Source: Octopus vulgaris (taxonomy: Eukaryota). From it: a stretch of DNA of 64,000 nt. Position numbers and translations under genes: made by a program. Below, piece after piece: positions 1 to 64,000 of this stretch; within the stretch, counting starts at the first letter, position 1, and each line of letters starts with the position of its first letter. The notes under the pieces are model-generated. The model saw nothing but the letters and a program-made list of their open reading frames with translations. It was not told the DNA's origin and made no database searches. The stretch lies in NCBI GenBank assembly GCA_951406725.2, contig OX597839.1, positions 9,486,001 to 9,550,000 of the forward strand, in the 5' to 3' direction.

Positions 1-342
1 ATTAAGCTAGTGATAGGAACATAAATTGTGACTAAGGTTTGGTGGAAGATTTTAATTCAGAACTTATGAAAACAAGACATTTGTACTCAGAGCTAGAGCC
101 AGTTTCAGCCGGGTTGGTAACGAAAGAGTGAAGTTGCTTTAAGAGAATTAGTGAAATTCAATCTTCATAAAAGTAATCAAGAATAAGCAGTTGACCTCAA
201 CACATCCCAAACCACCATCTGCCACCAGTCGGAAACGATAGGAAGAGTCAGCAAACTGGCAATATCACATGTCCATAGCGATGAGTCTTTTTTCAAGACA
301 GAGAAATTACTTGATTCTCAATGATATCACAACAGAAAATGA

Positions 343-756
343 GGATCTTTTCGGTTTGAACGGCAGTTTTTTCTAGCGGTGTCATATGAAATTGTCACCC
401 ATAATTATGACCCTCGTATCGATCTATTGCATTTCAATCTGTTTTGGGGTTAGGGTTAAGGGTGGGGGAAAGGTATCTTTTTTAATTCAGAAATGTAAAT
501 AAACCCAATCTGTTTCTTAAACGAGGGACATATTCATACGGCACAGAATGTTTTTTTACCTCAATGGACGTCATTGATTGGTTGAAATTGCAGACACTGA
601 AGAAAAACAACAACAAATATCTTACTATAGAATTTTCTCAATAAAGCCAAGAGAAAAAGATGTTTTATAAACACATTCTACCAGTATACGAAGTTTAAAA
701 GTGTTTAGTTACATGGAAATTATGTTAAAAACTGCCTTTCAAACCGAAAAAGTCCC
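343..756. mobile_element. MITE family F with ~28-bp TIR GGATCTTTTCGGTTTGAACGGCAGTTTTT
   Basis: TIRs at both ends; homologous copies at 5441-5840 and 38444-38861. Confidence 0.8.
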
Positions 757-948
757 TTCATACCAAATTGCCCTCTGACATACTCACATATGCTCATAAA
801 AATAAAGAAATATTACTCCTGCTAATTCATCAGAAGGTATAGAAGCTAAGGGATACGTATACACGGATACAGCAACAAACCAGAGCAACTGTAATGTAAT
901 ACAACCGTGTATATGTTTGGATGGATGGATGGATGGATGGAGCATATA

Positions 949-997
<49 letters not shown>

Positions 998-2149
998 AAG
1001 TGACCCTTGCATGTTTCTAACTACAGACGAAGCATATCGAAGCTTCGAAATGCGTATTGTGTTGTCTGTTGTTGAGTACTGATAAAAATAAGGCGTAACT
1101 TCGGTATAAGTACTGGATACATTTCAAAAGTGTTGTTTTTTTTATTATATATATATGGGAGGTTAGGGTTAAGGTTAGGGGTGGGAGAAAAGGGTTTGTT
1201 ATCTTCAGAAATGTAAACAAAGCCACGTGTGTACTTATACCGAATGATCGCCAAAAATAAATAAGTCATGGAAAAATAAACCAACCGATTTGATAGAAAT
1301 AAAATCTATTTGTAGAAATTTACTTACAGACGATAAACTAACTCGGTGAGTAATTTTAAAAACTTTATTATGAATAATAATAATAATTTCTGAGGTGCAA
1401 GGCCAGTAATTTTGTCGGGTAGGAACAGGGTAGGAAAATCGACCGCAGTTAAGAACTTGCTTTCAGAGGATTTGATTTTATTTTAAACTTAGAATGTAAA
1501 GGGAAACAACTATTGCAAAGCAATAATTTAGTTTGTTTCACTACAGATCATGTCATAAATAATGAATTCTGATAAAGGCAAAGGCCTCCAAAATTTGTGG
1601 GGAGGAAACTGTAAATAAGACTGACATTAGTACGGGGCTGGTACTTGTTTTATCAACTTGAGACTGATGAAAAGTGAAGTTGACTTTAACAAGCTTTTCA
1701 CTCAGACTGTAAAGGGACGTAACTGGATGCGGTAATAAATAATAATGAAATTATTGTATACAGTGCTGAGGTGCACCACAACTTGTCAGAAAGTGCTTAT
1801 AAAGTACATGCAGTAATGTAGAAATGTCTGGAAAGCGAACTATGTATGAGTCAGATACAAGTCATTTGACTGTCGCCCGGCCAAATCTGCCGTGATAACA
1901 ATTTATTTATTTATTATGCCATAATTAATATTCGTTGAAAGATGTCAAAAGCCGGGGATCTTCACTAAATACCTAAAGTTTTTGAGTCACGACCCTTAAC
2001 ATTCTGCTTCATCTTTTCTGTGAGTGATAAAAACCGCTCTATTATCGGGGATCGATTTAAAACGACTGCATCCCTTCCTTAAACTCTACAATATATTAAT
2101 AATATTCTGAGATTTAATCTCGTTCAGGTCAACTTTCCTTTTCATAGTT

Positions 2150-2646
2150 CTGGTACTTAATTTATCGACCCTGAAAGGATGAAAGGCAAAGTCGACCTCG
2201 GCAAAATTTGAACTCAGAACGTAGCAGCAGACGAAATACCTATTTCTTTACTACCCACAAGGGGCTAAACACAGAGTAGACAAACAAGGACAGACAAACG
2301 GATTAAGTCGATTAGATCGACCCCAGTGCGTAACTGGTACTTAATTTATCGACCCCTAAAAGATGAAAGGCAAAGTGGACTTTGGCAGAATTTGAACTCA
2401 GAACATAGCAGCAAATGAAATACCTATTTCTTTACTACCCACAAGGGGCTAAACACAGAGGGGACAAACAAACGGATTAAGTCGATTACATCGACCCCAG
2501 TGCGTAACTGGTACTTAATTTATCGACCCCAAAAGGATGAAAGGCAAAGTTGACCTCGGCGAAATTTGAACTCAGAACGTAACGGCAGACGAAATACGGC
2601 TACGCATTTCGCCTGGCGTGCTAACGTTTCTGCCAGCTCGCCGCCT
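2150..2646 (-). mobile_element. SINE family B, three head-to-tail partial or full units
   Basis: Repeated GAAAGGCAAAGTCGACCTCGGC...TTTGAACTCAGAAC block. Other copies at 12630-12800, 18529-18750, 24811-25030, 32183-32398 and 49265-49352. Confidence 0.75.
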
Positions 2647-2927
2647 TTACAATCTTGGCTTATTGTTTCTGTCTTCAACAGTTGCTGGTATCTGTGTTTG
2701 GTCATTTACTTGTGCTCATATGTGATTACCAGGTTCCTTCGCCGTGGTCATAATAATTCTTTATTAGCTTTGGCATTCAGCAAGTCCATCCTGAACATCT
2801 AATGGTTGAACATACTCTGCACAAGGATACAGTAGTTGATGTGAGGTAAGGCAGCATTGTCTCAAATGACAACTCATAAAGAGTTTTGCAAGTGATTTAC
2901 CAGCCTTGTCTATTGGAGTATTTCATA

Positions 2928-3293
2928 CTAGCACTATGACCTGGCAATGCCGGGTCATACAGCCAGTGCATGCATATACAGCTGCGTGCGTGTGCACATA
3001 CACATGAGTACTGTTAAAATCTCCGACCAATCACATGCAGCTAGCTGGCATTCAATTGACGTATCAAGTTTCGGGCATTTTGATTGGGTTTTGGATAGAA
3101 AATTCACAAAAAAGTCACTTCTATTGATTTTTTAATGGCTTTGCGGGGTGACTGGGGTAATGTAAAGATGTGCACGACCACCCTTGGACGGTTTTAAATG
3201 ACCATAGAAAGTGCGAGCCCTCTAACTGAAGAATTGTGGATTTGTATAAAGGACACACACAGACAGACATTTTGCAGTTTATATATATAAAGA
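2928..3293 (-). mobile_element. Non-autonomous Helitron inserted in the Gypsy integrase
   Basis: Minus strand starts TCTTTATATATATAAA and ends with the hairpin TATGACCCGGCATTGCCAGGTCATA followed by CTAG. A|T target, no TSD; removing it rejoins the integrase frame. Confidence 0.8.
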
Positions 3294-3798
3294 TGTCTAA
3301 CAGTGCCAGGTAGGGATTTTTGTATTCCTTTCTACATTTTTTACCAGTATTTTTATGATTTTCATGGCAATTGCAGACAATCCATTTGAATGTGGGAATC
3401 ATGGACTAGACATGTTATGGTGAAATTTTCATGTTTTAGCAAAACAGAAGGCACAGGCGTGGCTGTGTGGTAAGAAGTTTGCTTCCCAGCCAAATAGTTC
3501 TGGGTTCACTCCCAAAGTGTAGCACCTTGGGCAAGTGTCTTCTAATATAGTCCCAGGCTGACCAAAGACTTTTGAGTGGAATTGGTAGATGGAAACTGAA
3601 AAAAGCCTGTCGTATATGTGTGCCTGCTGGAGCCTCGTTGAGCTTTAGGAGTTTTCGCTCAATAAACACACACAACCCTTGGTCTGGGAATCAAAACCGC
3701 AATCCTCTGACCGTGAGTCTGCTGCCCTAACCACTGAGCCATTTTGCCCACACAGTTCCTTCTCTAGTTGCAAGTAATGTTTTTTACTTTAGGGGTGA

Positions 3799-4133
3799 AG
3801 ACGCATGGCTCAGTGGTTAGAGCGTCGAACTTACGATCGTGAGGTTTTGAGCTCGAGTCCCGGACCGGGCTGCGTGTTGTGTTCTTGAGCAAGACACTTT
3901 ATTTCACGTTGTTCCAGTTCACTCAGCTGTAGAAATGAGTTGCGATGTCACAGGTGCCAAGCTGTATCGGCCTTTGCCTTTCCCTTGGATATAAGACTGG
4001 TGGCATGGAGAGGGGAGGCTGGTATGCATGGGCGACTGCTGGTCTTCCATAAAACAACCTTGCTCGGACTTGTGCCTGGGAGGGTAACTTTCTAGGTGCA
4101 ATCCCATGGTCAGTCATGACCGAAGGGGGTCTC
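3799..4133 (+). mobile_element. tRNA-derived SINE family D
   Basis: A-box TGGCTCAGTGG and a B-box-like motif; near-identical copy at 35287-35617. Confidence 0.8.
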
Positions 4134-5440
4134 AGGGGCATTAATGCACATAAGCAGATGTAATGGGATCTTGTAACATGCATGCTCCTACGCCATCTTT
4201 TGAGGTGTATGATTGGTTTCTTGATATCAAAATACTTTAGAACTGGAACATTTATTGGTTCTTTTAGTTTATCAAAACTTTTCTCATGTGTATCATTCCA
4301 TGTGATTTCGATGTTATCTTTGGCAAGCTCGTATAATGGTGCTGAAACATTAGATAAATTAGAATAAATTTTACGACACACATGACCATTCCTAAGAGTC
4401 TAAGTACATCTTGCTTTATTTGTGGGTGGCCATTGCCAGCTTCGCCTGGCACGTAAAAAGCACCCACTACACTCATGGAGTGGTTGGTGTTAGGAAGGGC
4501 ATCCAGCTGTAGAAACACTGCCAGATCAGACTGGAGCCTGGTGCGGCCTTCTGGCTTCCCACACCCCGGTCAAACCGTCTAACCCATGCCCGCATGGAAC
4601 ACGGACGTTATACGATGATGATGATGTGGCATCTCACCAACTGATCGCATACACTCTGGGTTCGGTTTAATACCATAGAGAGTGAATATGTGACCAATGT
4701 AACCAACTTTGTCTTTGCCAATTTCCGCTTTGTCAGTCTTGCTTGAGCATCAGCAGTTAATCCCTTATTTCAATCTCCTGTCATGTTCTTTGTGGGACCT
4801 ACCCCACACCACTATGTCATCATTGATTTCTTCAATATTTTCCATAGCTTGTTACATCATATCTCCTGAGCTGCATAAACCAAATGGTAAACATAGGAAG
4901 TGATATCTATAATAATATTCATTGAATAGCTTTGAGCTTTTTTTCATTTAGCTTTATATACCAGTTTCTGCGTTATGCATCTAGTTTGCTAAACGTAGTA
5001 GCCTTGCCTATTTGCACAGCTACTTCCTCAACTGTTACAGTTTGGTGGTGTTCATCATCATTTAACATCTGCTTTCCATGCTCGCATGGGTTAGATGGTT
5101 TGACAGGAGCTGGTCAGACTCCAGTTGTGGCTTGGTTTCTACAGTTGGATGCCCTTCCTAATGCCAACCACTTTACAGTGTGTGCTGTGCGCTTCTTACA
5201 TTCCACCAGTATCTGTAAAGGACAAGCCTGTATGTATGGATGGCAGCGATTTTCCTAAGCCTGACACATCTCAAGTACAGCAAATCACAACTCCCAGTCC
5301 CTTGTCACTTCCTCAGTGAGGCCCAACATTTGAAGATCCTTTCTCACTACTTTGTCCCATGTCTTCCATCGGTCTACCCCTTCCATAAGTACCTTCCACA
5401 AATAGAGTAGCAGTTATAATAATTTTGTTGAGATCAGTTA

Positions 5441-5840
5441 GGGATCTTTTCGGTTTGACCGGCAGTTTTTTAAAATATTTTCCACGTAACTAAACACTTT
5501 TAAACTTCATATACTGGTAGAATGTGTTACATAAAACATCTTTTCTCTTGGCTTTATTGAGAAAATTCTATAGTTTGTATGTTATTTGTTGTTGTTTTTT
5601 CTTCAGTTTCAACCAATCAATGATGTCCATTGAGGTAAAAAACATTCTGTGCCGTATGAATATGTCCCTCGCTTAAGAAACAGATTGGGTTTATTTACAT
5701 TTGTGAAGAAAAAAAAATACCCTTCCCCCTAACCCTAAAACAGATTGAAATGCAATAGATCGATACTAGGGTCATAATTATGGGTGACAATTTCATATGA
5801 CACCCCTAGAAAAAAACTGCCGTTCAAACCGAAAAGATCC
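5441..5840. mobile_element. MITE family F copy, inverted relative to 343-756
   Basis: TIRs and internal sequence match 343-756. Confidence 0.8.
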
Positions 5841-8147
5841 GCATATTTTGCTCTTTAGAATAATATTGCTTGTGCTGCAGTATCCAGCTTGGAGACGATG
5901 CTCTGTCTATCTTGTACTATGATAGCTTGTGTCCAGCGAGATGCTACTGTATTCGTTTCCAGTGTGATACTACCTAGAAATAAATGTCGATATGACGAAT
6001 CGTTGTGTCGTATGCTTATCTCTGACACACCCCAAGATTGTTTAGAACGTCACAGATTGGTAAAATAATTTTGTTTATTGCCTTTTGCGCGCGTGTAACA
6101 GAAGAATATCGTTTTTTTCATAAGCAGGTCGTTGTTTAGGTGGATGGATCCTTCCATATTTACAACATGAATTGATCCAGTCATGTCTAGGCTTTTTTAA
6201 AAAATCTTTGTACGGAGTAATATTAAATTTTAAGTTGTTTTTTTCTCATCTACTGATACTTGTTTTGTCACCGTTGAATCTGAAATCTTCAGTGATGCTT
6301 TTTCCCTACATAGCTCTACTTTTATCTATAACCCTTTCAACGTTAATTTTGTATCCTGAAGCAGTATCTCTCAAGAATCTTTGTTTAGTATTCCACATAC
6401 ATTTCTGTTGCTCATTAAATCATTTAATAAATTTTCTAATTCAGTCTTTATCGTTCAGCTTATTGTCAGTTTGAAATGAATCAATTTTCTCCGATGGGAA
6501 CAGATTTCTCTTAAAGATAGATAGCAGATACATGTAACATTTTTTTCTAAGGTGACAGAACTCTCGGAACTTCGTTTTAACAGTGATAATTTTGTCTTTA
6601 TCGTCTGGGTTTTCAAATCCGAAAGAGTTAAATACCTCTTCTCCTTTGGGGGACTTGCGATGTGGAGATTAAGTTGTAACCTGCACTTTTTTCTTTTCCC
6701 ACAACTCCTGCGGCAGGTGAGTGAAAGTCATTCATTGTTCCCACACCTTTTACACATTGTAGTTTCCATCTAAATTTCCTTCGAAGCTCAGGCCTTTTCG
6801 TAACTTCAGGCTTATATCTTCTGAAAGTACTTCACTTTAAATGAGTTGCACATGTATTTTATGTGCGCGTAAACGAAGTCCATCAAGTAAATAAAATTAA
6901 AGGAGACAATTAATACTCATATTTGTGTTTGCGCCTTTTTTCTTCAGTGGCGAGAGGTTACTCGATTTCAACATCATTGTTATGTCGTGTCATAAACGAC
7001 ATAGATAACCAGATAAATCAAGAGGAGACTTTAATCATAATTCATTTGCTCAGGCGGTCATTGCTAGACTTGCATTGTATATTTTATTTAATTATGATTG
7101 ATTAAATACAGGCATAAGTAACAAGTAACTTACAATGCAAGGGAAGTAATTCAATTCAACAAGTACAACTTCATTGCTAACAACAGTGGAGGCGCAATGG
7201 CCCAGTGCTTAGGGCAGCAGACTCGCGGTCGTAAGAACGTGGTTTCGATTCCCAGATCGGGCATTTGAGCAAAAACAATTAAGTTCCACGAGGCTCATTT
7301 GTCAGTTTGACTACACTACGCGCTTCTGAAATCTAGTAAATCTCTACCTACGATGGCTATTATTCAAGTGACAATTATAATAAAGTGACCCTTTATTCAA
7401 GTGACAATTACTACTACAACTAGTAGCAGTATCTTACATATGACATAGTACTTCCATTATTATAAAATACACGTTTACTTTCGATAAGTTAACCCCGAGT
7501 GAATTTGATTCTTAAACTGACAAATGAGCCTCCCAGTAAAGGGATTTGGTTTGCAAGATTCTTTATATGAGTTCGTGTGTTGAAGCATATTCTGTTGTGT
7601 CTGGGGAGAGTCATTCTCTTTTAGTGCCTTATTATTAACATGGAAAGTAGATATTTAAAAAAGGCGCTTTATGAAGGAGGAGCGGCGCTGAAAATTAATC
7701 ATATTGAAGAAAAGTAATTTCTTCTATATTTGCTATGCATTTCTTTCTCTCTCTCTCTGCTTATTTTTGATGCACTTATCTCCTCCTATAGATCTGGCAT
7801 TGTAGTAATGTATGAAATGTTTATGACGAATGAATTCAGTTTTCATTTCCTGTCAGTTTTTATCTAGAGCATGTTCTCATTTCTACTAAGTTGTGTGGTC
7901 CTACCTTTCGTATCGAACAAACTTACAAAGCTATTACTTTTCTAATGTGAAAAACATAATTTCACATAGGACACACACAACAGAGTGAGTAATGAAAACA
8001 GGTAATGGATAAAAGCGGCAAGAAATAAAAACGAAATTCATACCAAAGGTCAATAAAACGGAGATAAAAGCAAATAAGATTGATCCATATTTCGTTTTTG
8101 GATTCGGTTTGCAAGATTCTTTATATGAGTTCGTGTGTTGAAGCATA

Positions 8148-8314
8148 TTCTGTTGTGTCTGGGGAGAGTCATTCTCTTTTAGTGCCTTATTATTTAACAC
8201 ACTCACCGGTAAAATTTCCACTTGTTTCTTATTTTTATTTTCTAAAATTTTACCGGTGAGTGTGTTAAATAATAAGGCACAAAAAGAGAACGACTCTCCC
8301 CAGACACAACAGAA
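8148..8314. repeat. Long inverted repeat (~70-bp arms), with a direct partial copy at 7542-7638
   Basis: TTCTGTTGTGTCTGGGGAGAGTC...CACTCACCGGTAAAATTT followed by its reverse complement. Confidence 0.85.
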
Positions 8315-9259
8315 AAGATCCATATGATTTTCAGAATTGTTTCACAACGAGGCGACACCCGGAAACTAAAAAGCACCAAAAAATATATTTACTAAATTAA
8401 AAAATAAATTATAATTATTTACGATTCTCCCAAAATGAATTAAATATGTGATAAAAATATTTAATTAAATAATTGTGGTAGCGATAGGAAATAGATGGAT
8501 AATAATTTTAACCAGTCAGAAAACGAGTAAGTATTTACTACTTGATATAAACAATCACAAGGTTAGATAATTCTTGCTACTTCCGAGGTCAAACTAACAG
8601 AGAAGAGGTAAGGTGTGGAGGAGTGGTTACAGTAGAGATAAAGGCTGTGGTAGCAGTATTCAGTGTGAGGGATAGGAAAAGGAGGTGAGTTGAGAATACG
8701 AAAATTAATACAAAAAGAGAAATGGGAAAACTGGCCTGTAACGGAAAAAGGAACCCCCAAAAGCTGAGATTAAAGTCGAATATATATTTCTTTAAGAAAT
8801 TTTCGTTTGTGTTTAAAAATAAGTGAATGGGGGTGAGAGCAGATCCTTTTCTCAGATTGAATTAAAAGAGGGATAGGAAAAGTGAAAAAAAAAATAGAAG
8901 TGACACATAAGGAAGATTAGGCAAGGGAACAGGATAGGCGATAAGTTTGGAGGTGACAGGAGAAAAGTGAAGAAACAAATGAGGGGGCGGGAAGAGAAAA
9001 TGTAAAAAGGTGAATGAGAACGAAGAAGAGAGACGGCTACGTAAGATAAGTAAAGATAGAAACAGCAGGAAGTTCGAAACAAAGAAATGAAAGAGGCCGA
9101 CAGATGAGATATGAAGGTGGGCGGAGGGAATAAAAAAGGGGAAAGCAAGAGTGACGTGAAGTTAATGTAATTAATAAACAGAGACAAAGAGTTATGTTTG
9201 AGAGAGGAGAGCAAAAGAGAGAAAAGATTGCGATAGAGTACAAAGTTAGAGCAAGAAAG

Positions 9260-9429
9260 GCAGATCTTTTTCTTTCTTGACTTCTTTCTTTCTTTCCCTG
9301 TGTCTCTCTGTCTCTCTCCCTCCCTCTGTCTCTGTCTGTCTCTCTCTCCCCCTTGTCTCTGTCTCTGTATATCTCTCTCTCTGCCTTTATCTCTGTCTGT
9401 CTCTCCCTTTATCTCTGTCTCTCTCCCCC

Positions 9430-9460
<31 letters not shown>

Positions 9461-10183
9461 TATTATCTCTGTCTTTCTCTCTTTCTCTCCCTTTCTCTCT
9501 CTCTCTCTCTCCCCCTCTATCTCTGTCTGTCTGTCTCTCTCTCCCCCTCTTTCTCTGTGTGTCTGTCTCTCTCTCTCTCTAGCAAGGGGAGAGAAGCATG
9601 GAACCTACCCCTCCACTCAGATACATGTACACATTCATTCAATTATCTCAACACGCATACACATTCGAACAAACGAGGCGGAATTTTTTTTTTATTCGAA
9701 ACAAAACATAACAAATCTTTTTTTTTTTTTTCAAATGATAAAACTAATCGATCGAAACTATCTATTTTTTCAAAAAATTTAATTCATCCCTCGAATATCT
9801 ATAACCTTTATTTTCAAAGAATACATAACATATATATACGTATATATATATATTTTTATGATATCCGAAAAGAAAAAGAAACCCCCCCACCGAAAAAAAA
9901 ACTCTGACCGTTGTTTGCCTCTTCCAGTCAAAGCTGAGAGAAGTGAATGAAGCTCAAAATCGGACTGGAACTCTACTCGCACATAACTCAACTCGAACTC
10001 TACCTCTGCTCGAATGAACCGAAGCTGAACCTGATGGATATTGTCAGAAACTTCCAATGCCTGCTTCTTCTGCTTCTTCTTCTTTCCTCTTAAATAACAA
10101 CCAAAACAACAAAACAGGAGGAAAAACAAAAATATTCAATCATTTTCACATCGTTTAACAACAACTGCTATACTACAATTAAG
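9260..10183 (+). promoter_or_regulatory. Putative PIK3CA promoter and non-coding first exon
   Basis: TE-free island containing a long CT microsatellite followed by UTR-like unique sequence, a possible donor AAG|gttaat at 10184 and T-rich intron-like DNA. The ATG exon has an acceptor, so an upstream exon is required. Confidence 0.4.
9267..9580. repeat. (CT)n/(CTGT)n polypyrimidine microsatellite
   Basis: Seen directly in the sequence. Confidence 0.9.
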
Positions 10184-11872
10184 GTTAATTTATTAATTTG
10201 TTGAGAGATTTTTCAGTTTTTTTGCTGTTGTTGTTGTTGTTGTTGTTTGGGGGTGATTTTGGCGACTATACAATTATTTTTTTTTATTTTTTGGTTGGAA
10301 AGAAAAGGGTGAGTTTTTTTTTATTCTTCTTACTGTTGACTTTTGATTCCTTAATGATGATCACACACACACACACATATATATATAAAACATCCGCTCA
10401 CTATTTCATCAATCAATCTGTATTGAATACTATTATATTATATAGAATAGCCATCGTTCGTTTAGTCGAGTGCAAATGTCCGTAAAAGCCATTCATAAAC
10501 ACACCTCATATATACACACACACATATTTACAAATAGATCTTTATTAATTAATAATATATATTCTGTTGAATGTGTGTATATCCTAATGGTACCCTAATT
10601 TGCTCTATTAGCTTTATGAAAATTTTAAATAGTCCAATTATTTTGAGATACTGTGACTTTATCTACTTTGAAATGGTAGATATGGTATATCTGTGTGTGT
10701 ATATCTATGGTATATCATTGTGTGTGTATATCTATGGTATATAATTGTGTGTGTGTGTATAATGCGCGCACACACACAATCTACATCTATATCTCTGTAT
10801 ATTGATGTGTGTGATATATAATATATCTATATGTATACACTATATGGTGGGTCAATTTATAGTGCCTTGACATTTTGTTTTATCAGATACGACCAATAAC
10901 GATTTTTAAAATTATTTTAAAGTTTAATACTGCAAATAATTGTAACAGAGATGTAGTTGAACCAAGTAAATATGTATTTAGGGTAAATAAGTTGGCAAAA
11001 CAAACAAGTTACTCTTGAAATCAAACCATATAGAACAATTATGTTGAAATATGTTTTTCTAGTTTACTGTCTTTTATGTAGCTAGACTCTACCTCACATT
11101 ATATATAATTACAAACACATAAGTATTCTCACTACACACATACACACACATATATATATACATACATGTATGTATGTATATTCCCAGTATGATGTACACA
11201 TCATACTTGGAATATACATATTTTCGCTCCCAATTTGCTTTTATAATCATCTTTGTTTTAGAGGGATCGATTTATAATGATATCAACATGTATATGGGTC
11301 CCCGATTTAATGCATAAACTCAACCAGTCCTGGCTTCTCAACCTATTTCGCTTCCTTGCCGTCTTTTTTATACATAATACATTTATTTATATCGGTTCTG
11401 TCACCACACTCTTCCTAACTTTATGACATTTGTTTTTAGTCAATTCCAATAATGAAGACATTTAGTTAAAATCATTTTCTATATTCATTCATATACACCT
11501 ACATTGTATGGAGGTGTGTGTGTGTATATATATATATATATATGTGTGTGTATGTATGTATGTATGTATGAAGTAGGTTCTCGCTTCAATATTTTTGCTC
11601 CTCTTTTCCTTTTACAATCATCACTGTTTTAGAGGGATCAATTTATAATGATAGCAACATGTATATGGGACCCCGATTTAAAGCATAACTCAACCAGTCC
11701 TATGTTCTCAACATAGAGATCGCTTCTTTGTCCTCTTTTATACATACATACATAATAAATACATTTATTTATATACAGGTTCTCCCCTCATTCTCTCAAC
11801 TTTTGTTTTTAGCCTGATATACACATATACATACACACACATATATACACGTATGTATCTATACATGTACGT

Positions 11873-11904
<32 letters not shown>

Positions 11905-12079
11905 GTACATATCTGTAGTTATACTTATATCAGAATAAAGCGACTAGTTTAAAATTGTTTTCTGTAGTAATACGTATGTATTCAATCATACAATACATCT
12001 ATATTGTGTGTAGTATATATACACATAATGACGGCGCTCACTGCCCTTCCACACACATTCAAATCATAAAACACATGCT

Positions 12080-12120
<41 letters not shown>

Positions 12121-13304
12121 GCACGCGTTCCCATTAACTGATATATATACGTATGTGCTGGTGAATGGGGTCGTTTAATGTACATAGATTTGTGTATAAG
12201 ATTGAAATATGTTTACCATAAGAACTGGTTGTAGTCAAGTTTGTTAAAACTGTATGTGTGTATATATTTATATATATATACACACACACACACACGCAAA
12301 TGAAGTCCCTCAACTAAACCCACCTACAACTTTCAAATGCTATTTCAAACCATATTTAAATTAATATTGCCATCGTCTTACTCTGATGGTCTGTTTTAGC
12401 TTAGTCATTTTACGCAGAATACACACCTTTCTATTTAAAAAAAAAAAAAAAAAAATCAAGCCATTTTATGTCCGACTAAGGATGTATAACACTGTGTTAC
12501 ATTATATATATATATATATGTATGTATATATATGTGTGTATGTATATGTGTGTGTGATAAACACATATTCATACACGCATCGATAATTTCTGAAATATTC
12601 GTAGCAAGTAGATAAATGTTAATAACAGTGGTTTCTAATCTAAACGCGAGGGCAACAATTTTGAGGGGAGGGGTTAGTTGATGCCATCGACTTCAGTACT
12701 TGACTGGTACTTTAATTTAATCGACTCTTAAGGGAAAGAAGGCAAGTCGACCCTGGCTGGATTTGAACTCAGAACGTGAAATGCCGGAAGAAAATACCGC
12801 AAAGCAAATAATAATTGTAATGATAATATATGCATATTGCTTGTTTACTTGTGAATGTGGGTGTGTATATTATCTGTTTGAGTGGAAATATCATTTCCGG
12901 TTTATCTCTGTAAGCTATACACAAGCACACCTATTATCATGGCTTCTCTGTCATTTATTATTAATAATGAGGCGGGGGGAAAAAAACCCCGTCGTGTTGT
13001 TTATCCCCGTTCGACAGTGCAAACCTATCATCAAAGGCATTCCTGTTGTGACCGTGCTGTTGTTTTTCTCTCCAAAACATTGTCGGGGTATACTATCCAA
13101 TTTACTGAGAAAAACAGTAGCGTATGATTTGGAGGAGATTTAGAAGTCTCAAGTGGTCGTCTGATCTACTAGACATAGCAGCAAAGTTTCTCTTACACCA
13201 CAATCTCCTATCTTATATAAAAAAAATTTTTAAACCCCAAAACATTGGATAATGTAGTTTGATACATTGCTTGAAGAGAGAAATAAAACAGTTATACTTT
13301 AGAT

Positions 13305-13652
13305 CAGTAGTTCTCAACCAGAGTCCATACGGCCCCTGAGGGTTCATATAAAATTTTTGGGAGTCCACGCAACAAAATAGTACATTGGGGATCCACAGTA
13401 GTATTTTAAGGGACCTTGAAAAATTTTGCTTTAGGTGTATGTATTGGTATGTATTGCAAGATACAGCCAAGTTTCTTTCTCTGACATTTTACATAGTTCA
13501 ACCTACACAAGTTTATGTGTGAATAACAAAATAGGAATTTTGAAAGACATTTCTATAGAACTAGTTTTTAAACATCAAATGGCTATTGGAGTCCACCAGA
13601 ATAGAGTTGTAATCAAAGGGGTACTAAGATAAAAAATGGTTGAGAATCTCTG
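13305..13652. mobile_element. hAT-type MITE
   Basis: CAGTAGTTCTCAACC...GGTTGAGAATCTCTG termini with a perfect 8-bp TSD CTTTAGAT. Confidence 0.85.
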
Positions 13653-16477
13653 CTTTAGATCGTGGGTATGTCTGAATGATCATTTTTAAGCCCCACCTGG
13701 AGTGAAGCATGAATATTACAATTTCTCTTTCTCTCTCTTAAAAGACTATAAGATATGTTTTCAGTAGTTAGTTTTGTGGTCTTGGTACGTGCATGGCCAT
13801 GTGGCTAAGTTTGCTTTACAACACAACTACATCATTCTAGGTTTAGTGGTACTGTGGGCGAGTGTCTTCTGCTTTGGCCTCAGGTTGACTTGTGAGTGAA
13901 ATTTGGCAGAGAGAAAATATGTAGGAGTTTGTGTGTGTAATGTGCCTGTGTATCTGATATTGACACTGCTTGGGCTGCTTTGCCATCATGTGTCACATAA
14001 ACAAAATCCTTGTGGTAGTCAGCAATTCAATGTGTAGAGTCATGAAATAGCTTACTTGAAAACAAAGGTTGGTGTCAGGAAAGGCATCAGCCGGGGAATA
14101 TTGCCTTGAGAAGTTTCCTCTAATCCTTGCTTGCATGGGAAAAGTAAACATAAAATGATGAGAATGTTACTGATGCTTCAATGCTGAGTGTTTGGTTGTT
14201 GTTTCCATAAAAACTAGCTATTTTTCATCTGTTTTGGGTTTTCTAAATGTAAGTAATATACCCTGTCCTTTGTGTAAAGCAAACCCATAGTGCAGCTTCT
14301 ATATAGTTGCTTGCAGTGAAAGCTTAAATCCTTTAGCATTTAAACCAGCCACATCAGGTGAAAATGTTCTTTTTGTCTTATTCTCAAATTGGTCAGATTT
14401 GGTCTCTCACACTACCCTATAATGTCATTGTAAACAAAATAGGCAATCACATCAAAGTTACTGTGCCGATGGCACGTAAAATTCACCATCCGGTCATGGC
14501 CGTTTGCCAGCCTCGTCTGGCACCTGTGCCGGTGGCACGTAAAAAGCACCCACTACACTCACAGAGTGGTTGGCGTTAGGAAGGGCATCCAGCTGTAGAA
14601 ACGCTGCCAGATCAGACTGGAGACTGGTGCAGCCTTCTGGCTTTCCAAACCCCAGTTGAACCGTCCAACCCATGCTAGCATGGAAAGCGGACATTAAACG
14701 ATAACGATGATGATGAATATGAATAAATAAGTATTACATTCAGAGTAATCTGAATGCTAAAGTGTTAATATTCCTCATACCACACCATACTGTCTTTAAA
14801 ACTATATGGATAATTCGCTGATGTAGTTGTAAATGTCATCAAGACTCTATAATAGGTAAGATGGTCATAGCTGTAAAATATCTGCTGACACTGCATAAAT
14901 GAATAATGGTGCTCTCTATACAGTCACTTGTCCAATAAGAAACAGCAACCAAATTTCTGTAAAACTGCATCCTACAATCTTAAAAGAAAAAATTGAATAC
15001 CTTGGATAATGTAGTTCCATTTGGCTTGGCTTAGTTTTGTACTCTTGGGATCATTGTTTGTTCCTTCTCGAGCCGTTCCTGGCTTATAAGGGCCGGTTTC
15101 TTGGCGTATAGGTTCCCCACTTGGACGGGACTCTGGTCCATTGCAGGTGAGCTGCAAGATGCAGGAAGAAAGGGTGAGAGAAAGTTGTGGCGAAAGAGTC
15201 AGCAGAAGTTTCGCCATTACGTTCTGGTGGAGCTTAGGTGTTTCACTCATAAACACACGCATCGCCCAGTCTGAGATTCAAACCTGCGATCCCTCGACCG
15301 TGAGTTCGCTGCTCTAACCACTAGGCCATGTGCCTCCACTCTTGGGATCATTCCAAGATAGTGGTCCTAGAGGTGTCATTATGTGCAGAACCAACCAAGT
15401 CTACCAGTGCTCTCCATTGCTGATTGTCTCATGCCAGCCCCTCTGCATCCTCCAAGGTGATGTCAAGCCTCTGGAGATCTCCAATCATGTCCAGCCATCT
15501 GAAAGTAAAGCCCTGGTAGGAGATGACCTGCAATGCATCGGTCCTCTCCGTTCTCCTCTGTGGAACCCCTCTACATGGCCCCTCTTGAAGACCCTGACAA
15601 AAGGGATTGATGGCTTTGACAGCAGAGCCCTGGGGACCATCAAGAACATCAGATGGTACCATCACATTTCCAACAAAGAAGTAGTCCCATTTAAACTTTA
15701 AAAAAAAATAGATAGCCAGGTCATGTCTAAAAACTGAAGAAGACAGCAAAGGAAACCACACAGGAAAACAGTACTAGGCATGGCATATACATTTGCTGTG
15801 AGCATTCCGAATGACTGTCGAAACAAAAACAGAACTCTGCGTGCTTTGTTGGCAGCATGGACGCATTTAAAACAGTCGTTGAATTCTTGCTAGTCTCTTA
15901 TTCTGTTCTTTGTGATGAAACATCAAACATTGCTTATGTACCAGATATATTCTGCCATACAAGCAATGAAGTTAATTTTCAACTACAAAGGAATAAGGTG
16001 AAACCATATCAAATTAAAATTAGCCCTCTCCACATTTCTGTCCAAATTACAGTTATTCAAGCACAACACAAGCTGTCATCAGTTCTTCCAGTTTCTAAGC
16101 TTCTCTGAACTGGAGAAGGAAAAGTGCAGACAAGAAGAGGACATTCAAGTGTATTGTTCACACCTGCATGAGGTGCACAGGGACATGGCATAGATTTTAG
16201 AAAATTTATTTTTGCTTACAATACCAGTCCTAGATATCAGTTTCACTTTAAAAAGATATTGTGCTGAGGCCAAAGTTCAAAAAAACATATCATGATTTTT
16301 GATTGCAAATGGACATTTCTGACTGCTGCACTGTGGAACAATGTCAGGATGTACTTTATTAACCTTCCCAACATCATATTTTATAGAGCAGGGCTTCAGT
16401 GCAGTTACCTCGCTTCTTTCTAAGCGAAGAAACACTAAAAATTATTGAACACAAGGACCTAAGACTACCTCTTAGTG

Positions 16478-16652
16478 CAGTGGTTCCCAAACTATGAGTC
16501 ACGACCCACAGATGGGTCGCTAAAAGTTATAAAATTACGCATTAGCTTTGATTAACTGTTGTCTATCACGATAGTTCAAGACTTCAAGTGGGTCGTCATA
16601 AACTGGTGTGATAAATAGTGGGTCGCGACTCTAAAAAGTTTGGAAACCACTG
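16478..16652. mobile_element. hAT-type MITE
   Basis: CAGTGGTTCCCAAACT...AGTTTGGAAACCACTG termini with a perfect 8-bp TSD TCTTAGTG. Confidence 0.88.
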
Positions 16653-16824
16653 TCTTAGTGTCTTTCAGCCTGACGTCAGCTTCCCATATTTCTAAGAATA
16701 TTGTTCTTCAGACACAGGTTTGAATTGAAAACAATTGCTACATTTGTAACAATGAAATTGTGGAAGCATGCAAACTCAAAATGTAATTTGAGCTGCTATT
16801 GTTAGTCATAATTCCACATTCCGT

Positions 16825-17220
16825 AGGCGCAGGAGTGGCTGTGTGGTAAGTAGCTTGCTAACCAACCACATGGTTCCGGGTTCAGTCCCACTGCGTGGCA
16901 TCTTGGGCAAGTGTCTTCTGCTATAGCCCTGGGCCGACCAATGCCTTGTGAGTGGATTTGGTAGACGGAAACTGAAAGAAGCCTGTCGTATATATGTGTA
17001 TATATATATATATGTATGTGTGTGTTTGTCCCCCTAGCATTGCTTGACAACCAATGCTGGTGTGTTTACGTCCCCGTCACTTAGCAGTTTGGCAAAAGAG
17101 ACCGATAGAATAAGTACTGGGCTTACAAAGAATAAGTCCTGGGGTCGATTTGCTCGACTAAAGGCGGTGCTCCAGCATGGCCGCAGTTAAATGACTGAAA
17201 CGAGTAAAAGAGAGAGAGAG
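16825..17220 (+). mobile_element. tRNA-derived (CORE-like) SINE family A
   Basis: GGCGCAGGAGTGGCTGTGTGG head, GGGTTCAGTCCC B-box, internal (TA)n/(TG)n and an AAAGAG-type tail; more than 12 copies in the window. Confidence 0.85.
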
Positions 17221-17419
17221 TATGACATAATGTTCCAGATGTGACACTGCACAAAAAGGTATGAAAGGTGCTTTGATCCTCAGATAAATATTCTGTAACT
17301 TGTCTGGTTTACATGGAAATGTCACAAAAAAATGTTAATCATGACAAATTTGATTTAACTTAATACCAAAATTAAGCAAAAGCAAAATAAAGTTATCAAA
17401 TTTAATTCCTAGCATTATT

Positions 17420-18870
17420 TTAGTCTAAAGTTCCTTGTCAAACTTGAACTTTTTATGACGTATCATATCAGGGCAAGGCAAAAGTTCAACTATTTGATCT
17501 TCACGTATCCGTGAATTGTCCATGTTGTCAATGAGGTAAATATTTCCATTTGATATTTCTTTTGAAAAATACAAATAGTTGCTCTTCCAGATGATTTTTT
17601 TTTTCACACATCACTAGTAGTACTTTGGTACCACCGTTTTCACATTGAAATGTGTACTTTACTAGATAGAATTTACTGTATACTTGTTTGTTGCCACTGT
17701 TTTGAACTGTTTACATATGACATGAACAGGGAGGTGACAATAAATTCTCAACAATAGTTTCATTAGTAGGGTACCAAGAGCACCATCCGAGCGTGATCAT
17801 TGCCAGAGTAGCCAACTGGCTTCCGTGCCAGTGGCACGTAAAATGGCTCCATTTGAGCGTGATTGCTACCAACGTCGCCTTACTGGCACCTGTGCTGGTG
17901 GCATGTGTAAAAGGATTCGAGCGAAGTCGTTGCCAGTACCGCCTGACTGGCCCCTGTGCCGGTGGCATGTAAAAAGCATCCACCACACTCTCGGAGTGGT
18001 TGGCGTTAGGAAGGGCATCCAGCTGTAGAAACTCTGCCAAATCAAGATTGGAGCCTGGTGCAGCCATATGGTTTGCCAGCCCTCACTCAAAATCGTCCAG
18101 CCCATGCTAGCATGGAAAGCAGACGTTAAACAATGATGATGATGATGACTTCAATGTAGTGAAAGTGTTTTGTTCCTTGTAATGGTCTTGAATGGATTGC
18201 CATTCTTTCCTTTCAAAAATTTGTGTTGGTTCTAATTTGCTCTCATAAACAATAACAAATGATGGAAACTCCTTTTCTGAAACAGCAACAAATTTGTCTA
18301 GATTTATAACAACTAACTTTACTTGCAAGGTTTTTCCATCAGGCAGCATTTTTCACATCACCACCCACTCCATCCAGTCATCGTCCCCTTTTCCATGCAG
18401 TGTAGCCCCCAAAAATGCCAGTCAACTGAAACACCATGATCTCTTTGAAATGACAAATTTATGAAAGCATATTGGTTTTTGAATTGGCAGGAAGGTCCAC
18501 CTGACCAGTAATGCACCCTTTCAGTACCTATTTCTTTATTACCCACAAGTGGCTAAACATAGAGGGGACAGACATAGGTATTAAATTGATTTCATCGACC
18601 CCAGTGCGTAACTGGTACTTAATTTATCGACCCCGAAAGGATGAAAGGCAAAGTCGACCTCGGCGGAATTTGAACTCACAATGTAATGGCAAACAAAATA
18701 CCGCTAAGCATTTCGCCCAACGTGCTAACATTTCTGCCAGCTCTCCGCCTTTCAGTACCAATCCCTTTACTGCACAGATTGTTGGTTACAAACTGATTGT
18801 ACAAAACGATGCTGTCCTTGTCTGAGGGGTCAAAGGGAGAAAATAAGATCTGAGAATGAGGTATTTTTTC
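17420..18870 (-). mobile_element. Decayed DDD/E DNA transposase, probably Sola-like, interrupted by SINEs
   Basis: HYWSGGPSCQFKNQY...DWHFW..(HGKG-like) fragments; the superfamily assignment is from memory. Confidence 0.45.
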
Positions 18871-18872
18871 CT

Positions 18873-19358
18873 TTATCCCTTTAGCATTCAGATTACTTTG
18901 CAAAATTTTATCCTTATTTATTCACATTGATTTGAATTAATCAAGCGTTATCTTGTAGATGTGAGATTTCAATGATGTGATTGTTTATTTTTAGAATGAC
19001 ATTGTAGAATAAGTGTGATAGGCCAGATAAAATATTTGGGCTGGATATGGCCGATTTAAATGCTAAAAGGTTAAAAATTGTAATAACTTGAAAACCATAA
19101 AAGTTATTCCATGTTACATCTAGAATGTTCCAGACGTAATTTACTTGAAAAAAATAAAATTGAACCCTTTAATATTCAAATTATTTTGTCAAATGTAATG
19201 TTTATTTATTCACATTGTTTTGAATTAATCATGTTTTATCTCGCAGCTTTGAGATTTCCATGATGTAATTGTATATTTTTAGAATGACATTGTAGGGTAA
19301 GTGTGAGAGGCCAGAATATTTTGGCTGGATAGGTCCAGTTTAAGTGCTAAAGGGTTAA
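18873..19358. mobile_element. Two piggyBac-like MITEs (TTAA|CCCTTTAGCATT...AATGCTAAAGGG|TTAA)
   Basis: TIRs with TTAA ends. Further copies at 14323-14768, 47723-47948, 51919-52144, 61565-61750 and 62180-62350. Confidence 0.65.
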
Positions 19359-19670
19359 ACATCAAGTGCAATGACAAATGAAAAGATTTTCCATTTGCCC
19401 TTGAGAGTTAAGTTAGAGGTTTAATTAGCAAAACTTGTGCAAGAGAAAAGACTTAACAAAAGTGAAGCTAAAAGTGAGGTTTTTCTCAGATTTGACTTTG
19501 TGTCATGAAACAAATCACACCACATACCGTAAATCCTCGAGTATAGTCTGCCCTTGAGTATAATATGCAGGGGATTTTTAGGGGGCTGTACTTCTGAAAA
19601 ACCCAAACCATGTGTATAATACGTACCCCTTCACTAACTTGAGTCATGTGTAATTAAGCCAGCAGCTTAC

Positions 19671-20077
19671 TCTTTTCTCTTTACTCTTTTATTTGTTTCA
19701 GTCATTTTGACTGCGGCCATGCTGGAGCACCGCCTTTAATCGAGCAACTCGACCCCGGGACTTATTCTTTTGTAAGCCCAGTACTTATTCTATCGGCCTC
19801 TTTTGCCGAACCTCTAAGTAACGGGGACATAAACACACCAGCATTGGTTGTCAAGCAATGCTAGGGGGACAAACACACACAAGCATATATATATATATAT
19901 ATATACACACACACGACAGGCTTCTATCAGTTTCCGTCTACCAAATCCACTCACAAGACTTTGGTCGGCCCGAGGCTATAGTAGAAGACACTTGCCCAAG
20001 TTGCCACACAGTGGGACTGAACCCAGAACCATGTGGTTGGTAAACAAGCTACTTACGACACAGCCACTCCTGCGCCT
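19671..20077 (-). mobile_element. SINE family A
   Basis: Full-length reverse copy. Confidence 0.85.
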
Positions 20078-20421
20078 TGTGGCACATAAAAAGCACCATC
20101 CTGCAGTGCACTGAGGCTGTTTCTCTGGCAAACTTGTAGAAGGCTCTGGAGTTAGATTTTATATTGTCTATTTCCCATCGCAAATACTGAACGGGCACAA
20201 TGTCATTAGCCATCTGAAGGAGATGTCTTCCTGGGGCTGTCCCGTAAGGAACTTGCTTTTTACTCTTTTTTGTAATATTAATACATGTATGTCTAACACA
20301 TAGTTACTACATGTGTATGTTTTCTTCTGACACTTTCTAATGCTTTGGAATAAATAGACACCCTGGAATGTCTACCGGATGATGTATGTCGTTTTGTATC
20401 CTCTCCATTTTCTTATTTGCC

Positions 20422-20463
<42 letters not shown>

Positions 20464-21371
20464 CTTATAAGTAAGGGCTAAAGAAAATTATTTCAATGCC
20501 AATATGCTGATAACAGACTATTAAATCGTCAATTTCCACTTACAATTTACTTGCTACAGAAAAAAACCGAAGAACTGAAATCGGGCAAGCCGGCCGATAG
20601 AATTTTTGGAAACTTAAGGACACAGAATGCTTGTACCATGTAGCCAACTAGAAATGGTGTTTCTTGGGGCTAAATATCACTATTTTTCCCTTTCCTGGGA
20701 CTGCCATATTAAGTTGGCGACAAACCATCACTTTATCGTGTTGCCACTACATAACTCTCTCTGAGAGATTTAGAAATGCAATATTTCTAATTTTGTAGAT
20801 CAGTGAATTTATTTCACTTGAAATTCTATAAGTTTTCAACAGCAATTTAGCATTGCCAGTTAGCAAGGCCAAGCTACTCCAGACTGATGAAGGACAACTA
20901 CCCTGAAACTAGTGTCTGAGTGCTGGCTTTGTTGAGTGGAGGTGCTTATCTCCCCTGTTTGAAGACTTTAGGACAGAATGCTTGTGTCACACAGCCAACT
21001 AGAAACGGTGTTTCTTGGGACTAAATAGCAGTGGTATTCTTTCCTTTCCTGAGACTGCAACATTAAGTTGTCAGCAAACCATGACTTTAATGTGCTGCCA
21101 CTGCATAACTCTCACTCAGAGATTTATAAATGCAATATTTCTAATTTTATATATATATTTTTATATATTATGTATTTATGTCTACATAGATATTTATATA
21201 TATTTTTATGTATAGATATATATAACAACTATAAATAAGGGTATCTGAGAGACACCACCATGCTGAAATAGCAGCCAAACCCTGACTCTAAAAACCACCT
21301 AAAATGTTCATATCGCACCATGAGACAAGACAGAGAGACAAAATAAACTAGCAAAAAGATATTACTGGATA

Positions 21372-21430
21372 ATTCAAGATCCTGGATTTCTAGCTTTGCT
21401 TCAGATAAGCTCTGCTTTCGTCAGTTGAAT
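21372..21430 (-). ncRNA. Type I minimal hammerhead ribozyme
   Basis: ATTCAA-CTGACGA-aAGC...GCTa-GAAA-TCCAGGA-TC-TTGAAT; AUC triplet; stem II imperfect. Confidence 0.6.
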
Positions 21431-21831
21431 ATACCACATTATATATATATATATATATTAAAGTCATAAATGACAAATATTTTGATCAATTTTCATTTAA
21501 CAATAAGAAAAATCCTCATATTACAAGAAATTGTTTCATAACTCAAAAACATGTAAATGATTTATATAATTATATTTAAAAATAACGAATTACTTAGATA
21601 TCTGCATTAATGCAAAACGTAAAGAATTCGTTCAAAATAATGCAGAATTTGAGATACGTTTTCAAGTGAAAGAGGGTCTTTGTAAAATATTTCTGTTATT
21701 TATGACTTTTTACACTCCTTATCCTTTTTTTTTGGTATATTAGTATATATTCTATATGGTTTGTACAGTGATACACTAAGGAGCATTTTTTATGAACACT
21801 AGCAGATTACTTGAATCTATATAATGTAACT

Positions 21832-21881
<50 letters not shown>

Positions 21882-22843
21882 GCTGGTGGCACGTAAAAAG
21901 CACCATCCGATTGTGGCTGTTGCCAGCCTCTCCTGGCACGTAAAAAGCACCCACTACACTCATGGAGTGGTTGGCATTAGGAAGGGCATCCAACCGTAGA
22001 AACACTGCCAGATCAGACTGGGCCTGATGCGGCCTTCTGGCTTCACAGACCCCAGTTGAACCATCCAACCCATGCTAGCATGGAAAGCGGACGCTAAATG
22101 ATGATGATGATGATGATATATATATATGAAGTATTTATGTTTATATATCATCATCATCATCGTTTAACGTCCGCTTTCCATACTAGCATCAGTTGGACGA
22201 TTTGACTGAGGTCTGGCAGTGACATGTAACTGCTTCTGTGCTAGTGACATGTAAAAGCAGCTGTCAGTGACACATAAAAGTCATCTACTACACTTGGAGT
22301 AGTTGGCATTAGGAAGGGCACCGGGTCATAGAAACCAAGCTCAATTCAGATTGGAACCTAGTGCTCATCCCCAGCTTACTAGTTCCAGTGAAGCTGCCTA
22401 GTCCATGCCAGCATGGAAAGCAGATGTTAAATGATGATGATAATGACGACTGTAGCAACATTAGTTTATAAATAGTACTTATTACTTTAACTCTTTAGCA
22501 TTCAGATAATTCTATCAAATGTAATACCTTTTCATCTATCATCATCGTTTAACGTCCGCTTTCCATGCTAGCATGGGTTGGACGATTTGACTGAGGTCTG
22601 GCGAACCAGATGGCTGCACCAGGCTCCAATCTGATCTGGCAGAGTTTTTACAGCTGGATGCCCTTCCTAATGCCAACCACTCCAAGAATGTAGTGGGTGC
22701 TTTTACATACCGTCAGGCGGTACTGGCAACAGCCATGCTCAAATGGTGCTTTGTATGTGCCGCCTGCACAGGAGCCAGTCCAGCGGCACTGGCAAAGACC
22801 TTGCTCGAAAATATATATGTATATAAACTTCATGTTGGCTTAA

Positions 22844-22889
<46 letters not shown>

Positions 22890-22933
22890 GCATTTATATA
22901 TATATATATATATAAATAAATGTGTGTATGTAT

Positions 22934-22990
<57 letters not shown>

Positions 22991-23343
22991 TTTATGCTGA
23001 CCAAAGCCTTGTGAGTAGATTTGGTTGATGGAAACTGAAAGAAGTCCATACGTACCAATGTGTGTATGTATGTGAACATATGCATGTGTGTATATGTGCA
23101 CATACACACACACACACACACACACACTTGTGTCCTGTGGGTGATATTTTCAACCAAGACATTACAACCATATCAGATTCTTCAAGTGCATCAATTCTGT
23201 CTATTTACATACATTTACTAGATTGCTCACATTTATTAATGGTTTCCTGCTGTGTCGATGCCCCATTTTTTCTATCCTTAATAAAATTGTCTGCATTTTT
23301 GTTGACATGGGTATTGTACTTATTATATAATAAATACATTATT

Positions 23344-23740
23344 AGGTGTAGGAGTGGCTGTGTGGTAAGTAGCTTGCTTACGAACCACATGGTTCCGAGT
23401 TCAGTCCCACTGCGGGGCACCTTCGGCAAGTGTCTTCTACTATAGCCTCGGGCCGACCAAAGCCTTGTGGGTGGATTTGGTAGACGGAAACTGAAAGAAG
23501 CCTGTCGTATATATGTATATATATATATAAGTGTGTGTGTATGTATCTGTGTTTGTCACCCCAACATCGCTTGACAACCGATGCTGGTGTGTTTACGTCC
23601 CAGTAACTTAGCGGTTCAGCAAAGAGAGATCCGATAGAATAAGTACTAGGCTTACAAAGAATAAGTCCTGGGGTCGATTTGCTTGGGGGTCCATGCTCCA
23701 GCATGGCCACAGTCAAATGACTGAAACAAGTAAAAAGAGA
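23344..23740 (+). mobile_element. SINE family A
   Basis: Full-length copy. Confidence 0.85.
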
Positions 23741-24351
23741 TTATATTTATTACATTACATCAGTATTATTTCACCAACTTTGGCAAAGGAAGACTCCTCA
23801 TGGAAGAATGCGAAGTGTTTGCTGAATGAAACCATATTCCCCACCAAATATACTTAACCAACACTCATAAAATGAAAAGAAACTCCACCACATGATTAAC
23901 GTCAAGTACAGTTTAGCTGATCAATAACGAACGAAGAAAAGAAGCAATTAAAGTAAACTAATCAAAAGTGACTAGACACATAAATAACTAGACATAGAAA
24001 TCGTGTCATTCTGCCTACTCTTTGTACCTACCCCTAATATCCAATTATCACCTGGTGTCGGTAGACCATCTCAACAGACCAATCTAGTTTTTTTTCTTAA
24101 TTGATCAAAAAAAAAAATTTTTTTTTAATCCTGCTGTTTTATTATCCTTCATGCATTATATTCGTATTATTAGTCTGAAGTAAGTACACACTTACACAGA
24201 AACTCAAAGACATAGAAATACATTGATATAAAAACATATATACATACATAGTGAGACATTATTAATAATTTAGCATATATATATATATATTTACACACAC
24301 ACATATCTACACCACAGAAACACACTCATTCGGACCTATATGTATACACAC

Positions 24352-24392
<41 letters not shown>

Positions 24393-24394
<2 letters not shown>

Positions 24395-24803
24395 GGTGTA
24401 GGAGTGGCTGTGTGGTAGGTAGCTTGCTTATGAACCACATGGTTCCGGGTTCAGTCCTACTGCGTGGCACCTTGGGCAAATGTTTTCTACTGTAGCCTCA
24501 GGCAGACCAAAGCCTTGTGAATGGATTTGGTAGACGGAAACTGAAAGAAGCCCGTCGTATATATATATATATATGTATGTATATATGCGTGTGTATGTTT
24601 GTGTGTCTGTGTTTGTCCCCCTAGCATTGCTTGACAACCGATGCTGGTGTGTTTACGTCCCCGTAACTTAGCAGTTCGGCAAAAGAGACCGATAGAATAA
24701 GTAGTAGGCTTACAAAGAATAAGTCCTGGGGTCGATTTGCTCGACTAAAGGCAGTGCTCCAGCATGGCCGCAGTCAAATGACTGAAACAAGTAAAAGAGT
24801 AAA
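24393..24803 (+). mobile_element. SINE family A
   Basis: Full-length copy. Confidence 0.85.
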
Positions 24804-25084
24804 ACAATAAAGGTGGCGAACTGGCAGAATCATTAGCATGCCAAGCAAAGTGCTTAGTGGCATTTTGTCTGCCTTTATGTTCTGAGTTCAAATTCCACGA
24901 AGGCCAACTTTGCTTGTTGTCCTTTCGGGGTCAATAAAATAAGTACCAGTTGAGCACTAGGGTCAATGTAATCAACTTCCTCTCGCCCCCACCCCCAAAA
25001 AATTACTGGCCTTGTGCCAAAATTTGAAACCATTGTTATTATTATTATTATTATTATTAGTAGTAGTAGTAGTAGTAAGTTAGT

Positions 25085-25520
25085 ACATGCTAATTTAATT
25101 AGCTGGAATATTATCTCCAGGTTTGCTGACAACCAGTCTCCTCAAATCTCAAGAATCTTTCTCAGGTTTCTTGCAGAATATAGGAAGGTACTTTTCTGCA
25201 GGTTGATAATGTGTGTCTCATTTCCAATATCTTTCAGTCTTTTAGATAACATTTTGAGTGTTGTTCCAAGTGCACCATTACTGTAGGAATAATTACTGTC
25301 TTAATTTTCCACAGTCACTTCAGCTCTCTGCCTCAATCCTGATATTTCTCAATCTTTTCAATTTCTTTGCTATCAGCTCTGTTATCATAGGGAATTGCAA
25401 AATTTATAATCATGCAATGTTTGTTTATTTTGTTATCTATAATCATGTCTGGTCTTCTTGTCTTAACAGTATGGTCAGTTTTTCATGGGGAAGTCTCATA
25501 AGATCCTGAATTTTCATTTT
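25085..25520 (-). mobile_element. R4/Dong-like non-LTR retrotransposon, restriction-like endonuclease fragment
   Basis: TDHTVKTRRPDMIIDNK..CMIINFAIPYDN and LQKS.FLYSARNLRKIL motifs. Confidence 0.65.
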
Positions 25521-26739
25521 CTTACTATTTTTCTGTTTATTATGTGAAAGAGCAGCCCATGTCATCAAAGTGACAGTGGGGCACTGTTCTTGAGGAGACC
25601 TGTTGAGTAGAGAACATCAACGTCCATCTATTAAGGGTACACCAGGTACATGCATCACAAACATGTGTGCAACATGGTGATCTAATATCAAGATAAATAA
25701 TGCATGACCTTGCAAAAGGTCCCTAAATGAGGGTTGTTTAAGGATGTTTCCAGAGGTGATTTATTCAAACCCCAAAGAATTCCTCTCAACACATGGTTAT
25801 GATGCCCTCCCACTATTTCTGCTTGTGATTGCCAGCTACTAAGGCACATGCTCAACTGGTGAAGGTCAAGTAACTGACAAGCAAATCTGTGGTATTGAGC
25901 AGAATATTTGCTGTAGCCCACCTTTTATACCAAATTATTATTATTGTTTTTATTATTTGATGATTACTCTCAGCTTATTTTGCTGGGTAAGATGGAATGT
26001 CATCTGTCCACAGCCAGTAGACTAAGGTGACACTTGTTTACTGGTCATGCCTCAAGAACCTTGCAAAGAACTCTGGCAGTTCTAAGCAATGCTGAGTTTT
26101 GGATGTATTCTGTCTTTACATTTGTACCAGTCTTTTTGAGCCATGGTGGTTGTTGAGTGCTGATACTTCCAAGCGTGCTGATTACTATTGGTATTACGTC
26201 CACTTTCTTCATTACCCATGTAGTGTGATGGATGAAGAGGACAACAGAAGGAGAAGGAGAAAGAAATTCAAACAGGTCTTACCTCGGCGAAGATCAGAGG
26301 GCCCTTACAAATTCGACACGTCCTGTCGCTTCCTCGTCTATGCTCGAATTGCCCGCTTCCTCGATCGCCACACGTGCGTCCCGCTTCCGCTTTCCCCCGC
26401 ACATGCGCCCTCCAGTCTTCCACCGGCCCCTGCAAGCCCTACTTCCGCCCACCTCATCTGTCGTCCTCTCCACCGACACCACAACCCACAACCTGTATCT
26501 TTCCCACTTCAAATCGTCATAGTTATTCAGTTTTTCTTCTTCTTTCTCTTTGATCCTGTTGTCTCTGGGACATGCTGTGTTAATTATCACAAGTTTTTTC
26601 TTGTTGTTCACCACAACAATGTCAGGTTTCCCATGTCTGATCTGATGGTCACATTATTATTATTATTATTATTTGTCTGAAATATTTTCATTATTTCTAA
26701 ATTCATTCAAAGAATGTGGGTGTTTGGTATTTGCAATTG

Positions 26740-27200
26740 TTAGTTTTTTTAGATGAAAAAATATTTAAGTATCTATTATTAGCAGAATTTGCATAAAATT
26801 TCTGGCAGGAGTCTCAATACTCATTATACTCAGCTTAATACTTTGACTTACCAGGTCTCAGCTGTAGTTGATGACACCAGCACTGGACCACCAATCAGAC
26901 ACCATTAGCTTTTTTTAGTGAATATTCTTTTTTTAGCACTTTGTCTCTATCCAACCACCATGCAGAATGCTTGCTATTGTTGAAAAGAATCCATTTTTCA
27001 TCACATGTAATAATACAATGCAAAAATGGTTACTTTTCATGCTGTGACAGCAAAGAACAGCAAGTTTCAAGATGACATGTCATTTGATGCTCATTTAGTT
27101 TGTGTGAAACCCACTTGTCTAGCTTCTTTACCTTGCCGATTTATTTCAGATGGTCTAATATATTTGGAATTGAAACATCACCCCTTGCTTCTAACTCTCA
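26740..27200 (-). mobile_element. Mariner transposase remnant
   Basis: KLDKWVSHKL (WVPHEL motif) and PFLHCIITCDEKWILFNN (first catalytic Asp). Confidence 0.8.
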
Positions 27201-27701
27201 TGTAGTTTGAGATGTATCTGGTTCCACTACAGTTTCCAGCTTGTCGTTTATCCACCTTGGTCTTGGGTCTACTATGGGGTTGATTTTCAAGAGTAAAGTC
27301 ACTTTCCATGCTGGCATGGGTTGGACGGTTTGAGGACTGGTGAACCAGATGGCTGCACCAGGCTTCAATCTGATCTGGCAAAGTTTCTACAGTTGGATGC
27401 CCTTCCTAACGCCAACCACTCTGAGAGTGTAGTGGGTGCTTTTACATGTCACCAGCACGAGGGCCAGTCAGGTGGTACTGGCGACGGCCATGCTCAAATG
27501 GTGTTTTTTACGTGCCACCTGCACAGGAGCCAGTCCAGCGGCACTGGCAACGACCTCGAGGACGACAAATTTCTAGCAAATTTTAATAATTAAAAGTAAT
27601 CAGAAGCACTGTTCTAAGCAAAAAAAGTACAAAGCACATCTGAGAAGCAATTATATTGTGTACTCAAGTCTTGAAGAACTAACAAATATAAAATAATTAT
27701 A

Positions 27702-28078
27702 AGGCATGGCTGTGTGATAAGAAGCTTGCTCCCAAACCACATGGTTCTGGGTTCAGTCCTGTTGTGTGGCACTTTGGGCAAGTATCTTCTACAATAGCTT
27801 CAAGCCAATCAAAACCTGGTGAGTGAACTTGGGAGACGAAAACTGAAAGAAACTCGTGTGTGTGTTTGTGTTTGTCCTCCCTTCCCCCACCATTATCTTA
27901 CAACTGGTGTTGGTATTTGTACATCCCCTTAGTGGTTCGGCAAAAGAGACTGATAGAATAAATACTAGGTTTAAAAGAAGCAAAGTCCTGGGTTCGATTT
28001 GTTTGACTTAAACCCCCTCAAGGCGGTGCTCCAGCATGGTCGCAGTTAGAAGACTGTAACAAGTAAAAGATAAAAGAA
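27702..28078 (+). mobile_element. SINE family A, diverged
   Basis: Same head, body and tail with more substitutions. Confidence 0.75.
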
Positions 28079-28417
28079 ATAGAATAACATAAGCAACAGC
28101 ACACAAGTTGAGATCTAATAATGAATAAAATAATAACCAGGTCAATTAACGAGACATGATACATGCCGTACAGGGTATCAAATTATAAATGCATTAAAAA
28201 AACTAATTAGCAGTTGAAAATTATTTGGGTTACAACCTAATTGAGGTAGTTAAGTAGATTATATGACTGGATTGTCAAGGCCTCATAGATAGTGACCTCC
28301 AGATTTACAAGTGTGAAACACATCTGAAAAATGCATACCAACTGCAATATGCATACATAGACACAAGTATACGTACACATGCACTGTAATCTTAACAACA
28401 TGGATATATATGCCCAT

Positions 28418-28885
28418 GGGCATATGGAGTAGTGGTTAAGAGCGCGGGCTACTAACACCAAGTATCCGAGTTCGATTCTAAGCTGTGACCTGCTCAATAA
28501 TAATAATAATAACATCAAAAAATACCTTAGGAATGAGAACCCAGGTTCGAAATTTCCCCAAGACACCTGATGAAGGCTGGAGGATATATCAGCCGAAATG
28601 TCATCATCATCATCATCATTTAACGTCCGCTTTCCATGTTAGCATGGGTTGGACGATTTGACTGAGGTCTGGCAAACCAGACTCCAATCTGATCTGGCAG
28701 AGTTTCTACAGCTGGATGCCCTTCCTAACGCCAACCACTCTGAGAGTGTAGTGGGTGCTTTTACGTGCCACCGGCACGAGGGCCAGTTTGGTGGTACTGG
28801 CAACGAACAACAAACAAGATGAAGACAAATATCTGTCGAATGTAAATAATTTATATAATTCCTCATCTCTTAAATATAGAACTAG
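28418..28885 (+). mobile_element. tRNA-headed SINE with a hammerhead-like motif in its tail, interrupted by a family E copy
   Basis: A-box TGGAGTAGTGG, B-box GAGTTCGATTC, (AAT)n linker, and CTGATGA-A-GGCTG..CAGCC-GAAA at 28567-28598. Confidence 0.65.
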
Positions 28886-29032
28886 ACATATACAGGTATA
28901 TTAATGATTTTTTAAAAATTATGCCCATGTTTAGAGAATGTTTCATAATTAGCAAACGGCAGTTAAGACCAGCTTCACTTGAACTGGGGAGATAACCTCA
29001 AGATTCAGGAATTCTCCAAAGTTGATTGTACC

Positions 29033-29418
29033 TACTCTTTACTCTCTTTTACTCTTTTACTTGTTTCAGTCAATTGACTGCGGCCATGTTGGAGCACCGC
29101 CTTTAGTCGAGCAAATCGACCTGGGACTTATTCTTTGTAAGCCCAGTCTATCGGTCTTTTTTGCCGAACCGCTAAGTGACGGGGATGTAAACACACCAGC
29201 ATCGGTTGTCAAGCAATGCTAGGGAGACAAACACAGACACACAAGCACACATATATACGACAGGCTTCTTTCAGTTTCTGACTAGTAAATCCACTCACAA
29301 GGCTTTGATCAGCCCGAGGCTATAGTAGAAGACACTTGCCCACGATTCCACGCAGTGAGACGGAACCCGGAACCATGTGGTTGGTAAGCAAGCTACTTAC
29401 CACACAGCCACTCCTGCG
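29033..29418 (-). mobile_element. SINE family A
   Basis: Reverse copy. Confidence 0.85.
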
Positions 29419-29877
29419 GAAAAGGACAGACTTCACGACTGAGTTGTGTTTTCTGTTGCTCGTTGCCCTTTTTAACACCAAGCGCCTTACAGAGTATGAC
29501 TGGATGTTAATGTGGAGGTTGGTTGTATCCTCCAGTTTCTCATTTTATCTTTTCACAGTCAATCTCACTTGTGCCAGCTTAAGACCGGATCTTTCTGGTG
29601 CCGTTTTCATGAAATTAGTTCTTCCCAAGCCTCTTTTATTGACAGCAAGGAACTCCTTGTTTCTCCACCACCTCCCAAGCCTTCTTTTTTCATACCAGAT
29701 TATGAAAATGATCTAGTATAGGATTTCAGTCATTTAACTCAAATGTCATGCTGAGAGTACAAGACCTATCCTTCTCATCATCATCATCCCAGATAGTATA
29801 TTCTTTTAACTTCATTTTACTTGTTTACTTCTTTAAAGAAAAGGTTCAAGTCCTTTTTTTGTAAAGAGTTTTAAGTT

Positions 29878-30213
29878 AACAATTGCAGCGTGGAAGGTGT
29901 TTGTAAGCCATTTAAGAAACACACAAAAGCCGTTCGATCCACTTCAACATTTCAGTTTAATTTGTCAAAATATTTTCGTCGCTTTGAGACCGCGACCTGT
30001 TCACTGACAAAAATCCATGCTTCATCAGTGAACAGGTCGCGGTCTTAAAGCGACGAAAATATTTTGACAAATTAAACTTAAATGCTGAAGTGGATCGAAC
30101 AACTTTTGTGTGTTTCTTAAATGGCTTACAAACACCTTCCACGCTGCAATTGTTTTCGTTTCAGCACACGATCTCAGATCAAATCACTTGCTAAGCAAGT
30201 ACATCTCCGTAAA
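29878..30213. mobile_element. Palindromic element (~130-bp arms plus 60-nt tail), probably a Penelope-like inverted pLTR
   Basis: Long hairpin containing a hammerhead motif; second copy at 60012-60338. Confidence 0.75.
29961..30011 (-). ncRNA. Type I minimal hammerhead ribozyme with G3:C8 core variant
   Basis: TTTGTCA-GTGAACA-G-GTCGC(ggtctcaaa)GCGAC-GAAA-ATAT-TT-TGACAAA: 7-bp stem I, 5-bp stem II, palindromic stem III. Confidence 0.65.
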
Positions 30214-32672
30214 GTTTTAAGTTAAGTTAAACTGGAAGTTTTCAAGACTTGAAATAAATAATGAAACTGCAGTCAAGATAGTGCACCGTTTCTGCTCTGA
30301 GTTTCTCATGTTCAGCTTCCAACAGTCATCGTAGAAAATAGAAACTACATCATAACAGTGGCACAAAACTCACAACTTTGAATAAACGGATAAACTTCTA
30401 CATATATTGAGAACCTTTTTCTCCTGATTTGTAAATCCAGACACTCATCTGTCAAAATTTCTTAAGTTTGAAAAAGTTTGCTGCTCAATTACATGGTTCC
30501 AGGTTCAATTTGATGCTGTGCCATGCATTTTGGGCAAGGGTCTTCTCTTTTAGCCTTAAATCAACACAAGATGAAAACTGCAAATGCCTGTAGAAGGATC
30601 AAGTGTCTTTTACCATAACCTTGGCTCCACTCAATTGTGGTGAGTGGAAGTGGATAGAAGGAAGCTGTGTCGAAGACTGTTAGATGAAGTATTCTTGTAA
30701 TTCAAAGGTCCTGTTTTGTCACTCACTGTCCCATGCTGATTCTGTTTGAGAATCATGCAAGTACATGTTTGCGGAATACTCAACCACTTATATGAGTATA
30801 TAGTTCAATCGATCAAGCAACTAGATACTCGTCATCAAAGCTGACAAAAGTTTTGGTTATTTTTTACATTGTTGTCATCATCATCATCAGCAGCAGCAGC
30901 TGGACCATATGTCTGTGTACCATGCTGGTATGGCTTTGGGTGGTTCAACAGGACCTGATGAGTTCAGAGAGCATGTCAAGCTCCAATGTCTGCTTCAGCA
31001 GGGTTTTCTATGACTGAATGTCCTTCCTAACATCAACTAATTTACAGTGTACTAGGTGCTTTTTTTTTTGTGGCACCAGCACTAGTGAGGTCGCCATGTA
31101 ACTTGCAAGACAGAAAAACTTTCTCAACTGAGTGGGGATGTAGTAGAAAGGGAGGTGGTTTTATGTCTGGTGAAACTAAAGTAAGAAGAAACAGCAAGAA
31201 CAAGTGTCTTGCATGGCTTAAATTTGACAATGTTTTTATGTCTCCTTTTTTTCAGGAACAGATTCATATATTAATGGTGTTGAAGAGTATAAAATTTAAA
31301 GTCGTAGTTGAGAAAAGTTAGGTGATATGGAGGACAGAAAGCCATTTGAATATTTGTAAAGTGTTACTGGTATCATGATGATTCCTGTTGGGTATCAAAA
31401 TACTGACATCATGACTGCTGCTCAATGTCCCATGAACATTGTAAAGGTGTAAGATGTGACATAGATAGTTGCAGTCATCATCGTCATTATTGTTTAACGT
31501 CTGCTTTCCATGCTAGCATGGGTTGGATGATTTTGACTGAGGGTTGGCGAACCAGATGGCTGCACAAGGCTCCGATCTTGATTTGGCAGAGTTTCTACTG
31601 CTGGTTGCCTTTCTAATGCCAACCACTCCGAGAGTGTAGTGGGTGCTTTTTACGTGCCACCGGCACGGGGGCCAGTCAGGCGGTACTGGCAACGACTTCG
31701 CTCGAATCCTTTTACACATGCCACCAGCACAGGTGCCAGTAAGGCGACGCTGGTAATGATCACGCTCGAATGGTGCCCTTTAAGTGCCACTGGCACGGAA
31801 GCCTGTTAGCCGCTCTGTCAATGATCACGCTCATATGGTGCTCTTTGCACCCTGCTAGCACGGACACCAGTCATCGAATTTGATTTTGATTTTGCTTTTG
31901 ATTGATTGAAGACACTAAAGATATGGCCAGCAGGAAGGGATACAGTAGGTATTCTGATTGTGTCTGCATGGTGGAATTCATCACCACATCATTGAACAGG
32001 ATCTTGGGTGCAATTCAGGTGGCTGTGTGAAGCTCCTGTAGACAGTGGTCAATCCCTGGCTGGAGAGGATTGCTGCTGGAAGGTCATATCAGTTGAGTAC
32101 GAGTTGGTTCCTTGCCATACCTCTGGAAAGAGTCAGAAGTGGTTGTCAGAGAATTTCTTCAACTTCACCAGCTGCAATTTCTTATTTCTTTATTACCCAC
32201 AAGGGGACAAACAAGGACAGACAAACGGATTAAGTCGATTATATCGACCCCAGTGCATAACTGGTACTTATTTAATCGACCCCGAAAGGATGAAAGGCAA
32301 AGTCGACCTCGGCGGAATTTGAACTTTGAATGTAGCGGTGGACGAAATGCCACAAAGCATTTCGCCCGGCGTGCTAACGGTTCTGCCAGCTCGCCGCCTA
32401 GCTGTAATTTCTGTCCTCCTAATCCCTACCAGTTGTAATATCATGGATTACTTTGTGTTGGGCATGGTTGAGAAATATACCAACCACTCTATCTGTAATA
32501 CTATAAGTCGGCAAATGTGTGACAGAGTTGACAGATGGTTAATGAATAGATATGTTTTGATTGAACAATTAGATCTCTTGTTTGTTGAAATGGACTAGGA
32601 GGTTCATCATGCTTGTATGTACTCAAATTATCTATTAATGTTATTGCTTTAGACATATTTCCCACTCACATA

Positions 32673-33076
32673 TACTCTTTTACTTGTTTCAGTCATTTGA
32701 CTGCGGCCATGCTGGAGCACCGCCTTTAGTCGAGCAAATCGACACCGGGACTTATTCTTTGTAAGCCCAGTACTTATTCTATCGGTCTCTTTTGCCGAAC
32801 CGCTAAGTGACAGGGACGTAAACACACCAGCATCGGTTGTCAAGCAATGCTAAGGGGACAAACACAGACACACAAACAGATATATATACATATATATATA
32901 TATACATATATACGACAGGCTTCTTTCAGTTTCCGTCTACCAAATCCACTCACAAGGCATTGGTCGGCCCGGGGCTATAGCAGAAGACACTTGCCCAAGA
33001 TGCCATGCAGTGGGATTGAACCCGGAACCATGTGGTTGGTTAGCAAGCTACTTACCACACAGCCACTCCTGCGCCT
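32673..33076 (-). mobile_element. SINE family A, about 90 nt upstream of the ATG exon
   Basis: Full-length reverse copy. Confidence 0.85.
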
Positions 33077-33187
33077 ATTTATGTTATGTTATTTATGTTA
33101 AATATATATATATTAAATATATTTATGTTAAATGTTATTCTACATCTTTTTATCATTTATTTCAGCTAAAGCTTATGTTGGACCAAG

Positions 33188-33533
33188 ATGCCACCAAGCT
33201 CAGGAGAACTATGGGGCCTACATTTGATGCCTTCACAGATCGATGTCGATTGTCTGTTGCCAACAGGAATTTTAGTACCTCTTCGTTGTAATCGCAATGC
33301 CACGCTAGAGAGTATCAAGACAGACCTCTGGGTAGAGGCAAAGAAATACCCATTCCATACAAAACTCCTAAACCCAACCTCATATGTATTTGTCAGCATC
33401 ACACAAGATGCTGAACATGAGGAATTCTTTGATGAAACTAAAAGACTTTGTGATTTGAGACTTTTCTTGCCTTGGCTGAAGGTTGTTGAACCCGAGGGTA
33501 ACAGAGAAGAGAAAAAATTGAATTATGAAATTG
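33188..33533 (+). CDS. PIK3CA: PIK3CA coding exon 1 (adaptor/p85-binding domain); exon begins at 33166
   Basis: [15 protein letters not shown]...[16 protein letters not shown]...[13 protein letters not shown]. Acceptor ttcag ends at 33165; donor G|gtgagt, phase 1. Confidence 0.96.
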
Positions 33534-36500
33534 GTGAGTTTTTTTAAGTATTTCTTTTTCCATTTTTTTCTTTTAAGTGTTAAATATTTGGATCACCTCA
33601 AGAACTATCACTTTAGCCTACTGAGTGCTGATTCTGCCAGTTTTTTTTTTGCCAGCTGAAGATTTATCACCCTATCAAAGTCTGAAGTGATGATTAGAAT
33701 ATTTTTTTTGATTTTCTTTTCTATTCGTCAATTAATCTAGTGATTGAGAAGATTAACATAAAATCCAAGACATTTCCACTGTGACTGTCACATTTTTTTC
33801 TTTGCACGGTGTATTTAGACCCATATCCAATTCATCCTCTTTTTGAAGACAATATAGTTTGATATGAGAGTGATTTTGCCACTATCTCTTGTTTTCTAGC
33901 AGTTTGAGTGACCATGTAAAGATTTCCTTTAGTTTTACCTTAGTACTGGAGTGCAGTTAGGGCATTTGCTTAACCCTTTAGCATTTAATCTGGTCATATT
34001 TGGCCAAAATAATCTACCATTTTCTTCCTCCTATCCTACTTATTTAATCTATTCTCCAAATTTCACCACCACCCCCTGCCAGAGCGTTGTGGGGCTTTTA
34101 GGTGTTTTTGCTCAATAAACATGCGCAATGCCTGGTCTGGGGATCGAAACCGTGATCCTCCGACCGTGAGCCCGCTGCCCTAGCCACTGGGCCATTGCGC
34201 CTCCACATGTGGAATTAATACCAGCACACTATCCATACCATGGATAAGAAGCCTTTTTACCCATTCTATACAACACATTCCTTGGATATTGGAACAGCAA
34301 AATTAACATCCAACATATATTTCTATTTTTATTCATTTTATTCTTATATTTCCATTTATACTTCCTATATCTCTCCCTTTCCAAAATAACTTCTTATATT
34401 GAACCCCACTATTTCCTTCTATTCAACTCTCTCGTGTCGTCTCTGATGATGGGATATCTTTTATATCCTTGAAACAGCTGTAAGACTACCCTTCACTTTA
34501 TAAAATGTCCTAGAAATTTCACACTTCCTTGGCTTTGTTGTCTCATTTTATTTAGCCTATACACACTCACACACGATCCATGTTAGACTCCTCACTCATG
34601 CTATTATCAAACCGGGAGTCTAACAGCAGTTTTTCCATAACACTTACATAGCCTTACTTTTCTTTTGGATCTTCTGGATACCAAAACCTCACACACACAC
34701 ACACACATATACATACATATACACACATACATATGTGATGGATTTCTTTCAGTTTCTCTCTACCAAATCCACACTCAAGGCTTTGGTTGTCCCTAGGCTA
34801 TAGAAGACGACACTTGCTCAAGATGCCAAGCAGAAGGACTGAGCCCTTGTTAGAAATTATTAATTGTTATTCCAAAATCTATTTGGTTTTGCTGTCTTTG
34901 AAGTTTGAGATCTATCTTTATTGGTGTATTTTATAATTATTGTTTTCTTCTCAATTGTTAGGTATGGCCGTTGGTATTCCAATAAGTGATTTCAATGAGA
35001 TGAAAGAACTTGAAGTGATGACATTCCGTCGTAACATTCTGGAAGTTTGTAAAGAGGTAGTGGCTTGCCGAGATGATAAAGCTGGCCATAAACGAGCCCT
35101 GTACAGTTATCCCCCTGAAGTGGAATCTTCCAGAACAAATCCCAGTCATGTGCAAAAAAAGTTAAATAGAGGTAGGTAGACTTTGTTGTATTCAATATAT
35201 ACACTACATACATACATACCTACATACATACATACATGTATATGTATGTATATATATATGCATATATATATATATATAAGTATGTAAGGCGCATGGCTCA
35301 GTGGTTAGAGCGTCGAACTTATGATCGTGAGGTTGTGAGTTCGAATCCCGGACTGGGCTGCATGTTGTGTTCTTGAGCAAGACACTTTATTTCACATTGC
35401 TCCAGTTGGCTCAGCTGTAGAAATGAGTTGTTACGTCACAGGTGCCAAGCTGTATCGGCCTTTGCCTTTCCCTTGGATAACACTGGTGGCGTGGAGGGGG
35501 AAGGCCAGTATGCATGGGCGACTGCTGGTCTTCCATAAACAACCTTGCCCGGGCTTGTGCCTGGGAGGGTAACTTCCAGGTGCAATCCCACGGTCGGTCA
35601 TGACCGAAGGGGGTCTCATATACTCGTGTATGTAAACTCTTAGCATCCTGTATGACATGAATCCACCCAACAACTTATCTGTCTGTCAGTCAGTCCTATA
35701 CTGCACAAATCAAACGGTCTTTGTTTACATTCATTTTAAAGGACGTTAGGAACCTCTCTAAACTAAGAGAAAAAACATCAAATCCTTCCTCTATTATTTA
35801 ACATTCTGTAACTTGCAAAAATTAATATCAGCCCATGTTCAATTCAATTTAATTCAATTCAATTCAATTTTTATTGGCTCAAAAAGCAAAAGCAAGGCCA
35901 TGTAGGGGGACAGGGAGTTATGTACAGGGAGGGTGGTCATGCAAAGAGTTCAGGCCATTTCTGGTCAAGAGAGACTTTGAACCGAGCGGTCATCGGCATC
36001 TTCACTATCTCGTCCGGCAGCTTATTCCACGGATCCGCAACCCGGACGGAGAAAGCCCCTCTCCTTCGATTGAGATGAAATCGTCGTAGATAGAGCTTTT
36101 CGGAGTGACCCCGCAGCCCACACTCTGGAGTGTTGCTGAAGTTTTGTGATTTTATTCCTTTAACGAAATTTAAAAAAGAAATTTATTGAAACTTACTTTG
36201 AAAGTGAAACTTACTTTGAAAGTGAAACTTACTTTGAAAGTGAAACTTACTTTGAAAGTGAAACTTACTTTGAAAGTGAAACTTACTTTGAAAGTGAAAC
36301 TTACTTTGAAATTTTATTGAAACTTACTTTGAAAGTGAAACTTACTTTGAAAGTGAAACTTACTTTGAAATTTTATTGAAACTTACTTTGAAAGTGACAA
36401 CTTATTCGATGATTTAATTGATGATTTAATGACAGATAAGGCTGTTGGCTTTGGAGATGATAACCAGAGTAGTAAATCCGTTCCTTCAGTACAAGTGAGA

Positions 36501-39500
36501 AATCTGTCTGACTTCAAGCCATCCAATTTTTCATTTGACTTGGACATTATATTGTCTGCAGAAGGGTTGAACCCTTTTTTTTTTTTAATCACGAAATTGA
36601 ATCTTTTGTAAGTGTTGTTGGTTCACAAATAGCTTTGGGGTTTGTTGTGGAGCATGTTGATTATTTTCCCAACCTTTTATGTTGAATTTGATTGGTTTGT
36701 GATATTTGTATGTCCATGTCTGTTACTATTAACATTTGATTTTTATTACTAACATCTTTTTCATGATCTTTTTTGAGTGTATCTGTTTTATAGTTATGTA
36801 ATTAAGTAACAACATTACTTTAAGCACAAATAGCTACTTTATTATACAATAGGGTGTGCTGAAAAGTTCCTGGTTTTAAAGGTATTGTGAAAGGCCTAGT
36901 TTGAGGCCCAACCTCCTGAATTGCTTTACAGGGCTTTAGAAAAACTGAAGGACTGCTGCAATAAGTGTGTGAATTTGAGAGAGGAATATGATGAATAAAA
37001 TCATAATTAAATGATCCTCCTGTCTTTTCTATTACCCAAAGCCAGGAACTTTCCAGCACCCCCTTGTACACTCATGTAAAAGTTGAAATTTTTGGAACCA
37101 GTTTTTAAGGTTAAAATTTTGAGTACTTCTTTCAAGGGCTTCAAATTCATTCTAAAATCAAAAAATACCAAATGGCCTCTAAACAAATATAAAACGTAGT
37201 GAACTATAGTAATAATACTAATTGTACTTATCCAAGCATACATCCATCTAAATCACCGTGATCACCATGACCGACCAGGCTATCCGATGTTGCTACATAT
37301 CACTGGTCACAATGCACTTCGCATTGTTTTGCCTTCAAATGATGCCACCCTGCTGGCTAAGCGAGCAGGCCAACAGAAGAAAGAGTGAGAGAAAGTTGTA
37401 GTGAAAGAGTACAGCAGGGATTCCACACCCCACCCCCACCCTGCTGGAGCCTCGTGGAGCTTTAGGTGTTTTCACTCAAAAAACACTCACAACACCCGGT
37501 CTGGGAATCAAAACCGCGATCCTACGACCGCAAGTCCGCTGCCCTAACCACTGGGCCATTGTGCCTCCACCCATCTAAATGACAATTACCATAAATAAAG
37601 CTGCATAGTATTTACTTGTGTCTAACATTCAACAGGTTCGTTAAGGGAAATCAATTTACATCTCATTATTGTATGAGAGTTATCCCAAAAGTAATGCAAA
37701 AATGGGCATACCGTTTTTATTAACATAGGCATAGGAGTGGCTGTGTGGTAAGTAGCTTGCTTACGAACCACATGGTTCCGGGTTTAGTCAAACTGCGTGG
37801 CACCTTGGGCAAGTGTCTTCTACTATAGCCTCGGGTCGACCAAAGCCTTGTGAGTGGATTTGGGAGACGGAAACTGAAAGAAGCCCATTGTATATATGTA
37901 TATATATATATATATGTGTGTGTGTGTCTGTGTGTGTATGCTTGTATGTCTGTGTTTGTCCCCCCAACATCGCTTGGCAACCGATGGTGGTGTGTTTACG
38001 TCCCCATAACTTAGCAGTTTGGCAAAAGCAACCGATAGAATAAGTACTAGGCTTACACAGAATAAGTCCTGGGGTTTATTTGCTTGACTAAAGGCGATGC
38101 TCCAGCATGGCCACAGTCAAATGACTGAAACAAGTAAAAGTGTAAAAGAGTAGTTGTACATGTTGGTAGGATGGTTGGATAATCCTCTACTGTTCTTCAT
38201 TTCAGGCAAATAATGAGTTTCAAGCTAAAACAACGTGTTGTCATTGAGTTTTTGATTGAGGAAGGGGTTCAAACTATGAGAGGGTGCTCAGAGTTCCTGG
38301 TTTTAAGGGTATTGCAAAAGGCCTGATTGGTGGCCAGCCTTCCAAGTTCTTTTACAGGACTTAGGAAATCTGAAGGGCTACTGCAATAAGTGTGTGAATT
38401 TGAGAGGGGAATATGCTGAATGAAATTACAATTAACTGATTTAGATCTTTTCGGTTTGAATGGCAGTTTTTAAAATAATTTCCATGTAACTAAACACTTT
38501 TAAACTTTGTATACTAGTAGAATGTGTTTATAAAACATCTTTTTCTCTTGGCTTTATTGAGAAAATTTTATAGTTTGTAAGATATCTGTTGTTTTTTTTT
38601 TTCAATTTCTGCAATTTCAAACAATCACTGATGTCCATTGAGGTGAAAACATTCTGTGCCGTATGAATATGTCCCTCGTTTAAGAAACAGATTGGGTTTA
38701 TTTACATTTGTGAAGAAAAAATATACCCTTCCCCCATCCCTAACCCTAACTAACCCTAAAACAGATTGAAATGCAATAGATCGATACTAGGGTCATAATT
38801 ATGGGTGACAATTTCATATGACACCGCTAGAAAAAACTGCCATTCAAACTGAAAAGATCCCTTGATACTCCTGTATTTTCTTTTACCCAAAGCTAGGAAC
38901 TTTTTAGCACCCCCTTGTGTATCTCACATACACAGAAGGCTACAGGTTATTTACAGAGATAACATTATTGACAAAAGTAATGTGCACAGATGGATGAAGT
39001 AGTTTAAAAAAGGTGAAGCCAGCATTGAAGATAAACTACACAGTGGCAGACCATCAACTACGGCCACCGATACAAATTGCCAGTAACTGTATTAACTGAT
39101 TTGTGCAGACATGAGCCAGAATCCATGAGTTTGCTGCACAACAGAACTGTGGTCACAATGCATTGCAGTAAAAGCTCTCTGAACATTCTGTATCCTATTC
39201 TTATAGTAACTATACTTTCAGAACATCCTCTTCCACTGCAGATTAGATCATCTAGGTAACAGTGGAACCCTTTCCCTAGAACCATTCCTTTTGAGAAAAT
39301 CTATTTCTTGTGTATTCTTAATGTTTATTGCTCCTGTACATAATAAGTCTACTTTTCCTGTGTATCTTTCTGTAATTCCACTGCACCTCTGAAATTTCAC
39401 TATCTGAAATTTCTACCTGCACAAATCATTGTGTATGACCCCTTCTTGGATGACATGATTAACTGTATGGATGACTAGGCCATATCCCACTCATCCAGTT

Positions 39501-42500
39501 ATTTTAATATTGGTTGATATATTTTCCTACATCTCTGATGAAACTTAGTAGGATTCATTGCTGTCTCCAAGCATTTAAGGTTTTCAGAAAATTCTGATGG
39601 GATATATTGAATAGTTTTCTTATATCCTGCTTCCCTAAGTGCACTGTTAAAGAAGTCTACGTTTTGGTTAGAAATTTCTTTGTCAGCTGATAAATTAGAA
39701 ATTCTGGAAGAAGCACTATTGATAATAGAATTCATAACAGCCCTTGGATGACTGGATTTTCTATCCATGTTGTTGAGGTTTCCGTTTGGCTTATGATATG
39801 TTCTATATGGACCTGTATTTAGCTTAAGCATAACATTGAGGAAATAGATCACCCTATGTTCATCCTCAATGGCTATGGATAAATCTGTTTTTTAAATTTT
39901 TTAAAGATATTTCCAAGTCTTTTACCAATCCTTTCAATTTCTACAGCGTTGGAGTCCCAGAAAATGAATAGTGCATCTTCCCAAGACATACTGCCCACAA
40001 TATCCAGAAAATCATTTTTAATCTACTCAAAATATAAATGCCTATTAAGTCTGTAATCTGTATTGAATCACTTGAACCCATGATCACATAATTTTTTAAC
40101 CTATCTTTCCTATTCCAGAACTTCCTAATGAAGTTAATAAGTTTTCTCCTAGAAGTAAGAATTATATATTTCTCCTAGATAATTTTGAGTTCTTAAAAGC
40201 AAAGATTCGAGATTTATCTAAAAGTATAGTGGTGACACTAGAATAGTAGCTGTTAATATTTACTTGAATAAATTTGCAATTCTTCTTATGGTGTAATTTT
40301 TTCAAAAATCAATCTATAACATTAGTTGTATTTGACCATAAGTCTCATTTCGCCTTAGTTATAAGTTCAGAAATAACTCTGTCTAAAATCTACTTGCTTA
40401 CACTACCTCTATTCAGTCGAAAGGAACAAATCAATCCTAACAAAATTTGGTTTGTGATCTTTCAAATTAATTTTAAGAAATTTAGGTGTAGTAGGCTCTG
40501 TACGATTCTCCATCCCAAGTTTACACACTATACTCTGGCATTCCTTATGAATATTCCTTTGAAGAGGTCCTTAAGTATCATGCCTTTATAATCCTCAATT
40601 TTTAGGTCGTAAAGATTCCCTGCCTTATTCAAATTTATAAGTATTCCAAAAGAGTTCTTCAATTTTAATTTTTCAATTCTTTCATCTTTTTGAGTTTGTT
40701 TGTGTGTGTGTGTGTGTGTACATATATATATCTATGTATAAATCGAAATTGAACCAATCATATGACTGGCACCCGGCAGTTGCCAGTGCTGCTGGACTGA
40801 CTCCTGTGCAGGTGGCAAGTAAAGAAACACCGTTTCGACCCTGTGCTTGAGGAGACCTATTGAGTCAAGTACATCAACATCAAAAATCAATGGAAATTGT
40901 AGTTGTGATCCCTGTGCCGGTGGCACGTAAAAAGCACCATCCGAACGTGGCCAATTCCAGCGCCACCTTGATTGGCTTCCGTGCCGGTGGCACATAAAAA
41001 GTACCAATCCGATCGTGGCCGTTGCCAGCCTCGCCTGGCACGTAAAAAGCACCCACTACACTCACAGAGTGGTTGGCGTTAGGAAGGGCATCCAGCTGTA
41101 GAAACACTGCCAGATCAGACTGGGGCCTGGTGCAGCCTTCTGGCTTCCCAGATCCCGGTCGAACCGTCCAACCCATGCTAGCATGGAAAACAGGCGTTAA
41201 ACGATGATGATGATGATGATACAGATATAAAAAGAAAGAGTGAAAGTGAGAGCAATAAAGAATGAGAAAGTTCAACATATTAGTAATTAATGTACAGCAT
41301 TCTTTATTTTTAGATGTTTTATTTATTCTTACTATCAAAACCGTTCCTGTCTGGGTTTATGCTATTTGTCCTATGTTACTTAGCAGCTCGCAATTATGAC
41401 ATAAGTGTAGCTGAGCAAGAATATATTTTGAACTATAAGAAGTATTTAACTGATTTTATTTTTACTTTGAGTAATTGACTTAAATCATATCTGACATTTA
41501 ATCTGCTAGGAGGTTCGTTGATGAAGGATTATATCCATTTGGTATATTTGCATGCTGTTAACACCCCCATGAAGTGAAATAAATTTATCCTCCATCACAG
41601 GTTTATTTCTTAAGTTGATTGTGTTTCAAGTCAGGATGTCTGAGGAAGTGAATGATCTGTAATATTATTACATATATTGCATAACTTTATATATAGTATA
41701 GGCGTAGGAGTGGCTGTATGGTAAATAGCTTGCTTACCAACCACATGGTTCCGGGTTCAGTCCCACTGCGTGGCACCTTGGGCAAGTGTCTTCTACTATA
41801 GCCTCGGGCCGACCAAAGCCTTCTGAGTGGATTTGGTAGACGGAAACTGAAAGAAGCCCGTCATATATATGTATATATATATATATGTATGTGTTTGTGT
41901 GTCTTTGTTTGTCCCCCTAGCATTGCTTGACAACCGATGCTAGTGTGTTTACGTCGCCGTCACTTAGCGGTTCGGCAAAAGAGAGCGATAGAATAAGTAC
42001 TAGGCTTACAAAGAATAAGTCCCGGGGTCGATTTGCTCGACTAAAGGCGGTGCTCCAGCATGGCCACAGTCAAATGACTGAAACAAGTAAAAGAGTAAAA
42101 GAGTAAAGAGTATGGAATAAATGTTTGGTTACAGAAATATTTATAATGTCGGTTTGACTTGATGTCCGAGACTTTGTGCAACCTGCATGCTCTTTTCTAT
42201 AATGCTTTGCCTGCACTCAATGAACAAAATTCCCATGATGCCTCGCGGTATACCAGTTTTTCTCTCCAGCAAACAACGTGACTCCTTCCTCTCTTTCGTC
42301 CACTCTGTCCACCCTGCTCTTGAATGCTTTTACTCTGTCTCCAGCATTGCTATTAACTTGATATTTCCATGGCCATCAACCATTCCTCTATCACTTCCAT
42401 CCACTCCAAGCTTACAGACTCCTACCTCAACTTCTCCTCCTCCTCCTCCTACCCTTCCTACACCAAAGTGTTCATCCCTTACTTGCAATTTCTCTTCTCT

Positions 42501-45500
42501 TGGCTCTGTAACGAGAACCATGACTTTAAAACATAGTCCCAACTCATGGATCGCCACTTCATCCAGTGGCGATTCCCTCCCCCACTGTTATTCAAACCAT
42601 CCTCACCTGTACCCAGTCTGTTGACCACTCATCCACCCTCTCTTTCCATACCCGCCTTACCCTTACCCACTTCCCTTTTCTCCTTACCTACCACCCTACC
42701 ACCATACCCCCCCAATGCTGTATATTACGCACTTTCCACCCATTCCTGTCCTTCTAATGGAACTCACCCTTTAGCAAATATTTAAAGTCTCCAGTTTGAG
42801 AATTAACATTCTCTCATCAGTCTTGGTGGCCGTACAAAGGATCACAGATACTGTCTTTGCTCCTCTAACTAAAAGATTCAATTTACTATAGACTCTGTAC
42901 TAATTATGTATAATTTTTTTTAGTTATGTGAATGTTGTGGTTGTGTTGTATTAAGATAGAATCTGTACTTTTAATTGTTGTCTTTTCTTATTCTTGTAGA
43001 TGTCTTTATCTGTGTGTAGATATTTATTATACTATCTGCTTCCGTGTCTCCCCTATCCCTGTTTCTCTCAAACAGAGACCAGTATGATCTTAATACAGTG
43101 ATACTTTTACTGGTCACTCAGATTTCCAGTACCTTATTTGTTTTTGTTATTTTTTTCCTTTATGAAATGAAGAAAATGGACTTTATTGATCTAATTTGAG
43201 GATGGAACTCCCACTGCCAGAGTTTGTATTTTCTGGCCTTGTTAAAATGCCTCCATGTCTGCTTGTGCAATTTGGATGCTAGACTTACACAATCACCTCG
43301 TTTAACATACCACTTGTCCCTTTACATGCTACTAGCAGGATACATTCTGTTGCAGACATTTGCGGCCAGGTTACCAGTTTTTTCCTTTCCCTTTCAGCAA
43401 GTCTTTACTTGCTGGGAGAAAACCCCCTGAAAAGAGGAGAGGAGTAAGGGGTAAAAAAAGCAGTCACAAAGGCAGCCCTTTTTCTTGTGACTAAAAACTA
43501 CACACACACACATACACACAGGGTGTTTAAGCTAAATTTGATTGTTTTTTTTCTATGTCTCCTTTTTTCAGAAACAGCTTGATGTATTGGTGAACTCTGT
43601 GCGGTGTTGGAGAGCATAAAGATAAAAATTGTAGTTGAGTTAGCTGACATAGAGGATTGGAGGCCATCTGAATATTTGAAAATAGTTACCTGTATCTTGA
43701 TGATTTGCACTGGGAATCAAAATGCTGGCATCATGACTACTGGTCAATGCTCTGAGAACATCGAAAAGGCTGTAAGATGTAACATGAACAGCTGCAATGG
43801 AGATTATGAAGTTAAGGCCAGCAGGCATTCTGACTATATCTGCACATTGGAATTCATCCCACATCTTTGAAGAGGGCCTTAGGCTCAGTTCAGAAGGCTG
43901 TGTGAAGCTGCTGTAGACTGGTCAAATTCTAACCGGAAGGGGTTGCTGCTGGATGGCCATATGTGTGGCAACAGGATTTGGCTCCTTGCCATACTTTTGG
44001 AAAGAGGCAGAAGTGGTTGTCAGCGAATTTCAACATCATCATCATTAGCTCCAATTTCTGGCTTCCAACTCCCCCAGATTGTAATCCCGTGGATTACTAT
44101 ATGTGGAGCACAGCTGAAGAGGACACCAACTACTGTCTGCAACACCAAGGCCAAGCTAGTGGTCAAAATTAAGGAGGCGTTCAAAGATCTTTCCAGGGGA
44201 CACAGTGAAGAATGCATGCACCAGGTTCCAGAGCTGTCTTGAGGTCACGGTGGAAGCTGAGGGTGGCTACTTTAAGAAAATTGTTATCTCCCAACCATAA
44301 TCTAGTTGATATTTTTTGAGTTTTTAAAATACTCGATGAGATATTCAGTTTTATTTTCTTTGTATGCAGACTGTCAAATTTAGCTCAAACACCCTGTTTA
44401 TATGAGGCGGGATGTCAAGTCCTTCAAGTTGCTGCCCCCCCCCCCCTCTCTTTTTTTTTATTGCTTTATATTTCCAAAGTAATGGGTAAAGATAATATAA
44501 TTTGATGTTTTATCTTGGAAATCAGTATTTTTCCCCCAGTGGCCTTGCAGTAACAGCTTCATCTTTAACAGGTCAACTGGCGCGAGCAACCTTCTTTCTT
44601 TGTCCTCCAGAATCGTCCACCTCAATTGAAACAGTGCAATGAATGCAGCAGAACAATTTTTTTGTCTTCGCTTGATGTCAGTGAGACTCTCCTCCAGTGC
44701 CAAGGTATGGACATGATGGACTCTTCATTACTACACAAAAAAAAAAAAAAAAAAAAAGAAATTGCAACAACCATTTCCAGAACCGTCTCATCCCACTGGC
44801 TACCTAACTAACTCCCTAACTCCAATGTGTTAGTAAACTGAACCTGCTGCTCTGAAATGTCCATCCTTGATGATGATGCTGCTGCCATCTTCAGGATCAA
44901 TACCCTTTTAACCACAACCCTTCAATCCTGTCTGTCTTCTGTTGATTTCTGATGCTGCCTTACGCTGATCTATACTGCATCTGCTTCCGACATCCTCAGT
45001 GTACTTTTACAGCTTTGTTAGCTTCCTACCTTGATTGAAATCTTTTTATCTTGCTCTGTCTCTCATCAGTTCCTCATTGACCTTAGCTTGCTCACCCCTA
45101 CACATAAACCACAGTCTCTTTCTCATTTGTCCATTCATCCTTCAGTTTGGATGTGGCTAGTGGCATTGCATCTCACTCTCTTCCTCTGTCTTTTCGCTTT
45201 CTTTCCTCTTTGTTCTCCTCACTTCTTACAACCCTAAACTGATCTTCAGATTTAACATGCACATATTTTCTTTTTTTTTGGTTAGGAATTGTCGTCTTGC
45301 CTACAACTTCTCAGCATGTTGCTGTTATTGATTATCTTCTTTCCTGCTCAAAAAGAAACGAAAAGCGTACATTATTTTCTTTTGCAAAAACTACTACATG
45401 CATGTGTGTTTGTTTGGGTTTTTAAATAAGAGAAAAAGAAATATATTCTCTGTGCATTCATATAGATACAGGGAGACTTAGAGATGCAGTGAACACTCAC

Positions 45501-48500
45501 CTTTGCATGAATGTAGATCTGTGTGTGTGTGTTCATATACATCTAGCAGTTTGGATAGTGTTAATGTACATAGAGCTCTCTAGTCTCAACAGTCATACAT
45601 CTAACTATACACACAATATACTGTAATATATAACGAGCAAAAAGACTGCTCTCTCTGCTCTCTGGGTGTTTTCTGCTGCTTGCTAAATGAATTCTAGTTG
45701 TTGTTAATTTTTCTAGTATGCTACATCCAATTTTCTTTTGAAGCCCTTATTTTTGAATAGTACTCATTCACTCAATAAATTTAGGTTATGACTACAAAAA
45801 TGTGTCCTGCTGAATTTGTTTCCCTGCAACTTTTTTTGAAAAATGGATATTTATTAATGAAGGTTTCTGGAAATAACTTTCAGAACTTTCAAATGGCGGT
45901 GCCCCAGCATGGCCACAGCTCATTAGCTGAAACTGGAAAAATCAAAATCAAATCAAAATCATAGTGTAGAAAATTATCATATCAGTATTTTTAGTGAAAA
46001 ACTTCTTGTCCCCACCAACATCGCTTGGCAACTGATGCTGGTGTGTTTATGTCCCCGTAACTTAGCAGTTCGGCAAAAGAGACCGATAGAATGTGTAAAA
46101 GAATTTCTAAGTGAAATTCTACTTGTACACACACATATATATATATACATATTCATATGGAATAAAGATATCTTGTAGAACAGATAAGGGCTGGTGACAG
46201 GAAAGTCCTTCAGTCTTAAAATACTGCTTCAGTAGCTCTCTGTTCTCCCCATGCCAGCGTAGAAAAATAAGCATAAAAAGAATCAATGAAAGAATAAAGG
46301 CATCACTGTCTTTCACTGTACATTTATGATTATGTCACAGTTACTGTTCTTCATTCTGATTCAGTAATTTTCTTGATTTTAAAAATATATTTTGTCAGAT
46401 TTGATGTTTTTCTTCTTTTTCTCATCTGAATTTAATTTCTTTCTTGTATCTCTGAATACAGCTGGTCTTTGACCATCCTTTCAATACTCTGCTTTTCAGT
46501 ATCAAATGTGTGGAGGCACATGGCCTAGTGGTTAGAGCAGCAGATTCACGGTCGAGGGATCGCGGGTTCGAATCTCAGACCGGGCGATGTGTGTGTGTTT
46601 ATGAGTGAAGCACCTAAGCTCCACGTGGCTCCGGCAGAAGGTAATGGCGAACTTCTGCTGACTCTTTCGCCACAACTTTCTCTCACTCTTTCCTCCTGCA
46701 TCTTGCTGCTCACCTGCGACGGACCGGCGTCCCGTCCAGGTGGGGAACCTATACGCCAAGGAAACCAGGAAACCGGCCCTTATGAGCCAGACATGGCTTG
46801 AGAAGGAACAAACAAACAAACAAGTATCAAATGTTACCATGTATTATTTGGTGGTTAATTGATTTTCTTAATTAATTTTATACTTTAATTCAGTTTAATA
46901 TTTAATTTGACAATTTTTTAAAGTTTCTCTTTCTCTCTCTCCCCATCTCTTCTTTGTATTACTATATTTTCTCAACTTGGAATTGATCTGCATGATACTT
47001 ATTAGTTTTATTCAACCTGGTCATTAAATGAAATACAAATGATACCCTAGGCGTAGGAGTGGCTGTGTGGTCAGTAGCTTGCTTACCAACCACATGCTCC
47101 CGGGTTCAGTCCCACTGCGTGGCACCTTGGGCAGGTGTCTTCTACTATAGCCTCGGGTCGACCAAAGCCTTGTGAGTGGATTTGGTAAACGGAAACTGAA
47201 AGAAGCCCGTCGTATATATGTATATGTATGTGTGTGTATATGTTTGTGTGTCTGCGTTTGTCCTCCCAACATCGCTTGACAACCGATGCTGGTGTGTTTA
47301 CGACCCCATAACTTAGCGGTTCAGCAAAAAGACCGATAGAATAAGTACTAGGCTTCCAAAGAATACGTCCTGGGGTCGATTTGGTCAAATGACTGAAACA
47401 AGCAAAAGAGTACTGGACTGTGTTGGATTTAATGGCCACAGTTTGCATAAGGATTTTTTTCTTATTCACATTTGAAGTAAATTTAATTTGAAAACAAAAA
47501 CAATGAATAAATTAAAATTTAGAAAGGACCTGGATATATTAAATTCAATTTAAAAAGAATATAAAAAGGTAAATTTTTTCTTGCTTCTCTGTTTTTCTCT
47601 GGTTTCAGAATCCAACTATGTAATTTCTTCAACCTGCTTGCGGATGCTACTGTTTATTATATCCAGTTTCATTTCATGCCTTTTTGTTTGTTTTTTTTCT
47701 TCTTTTTTAATATTTTTCTACTTTAACCCTTTAGCATTCAGATTATTCTGTCAAATGTATTATTTTTATATTTACATTGTTTTGAATTAATCATGCACTA
47801 TCTTGTAGTTTTCAGATTTCAACGACATGACTATATTTAGAATGACAAATGTTGGGTAGGTGTGAAAGGCCAGATCTGGCCAGTTTGACCATAAAGCAGG
47901 ATGAATATTTGGGCCAGAAATGGCTAGTTTAAATGCTTCAGTGTTAATATTGACTTTAACTTGAGTTTTTAACATTTAATATAATTTTTTCTTCTTTATT
48001 CATGTCTAAATTAATGTTAGTTCTGTTTAATTTTTCTTTTACATTTGTGTCTCACTTATTCACTCACTCATTCTTTTATTTCATTTTTCTTTCACATCTC
48101 CAGAGTCCAACTATGTGATAGTATGCATTTGGGTTTTATCCGACAATGATGACCGGCAGAAGTATTCCGTCAAAGTTCTACACACGGCTACTCCACAGCT
48201 CGTGATTGCAGAAGCAATTCGCAGGCGAACACGCAGCATGCAGCTAACAGCTGACCAGCAGCAGTCCTGCATCCAGCAGTATACCAATGCTTATGTGCTG
48301 AAAGTGTGTGGCTGTAACCAATACTTGCTGGAAGAGTATTCCCTCAGCCAATATAGGGTAAGTTCAAAGATATTATTTATTTTTCTGCTCTTCTCCTCTG
48401 GAAGCCAACTGCTCGCGATACCAGAGGGCGAACACTCTCCTACCCTGATGTAATCTCTAGGGATACAGGCATCCAGCAACAGGACCTCAGTAATGCTATG

Positions 48501-49373
48501 ATAGACTGTGAAGTCTGGCGTAACATGGTATATTCCATTGTCTCGACCATGGTCAAACAATGATGATGATGATGATTTTTGTAAGTGATGTATTCACTGA
48601 TGTTAGTGTTAGCAGTGACCAGAGATGTTTATGTTGTTGTTTAGCCTCAAGTCAGTCCCGATCCAATTGACCTATGATCAGTGACACTCCAGTTATGGCT
48701 CATCTGTATTTTATTAAGATATTAGTGTATCTATGGACAGAGATATGGCTTAGTAGGTAAGCTATTTGCTTCACAACCATGAGGTCTGGGTTCACTTGCA
48801 CTGCATGATACCATTGCGTTGAGTCAATCCAAGCCACAGTGAATGGCCAGCAACACTCACTGCAGTAGCCACTCCACCTCGTGGGGCTCATTTCTCTGAT
48901 GGGCCACTGCTATCCCTAATTTTGCACAGATTGTCAGTAGTACAGGTTTTGTGAGCACCTGACACCTAGACAGTAACTGGCACAAACTGATATTGGCTGG
49001 TCAGGCTCCTGTACTTATTGAGTTTTCTCTCTTCTGTGCTATGGGTAGCGACACTGGGGTAAGATGGTGGGGGTAACAAAAGTGGTAGGGCACCAAAGTA
49101 AATTTCCTTTTAGTGTTCACCCTGTCGTGATCCGGGAAAATGGAAACTGTTTAGAATCTTGTCAGTTGGACTCTACTTGTTATTTTGTTATTCAAAATTC
49201 AAACCTTGTCACATTTATATCCTGCTGATTCAACTTGAGAATTACATTAAGGGTATATCTGTCTGTGGTGAGCTGGCAGAAACGTTAGCATGCTGGGCGA
49301 AATGCGTAGCCATAATTTATCTGCCGTTACGTTCTGAGTTCAAATTCTGCCGATGTTGGGGGGACAAACACAG

Positions 49374-49404
<31 letters not shown>

Positions 49405-50405
49405 TATATATTTACACATATATACGATGGGCTTCTTTCAGTTTCCATCTACCAAATCCACTTACAAGGCTTTGGTCGGCCCGAGGCTATAGTAGAAGAC
49501 ACTTGCCCAAGGTGCCACACAGTGGAAGTGAACCCAGAACCATGTGGTTGGTAAGCAAAATACTTACCACACAGCCACTCCTACGCCTTTATCTAACTAT
49601 ATTGATGATAGTGATGATGATGATACCTCATTATTTGCTGTTCTATTGCAGTATATTCGTGAATGTATAGCCCGAGATAAAATACCCCAACTAATGTTGC
49701 AGACGAAAGATTCTGTTTATTTGGCAATACCTGAAAATATTTTTTGGATCCCAACATATGTACAGAAAGGTGAGCGAACTTCTTGAATTTCATTTTGTCT
49801 TGCATATTTATTTTTTTCTCTTCTGCGTCTTTTGCTTTCTTTGTCTTTCCCATCCTTCTTTCTGCCCTTTTTTTAAAACTATCTGGCTTCCGTGCTGGTG
49901 GCACGTAAAGATCACCATTTGAGCATGATCGTTACCAGCGTCGCCACACTGGAACTTGTGCCAGTGACACGTGAACAAAACATTTGAGCAAGGTCGTTGC
50001 CAGTGCCGCTGGACTGTTTCCTGTGCAGGTGGCACGTAAAAAACACCATTTCAAGCATGGCCGTTGCCAGTACCGCCAGACTGGCCCTCGTGCCGGTGAC
50101 ATGTAAAAGCACCCACTACACTCTCGGAGTGGTTGGCATTAGGAAGGGCATCCAGCTGTAGAAACTCTGCCAGATTAGATTGGAGCCTGGTGCAGCCATC
50201 TGGTTCGCCGGTCCTCAGTCAAATCATCCAACCCATGCTAGCATGGATAACGGACGTTGAATGATGATGATGATGATTGTCTATTATTTTGATATTCTCA
50301 GCTGGTTGAGATAACACTTCCAATCAGTTAAGATCAGAAGCCATGAGAGCCACTGTCTGGTATTGCATCAGGGCATTTATTATTATTATTATTATTTGGT
50401 TTTCC

Positions 50406-50453
<48 letters not shown>

Positions 50454-53400
50454 TTCCGTGCCGGTGGCACGTAAAAAGCACCATCCAATCATGGCCGTTG
50501 CCAGCCTCGTCTGGCACGTAACAAGCACCCACTACACTCACAGAGTGGTTGGCGTTAGGAAGGGCATCCAGCCATAGAAACATTGCCAGATCAGACTGGG
50601 CCTGGTGCTGCCTTCTGGCTTCCCAAACCCCAGTTGAACCGTCCAACCCATGCCAGCATGGAAAGCGGACGCTAAACGATGATGATGATGATGATGATGA
50701 TGATATATATTTTGTTTCTTTTTCCCCCATTTCTTTCAGGTGTGCAAGCATTGAATGATATTACGAAACAAGAAACTATTCCTATCTGGACTATCAAAAC
50801 TAAACTGCGCATCAAGATAAACAGTGCTACTTATGTCAATGTGAAAGGAGAAGGCAAGGTAAAATACAGGCGCCTCTTTTCTTTGAAGTTTTACTTGCAT
50901 TAATAAATATAATGACATGGGTGTAGAGTAAGTTCTGCCTTTCAAGCTTTTGGGGTTGATAAAATAAGTACCATTTGAACATTAGGGATGATGTAATCAA
51001 CTGACTGCCTCCCACGAAATTTCAGGCCTTTGTGCCTATAGTAGAAAGGGTTATTGACAATAGATTGGAAGAATGATTAGAGCATTGAACTTTATTCCTT
51101 GTTGTATTCAGTTAAATTCTTTTATGTTTTTAGTCCATATCCTGTTATGGCCAATTATGCCTTTTATCTTTTTTTTGGTGGGGTGGGGGTCAATAAAAAA
51201 CGTATCAGTCAAATACTGGGAATCAGTAACGTTGACTGAATTCCCTTTTCCCAGATTTCTACTCTCTTGGAACGCAAAGTAAAAATAATGCTTATTATTA
51301 TTGAATGTGTGTAAATGTTTCTTACCAAGCAAGTTTTTTACTACAGCCATGCCTCTGCTTAATATACAGGGTGCGGTGAATAAACCATCATCTAAATTAT
51401 GCAAAAATGAGAATAACTCTGACATCCCATTTTAACAGATATATTAACTCCATATTGAGTCTGAGACCATGTGGGAAGGTGAATGGAGGTATAACATTGC
51501 CATCACTAGTGATCACTTCAAACATGATGATGTTGACTGGATGTTTCATTTTGATCACTCTGTACATTTCCTCAGATTGACATCCAAACACTCTGAAATG
51601 TTTGTATTGGAGCTTCTGGTGCAAAACCAAGCAGTACAGCATGTCATTTCCAAATTTCTGGCTGAGTGAATTATGTCATGGTCCTATTTTTCTCACAGAC
51701 GGTGCCAGACTGACCCTACTATACTTTGTAGTTGACAAAATTAAAAACAAGCAGTGCGCACATGCGAAATTAAAAATATAAAATGGTGACAATTTATCCA
51801 TTGCACTTTGTATATATAAAACAGTGTACATAAGCAGGGAAAGAACTTATAGACTTTCTCAAAATAGTAGCCAAACATCCTTTGAACTACACAAAGTATT
51901 CCATATTTAATTCATAGTTTAACCCTTTAGCATTTAAACTGGCCATATCCAGCCATGATATTCTTCAAGTTTTAAGTGCAAACTGGCCAGATCCTGCCTC
52001 TTACTCCTACCTACAATGTCATTCTTAAAATAAGCAATCACATCACTGAAATCTTGAAGTTACAAAATAATTCATGAATAATTGTAAGCAGTGTAAATAA
52101 AAAGCATTACATTTGATACAATAATCTGCGTGCTGAAAGATTAAAGATCTCTTGTGAATCTTGTATTAAGAAATATTTCTTGCATTCTTTCTCTAGATTT
52201 ATGTGAAAACTGGTCTTTTCCATGGAACTGAACTATTGTGTCCAACCAAAGAAACTGAGTGTGTTGACTCTCTAAATCCCCGCTGGAACCAATGGCTTGA
52301 ATATGAAATTCCAGTATCTGAGATACCACGAAGTGCTCGACTCTGCCTTTCAATATGTTCTGTTGCTAAGCGACGGAAAACCAAAGTGAGTTTTTTTTTT
52401 TTTTTTTTTTTTGCACTTACCTGCTTTGAATATTCTGCATCATCATCAGCAGCAGTAGCAGTGGAGGTACAATGGCCCAATGGTTAGGGCAGCAGACTCG
52501 CAGTCGGAGGATCGCAGTTTCGATTCCCAGACCAGGTGTTGTGTGTGTTTATTGACCGAAAACACCTAAAGCGCCACGAGGCTCCGGCAGGGAGTGGTGG
52601 AGACCCCTGTTGTACTCTTTTGCTCCAACTTTCTCTCACTCTTTCTTCCTGTTTCTTGTCCCCGACTTCCTACGCAACCGCTGAGCCTGGATGCACATTC
52701 ATCCATCCGTCGATGCTCTCGGTGTTGGAGGTTGACCTGCTTTCTCTTCTGCGGGTCTTACGAATAGCAAAGGACCATGTTTCGGACTTCTATCTTGCGA
52801 GCTCTGGGACGAAGACCGTTCGCTCAACAGCAGCAGCAGCATTAGCACCAAAACCATCATCAGTACTAGCATCACCCATCATTGTGAACATTCATTTTGC
52901 ATCCATTTTCTATTCCACTGGTTGTTGGATGGATTTGCACGACTGATTCCTCCCATGCATATACATCCCACATCATCATCGTCATCATAATCATCATTTA
53001 ATATCTATTTCCCCTACTAGCATGGATTTGATGGTTTGACAGGATCCAGTGAGTCACAGGTCTGCATTGTGCCCCACGTCAACTTTGGCATGGTTTCTTA
53101 CAGCTGCAAGCCCTTTATAATGCTAACAACTTTTAAAGGCGGTGCTCCAGCATGGCCACAGTCAAATGACTGAAACAAGCAAAAGAATAACTTTACAGTA
53201 TGTGCTGAGTGCTTTTTATATGCCACCAGCACTAGTGGGATTGACAAGTAACTTGCAAGACAGGACAGTACAAGAAAAAGGAATGAAATAAGGGGTTGGG
53301 TAGACTGGGAAAGGTGCATTTGACCAAATAGGGGGAACATTTGAGAGATGAGAGAGAAGATTTTATGCCTGGTACAAACAGGAAGTCATTGTGGGGTTGC

Positions 53401-56400
53401 TTGACCTGTAACACACTGCACCTAAATCTTCCTCAGACGCTACTCAACCATCATCATCATAATCACCATGGCCACCACTGTCAGCTTCATCATCTCTACC
53501 AACATTGCCAGCGTCAGTTATCATTTCTGTTACCATCATCACCACCACTACTACCACCACAAGTCACTTCTAACACCACCCCTACCAGCACCATCACTAT
53601 CATCATCTCTTATCGCTTGTCACCTCTGTAAACACTGTCATCATCATCATCCTTACCATCTCATTCACCTGCAGCACCACCATCATCTTCATCACCATCT
53701 GTCTTCTATCATCACCATCTGTCTTCAATCATCACCATCTGTCTTCTATCATCACCATCTGTCTTCTATATCACCATTTGTCTTCTATCATCACCATCTG
53801 TCTTCTATCATCACCATCTGTCTTCTATCATCACCATCTGTCTTCTATCATCACCATCTGTCTTCTATCATTACCATCTGTCTTCTATCATCACCATCTG
53901 TCTTCTATCATCACCATCTGTCTTCTATCATCACCATCTGTCTTCTATCATCACCATCTGTCTTCTATCATCACCATCTGTCTTCTATCATCACCATCTG
54001 TCTTCTATCATCACCATCTGTCTTCTATCATCACCATCTGTCTTCTATCATCACCATCTGTCTTCTATCATCACCATCTTCATCATCACCATCTGTCTTC
54101 TATCATCACCATCTGTCTTCTATCATCACCATCTGTCTTCTATCATCACCATCTGTCTTCTATCATCACCATCTGTCTTCTATCATCACCATCTGTCTTC
54201 TATCATCACCATCTGTCTTCTATCATCACCATCTGTCTTCTATCATCACCATCTGTCTTCTATCATCACCATCTGTCTTCTATCATCACCATCTGTCTTC
54301 TATCATCACCATCTGTCTTCTATCATCACCATCTGTCTTCTATCATCACCATCTGTCTTCTATCATCACCATCTGTCTTCTATCATCACCATTGTCTTCT
54401 ATCATCACCATCTGTCTTCTATCATCACCATTTGTCTTCTATCATCATCTGTCTTCTATCATCACCATCTGTCTTCTATCATCACCATCTGTCTTCTATC
54501 ATCACCATCTGTCTTCTATCATCACCATCTGTCTTCTATCATCACCATCTGTCTTCTATCATCACCATTGTGTCTTCTATCATCACCATCTGTCTTCTAT
54601 CATCACCATCTGTCTTCTATCATCACCATCTGTCTTCTATCATCACCATCTGTCTTCTATCATCACCATTTGTCTTCTATCATCACCATCTGTCTATCTA
54701 TCATCACCATCTGTCTTCTATCATACCATCTTCTATCATCACCATCTGTCTTCTATCATCACCATCTGTCTATCATCACCATCTATCATCACCATCTGTC
54801 TTCTATCATCACCATCTGTCTTCTATCATCACCATCTGCTTCTATCATCATTGTCTTCTATCATCACCATCTGTCTTCTATCATCACCATCTGTCTTCTA
54901 TCATCACCATCTGTCTTCTATCATCACCATCTGTCTTCTATCATCACCATCTGTCTTCTATCATCACCATCTGTCTTCTATCATCACCATCTGTCTTCTA
55001 TCATCACCATCTGTCTTCTATCATCACCATTGTCTTCCATCACCATCTGTCTTCTATCATCACCATCTGTCTTCTATCATCACCATCTGTCTTCTATCAT
55101 CACCATCTATCATCACCATCTGTCTTCTATCATCACCATCTGTCTTCTATCATCACCATCTGTCTTCTATCATCACCATCTGTCTTCTATCATCACCATC
55201 TGTCTTCTATCATCACCATCTGTCTTCTATCATCACCATCTGTCTTCTATCATCACCATCTGTCTTCTATCATCACCATCTGTCTTCTATCATCACCATC
55301 TGTCTTCTATCATCACCATCTGTCTTCTATCATCACCATCTGTCTTCTATCATCACCATCTGTCTTCTATCATCACCATCTGTCTTCTATCATCACCATC
55401 TGTCTTCTATCATCACCATCTGTCTTCTATCATCACCATCTGTCTTCTATCATCACCATCTGTCTTCTATCATCACCATCTGTCTTCTATCATCACCATC
55501 TGTCTTCTATCATCACCATCTGTCTTCTATCATCACCATCTGTCTTCTATCATCACCATCTGTCTTCTATCATCACCATCTGTCTTCTATCATCACCATC
55601 TGTCTTCTATCATCACCATCTGTCTTCATCACCATCTGTCTTCTATCATCACCATCTGTCTTCTATCATCACCATCTGTCTTCTATCATCACCATCTGTC
55701 TTCTATCATCACCATCTGTCTTCTATCATCACCATTTGTCTTCTATCATCACCATCTGTCTTCTATCATCACCATTTGTCTTCTATCATCACCATCTGTC
55801 TTCTATCATCACCATCTGTCTTCTATCATATCATCACCATCTGTCTTCTATCATCACCATCTGTCTTCTATCATCACCATCTGTCTTCTATCATCACCAT
55901 CTGTCTTCTATCATCACCATCTGTCTTCTATCATCACCATCTGTCTTCTATCATCACCATCTGTCTTCTATCATCACCATCTGTCTTCTATCATCACCAT
56001 CTGTCTTCTATCATCACCATCTGTCTTCTATCATCACCATTGTCTTCTATCATCACCATCTGTCTTCTATCATCACCATCTGTCTTCTATCATCACCATC
56101 ACCTGTCTTCTATCATCACCATCTGTCTTCTATCATCACCATTTGTCTTCTATCATCACCATTGTCTTCTATCATCACCATTGTCTTCTATCATCACCAT
56201 CTGTCTTCTATCATCACCATCTGTCTTCTATCATCACCATCTGTCTTCTATCATCACCATTTGTCTTCTATCATCTACCATCTGTCTTCTATCATCACCA
56301 TCTGTCTTCTATCATCACCATCTGTCTTCTATCATCACCATCTGTCTTCTATCATCACCATCTGTCTTCTATCATCATCTGTCTTCTATCATCACCATCT

Positions 56401-59400
56401 GTCTTCTATCATCACCATCTGTCTTCTATCATCACCATCTGTCTTCTATCATCACCATCTGTCTTCTATCATCACCATCTGTCTTCTATCATCACCATCT
56501 GTCTTCTATCATCACCATCTGTCTTCTATCATCACCATCTGTCTTCTATCATCACCATTTGTCTTCTATCATCACCATCTGTCTTCTATCATCACCATCT
56601 GTCTTCTATCATCACCATCTGTCTTCTATCATCACCATCTGTCTTCTATCATCACCATCTGTCTTCTATCATCACCATCTGTCTTCTATCATCACCATCT
56701 GTCTTCTATCATCACCATCTGTCTTCTATCATCACCATCTGTCTTCTATCATCACCATCTGTCTTCTATCATCACCATTTGTCTTCTATCATCACCATCT
56801 GTCTTCTATCATCACCATCTGTCTTCTATCATCACCATCTGTCTTCTATCATCACCATCTGTCTTCTATCATCACCATCTGTCTTCTATCATCACCATCT
56901 GTCTTCTATCATCACCATCTGTCTTCTATCATCACCATCTGTCTTCTATCATCACCATCTGTCTTCTATCATTACCATCTGTCTTCTATCATCACCATCT
57001 GTCTTCTATCATCACCATCTGTCTTCTATCATCACCATCTGTCATCTATCATCACCATCTGTCTTCTATCATCACCATCTGTCTTCTATCATCACCATTT
57101 GTCTTCTATCATCACCATTTGTCTTCTATCATCACCATCTGTCTTCTATCATCACCATTTGTCTTCTATCATCACCATCTGTCTTCTATCATCACCATTT
57201 GTCTTCTATCATCACCATCTGTCTTCTATCATCACCATCTGTCTTCTATCATTACCATCTGTCTTCTATCATTACCATCTGTCTTCTATCATCACCATCT
57301 GTCTTCTATCATCACCATTTGTCTTCTATCATCACCATCTGTCTTCTATCATTACCATCTGTCTTCTATCATCACCATCTGTCTTCTATCATCACCATCT
57401 GTCTTCTATCATCACCATCTGTCTTCTATCATCACCATCTGTCTTCTATCATCACCATCTGTCTTCTATCATCACCATCTGTCTTCTATCATCACCATCT
57501 GTCTTCTATCATCACCATCTGTCTTCTATCATCACCATTTGTCTTCTGTCATCACCGTGATCACCATCACTGTTCTCATCATGCGTCACCTCTGTCATCA
57601 CTTCTGCCATAATCATGTTCGTCAATATTGTCACGGCTACTGACTCCCTATATTTTATTTGGCCGCAGGAGGAGATAAATGTCAAAAGCAAAGAAGTTGT
57701 TAAAAAGAAGGAAAGGAAAGAAAAGGTAAGGTTATTGTTATTTAAAGATCTGTGTAAGCATTTGTGTGTGTACACTGGTATACCTTTCTTTGGTCTTACA
57801 ATTGTCTCCTTAATGTTGTTGTTTAGCCCAAGGTCAGTCCTGATCCTGTCGACCTATGATCAGTGGTGTTCTAGTTGTGACCATCTCTTTCCCTATGTGC
57901 AAGCAACTCAGAATTACATGTTTCTTTTTTCTAAGAAAGTAATGTGTAATATGTGGAGGCTCAATCGCCCAGTGGTTAGGGCAGCGGACTTGCGGTTGGA
58001 GAATCACGGTTCCAATTCCCAGACCGGGCGTTGTATGTGTTTATTGAGCGAAAGCACCTAAAGCTCCACGAGGCTCCGGCAGTGGGGGGTGGCGACCCCT
58101 GTTGTACTCTTTCGCCTCAACTTTCTCTCACCCTTTCTTCCAGTTTCTTAAGTAACGCTGCGATGGACTGGTGTCCTGTCCAGCTGGGGGGAACACATAC
58201 GCCATAGAAACCGGGAAACTGTTTGGCTAAAAACATTAATTAAAAAATCTGTGAGCCAAATTGAACAGATCCGGGTTGAGTAGGATCTTTTTTAAGTTAA
58301 TATTTTATAGCTGGGTGCCTTTCCTGATGCCAACACTTTTAGTTATTTCTTATGGCATGCAGAAGCAGTGTACCCATAAAAATAAATGAGCATAATACTT
58401 GAATATTTAATATATATATATATGTATATTTAATACACATGTGCACACACACACGCACACACACATGCCAGGGTTATCTGTACCAGTTTCCACCTGTCTA
58501 ATTCTACTCAAAACAATTTGTGGAGGCACATGGCCTAGTGGTTAGAGCAGCGAACTCGTGGTCGAGGGATCGCCGGTTCGAATCTCAGACTGGGTGATGT
58601 GTGTGTTAATGAGCGAAACACCTAAGCTCCATGCGGCTCCGGCAGAAGGTAATGGCGAACTTCTGCTGACTCTTTCGCCACAACTTTCTCTCACTCTTCC
58701 CTCCTGCATCATGCAGTTCACCTGCGACGGATCGGTGTCCCATGCAGGTGGGGAACCTATACGCCAAGAAACCGGGAAACCGGCCCCTTATGAGCCAGGC
58801 ATGGCTTGATAAGGAACAAACAACAGCTCAAAACAATTTGGTCTACTTGGAAGACTATCATAGAGGATGCCTACTCAAGTTTCCACCATGCATTGAATGA
58901 AACTAGAGCCATATGGTTGGGGTGGTTTAGTGTACCTCTTAATCACACAAACTTGCTTGTACCAAACGATATGTATTTATCATTTGTTGATATTTTAAAA
59001 CTTGTTTTTCCATCTTGTTTCAGTTCGATTATGCTCTGGCCTGGGGTAATTTGCAAATGTTTGATTTCAACCACCGCCTGCTTAGTGATAAAGTGGGGCT
59101 TCATTTGTGGCCAATGCCTCAAGGCATGGATGAACTTCTCAATCCTATAGGAATACCAGGTAAAAGCATTTCCCTTTCTCTGTTTTTCTTGGACTTTTCC
59201 CTTCTCAACCCTATTATTGTCTAGAAGAAATTCTTGGCTTGGCTTGGCTTGGTTTAGCTTGGCTTGACTTCATGCTCTTGCTTGACAGGGCTGGAGTCAT
59301 TCCAAGTTAGTGGTCCCAGAGGCATCATTTAGTGTAGAGCCACCAGTACTCTCTATCGCTGGCAGTCCCATGCCAACACCTCTGCATACTTCCAGATGGC

Positions 59401-62400
59401 AGAAAGCCTCTGGAGATCTTCTCCAATCACATTCAGCCATCTGGTGTGGGGCCTGCCATAAGGCCTCTTCTGGCCTGCAGCTGCTGCATTGAAAAATGTT
59501 AAAAGCTAGTTTGGCAATTCAGTTTCTTTTCTTTTTCTATTGTTGACACCTTTCTTAAGCTTCAGTGTTTCTCCCATATCAGTACAGTAGTCTCCCTTCT
59601 CTCCAGTCTTCATTCCTATATATTGGTAGTCTTCTTTCTTTACCTGATAGTAATTTTCCACTCCGACTCTGCATAACAGCCAACATAACATCCATTTTTG
59701 CTAGGAATTTGCTTTGGACACAGTATCTGTTTCCTGACTTGGCTTTTTATCAATATATACAAAATAAGGAAATGGAGTAATACATCTTAATCAATAGTAA
59801 ACTACCAGATAATACCCAATCACATAATTTATTAAACCACTACATATGAACATTAAGGTCAAACATAATAATATAGAACAAAACAATGTACATCAATGAG
59901 TAATGAGATACAATAAGTACAGTATGTATAAGTGAATATAAATAAATACAAATATTGTACTCACAACCCCTATCTCAATTTGTAATTTTTATCAATATAA
60001 ACATGTAAGACAACAATTGCAGCGTGGAAGGTGTTTGTAAGTCATTTAAGAAACACACAAAAGCCGTTCGATTCACTTCAACATTTAAGTTTAATTTGTC
60101 AAAATATTTTTGTTGTTTTAAGACCGTGACCTGTTAGCACAGATTTTTGTCAGTGAACAGGTCACGGTCTTAAAGCGATGAAAATATTTTGACAAATTAA
60201 ACTTAAATGTTGAAGTGAATTAAACGGCTTTTGTGTGTTTCTTAAATGACTTACAAACACCTTCCACGCTGCAATTGTTTTTGTTTCAGCACACGATCTC
60301 AGATCAAATCACTTGCTATGCAAGTACATCTCCGTAAAACATGTAAGAGATTCCAAGGAAGGAATAAACTTAAAGAATATATGTATGTGTGACAATTTTC
60401 AACATGTGAACATGTGTATATGTGTTTCATCATCATCATCATCATTTAACGTCCATTGTCCATGCTGACATGGGTTGGCCAGTTTGACCAGGGCTGGTAA
60501 GCTGAGGGCTGCACCAGACTCTAATCACATTTGGCATGGTTTCTACAACTGGATGCCCTTCCTAATGCCAACCACTCCGAGAGTGTAATGGGTGCTTTTA
60601 CATACCACCGGCACGGGTCCCAGATGCATGACCCCAGTTACTGCCATGCCTATGATTTCACTTGGCTTGATAGGTCGTCTGCTCAAGCACAGCATATTGC
60701 CAAAGGTCCTGGTCATTTGTCATTGCCTCTGTGAGGTCAAGCACTTGAAAGGTGCTTTTTACATGTCACTGGCACACATGCTAGTTATGTGACACCGGCA
60801 TTGACCACATTGCCTCTATGAGGCCTAACACTCAAAAGGTGCTTTTTATGCGCCAGTTATGTGACACCGGCGTTGACCATGACTGATTTCACTTGGCTTG
60901 ACGGGTCTTCTCAAGCCCAGCATATTGCCAAAGGTCTATCTATATGTTTTTTTTTTTAATAATATGCACCATCCGATCGTGGCCGTTTGCCAGCCTCGTC
61001 TGGCACCTGTGCCGGTGGCACGTAAAAAGCACCCACTACACTCATGGAGTGGTTGGCGTTAGGAAGGGCATTCAGCCGTAGAAACATTGCCAAATCAGGC
61101 TGGGCCTGGTGAAGCCTTCTGGCTTCCCAGACCCCAGTTGAACCGTCCAACCCATGCTAGCATGGAAAGCGGACGCTGAACGATGATGATGATGATGATG
61201 ATACACCATATCATATTGGATATTTTAATGTAACCAAAGTAATTTTTGCCACCTACTCTCCTTTTCTTCCTCTTCTCTGTTATGACGTACTTAATCTGTC
61301 GATTTCATTTCAGGTTCAAACCCAAACAAAGACTGTCCAAGTCTGGATATTGAATTTGACAAATTTTCCCATTCTGTAACGTTTGATATGGAAAAATTTG
61401 ATAGATATTCCAAACAGAACTCGTACGATGGTTACGTACAAGATGGCTATGTGGATGTGAGTAGTTCTTTTATCTATTAAACTGCTTTAGTTTTTAATTT
61501 GAGAAATGGAGAATTGTTGCATATGGAGTATTAGAATTTGGGCTTTATGCTTTCTTATTTGGTATTAACCCTTTAGCATTTAAACCTGCTATCTCAGGCT
61601 CAAATAGTCTACCTTTCCTAAGTTAAAACTGACCAGATCCAGCCTTTCTCACCTGGCCTACAGTGTCATTCTGAAAATAAGCAATTACATCAACGAAATC
61701 TTGAAGTTTTGAGATAATGCATTGTTAACTTAAAAATGTGAACAGATGTATGTCAATAATTGTTTCTAATAGACATGGACATACAGACATCTCAAAAAAA
61801 TTATTCTTTCCTGACCTTTTTGCACCATTTCCATCATGAAATTTACAGATAAGCTTAGTTACTCCCTTCAGAAACCACATACCCAGATATGCTTAAAAGT
61901 TATTATCAACAAAAAAAAACAAACTCTTAAAATATTGGGGGGGACAAACACAGACACACACACACATATATATACATATACACAACAGGCTTCTTTCAGT
62001 TTCCGTCTACGAAATCCATTCACAAGGCTTTGGTTGGCCCAAAGCTATAGTAGAAGACACTTGGCCAAGGTGCCACGCAGTGGGACTGAACCCAGAAACA
62101 TGTGGTTGGTAAGCAAGCTACTTACCACACAGCCACTCCTGCACCTATAAGATAAAATTTTTTTTAAAATTACCTTAACTTTAACCTTTTAGTACTTAGA
62201 TTATTCTCTCAAACGTAATAAATTCATATTGTTTTGAATTAATCAAGCATTATCTTGTTGCTTTGAGATTTTGATGTTGTGACTGTTTATTTTTAGAATC
62301 ACATGGGACAGATAGGAGAGGCCAGATCTGGTCAGTTTGAGCATAAAACATGTGGAATAATTTGTTCGACCGTGGTCGAGACAATGGAATTTACTATGCT

Positions 62401-63099
62401 ACGCCAGACTTCATGGTCCATCATAGCATTACGGAGGTCCTGGTGTTGGATGCCTGTATCCCTGGAGATTACATCAGGGTAGGAGAGTGTGCGCCCTCTG
62501 GTATCGCGAGTAGATGGCTTCTAGAGGAGAAGAGCAGAAATTACCTCGTTTTCAGCTCTACAACAATGTCCCACAAACTGGACTCTTCTACCTTTCCTAC
62601 CTTTCCAGCTATAGAAAATCTGCCTCACCAAATTCTGTCTGATCCATGCTAGCATAGGTCAGATGATAAAATAAATGCTGATTATGGAACCAGAATAAAA
62701 TTTAGTTGATAGAACTTTCAGCAAAAGTATACTCTGTGACTTCTGAGCTGTTAGTTTCAACTGTAGTATGTGATTGTTTTTATTTTTTTTTAACTATAAT
62801 TTAGTCTCTTAGGGTAAAAAGAGGACATAGGTTTTATTTTAAATTGTTTCTATTTTATTTTTTCTTTATGCCAGAATAAGCAAGACATTACCTGTGAGAG
62901 GGGACAGTTGTCTTGTGTGATCATAGTAAAATTTAGTTGAGAGAACTTTTTTGGTAAAAGTATAATCTGCAATCTGTTGGTTTCTATTCTAGTATATAAA
63001 TCCGGATGCTAAACAGATGAAACAACTAGAAGAACTAGTCAGCCGAGATCCTTTATCTGAACTTTCAGAACAAGAGATGCTTTTTGTATGGCAACTAAG
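33188..63099 (+). CDS. PIK3CA: PI3K class IA catalytic subunit p110alpha-like, spliced and 3'-incomplete: join(33188-33533,34962-35171,48104-48357,49652-49769,50740-50858,52197-52385,[57669-57725 optional],59024-59159,61314-61456,62993-63099)
   Basis: All exons have GT-AG boundaries with compatible phases. The translation follows human p110alpha from [10 protein letters not shown] through RDPLSE..EQE. Confidence 0.95.
34439..34486 (+). ncRNA. Type I minimal hammerhead ribozyme, sense to the PIK3CA intron
   Basis: GTCT-CTGATGA-tGGGATAT(ctttt)ATATCCTt-GAAA-CAGCTG-TA-AGAC; GUA cleavage triplet. Confidence 0.7.
34962..35171 (+). CDS. PIK3CA: PIK3CA coding exon 2 (ABD-RBD linker)
   Basis: (G)[10 protein letters not shown]...[11 protein letters not shown]...[10 protein letters not shown]...KKLNR. 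210 nt; ttag acceptor, gtaggt donor. Confidence 0.95.
35287..35617 (+). mobile_element. tRNA-derived SINE family D
   Basis: A and B boxes (GAGTTCGAATCC); matches 3799-4133. Confidence 0.8.
36188..36398. repeat. 18-bp tandem repeat GAAACTTACTTTGAAAGT, about 11 copies
   Basis: Seen directly in the sequence. Confidence 0.9.
36849..37069. mobile_element. Mariner-type MITE (GTGCTGAAAAGTTCCTGG TIR)
   Basis: TIRs present; copies at 38276-38921, 63600-63660 and 63850-64000. Confidence 0.7.
37727..38151 (+). mobile_element. SINE family A
   Basis: Full-length copy inside a mariner remnant. Confidence 0.85.
38444..38861. mobile_element. MITE family F copy nested in a mariner-type MITE
   Basis: TIRs present; it interrupts the element at 38276-38921. 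Confidence 0.8.
39170..39498 (-). mobile_element. RTE-like LINE fragment
   Basis: [30 protein letters not shown] resembles the RTE ORF C-terminal region. Confidence 0.6.
39499..40690 (-). mobile_element. Penelope-like element RT remnant
   Basis: [18 protein letters not shown] and [37 protein letters not shown] (PLE RT palm/thumb); disrupted. Confidence 0.75.
40760..41220 (+). mobile_element. Non-autonomous retroelement family E (internal GTGGCACGTAAAAAGCACC repeats, (GAT)n tail)
   Basis: GGTTGGCGTTAGGAAGGGCATCCAGC core. Copies at 4429-4626, 14460-14716, 17778-18148, 21880-22116, 22538-22810(-), 27301-27560(-), 28601-28806(-), 31475-31890(-), 49883-50277, 50451-50704, 60428-60940(-) and 60966-61202. 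Confidence 0.8.
41700..42111 (+). mobile_element. SINE family A
   Basis: Full-length copy with a (GTAAAAGA)n tail. Confidence 0.85.
42240..42790 (+). mobile_element. Second, unrelated Penelope-like RT thumb remnant
   Basis: [27 protein letters not shown]...P.YTK..IPYLQFL motifs across frameshifts. Confidence 0.55.
43519..44396 (+). mobile_element. Internally deleted Tc1/mariner (maT-like) element
   Basis: TIR CAGGGTGTTTAAGCTAAATTTGA; WQQDLAPCH and [16 protein letters not shown] motifs. Relatives at 31330-32500 and 51367-51812(-). Confidence 0.75.
46509..46822 (+). mobile_element. tRNA-derived SINE family C
   Basis: TGGCCTAGTGG A-box, GGGTTCGAATCTC B-box and (AAAC)n tail. Related copies at 7186-7295, 15055-15340(-), 34080-34206(-), 37255-37570(-), 52460-52830 and 57953-58220. 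Confidence 0.8.
47048..47411 (+). mobile_element. SINE family A
   Basis: Near full-length copy. Confidence 0.85.
48104..48357 (+). CDS. PIK3CA: PIK3CA coding exon 3 (Ras-binding domain)
   Basis: (E)[10 protein letters not shown]...RQKYSVKV...[13 protein letters not shown]...[22 protein letters not shown]. ccag acceptor, gtaagt donor. Confidence 0.95.
48383..48576 (+). mobile_element. LINE 3'-end fragment with (GAT)n tail
   Basis: Homologous reverse copy at 62362-62540. Confidence 0.65.
49354..49587 (-). mobile_element. SINE family A, 5' half
   Basis: Reverse partial copy; a similar partial lies at 61936-62146. Confidence 0.8.
49652..49769 (+). CDS. PIK3CA: PIK3CA coding exon 4 (end of RBD, linker)
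   Basis: [23 protein letters not shown]...PTYVQK(G). gcag acceptor, gtgagc donor. Confidence 0.92.
50740..50858 (+). CDS. PIK3CA: PIK3CA coding exon 5 (start of C2 domain)
   Basis: (G)[39 protein letters not shown]. ttcag acceptor, gtaaaa donor; the N345-equivalent is conserved. Confidence 0.92.
52197..52385 (+). CDS. PIK3CA: PIK3CA coding exon 6 (C2 domain)
   Basis: [15 protein letters not shown]...[10 protein letters not shown]...[20 protein letters not shown]. ctag acceptor, gtgagt donor. Confidence 0.95.
53690..57550. repeat. Minisatellite, 20-bp unit CATCACCATCTGTCTTCTAT, about 190 copies
   Basis: Near-perfect tandem array with degenerate (CAT/CAC)n flanks. Confidence 0.99.
57669..57725 (+). 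CDS. PIK3CA: Candidate 57-nt in-frame cassette exon [19 protein letters not shown] in the C2 polybasic loop
   Basis: Branch-point-like TACTGAC near 57638, pyrimidine tract, gcag acceptor and AAG|gtaagg donor. Phase 0/0 matches the flanking exons; purine-rich, no stop codon. Confidence 0.7.
58519..58825 (+). mobile_element. SINE family C
   Basis: Near-identical to 46509-46822. Confidence 0.8.
59024..59159 (+). CDS. PIK3CA: PIK3CA coding exon 7 (C2 domain)
   Basis: [15 protein letters not shown]...[20 protein letters not shown](G). ttcag acceptor, gtaaaa donor. Confidence 0.95.
60012..60338. mobile_element. Second copy of the palindromic PLE-like element
   Basis: Same arms and tail as 29878-30213, with a different central junction. 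Confidence 0.75.
61314..61456 (+). CDS. PIK3CA: PIK3CA coding exon 8 (end of C2, linker); too short for the ORF track
   Basis: (G)[27 protein letters not shown]...DGYVD matches human GSNPNKETPCLELEFD. ttcag acceptor, gtgagt donor. Confidence 0.93.
62993..63099 (+). CDS. PIK3CA: PIK3CA coding exon 9 (start of helical domain, E542/E545 region); too short for the ORF track
   Basis: [35 protein letters not shown](R). ctag acceptor, AG|gtaagt donor, phase 2. Confidence 0.93.
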
Positions 63100-64000
63100 G
63101 TAAGTCCGGTATCTTGTAACTTTACCTTTCATCCACCCAGAAGTTCATAAATTATGTGCTAATCAGGTCTTGTGTATCAATATAATATTCCTCTTCCCTG
63201 AATTCATGGCTTTGTGCTTGGTTGCGAGCTGGTAGAATTATTAGAGCTCTAGAAAAAAAAATGTTTTATGGTATTTGTTTTGGCTCTTTATATTTTGGGT
63301 TCAAATTTTGCTGAGTTAAAATTTCCTTTTTTGTCCCTTCAAGGTTAATAAAATACAGTAACAGGTAGTTATTGGGTCAATGTTATCAACTAATCCCGCC
63401 ACATAAAATTTCTGGCCATATACCTGTATTAGAAACAATTATGATTTGCAGAATCATTGGAACATCGCCATGCAGTATTCTAGCTCTGGCAGAATCGTCA
63501 GCACGCCAGGCAAAATGCTTAGCAGCATTTCATCTATTTTTAGGATCTGACTTCAAATTCTGCTGAGGCCAACTTTGCCTGTAATCCCTTTGGGGTTAAT
63601 CCTCCAACCAAGCCTTTTGTGATACCCTTAAAGCCAGGAACTTTTCAGCACACCCTCATGTTTATATATATATATATATATGTGACCTCGTGAGCACCGC
63701 CAGCAATTTTTTTTCCTCTGTCTTCCCTTCTCGGGATCTTTCCTTCTCCTTTGTTTCTGACAAAGAGCTCCAATAATACTTTATTTGTTCCACGTCCTCG
63801 CGTTGCTGTTTTTTTTGTGTTTTCTTGTTTGTATTAACTATATATATATATGGGGGCGAGGTGCTGAAAATTCCTGGTTTCGGGTAAAAGAAAATACAGG
63901 AGGATCAGTTAATTATGATTTTATTCAACATGTTCCCTTCTCAGATTCACACACCCATTGCAATGGTTATCAGAAGGTTGGGCCTCCAACCAGGCCTTTT

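What the first reader, a model, noticed from the sequence alone, without database searches (positions are those of the whole stretch)
53675..57668. 3.9-kb YCAY/UCUU minisatellite forming a ~4-kb AG-free zone that ends exactly at the cassette exon acceptor
Seen: each sense 20-mer holds three YCAY motifs (UCAU, UCAC, CCAU) and a UCUU. I find no AG dinucleotide from 53675 until the acceptor at 57667-57668, and older degenerate CAT/CAC tracts flank the array. Established: YCAY clusters bind Nova/Pasilla and UCUU binds PTB; both usually repress an exon when bound upstream, and long AG-exclusion zones mark regulated exons. Inference: a repeat-length-tunable splicing switch, or protein sponge, controlling a PI3K membrane-binding insert, possibly neural versus non-neural.
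Basis: partly seen in the sequence, partly recalled or inferred. Interest (0 to 1): 0.75.

Follow-up and report, generated by a model that had tools for sequence, protein, structure and literature searches.

The report
Octopus PI3K intron minisatellite, likely passenger
A real 3.9-kb repeat sits just before a small exon of an octopus PI3-kinase gene and spells binding sites for splicing repressors, but the exon appears to be kept in transcripts and a related organism lacks the repeat, so it is likely a tolerated repeat expansion rather than a splicing switch.

Summary
Observation confirmed. A 20-mer repeated about 195 times (53689-57556; three YCAY and one UCUU per unit) gives an AG-free zone of 3,992 nt ending at the acceptor of a real 57-nt exon of a PIK3CA-like gene. 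The array occurs only here in the genome, and short-read runs support it. The switch reading is mostly unsupported. The exon is in 7 of 7 cephalopod-type proteins, and no skipped form was found. It is inferred to be included in the main RNA contig of 3 of 3 informative runs from the array-bearing species. The array looks long in two organisms, short in one and absent in one. That last organism has an AG 5 nt before the branch-point motif, so its AG-free zone is about 30 nt. The only YTRAY motif lies 26 nt from the acceptor, so this is not a distant-branch-point exon. Tandem arrays fill 16% of a genome sample. One point favours regulation: a conserved 110-nt YCAY cluster at the acceptor, the densest of the gene's 20 acceptors, which could drive minor or tissue-specific skipping; this is untested. 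Side finding: the exon lengthens p110-alpha's membrane-binding loop to p110-beta's length. The scan's notes held no earlier report of this.

The parts
52197..52385 (+). Upstream coding exon of the PIK3CA-like (p110) gene, C2 domain N-half, ending ...KRRKTK; GT donor follows
   Evidence: Pfam PI3K_C2 E=2e-14; human p110alpha 354-414; P0123 350-412 exact
52854..53011 (+). Separate degenerate CAT/YCAY tract in the same intron
   Evidence: 16 YCAY in 52851-53010; density scan
53431..53688 (+). Old degenerate (CAT/CAC)n tract, left flank; likely seed of the array
   Evidence: 35 YCAY in 258 nt, with 7 AG
53689..57556 (+). Single-locus 20-bp minisatellite, about 195 copies, no AG in the unit
   Evidence: TRF; all 153 exact 20-mers of the genome are in this window; short-read support
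53675..57666 (+). AG-free zone, 3,992 nt, 97% of it array
57557..57668 (+). Proximal YCAY-rich flank with predicted branch point CTGAC (57640-57644), weak pyrimidine tract and CAG acceptor
   Evidence: 11 YCAY; only YTRAY in the AG-free zone; pyrimidine fraction 0.65; aligns without gaps in organisms A, B, D, E
57669..57725 (+). 57-nt purine-rich, frame-preserving exon encoding [19 protein letters not shown], a cephalopod-specific insert in the basic C2 loop
   Evidence: inclusion in RNA contigs inferred
59024..59161 (+). Downstream coding exon (FDYALAWGN...)
   Evidence: spliced joint onward to 61311 in three runs

Best explanation
This is a single-locus 20-bp minisatellite in an intron of an octopus PI3K catalytic-subunit gene that likely grew out of an ordinary CAT-type microsatellite tract and is likely a tolerated passenger rather than a splicing switch. 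Shown: the array, its AG-free unit, the real downstream exon, and a branch-point motif 26 nt from the acceptor. Inferred: one 20-nt piece of the old CAT tract was amplified by slippage or unequal crossing-over, to very different lengths in close relatives. Because the unit has no AG and no YTRAY it adds no rival acceptor, so the array can grow without cost, and the 4-kb AG-free zone is a by-product. The exon (proximal branch point, AAG|GTAAGG donor, purine-rich body) is likely included constitutively or nearly so, whatever the array length.
For: (1) Exon present in 7 of 7 cephalopod-type proteins (3 NCBI entries; 4 Logan proteins seen on 178 contigs in all). No skipped form among 126 proteins or among 19 shorter ones. 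(2) In 3 of 4 runs laid (X15, X17, X18; organism A; three studies) one spliced contig of 3.4-3.6 kb begins its match to the next exon at 59022, two bases before the exon. That fits the 57-nt exon's end (AG), not the upstream exon's (AA). Depth in bin 57560-57748 equals 32, 33 and 39 bases times that contig's depth, against 32 unmasked exon bases. (3) DNA contigs, repeat-end depth versus unique depth: X2 (A) about 2,000 vs 28.9; X8 (D) 657-1,119 vs 6.6; X5 (B) 190 vs 52.8; X11 (E) zero, with an 814-nt contig running 554 letters upstream unlike the repeat. (4) In E, G>A at 57635 creates an AG 5 nt before CTGAC, so its AG-free zone is about 30 nt. (5) The only YTRAY in 3,992 nt is at -26. (6) Background in 920 kb: 151,507 bases in tandem arrays, 6 arrays of 1 kb or more, 1 of 3.8 kb or more; 29 of 184 stretch-strands hold a YCAY tract as dense as the left flank. 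(7) Independent CAT-derived minisatellites exist elsewhere: a 1.4-kb 19-mer (L112) and a 1.09-kb 15-mer with a 1,132-nt AG-free run (L119), neither ending at a recognisable exon.
Against: The 112 nt before this acceptor hold 11 YCAY, against 0-7 at the other 19 acceptors of the gene; only 157 of 16,372 background windows reach 11. The cluster survives in B, D and E (11-12 motifs after applying the listed differences only). Two of the three dense sense-strand YCAY tracts in 90 kb lie in this intron. The exon is small and frame-preserving, has the second-weakest pyrimidine tract of 20 (0.65), and skipping would restore the 26-residue ancestral segment. The array RNA is predicted unstructured (z=+3.05), so it would be open to binding. 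No sampled AG-free zone reached 2 kb. Logan contigs drop minor isoforms, tissues are unknown, and the 57725-59024 joint itself was not listed because the tool masks 57701-57742. Contig depth is not copy number. That organism E includes the exon in RNA was not shown.
Confidence: 0.66

Rival explanations
1. The exon is a genuine cassette, skipped in some tissue (plausibly neurons) through Nova binding to the old YCAY cluster in the last ~110 nt of the intron. The 3.9-kb array is an incidental outgrowth of that element and adds little.
For: Highest YCAY count of the gene's 20 acceptors, at about the 1% level of background. Cluster retained in B, D and E, with the flank aligning gap-free (13 differences in 233 nt for E). 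Skipping gives the ancestral loop length. YCAY clusters within 200 nt of splice sites predict Nova action (PMC2014790 passage).
Against: No skipped protein among 7 cephalopod-type sequences, 178 Logan contigs or 19 shorter hits. Single unbroken contigs in three RNA runs. With 20 acceptors, a 1% event has about an 18% chance of hitting one of them. The neutral divergence to organism E could not be calibrated, so extra conservation is not shown.
Confidence: 0.2
2. One reading: array length tunes inclusion by loading many Nova or PTB molecules, or the intron RNA acts as a sponge for them.
For: 580 YCAY and 189 UCUU in sense orientation; unstructured RNA; length appears to vary among organisms and perhaps individuals (X2 about 68x unique depth versus 125-143 perfect 31-mers per phase in the assembly). 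Precedents: ABCA7 25-bp intronic repeat and 9,537 human splicing-associated repeats (PMC10078293 passages and abstract start); AUUUC repeat RNA rescued by NOVA2 (PMC13225218 abstract).
Against: The exon is inferred to be included in the species with a long array. The array is absent in E and short in B. About 98% of it lies beyond 200 nt of the acceptor. YCAY-dense tracts are abundant genome-wide, so one more intron is a poor sponge.
Confidence: 0.09
3. The array is an assembly artefact.
For: The array is very homogeneous (95%), and no read spanning it was examined, so its exact length is unverified.
Against: High-depth contigs match the repeat end in independent short-read runs of organisms A and D, and unique contigs run from the repeat into the exon. 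Variant units are interspersed along the array.
Confidence: 0.03

Closest known systems
Splicing-associated intronic tandem repeats (ABCA7 25-bp VNTR, CFTR (TG)n; PMC10078293, passages read)
   Same: Variable-length intronic repeat just upstream of an exon, whose unit spells RNA-binding-protein motifs
   Different: No link between length and skipping is shown here, and no skipped form was found
Nova-silenced exons with upstream YCAY clusters (PMC2014790, passages read)
   Same: Dense sense-strand YCAY cluster within 200 nt of the acceptor of a short frame-preserving exon
   Different: Alternative splicing and Nova binding not shown; most motifs lie kilobases away and derive from a common microsatellite type
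Long-AGEZ, distant-branch-point exons such as PTB exon 11 and GABBR1 exon 23 (PMC1431707, passages read)
   Same: Long AG-free zone before the acceptor (examples in the passages seen: 149-590 nt; here 3,992 nt)
   Different: Those use a branch point near the 5' end of the zone, and the zone is conserved. Here the only YTRAY is at -26 and the zone is about 30 nt in organism E
Vertebrate p110beta basic C2 loop with the KVKTKKSTK nuclear localisation signal (PMC11720314, passage read)
   Same: The exon makes the same loop segment 45-46 residues and lysine-rich; fish p110beta P0140 and P0142 have 45
   Different: The gene is p110alpha-like (bit scores 71 vs 48) and the loop sequences are not alike, so convergence is inferred; nuclear import is untested

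Membership tests
Single-locus minisatellite (VNTR) | Head-to-tail units of 10-60 bp at one locus | tested here: met
   Period 20, 195 copies; 153 of 153 exact genome matches are in this window
Single-locus minisatellite (VNTR) | Copy number varies | tested here: inconclusive
   Present, short or absent among organisms A, B, D, E by contig depth and cover; depth is not copy number and allele lengths within the species were not measured
Distant-branch-point (long-AGEZ) exons | Long AG-free zone | tested here: met
   3,992 nt
Distant-branch-point (long-AGEZ) exons | Branch point near the 5' end of the zone and none near the acceptor | tested here: not met
   Only YTRAY is CTGAC at -26; motif scan only, no lariat data
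Distant-branch-point (long-AGEZ) exons | Zone conserved in orthologues | tested here: not met
   Organism E has an AG at 57635-36
Nova-regulated cassette exon | YCAY cluster within 200 nt of the splice site | tested here: met
   11 YCAY in 112 nt, highest of 20 acceptors
Nova-regulated cassette exon | Exon is alternatively spliced | tested here: inconclusive
   Only the included form was found; contigs drop minor forms and tissues are unknown
Nova-regulated cassette exon | Nova binding and dependence | not testable with these tools
   Needs CLIP, knock-down or a minigene
Splicing-associated tandem repeat | Repeat length correlates with inclusion | not testable with these tools
   No paired long-read DNA and RNA; the long-array species is inferred to include the exon
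Class IA PI3K p110alpha-like gene | ABD, RBD, C2, helical and kinase domains; closest to p110alpha | tested here: met
   Pfam hits; PDB ranking; 21 exons match P0123

The most novel reading that the evidence does not exclude
Cephalopods gained a new exon that converts the membrane-binding loop of their p110alpha-like PI3K into a long, basic, p110beta-like loop (possibly a nuclear-import or lipid-binding module), under a Nova-type silencer that switches neurons back to the ancestral loop. In some octopus lineages that silencer has been amplified about 200-fold into a 4-kb tandem array, giving a natural allelic series of repressor-site dosage.
Probability: 0.1. Interest if true: 0.7.

Novelty: new member of a known kind. 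Interest (0 to 1): 0.27.

Why it matters
As a passenger, it is a useful caution: in this repeat-rich genome a YCAY-dense, AG-free kilobase array can arise from a CAT microsatellite and sit 110 nt from a used acceptor without evident exon loss. If the proximal cluster does regulate the exon, the natural series (no array, short array, long array) in close relatives would test directly how far from an exon, and at what dose, Nova or PTB sites act. The cephalopod-specific basic insert in a lipid-binding loop of PI3K deserves a look on its own.

Tried and rejected
Searching for a skipped isoform with three homologue searches and one cluster look-up: none found; this is weak for minor forms. No holder on record as RNA was listed; X21 (organism C) did not cover the exon and says nothing. 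The skip junction could not be tested directly, because the stretch holding both neighbouring exons contains the long repeat. Selection against AG inside the array: 5 of 60 possible substitutions would create AG, but only 4 distinct substitution types were counted, so the test has no power. The three open frames of 1,326-1,405 codons over the array were rejected as genes: they follow from a stop-free unit and lie in an intron. The DUF443 hit on 57561-58058 is below the curated cut-off (17.6 vs 26.2 bits) and was rejected. The AlphaFold job on alignment A1 was still unfinished, so no structure is used. Paper searches for 'octopus, PIK3CA, exon' (10 of 21 listed) and 'cephalopod, alternative splicing, Nova, octopus' (4 of 4 listed) showed no title on this locus; 'UUUCA NOVA2' found nothing. 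Earlier-findings look-ups by words and near this place were empty. No supplements were consulted.
Full report
Observation. The + strand has no AG between 53675 and 57666 (3,992 nt); the next-largest AG-to-AG gap in the window is 319. Tandem Repeats Finder reports one array at 53689-57556, period 20, 195.4 copies, 95% matches. It carries 580 YCAY and 189 TCTT motifs, and 149 of 189 split units are the exact consensus. All 153 exact copies of the unit in the 2.8-Gb genome lie in this window. The array makes up 3,868 of the 3,992 AG-free bases and stops 110 nt before the acceptor.

Gene. The flanking exons encode the C2 domain of a class IA PI3K closest to p110alpha. Protein P0123 (1,070 aa, named as Octopus by its source) maps letter for letter onto 21 exons in the window and the next stretches. 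Residues 413-431 come from 57669-57725, between a CAG acceptor and an AAG|GTAAGG donor. The insert follows the residue that aligns with human K416. K410, R412, K413 and K416 are reported as needed for PI3P binding and membrane recognition (PMC11380499 and PMC5350601, passages). So 'membrane-binding insert' is a fair reading of its position; its function is untested.

Is the exon a cassette? Between two fixed anchors the loop is 45-46 residues in 7 proteins and 24-28 in 108 others of the 126. Eleven could not be measured by motif; 7 of these are in alignment A1 and are short. The 7 long ones are the cephalopod-type sequences: three NCBI entries with the identical 19 residues, and four unnamed Logan proteins with a 20-residue version. 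P0002 and P0122 are 89% identical to P0123, and the four were seen on 178 contigs in all. That these four are squid or cuttlefish is my inference. No skipped form appeared, nor among 19 shorter proteins. Skipping would give 26 residues, the ancestral length, so a skipped form is structurally plausible.

RNA. I laid 4 of the 24 listed runs on 57560-63200. Three runs of organism A, from three studies and labelled RNA only by guess, each hold one contig of 3.4-3.6 kb spliced at GT..AG joints. Each begins its match to the next exon at 59022, two bases early. That fits a preceding exon ending in AG (the 57-nt exon), not AA (the upstream exon). Depth in the bin holding the small exon equals 32, 33 and 39 bases times the contig depth, against 32 unmasked exon bases. 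I therefore infer inclusion. The joint itself was not listed because part of the exon is masked. The fourth run did not cover the exon. Contigs drop minor isoforms and tissues are unknown, so minor or tissue-restricted skipping remains open.

Other individuals and species. Four more of the 24 runs were laid on 57497-57930. Depth at the repeat end versus the unique flank was about 2,000 vs 28.9 (X2, organism A, two differences from the window), 657-1,119 vs 6.6 (X8, D), 190 vs 52.8 (X5, B) and zero vs 61 (X11, E). In X11 an 814-nt contig matches 57550-57782 and runs 554 letters upstream unlike the repeat. Depth is not copy number, but the pattern argues against an artefact and suggests long, long, short and absent arrays. 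In E a G>A at 57635 creates an AG five bases upstream of CTGAC (57640-57644), leaving an AG-free zone of about 30 nt. That CTGAC is the only YTRAY in the whole zone, 26 nt from the acceptor. Long AG-free zones mark regulated exons because they betray distant branch points near the zone's 5' end (PMC1431707, passages); that logic does not apply here.

Background. I sampled 92 10-kb stretches at round coordinates, 20 of them from this chromosome. They hold 151,507 bases in tandem arrays, 6 arrays of 1 kb or more and 1 of 3.8 kb or more. AG-free runs of 1 kb or more number 3 and of 2 kb or more 0, so this zone is exceptional in length but not in kind. Tracts as YCAY-dense as the left flank occur in 29 of 184 stretch-strands. 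A loose pattern found other CAT-derived minisatellites. Of the five such sites fetched, two held arrays over 1 kb: a 1.4-kb 19-mer, and a 1.09-kb 15-mer with a 1,132-nt AG-free run. Neither ends at a recognisable exon.

What favours regulation. The last 112 nt before this acceptor hold 11 YCAY against 0-7 at the gene's other 19 acceptors, and the pyrimidine tract is second weakest. Only 157 of 16,372 background windows reach 11. The cluster is kept in B, D and E. The RNA is predicted to be unusually unstructured. YCAY clusters within 200 nt of a splice site predict Nova's effect (PMC2014790, passage); by that measure the old flank and about 90 nt of array could matter, and the other 98% would not. 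That PTB binds UCUU is recalled, not checked here.

Mechanism. Most likely (0.66) a 20-nt piece of an old CAT tract was amplified by slippage or unequal exchange (inferred). The unit has no AG or YTRAY, so it adds no rival acceptor, and the exon keeps being recognised through its proximal branch point, strong donor and purine-rich body (inferred). Rivals are a Nova-type cassette driven by the proximal cluster (0.2), a length-tuned switch or sponge (0.09), and an artefact (0.03). Precedents for the switch are the ABCA7 repeat and other human splicing-associated repeats (PMC10078293, passages) and AUUUC repeat RNA rescued by NOVA2 (PMC13225218, abstract). PMC4039745 (abstract) links a worm minisatellite to alternative introns. 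PMC10130476 (passages) states that p110alpha has no classical nuclear localisation sequence.

Side finding. With the exon, the loop has the same length (45) as in fish p110beta, whose C2 domain carries the KVKTKKSTK nuclear localisation signal (PMC11720314, passage). Convergence is inferred, not tested. Searches listed no paper on this locus.

Verdict. A real, unusually long intronic minisatellite, a new member of a known kind; regulation is unproven and the length-tuning idea is unlikely. Interest 0.27.

Noticed in passing
window 57669-57725: The cephalopod-specific exon brings the p110alpha-like C2 loop to 45-46 residues, with 13 K/R in its central 28-29; fish p110beta has the same 45-residue length and carries an NLS there. 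Possibly a convergent nuclear-import or lipid-binding module.
   Followed up: partly
L013:2316-2561: A dense sense-strand YCAY tract about 410-650 nt past the gene's stop codon, possibly in the 3' UTR.
   Followed up: no
L013, about 1610-1641: The last intron ends in a (GAT)n microsatellite directly at the acceptor, with almost no pyrimidine tract (0.41), yet the exon is in P0123.
   Followed up: no
window 5898-6059 and 33151-33535: Protein model P0125 (1,097 aa) uses an upstream coding exon at 5898-6059 and an internal deletion in the first p110 exon; probably an alternative or faulty gene model.
   Followed up: no
window 57666-57674: The acceptor reads CAG GAG GAG, a tandem NAGNAG-like site; all proteins seen use the first AG.
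   Followed up: no
L112:4425-5824; L119:3426-4512: Independent CAT-derived minisatellites (19-mer, 1.4 kb; 15-mer, 1.09 kb) elsewhere in the genome.
   Followed up: partly
window 53426-57643: All three + frames are open across the array (1,326-1,405 codons) and read the same 20-residue repeat; judged a by-product of a stop-free unit.
   Followed up: no
L073:4393-10000; L022:8083-10000: Long, homogeneous 51-bp and 41-bp satellite arrays in the random sample.
   Followed up: no
window 36187-36404: An 18/59-bp tandem repeat in the 12.9-kb intron.
   Followed up: no

Follow-up and report, generated by a model that had tools for sequence, protein, structure and literature searches.

The stretch of DNA analysed here, referred to as the window, comprises 64,000 nucleotides of Octopus vulgaris (contig OX597839.1), and it contains the first part of a PIK3CA-like gene. 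The features used in this report, with positions counted from the first letter of the window, are as follows.

33188..63099, + strand: coding exons 1-10 (residues 1-559) of a p110alpha-type, PIK3CA-like gene that extends beyond the window
52197..52385, + strand: upstream exon, residues 350-412 (C2 domain), ending with the ancestral basic patch KRRKTK, phase 0
53689..57556, + strand: locus-specific 20-nt minisatellite of about 195 copies, ending 112 nt before the acceptor, with 580 YCAY and no AG
57640..57668, + strand: acceptor region with a branch-point-like CTGAC (57640-57644), a pyrimidine tract (11/17) and a CAG acceptor
57669..57725, + strand: 57-nt coding exon, phase 0/0, residues 413-431 of the p110alpha-type protein, from translation and transcript contigs
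57726..57731, + strand: donor gtaagg; AAG/GTAAGG agrees with MAG/GTRAGT at 8 of 9 positions
59024..59159, + strand: downstream exon, residues 432-476, with Y434 (its third residue) opposite C420 of vertebrate p110alpha in the alignment

A p110alpha-type gene with a 57-nt exon

The ten coding exons in the window encode, letter for letter, the first 559 residues of P0108, a protein of NCBI and UniRef named Octopus p110alpha-like. The 57-nt exon is the seventh of them, and it is already part of deposited gene models. P0108 scored 1328 bits to p110alpha, 799 to p110beta and 780 to p110delta, and its structure model matched p110alpha structures with a TM of 0.82. The cluster representative carries PF02192, PF00794, PF00792, PF00613 and PF00454, i.e., the full set of ABD, RBD, C2, helical and kinase domains. 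In a quick tree of 31 proteins (SH-aLRT support only, midpoint root), P0108 was placed among mollusc and annelid proteins, in a clade with vertebrate alpha (SH-aLRT 97-99). As judged from these sequence comparisons, the octopus protein stays alpha-type and is a class IA PI3K p110alpha orthologue. Another deposited model, P0110 (1097 aa), begins at a far upstream exon (5898-6059), reads the start of the first coding exon (33151-33297) in another frame, and then rejoins. This far upstream start is likely a prediction artefact or a 5' UTR exon.

The coordinates, phases and splice signals that an earlier note had given for the 57-nt exon were all borne out when the sequence was read again. The upstream exon ends in phase 0 at AAA/gtgagt. 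The 57-nt exon lies between a gcag acceptor and an AAG/gtaagg donor, its translation is stop-free, and the 6.6 kb that separate the flanking exons contain no other in-frame, stop-free YAG...GTRAG candidate of 30-90 nt. The other nine donors of the gene in the window match the consensus at 7-9 positions, and the pyrimidine tract of the exon is at the lower limit of the range among the introns of the gene (11-16). Both splice sites are of ordinary to high strength, on a par with those of the neighbouring exons. The exon encodes 8 Lys/Arg and 5 Glu; 84% of its bases are purines, and it has 7 GAR motifs. A single copy is present in the genome. An origin as a copy of a neighbouring exon end was unsupported: no copy was detectable, and 552 and 737 of 2000 shuffles scored as high. 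With canonical splice sites, an open frame and a presence in transcripts, all the marks of a coding exon were found. In the data examined, the 57-nt exon is a real and expressed one that is limited to cephalopod-type proteins, and the label of cassette, used in the earlier note, is an interpretation rather than an observation.

Inclusion of the exon and the upstream repeat array

Contigs from four of the 24 listed runs (X1, X3, X6 and X13; tissues unspecified, RNA status as guessed by the tool) were mapped on 57590-59200. In each of the four, one contig of 1,531-3,574 nt joined the 57-nt exon to the downstream exon; these are counts of assembled contigs, which drop rare variants, and not of junction reads. 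The contig border lay at 59022 in all four, which is the position expected from inclusion, with AG shared with the genome; skipping would start at 59024. The depths over the 32 covered bases of the exon and over the next-exon contig were 66.5 and 66.4 (X1), 18.2 and 18.2 (X3), 129.2 and 129.1 (X6), and 51.6 and 51.7 (X13), and the depth in the adjoining intron was 0 in every run. The first bin of the downstream exon exceeded the expectation by 1.9 in X3 and 4.7 in X6, and nearby intron bins had small stray depth. We read this excess as probably due to unrelated pieces. Contigs of such length would presumably be interrupted if a skipped form were common.

The exon was also present in all seven cephalopod-type proteins, which belong to two clusters. 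Four of the seven are Logan proteins representing 178 Logan contigs (16+29+132+1). No skipped cephalopod-type protein was found in a loop-centred search (64 matches of 120 candidates), and a weak search for shorter proteins with the loop gave none at E<=0.001 among 20 candidates. Alternative splicing of the exon, as proposed in the earlier note, thus found no support in either the seven proteins or the four runs, and constitutive inclusion in nearly all transcripts is likely, although rare or tissue-limited skipping may occur.

The rival view is that the exon is a regulated cassette, skipped in some tissues, for example through Nova- or PTB-type proteins on the upstream YCAY/UCUU-rich array, so that short- and long-loop isoforms are made. 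We consider this unlikely. Its phase 0/0 is symmetric, and skipping would restore a loop of 14 residues, the common mollusc length; however, symmetry is required of any exon that newly arises in a phase-0 intron. The loop after skipping would thus not have exactly the human-alpha length that had been proposed, since vertebrate alpha has 15. The minisatellite creates an AG-free zone of 3,994 nt, and the 300 nt before the acceptor contain 40 YCAY; in 200 windows taken outside the array, the mean was 5.2 and the highest count 38. On the other hand, the array is found at this single locus (97 of 97 three-unit matches at 53689-57556), and CAT-type repeats are common in the window.

Nova/Pasilla sites just upstream of exons silence them and accompany skipping, and such motifs are frequent and often functionless (PMC3165201); the YCAY-rich array favours regulation, and we regard it as a lead, not as evidence of skipping. 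Splicing variation in octopus is described as highest in neural tissue (PMC9699675), a further point for regulated skipping. This source also provides a long-read annotation, which may hold isoforms of the p110alpha-type gene; the gene is unnamed in its readable supplements. Neural microexons of the eMIC type are characterised by weak splice sites and by a UGC that lies near the 3' splice site (PMC8797185). The 57-nt exon resembles microexons and cassettes regulated by eMIC/Srrm234 or Nova in being short, frame-keeping, placed in a surface loop, and preceded by a YCAY cluster. It differs from them in its length of 57 nt, in its strong donor, in the absence of UGC within 60 nt of the acceptor (the nearest TGC is at -64), and in that no skipped form was seen. 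An AG-free zone and a branch-point motif are present by the exon, the long zone being due to the repeat array.

Two further properties of the repeats were observed. The minisatellite is stop-free on the + strand, so that all three of its frames appear open, spuriously, over 1,326-1,405 codons. The introns on either side of the exon contain repeat copies (57950-58230, 58520-58825 and 52460-52680) that we take to be SINE-like and that are highly transcribed, with depths up to 200,000.

The earlier note had also named the A-rich Lys codons of the exon as potential ADAR targets. Among 40 of the 84 listed rows of RNA-DNA differences, none fell in 57669-57700; positions 57701-57742, in the A-rich half, were skipped as repeat. 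No A-to-G-type loop variant was present among the seven long-loop proteins, and the sole loop difference among the four Logan proteins was one Asp/Glu. Outside the loop, P0001, P0002 and P0111, which are otherwise identical, have single differences at residues 294 (Thr/Ala) and 209 (Lys/Arg). These are compatible with A-to-G recoding, and alleles or species differences are equally possible.

Distribution of the long loop

The loop was measured in 131 of 153 proteins; among the 22 missed by the pattern, P0120, P0122 and P0131 are short by eye. It had 12-16 residues in 124 of the 131, and the other seven, with 33-34 residues, were the cephalopod-type proteins. In mostly mollusc clusters, 39 of a further 45 members had a loop of 14-17 residues. 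The measured taxa with 12-17 residues include other molluscs, annelids, arthropods and vertebrates. P0180, P0182 and P0186, from a scallop-containing cluster, have 17 residues, an independent small extension. Longer oyster isoforms were considered as long-loop forms and rejected, because they differ at the N-terminus or elsewhere and not in this loop.

The long-loop set consists of P0108, P0109 and P0110, with an identical insert of 19 residues, and the four Logan proteins (1071 residues), with a homologue of 20 residues. One of the latter, P0002, shares 89% identity with P0108 and pairs with it as a sister in the tree; the four probably come from squid or cuttlefish. The insert has changed more than the remainder of the protein: 12 of 20 residues are identical to the Logan homologue, against 89% overall. 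Two proteins with a loop identical to that of the oyster cluster, P0007 and P0014, run into unrelated sequence at the point of exon insertion, and the shark fragment P0018 stops at the same point of the loop. Breaks at one point in these three proteins fit an old intron there. The exon was likely gained in the cephalopod line inside this old phase-0 intron. The time of the gain is putative, and no Nautilus protein was identified among the proteins compared.

Taken together, the exon is likely a lineage-specific and constitutive addition to a loop that occurs in many lengths. The cephalopod Pax-6 variants are another case in which coding sequence was added to a conserved gene; these are reported as splice variants (PMC3942700), whereas the octopus PI3K exon looks constitutive. 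No report of the exon appeared, by title or start of abstract, in the literature on cephalopod microexons, octopus PIK3CA, coleoid splicing, or mollusc class IA phylogeny.

The lengthened CBR3 loop

The insert falls in the CBR3 basic loop of the C2 domain. The basic residues of CBR3 in mammalian p110alpha, K410, R412, K413 and K416, bind PI3P, and both endosomal localisation and the activation of Akt depend on them (PMC11380499; PMC5350601). The place in the polybasic C2 loop given by the earlier note was thus correct; C420, which it had brought into connection with the loop, aligns with Y434 of the next exon, outside the insert. The gene is orthologous to PIK3CA, the loop is the same, its basic patch is kept in the upstream exon, and the intron is apparently at the same point. 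The cephalopod loop differs in having 19-20 extra residues from a separate exon, which makes it 33-34 residues long instead of 14-15.

In octopus, the loop has 14 residues without the exon and 33 with it, and its charged residues increase from 5 basic and 1 acidic to 13 basic and 6 acidic. The net addition is +3, five Glu offsetting much of the gain. The counts with the exon are identical in both cephalopod types, despite 8 changes between them. Residues 410-429 of the P0108 model, between two confident strands, have pLDDT below 50, a value that partly reflects thin data, as the insert is present in only 3 of 42 aligned rows.

The explanation that we favour, with a probability of about 60%, is that a real coding exon, likely gained by cephalopods in an old phase-0 intron and likely included almost universally, lengthens CBR3 from 14 to 33 residues by a predicted disordered, net-basic arm that would strengthen or retune binding to anionic membranes. 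The exon would be spliced in by default, and the flexible arm would bring the loop to its raised content of charged residues. By analogy with mammalian CBR3, the arm may lengthen the electrostatic reach towards anionic membranes, or it may change contacts in the neighbourhood of p85. For the membrane role of the lengthened loop taken by itself, we put the chances at even.

It is also conceivable, but improbable in our view, that the insertion is close to neutral and is tolerated by a surface loop accepting many lengths, and that it was fixed in the cephalopod ancestor and kept only for the frame. The low pLDDT of the loop and the lower conservation of the insert are in line with this. Among class I PI3K representatives (50% clustering), the length of CBR3 ranges widely (e.g., 7, 29, 38 and 46 residues), several having 26-46. 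Long basic loops have thus arisen more than once, and the arm may be nearly neutral. Against neutrality, none of the other alpha-type proteins measured departs from a loop length of 12-17 residues, and the charge pattern has been kept between the two cephalopod types.

A nuclear role of the exon was considered as well. The earlier note had stated that the loop is longer in p110beta and p110delta and carries the nuclear localisation signal (NLS) of p110beta, and this was confirmed: the p110beta loop (PDB 2y3a) has 33 residues and contains KVKTKKSTK, reported as the NLS in PMC11720314, and the p110delta loop has 23. A result of Kumar 2011 is relayed by PMC4394695. The included octopus loop is equal in length to that of p110beta and is likewise lysine-rich. 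However, it belongs to the other paralogue lineage, has no alignable motif, lacks KVKTKKSTK, and contains more acidic residues, and nuclear localisation is putative.

Octopus has a second class IA PI3K gene of the beta/delta type (L005; G000:C12:24848902-24852099, - strand). Its exons match best with P0228 (60-79% identity), a protein named beta-like whose scores to delta and beta exceed that to alpha and which lies in the beta/delta clade. This gene was found by a PF00792 search of the genome; the ABD-exon and PF02192 searches detected only the p110alpha-type gene and missed it. A third PF00792 match, L003, has weak similarity to class I proteins and is presumably Vps34-like. The beta/delta-type gene also has a phase-0 intron in the CBR3 loop, its loop has only 16 residues, and no micro-exon candidate was found in the matching intron. 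The pattern of loop lengths in the two octopus genes is thus the reverse of the mammalian one. Molluscs are reported to keep both class IA genes (PMC4617754). With a separate beta/delta-type gene in the genome, one gene need not play both parts, and the proposal of the earlier note that one gene switches between alpha-like and beta/delta-like forms by splicing is unsupported: no skipped form was seen, and the protein is alpha-type by its bit scores.

It is quite improbable, in addition, that the exon provides cephalopod p110alpha with a p110beta-like NLS, the alpha gene having taken over a nuclear role and the beta/delta-type paralogue having remained short-looped. Its basis is the shared length of 33 residues with p110beta, the short loop of the octopus beta/delta-type gene, and a bipartite NLS pattern that inclusion creates in both cephalopod types tested and that is absent from six other loops tested. 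We rejected this pattern as evidence, because 79% of shuffles of the exon peptide also gave it, and it therefore reflects composition. The upstream exon contains KRRK, which resembles a monopartite NLS and would be retained on skipping. Beyond lysines, there is no sequence likeness to the p110beta loop, and mammalian p110alpha, which has no classical NLS, nevertheless enters the nucleus (PMC10130476). P0222, the sister of the cephalopod beta/delta-type protein, is also short-looped, and the short loop need not be tied to the gain. A still bolder combination, in which the new exon gave coleoid p110alpha a p110beta-length loop with a working nuclear signal, the beta/delta-type gene being short-looped, and the YCAY-rich array lets some neurons skip it and switch between nuclear and membrane pools, is very far from probable.

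Skipping or nuclear import, if true, would raise the importance of the exon; on present evidence, it is an exon known from existing annotation, in a loop of variable length. The reading that we prefer, a default-included extension of CBR3 with a possible membrane role, concerns a protein that is highly conserved, and in the alpha-type proteins measured outside cephalopods CBR3 has 12-17 residues. The doubling of this membrane-binding loop in cephalopods alone offers a natural experiment on how the charge and length of the C2 domain set PI3K recruitment.
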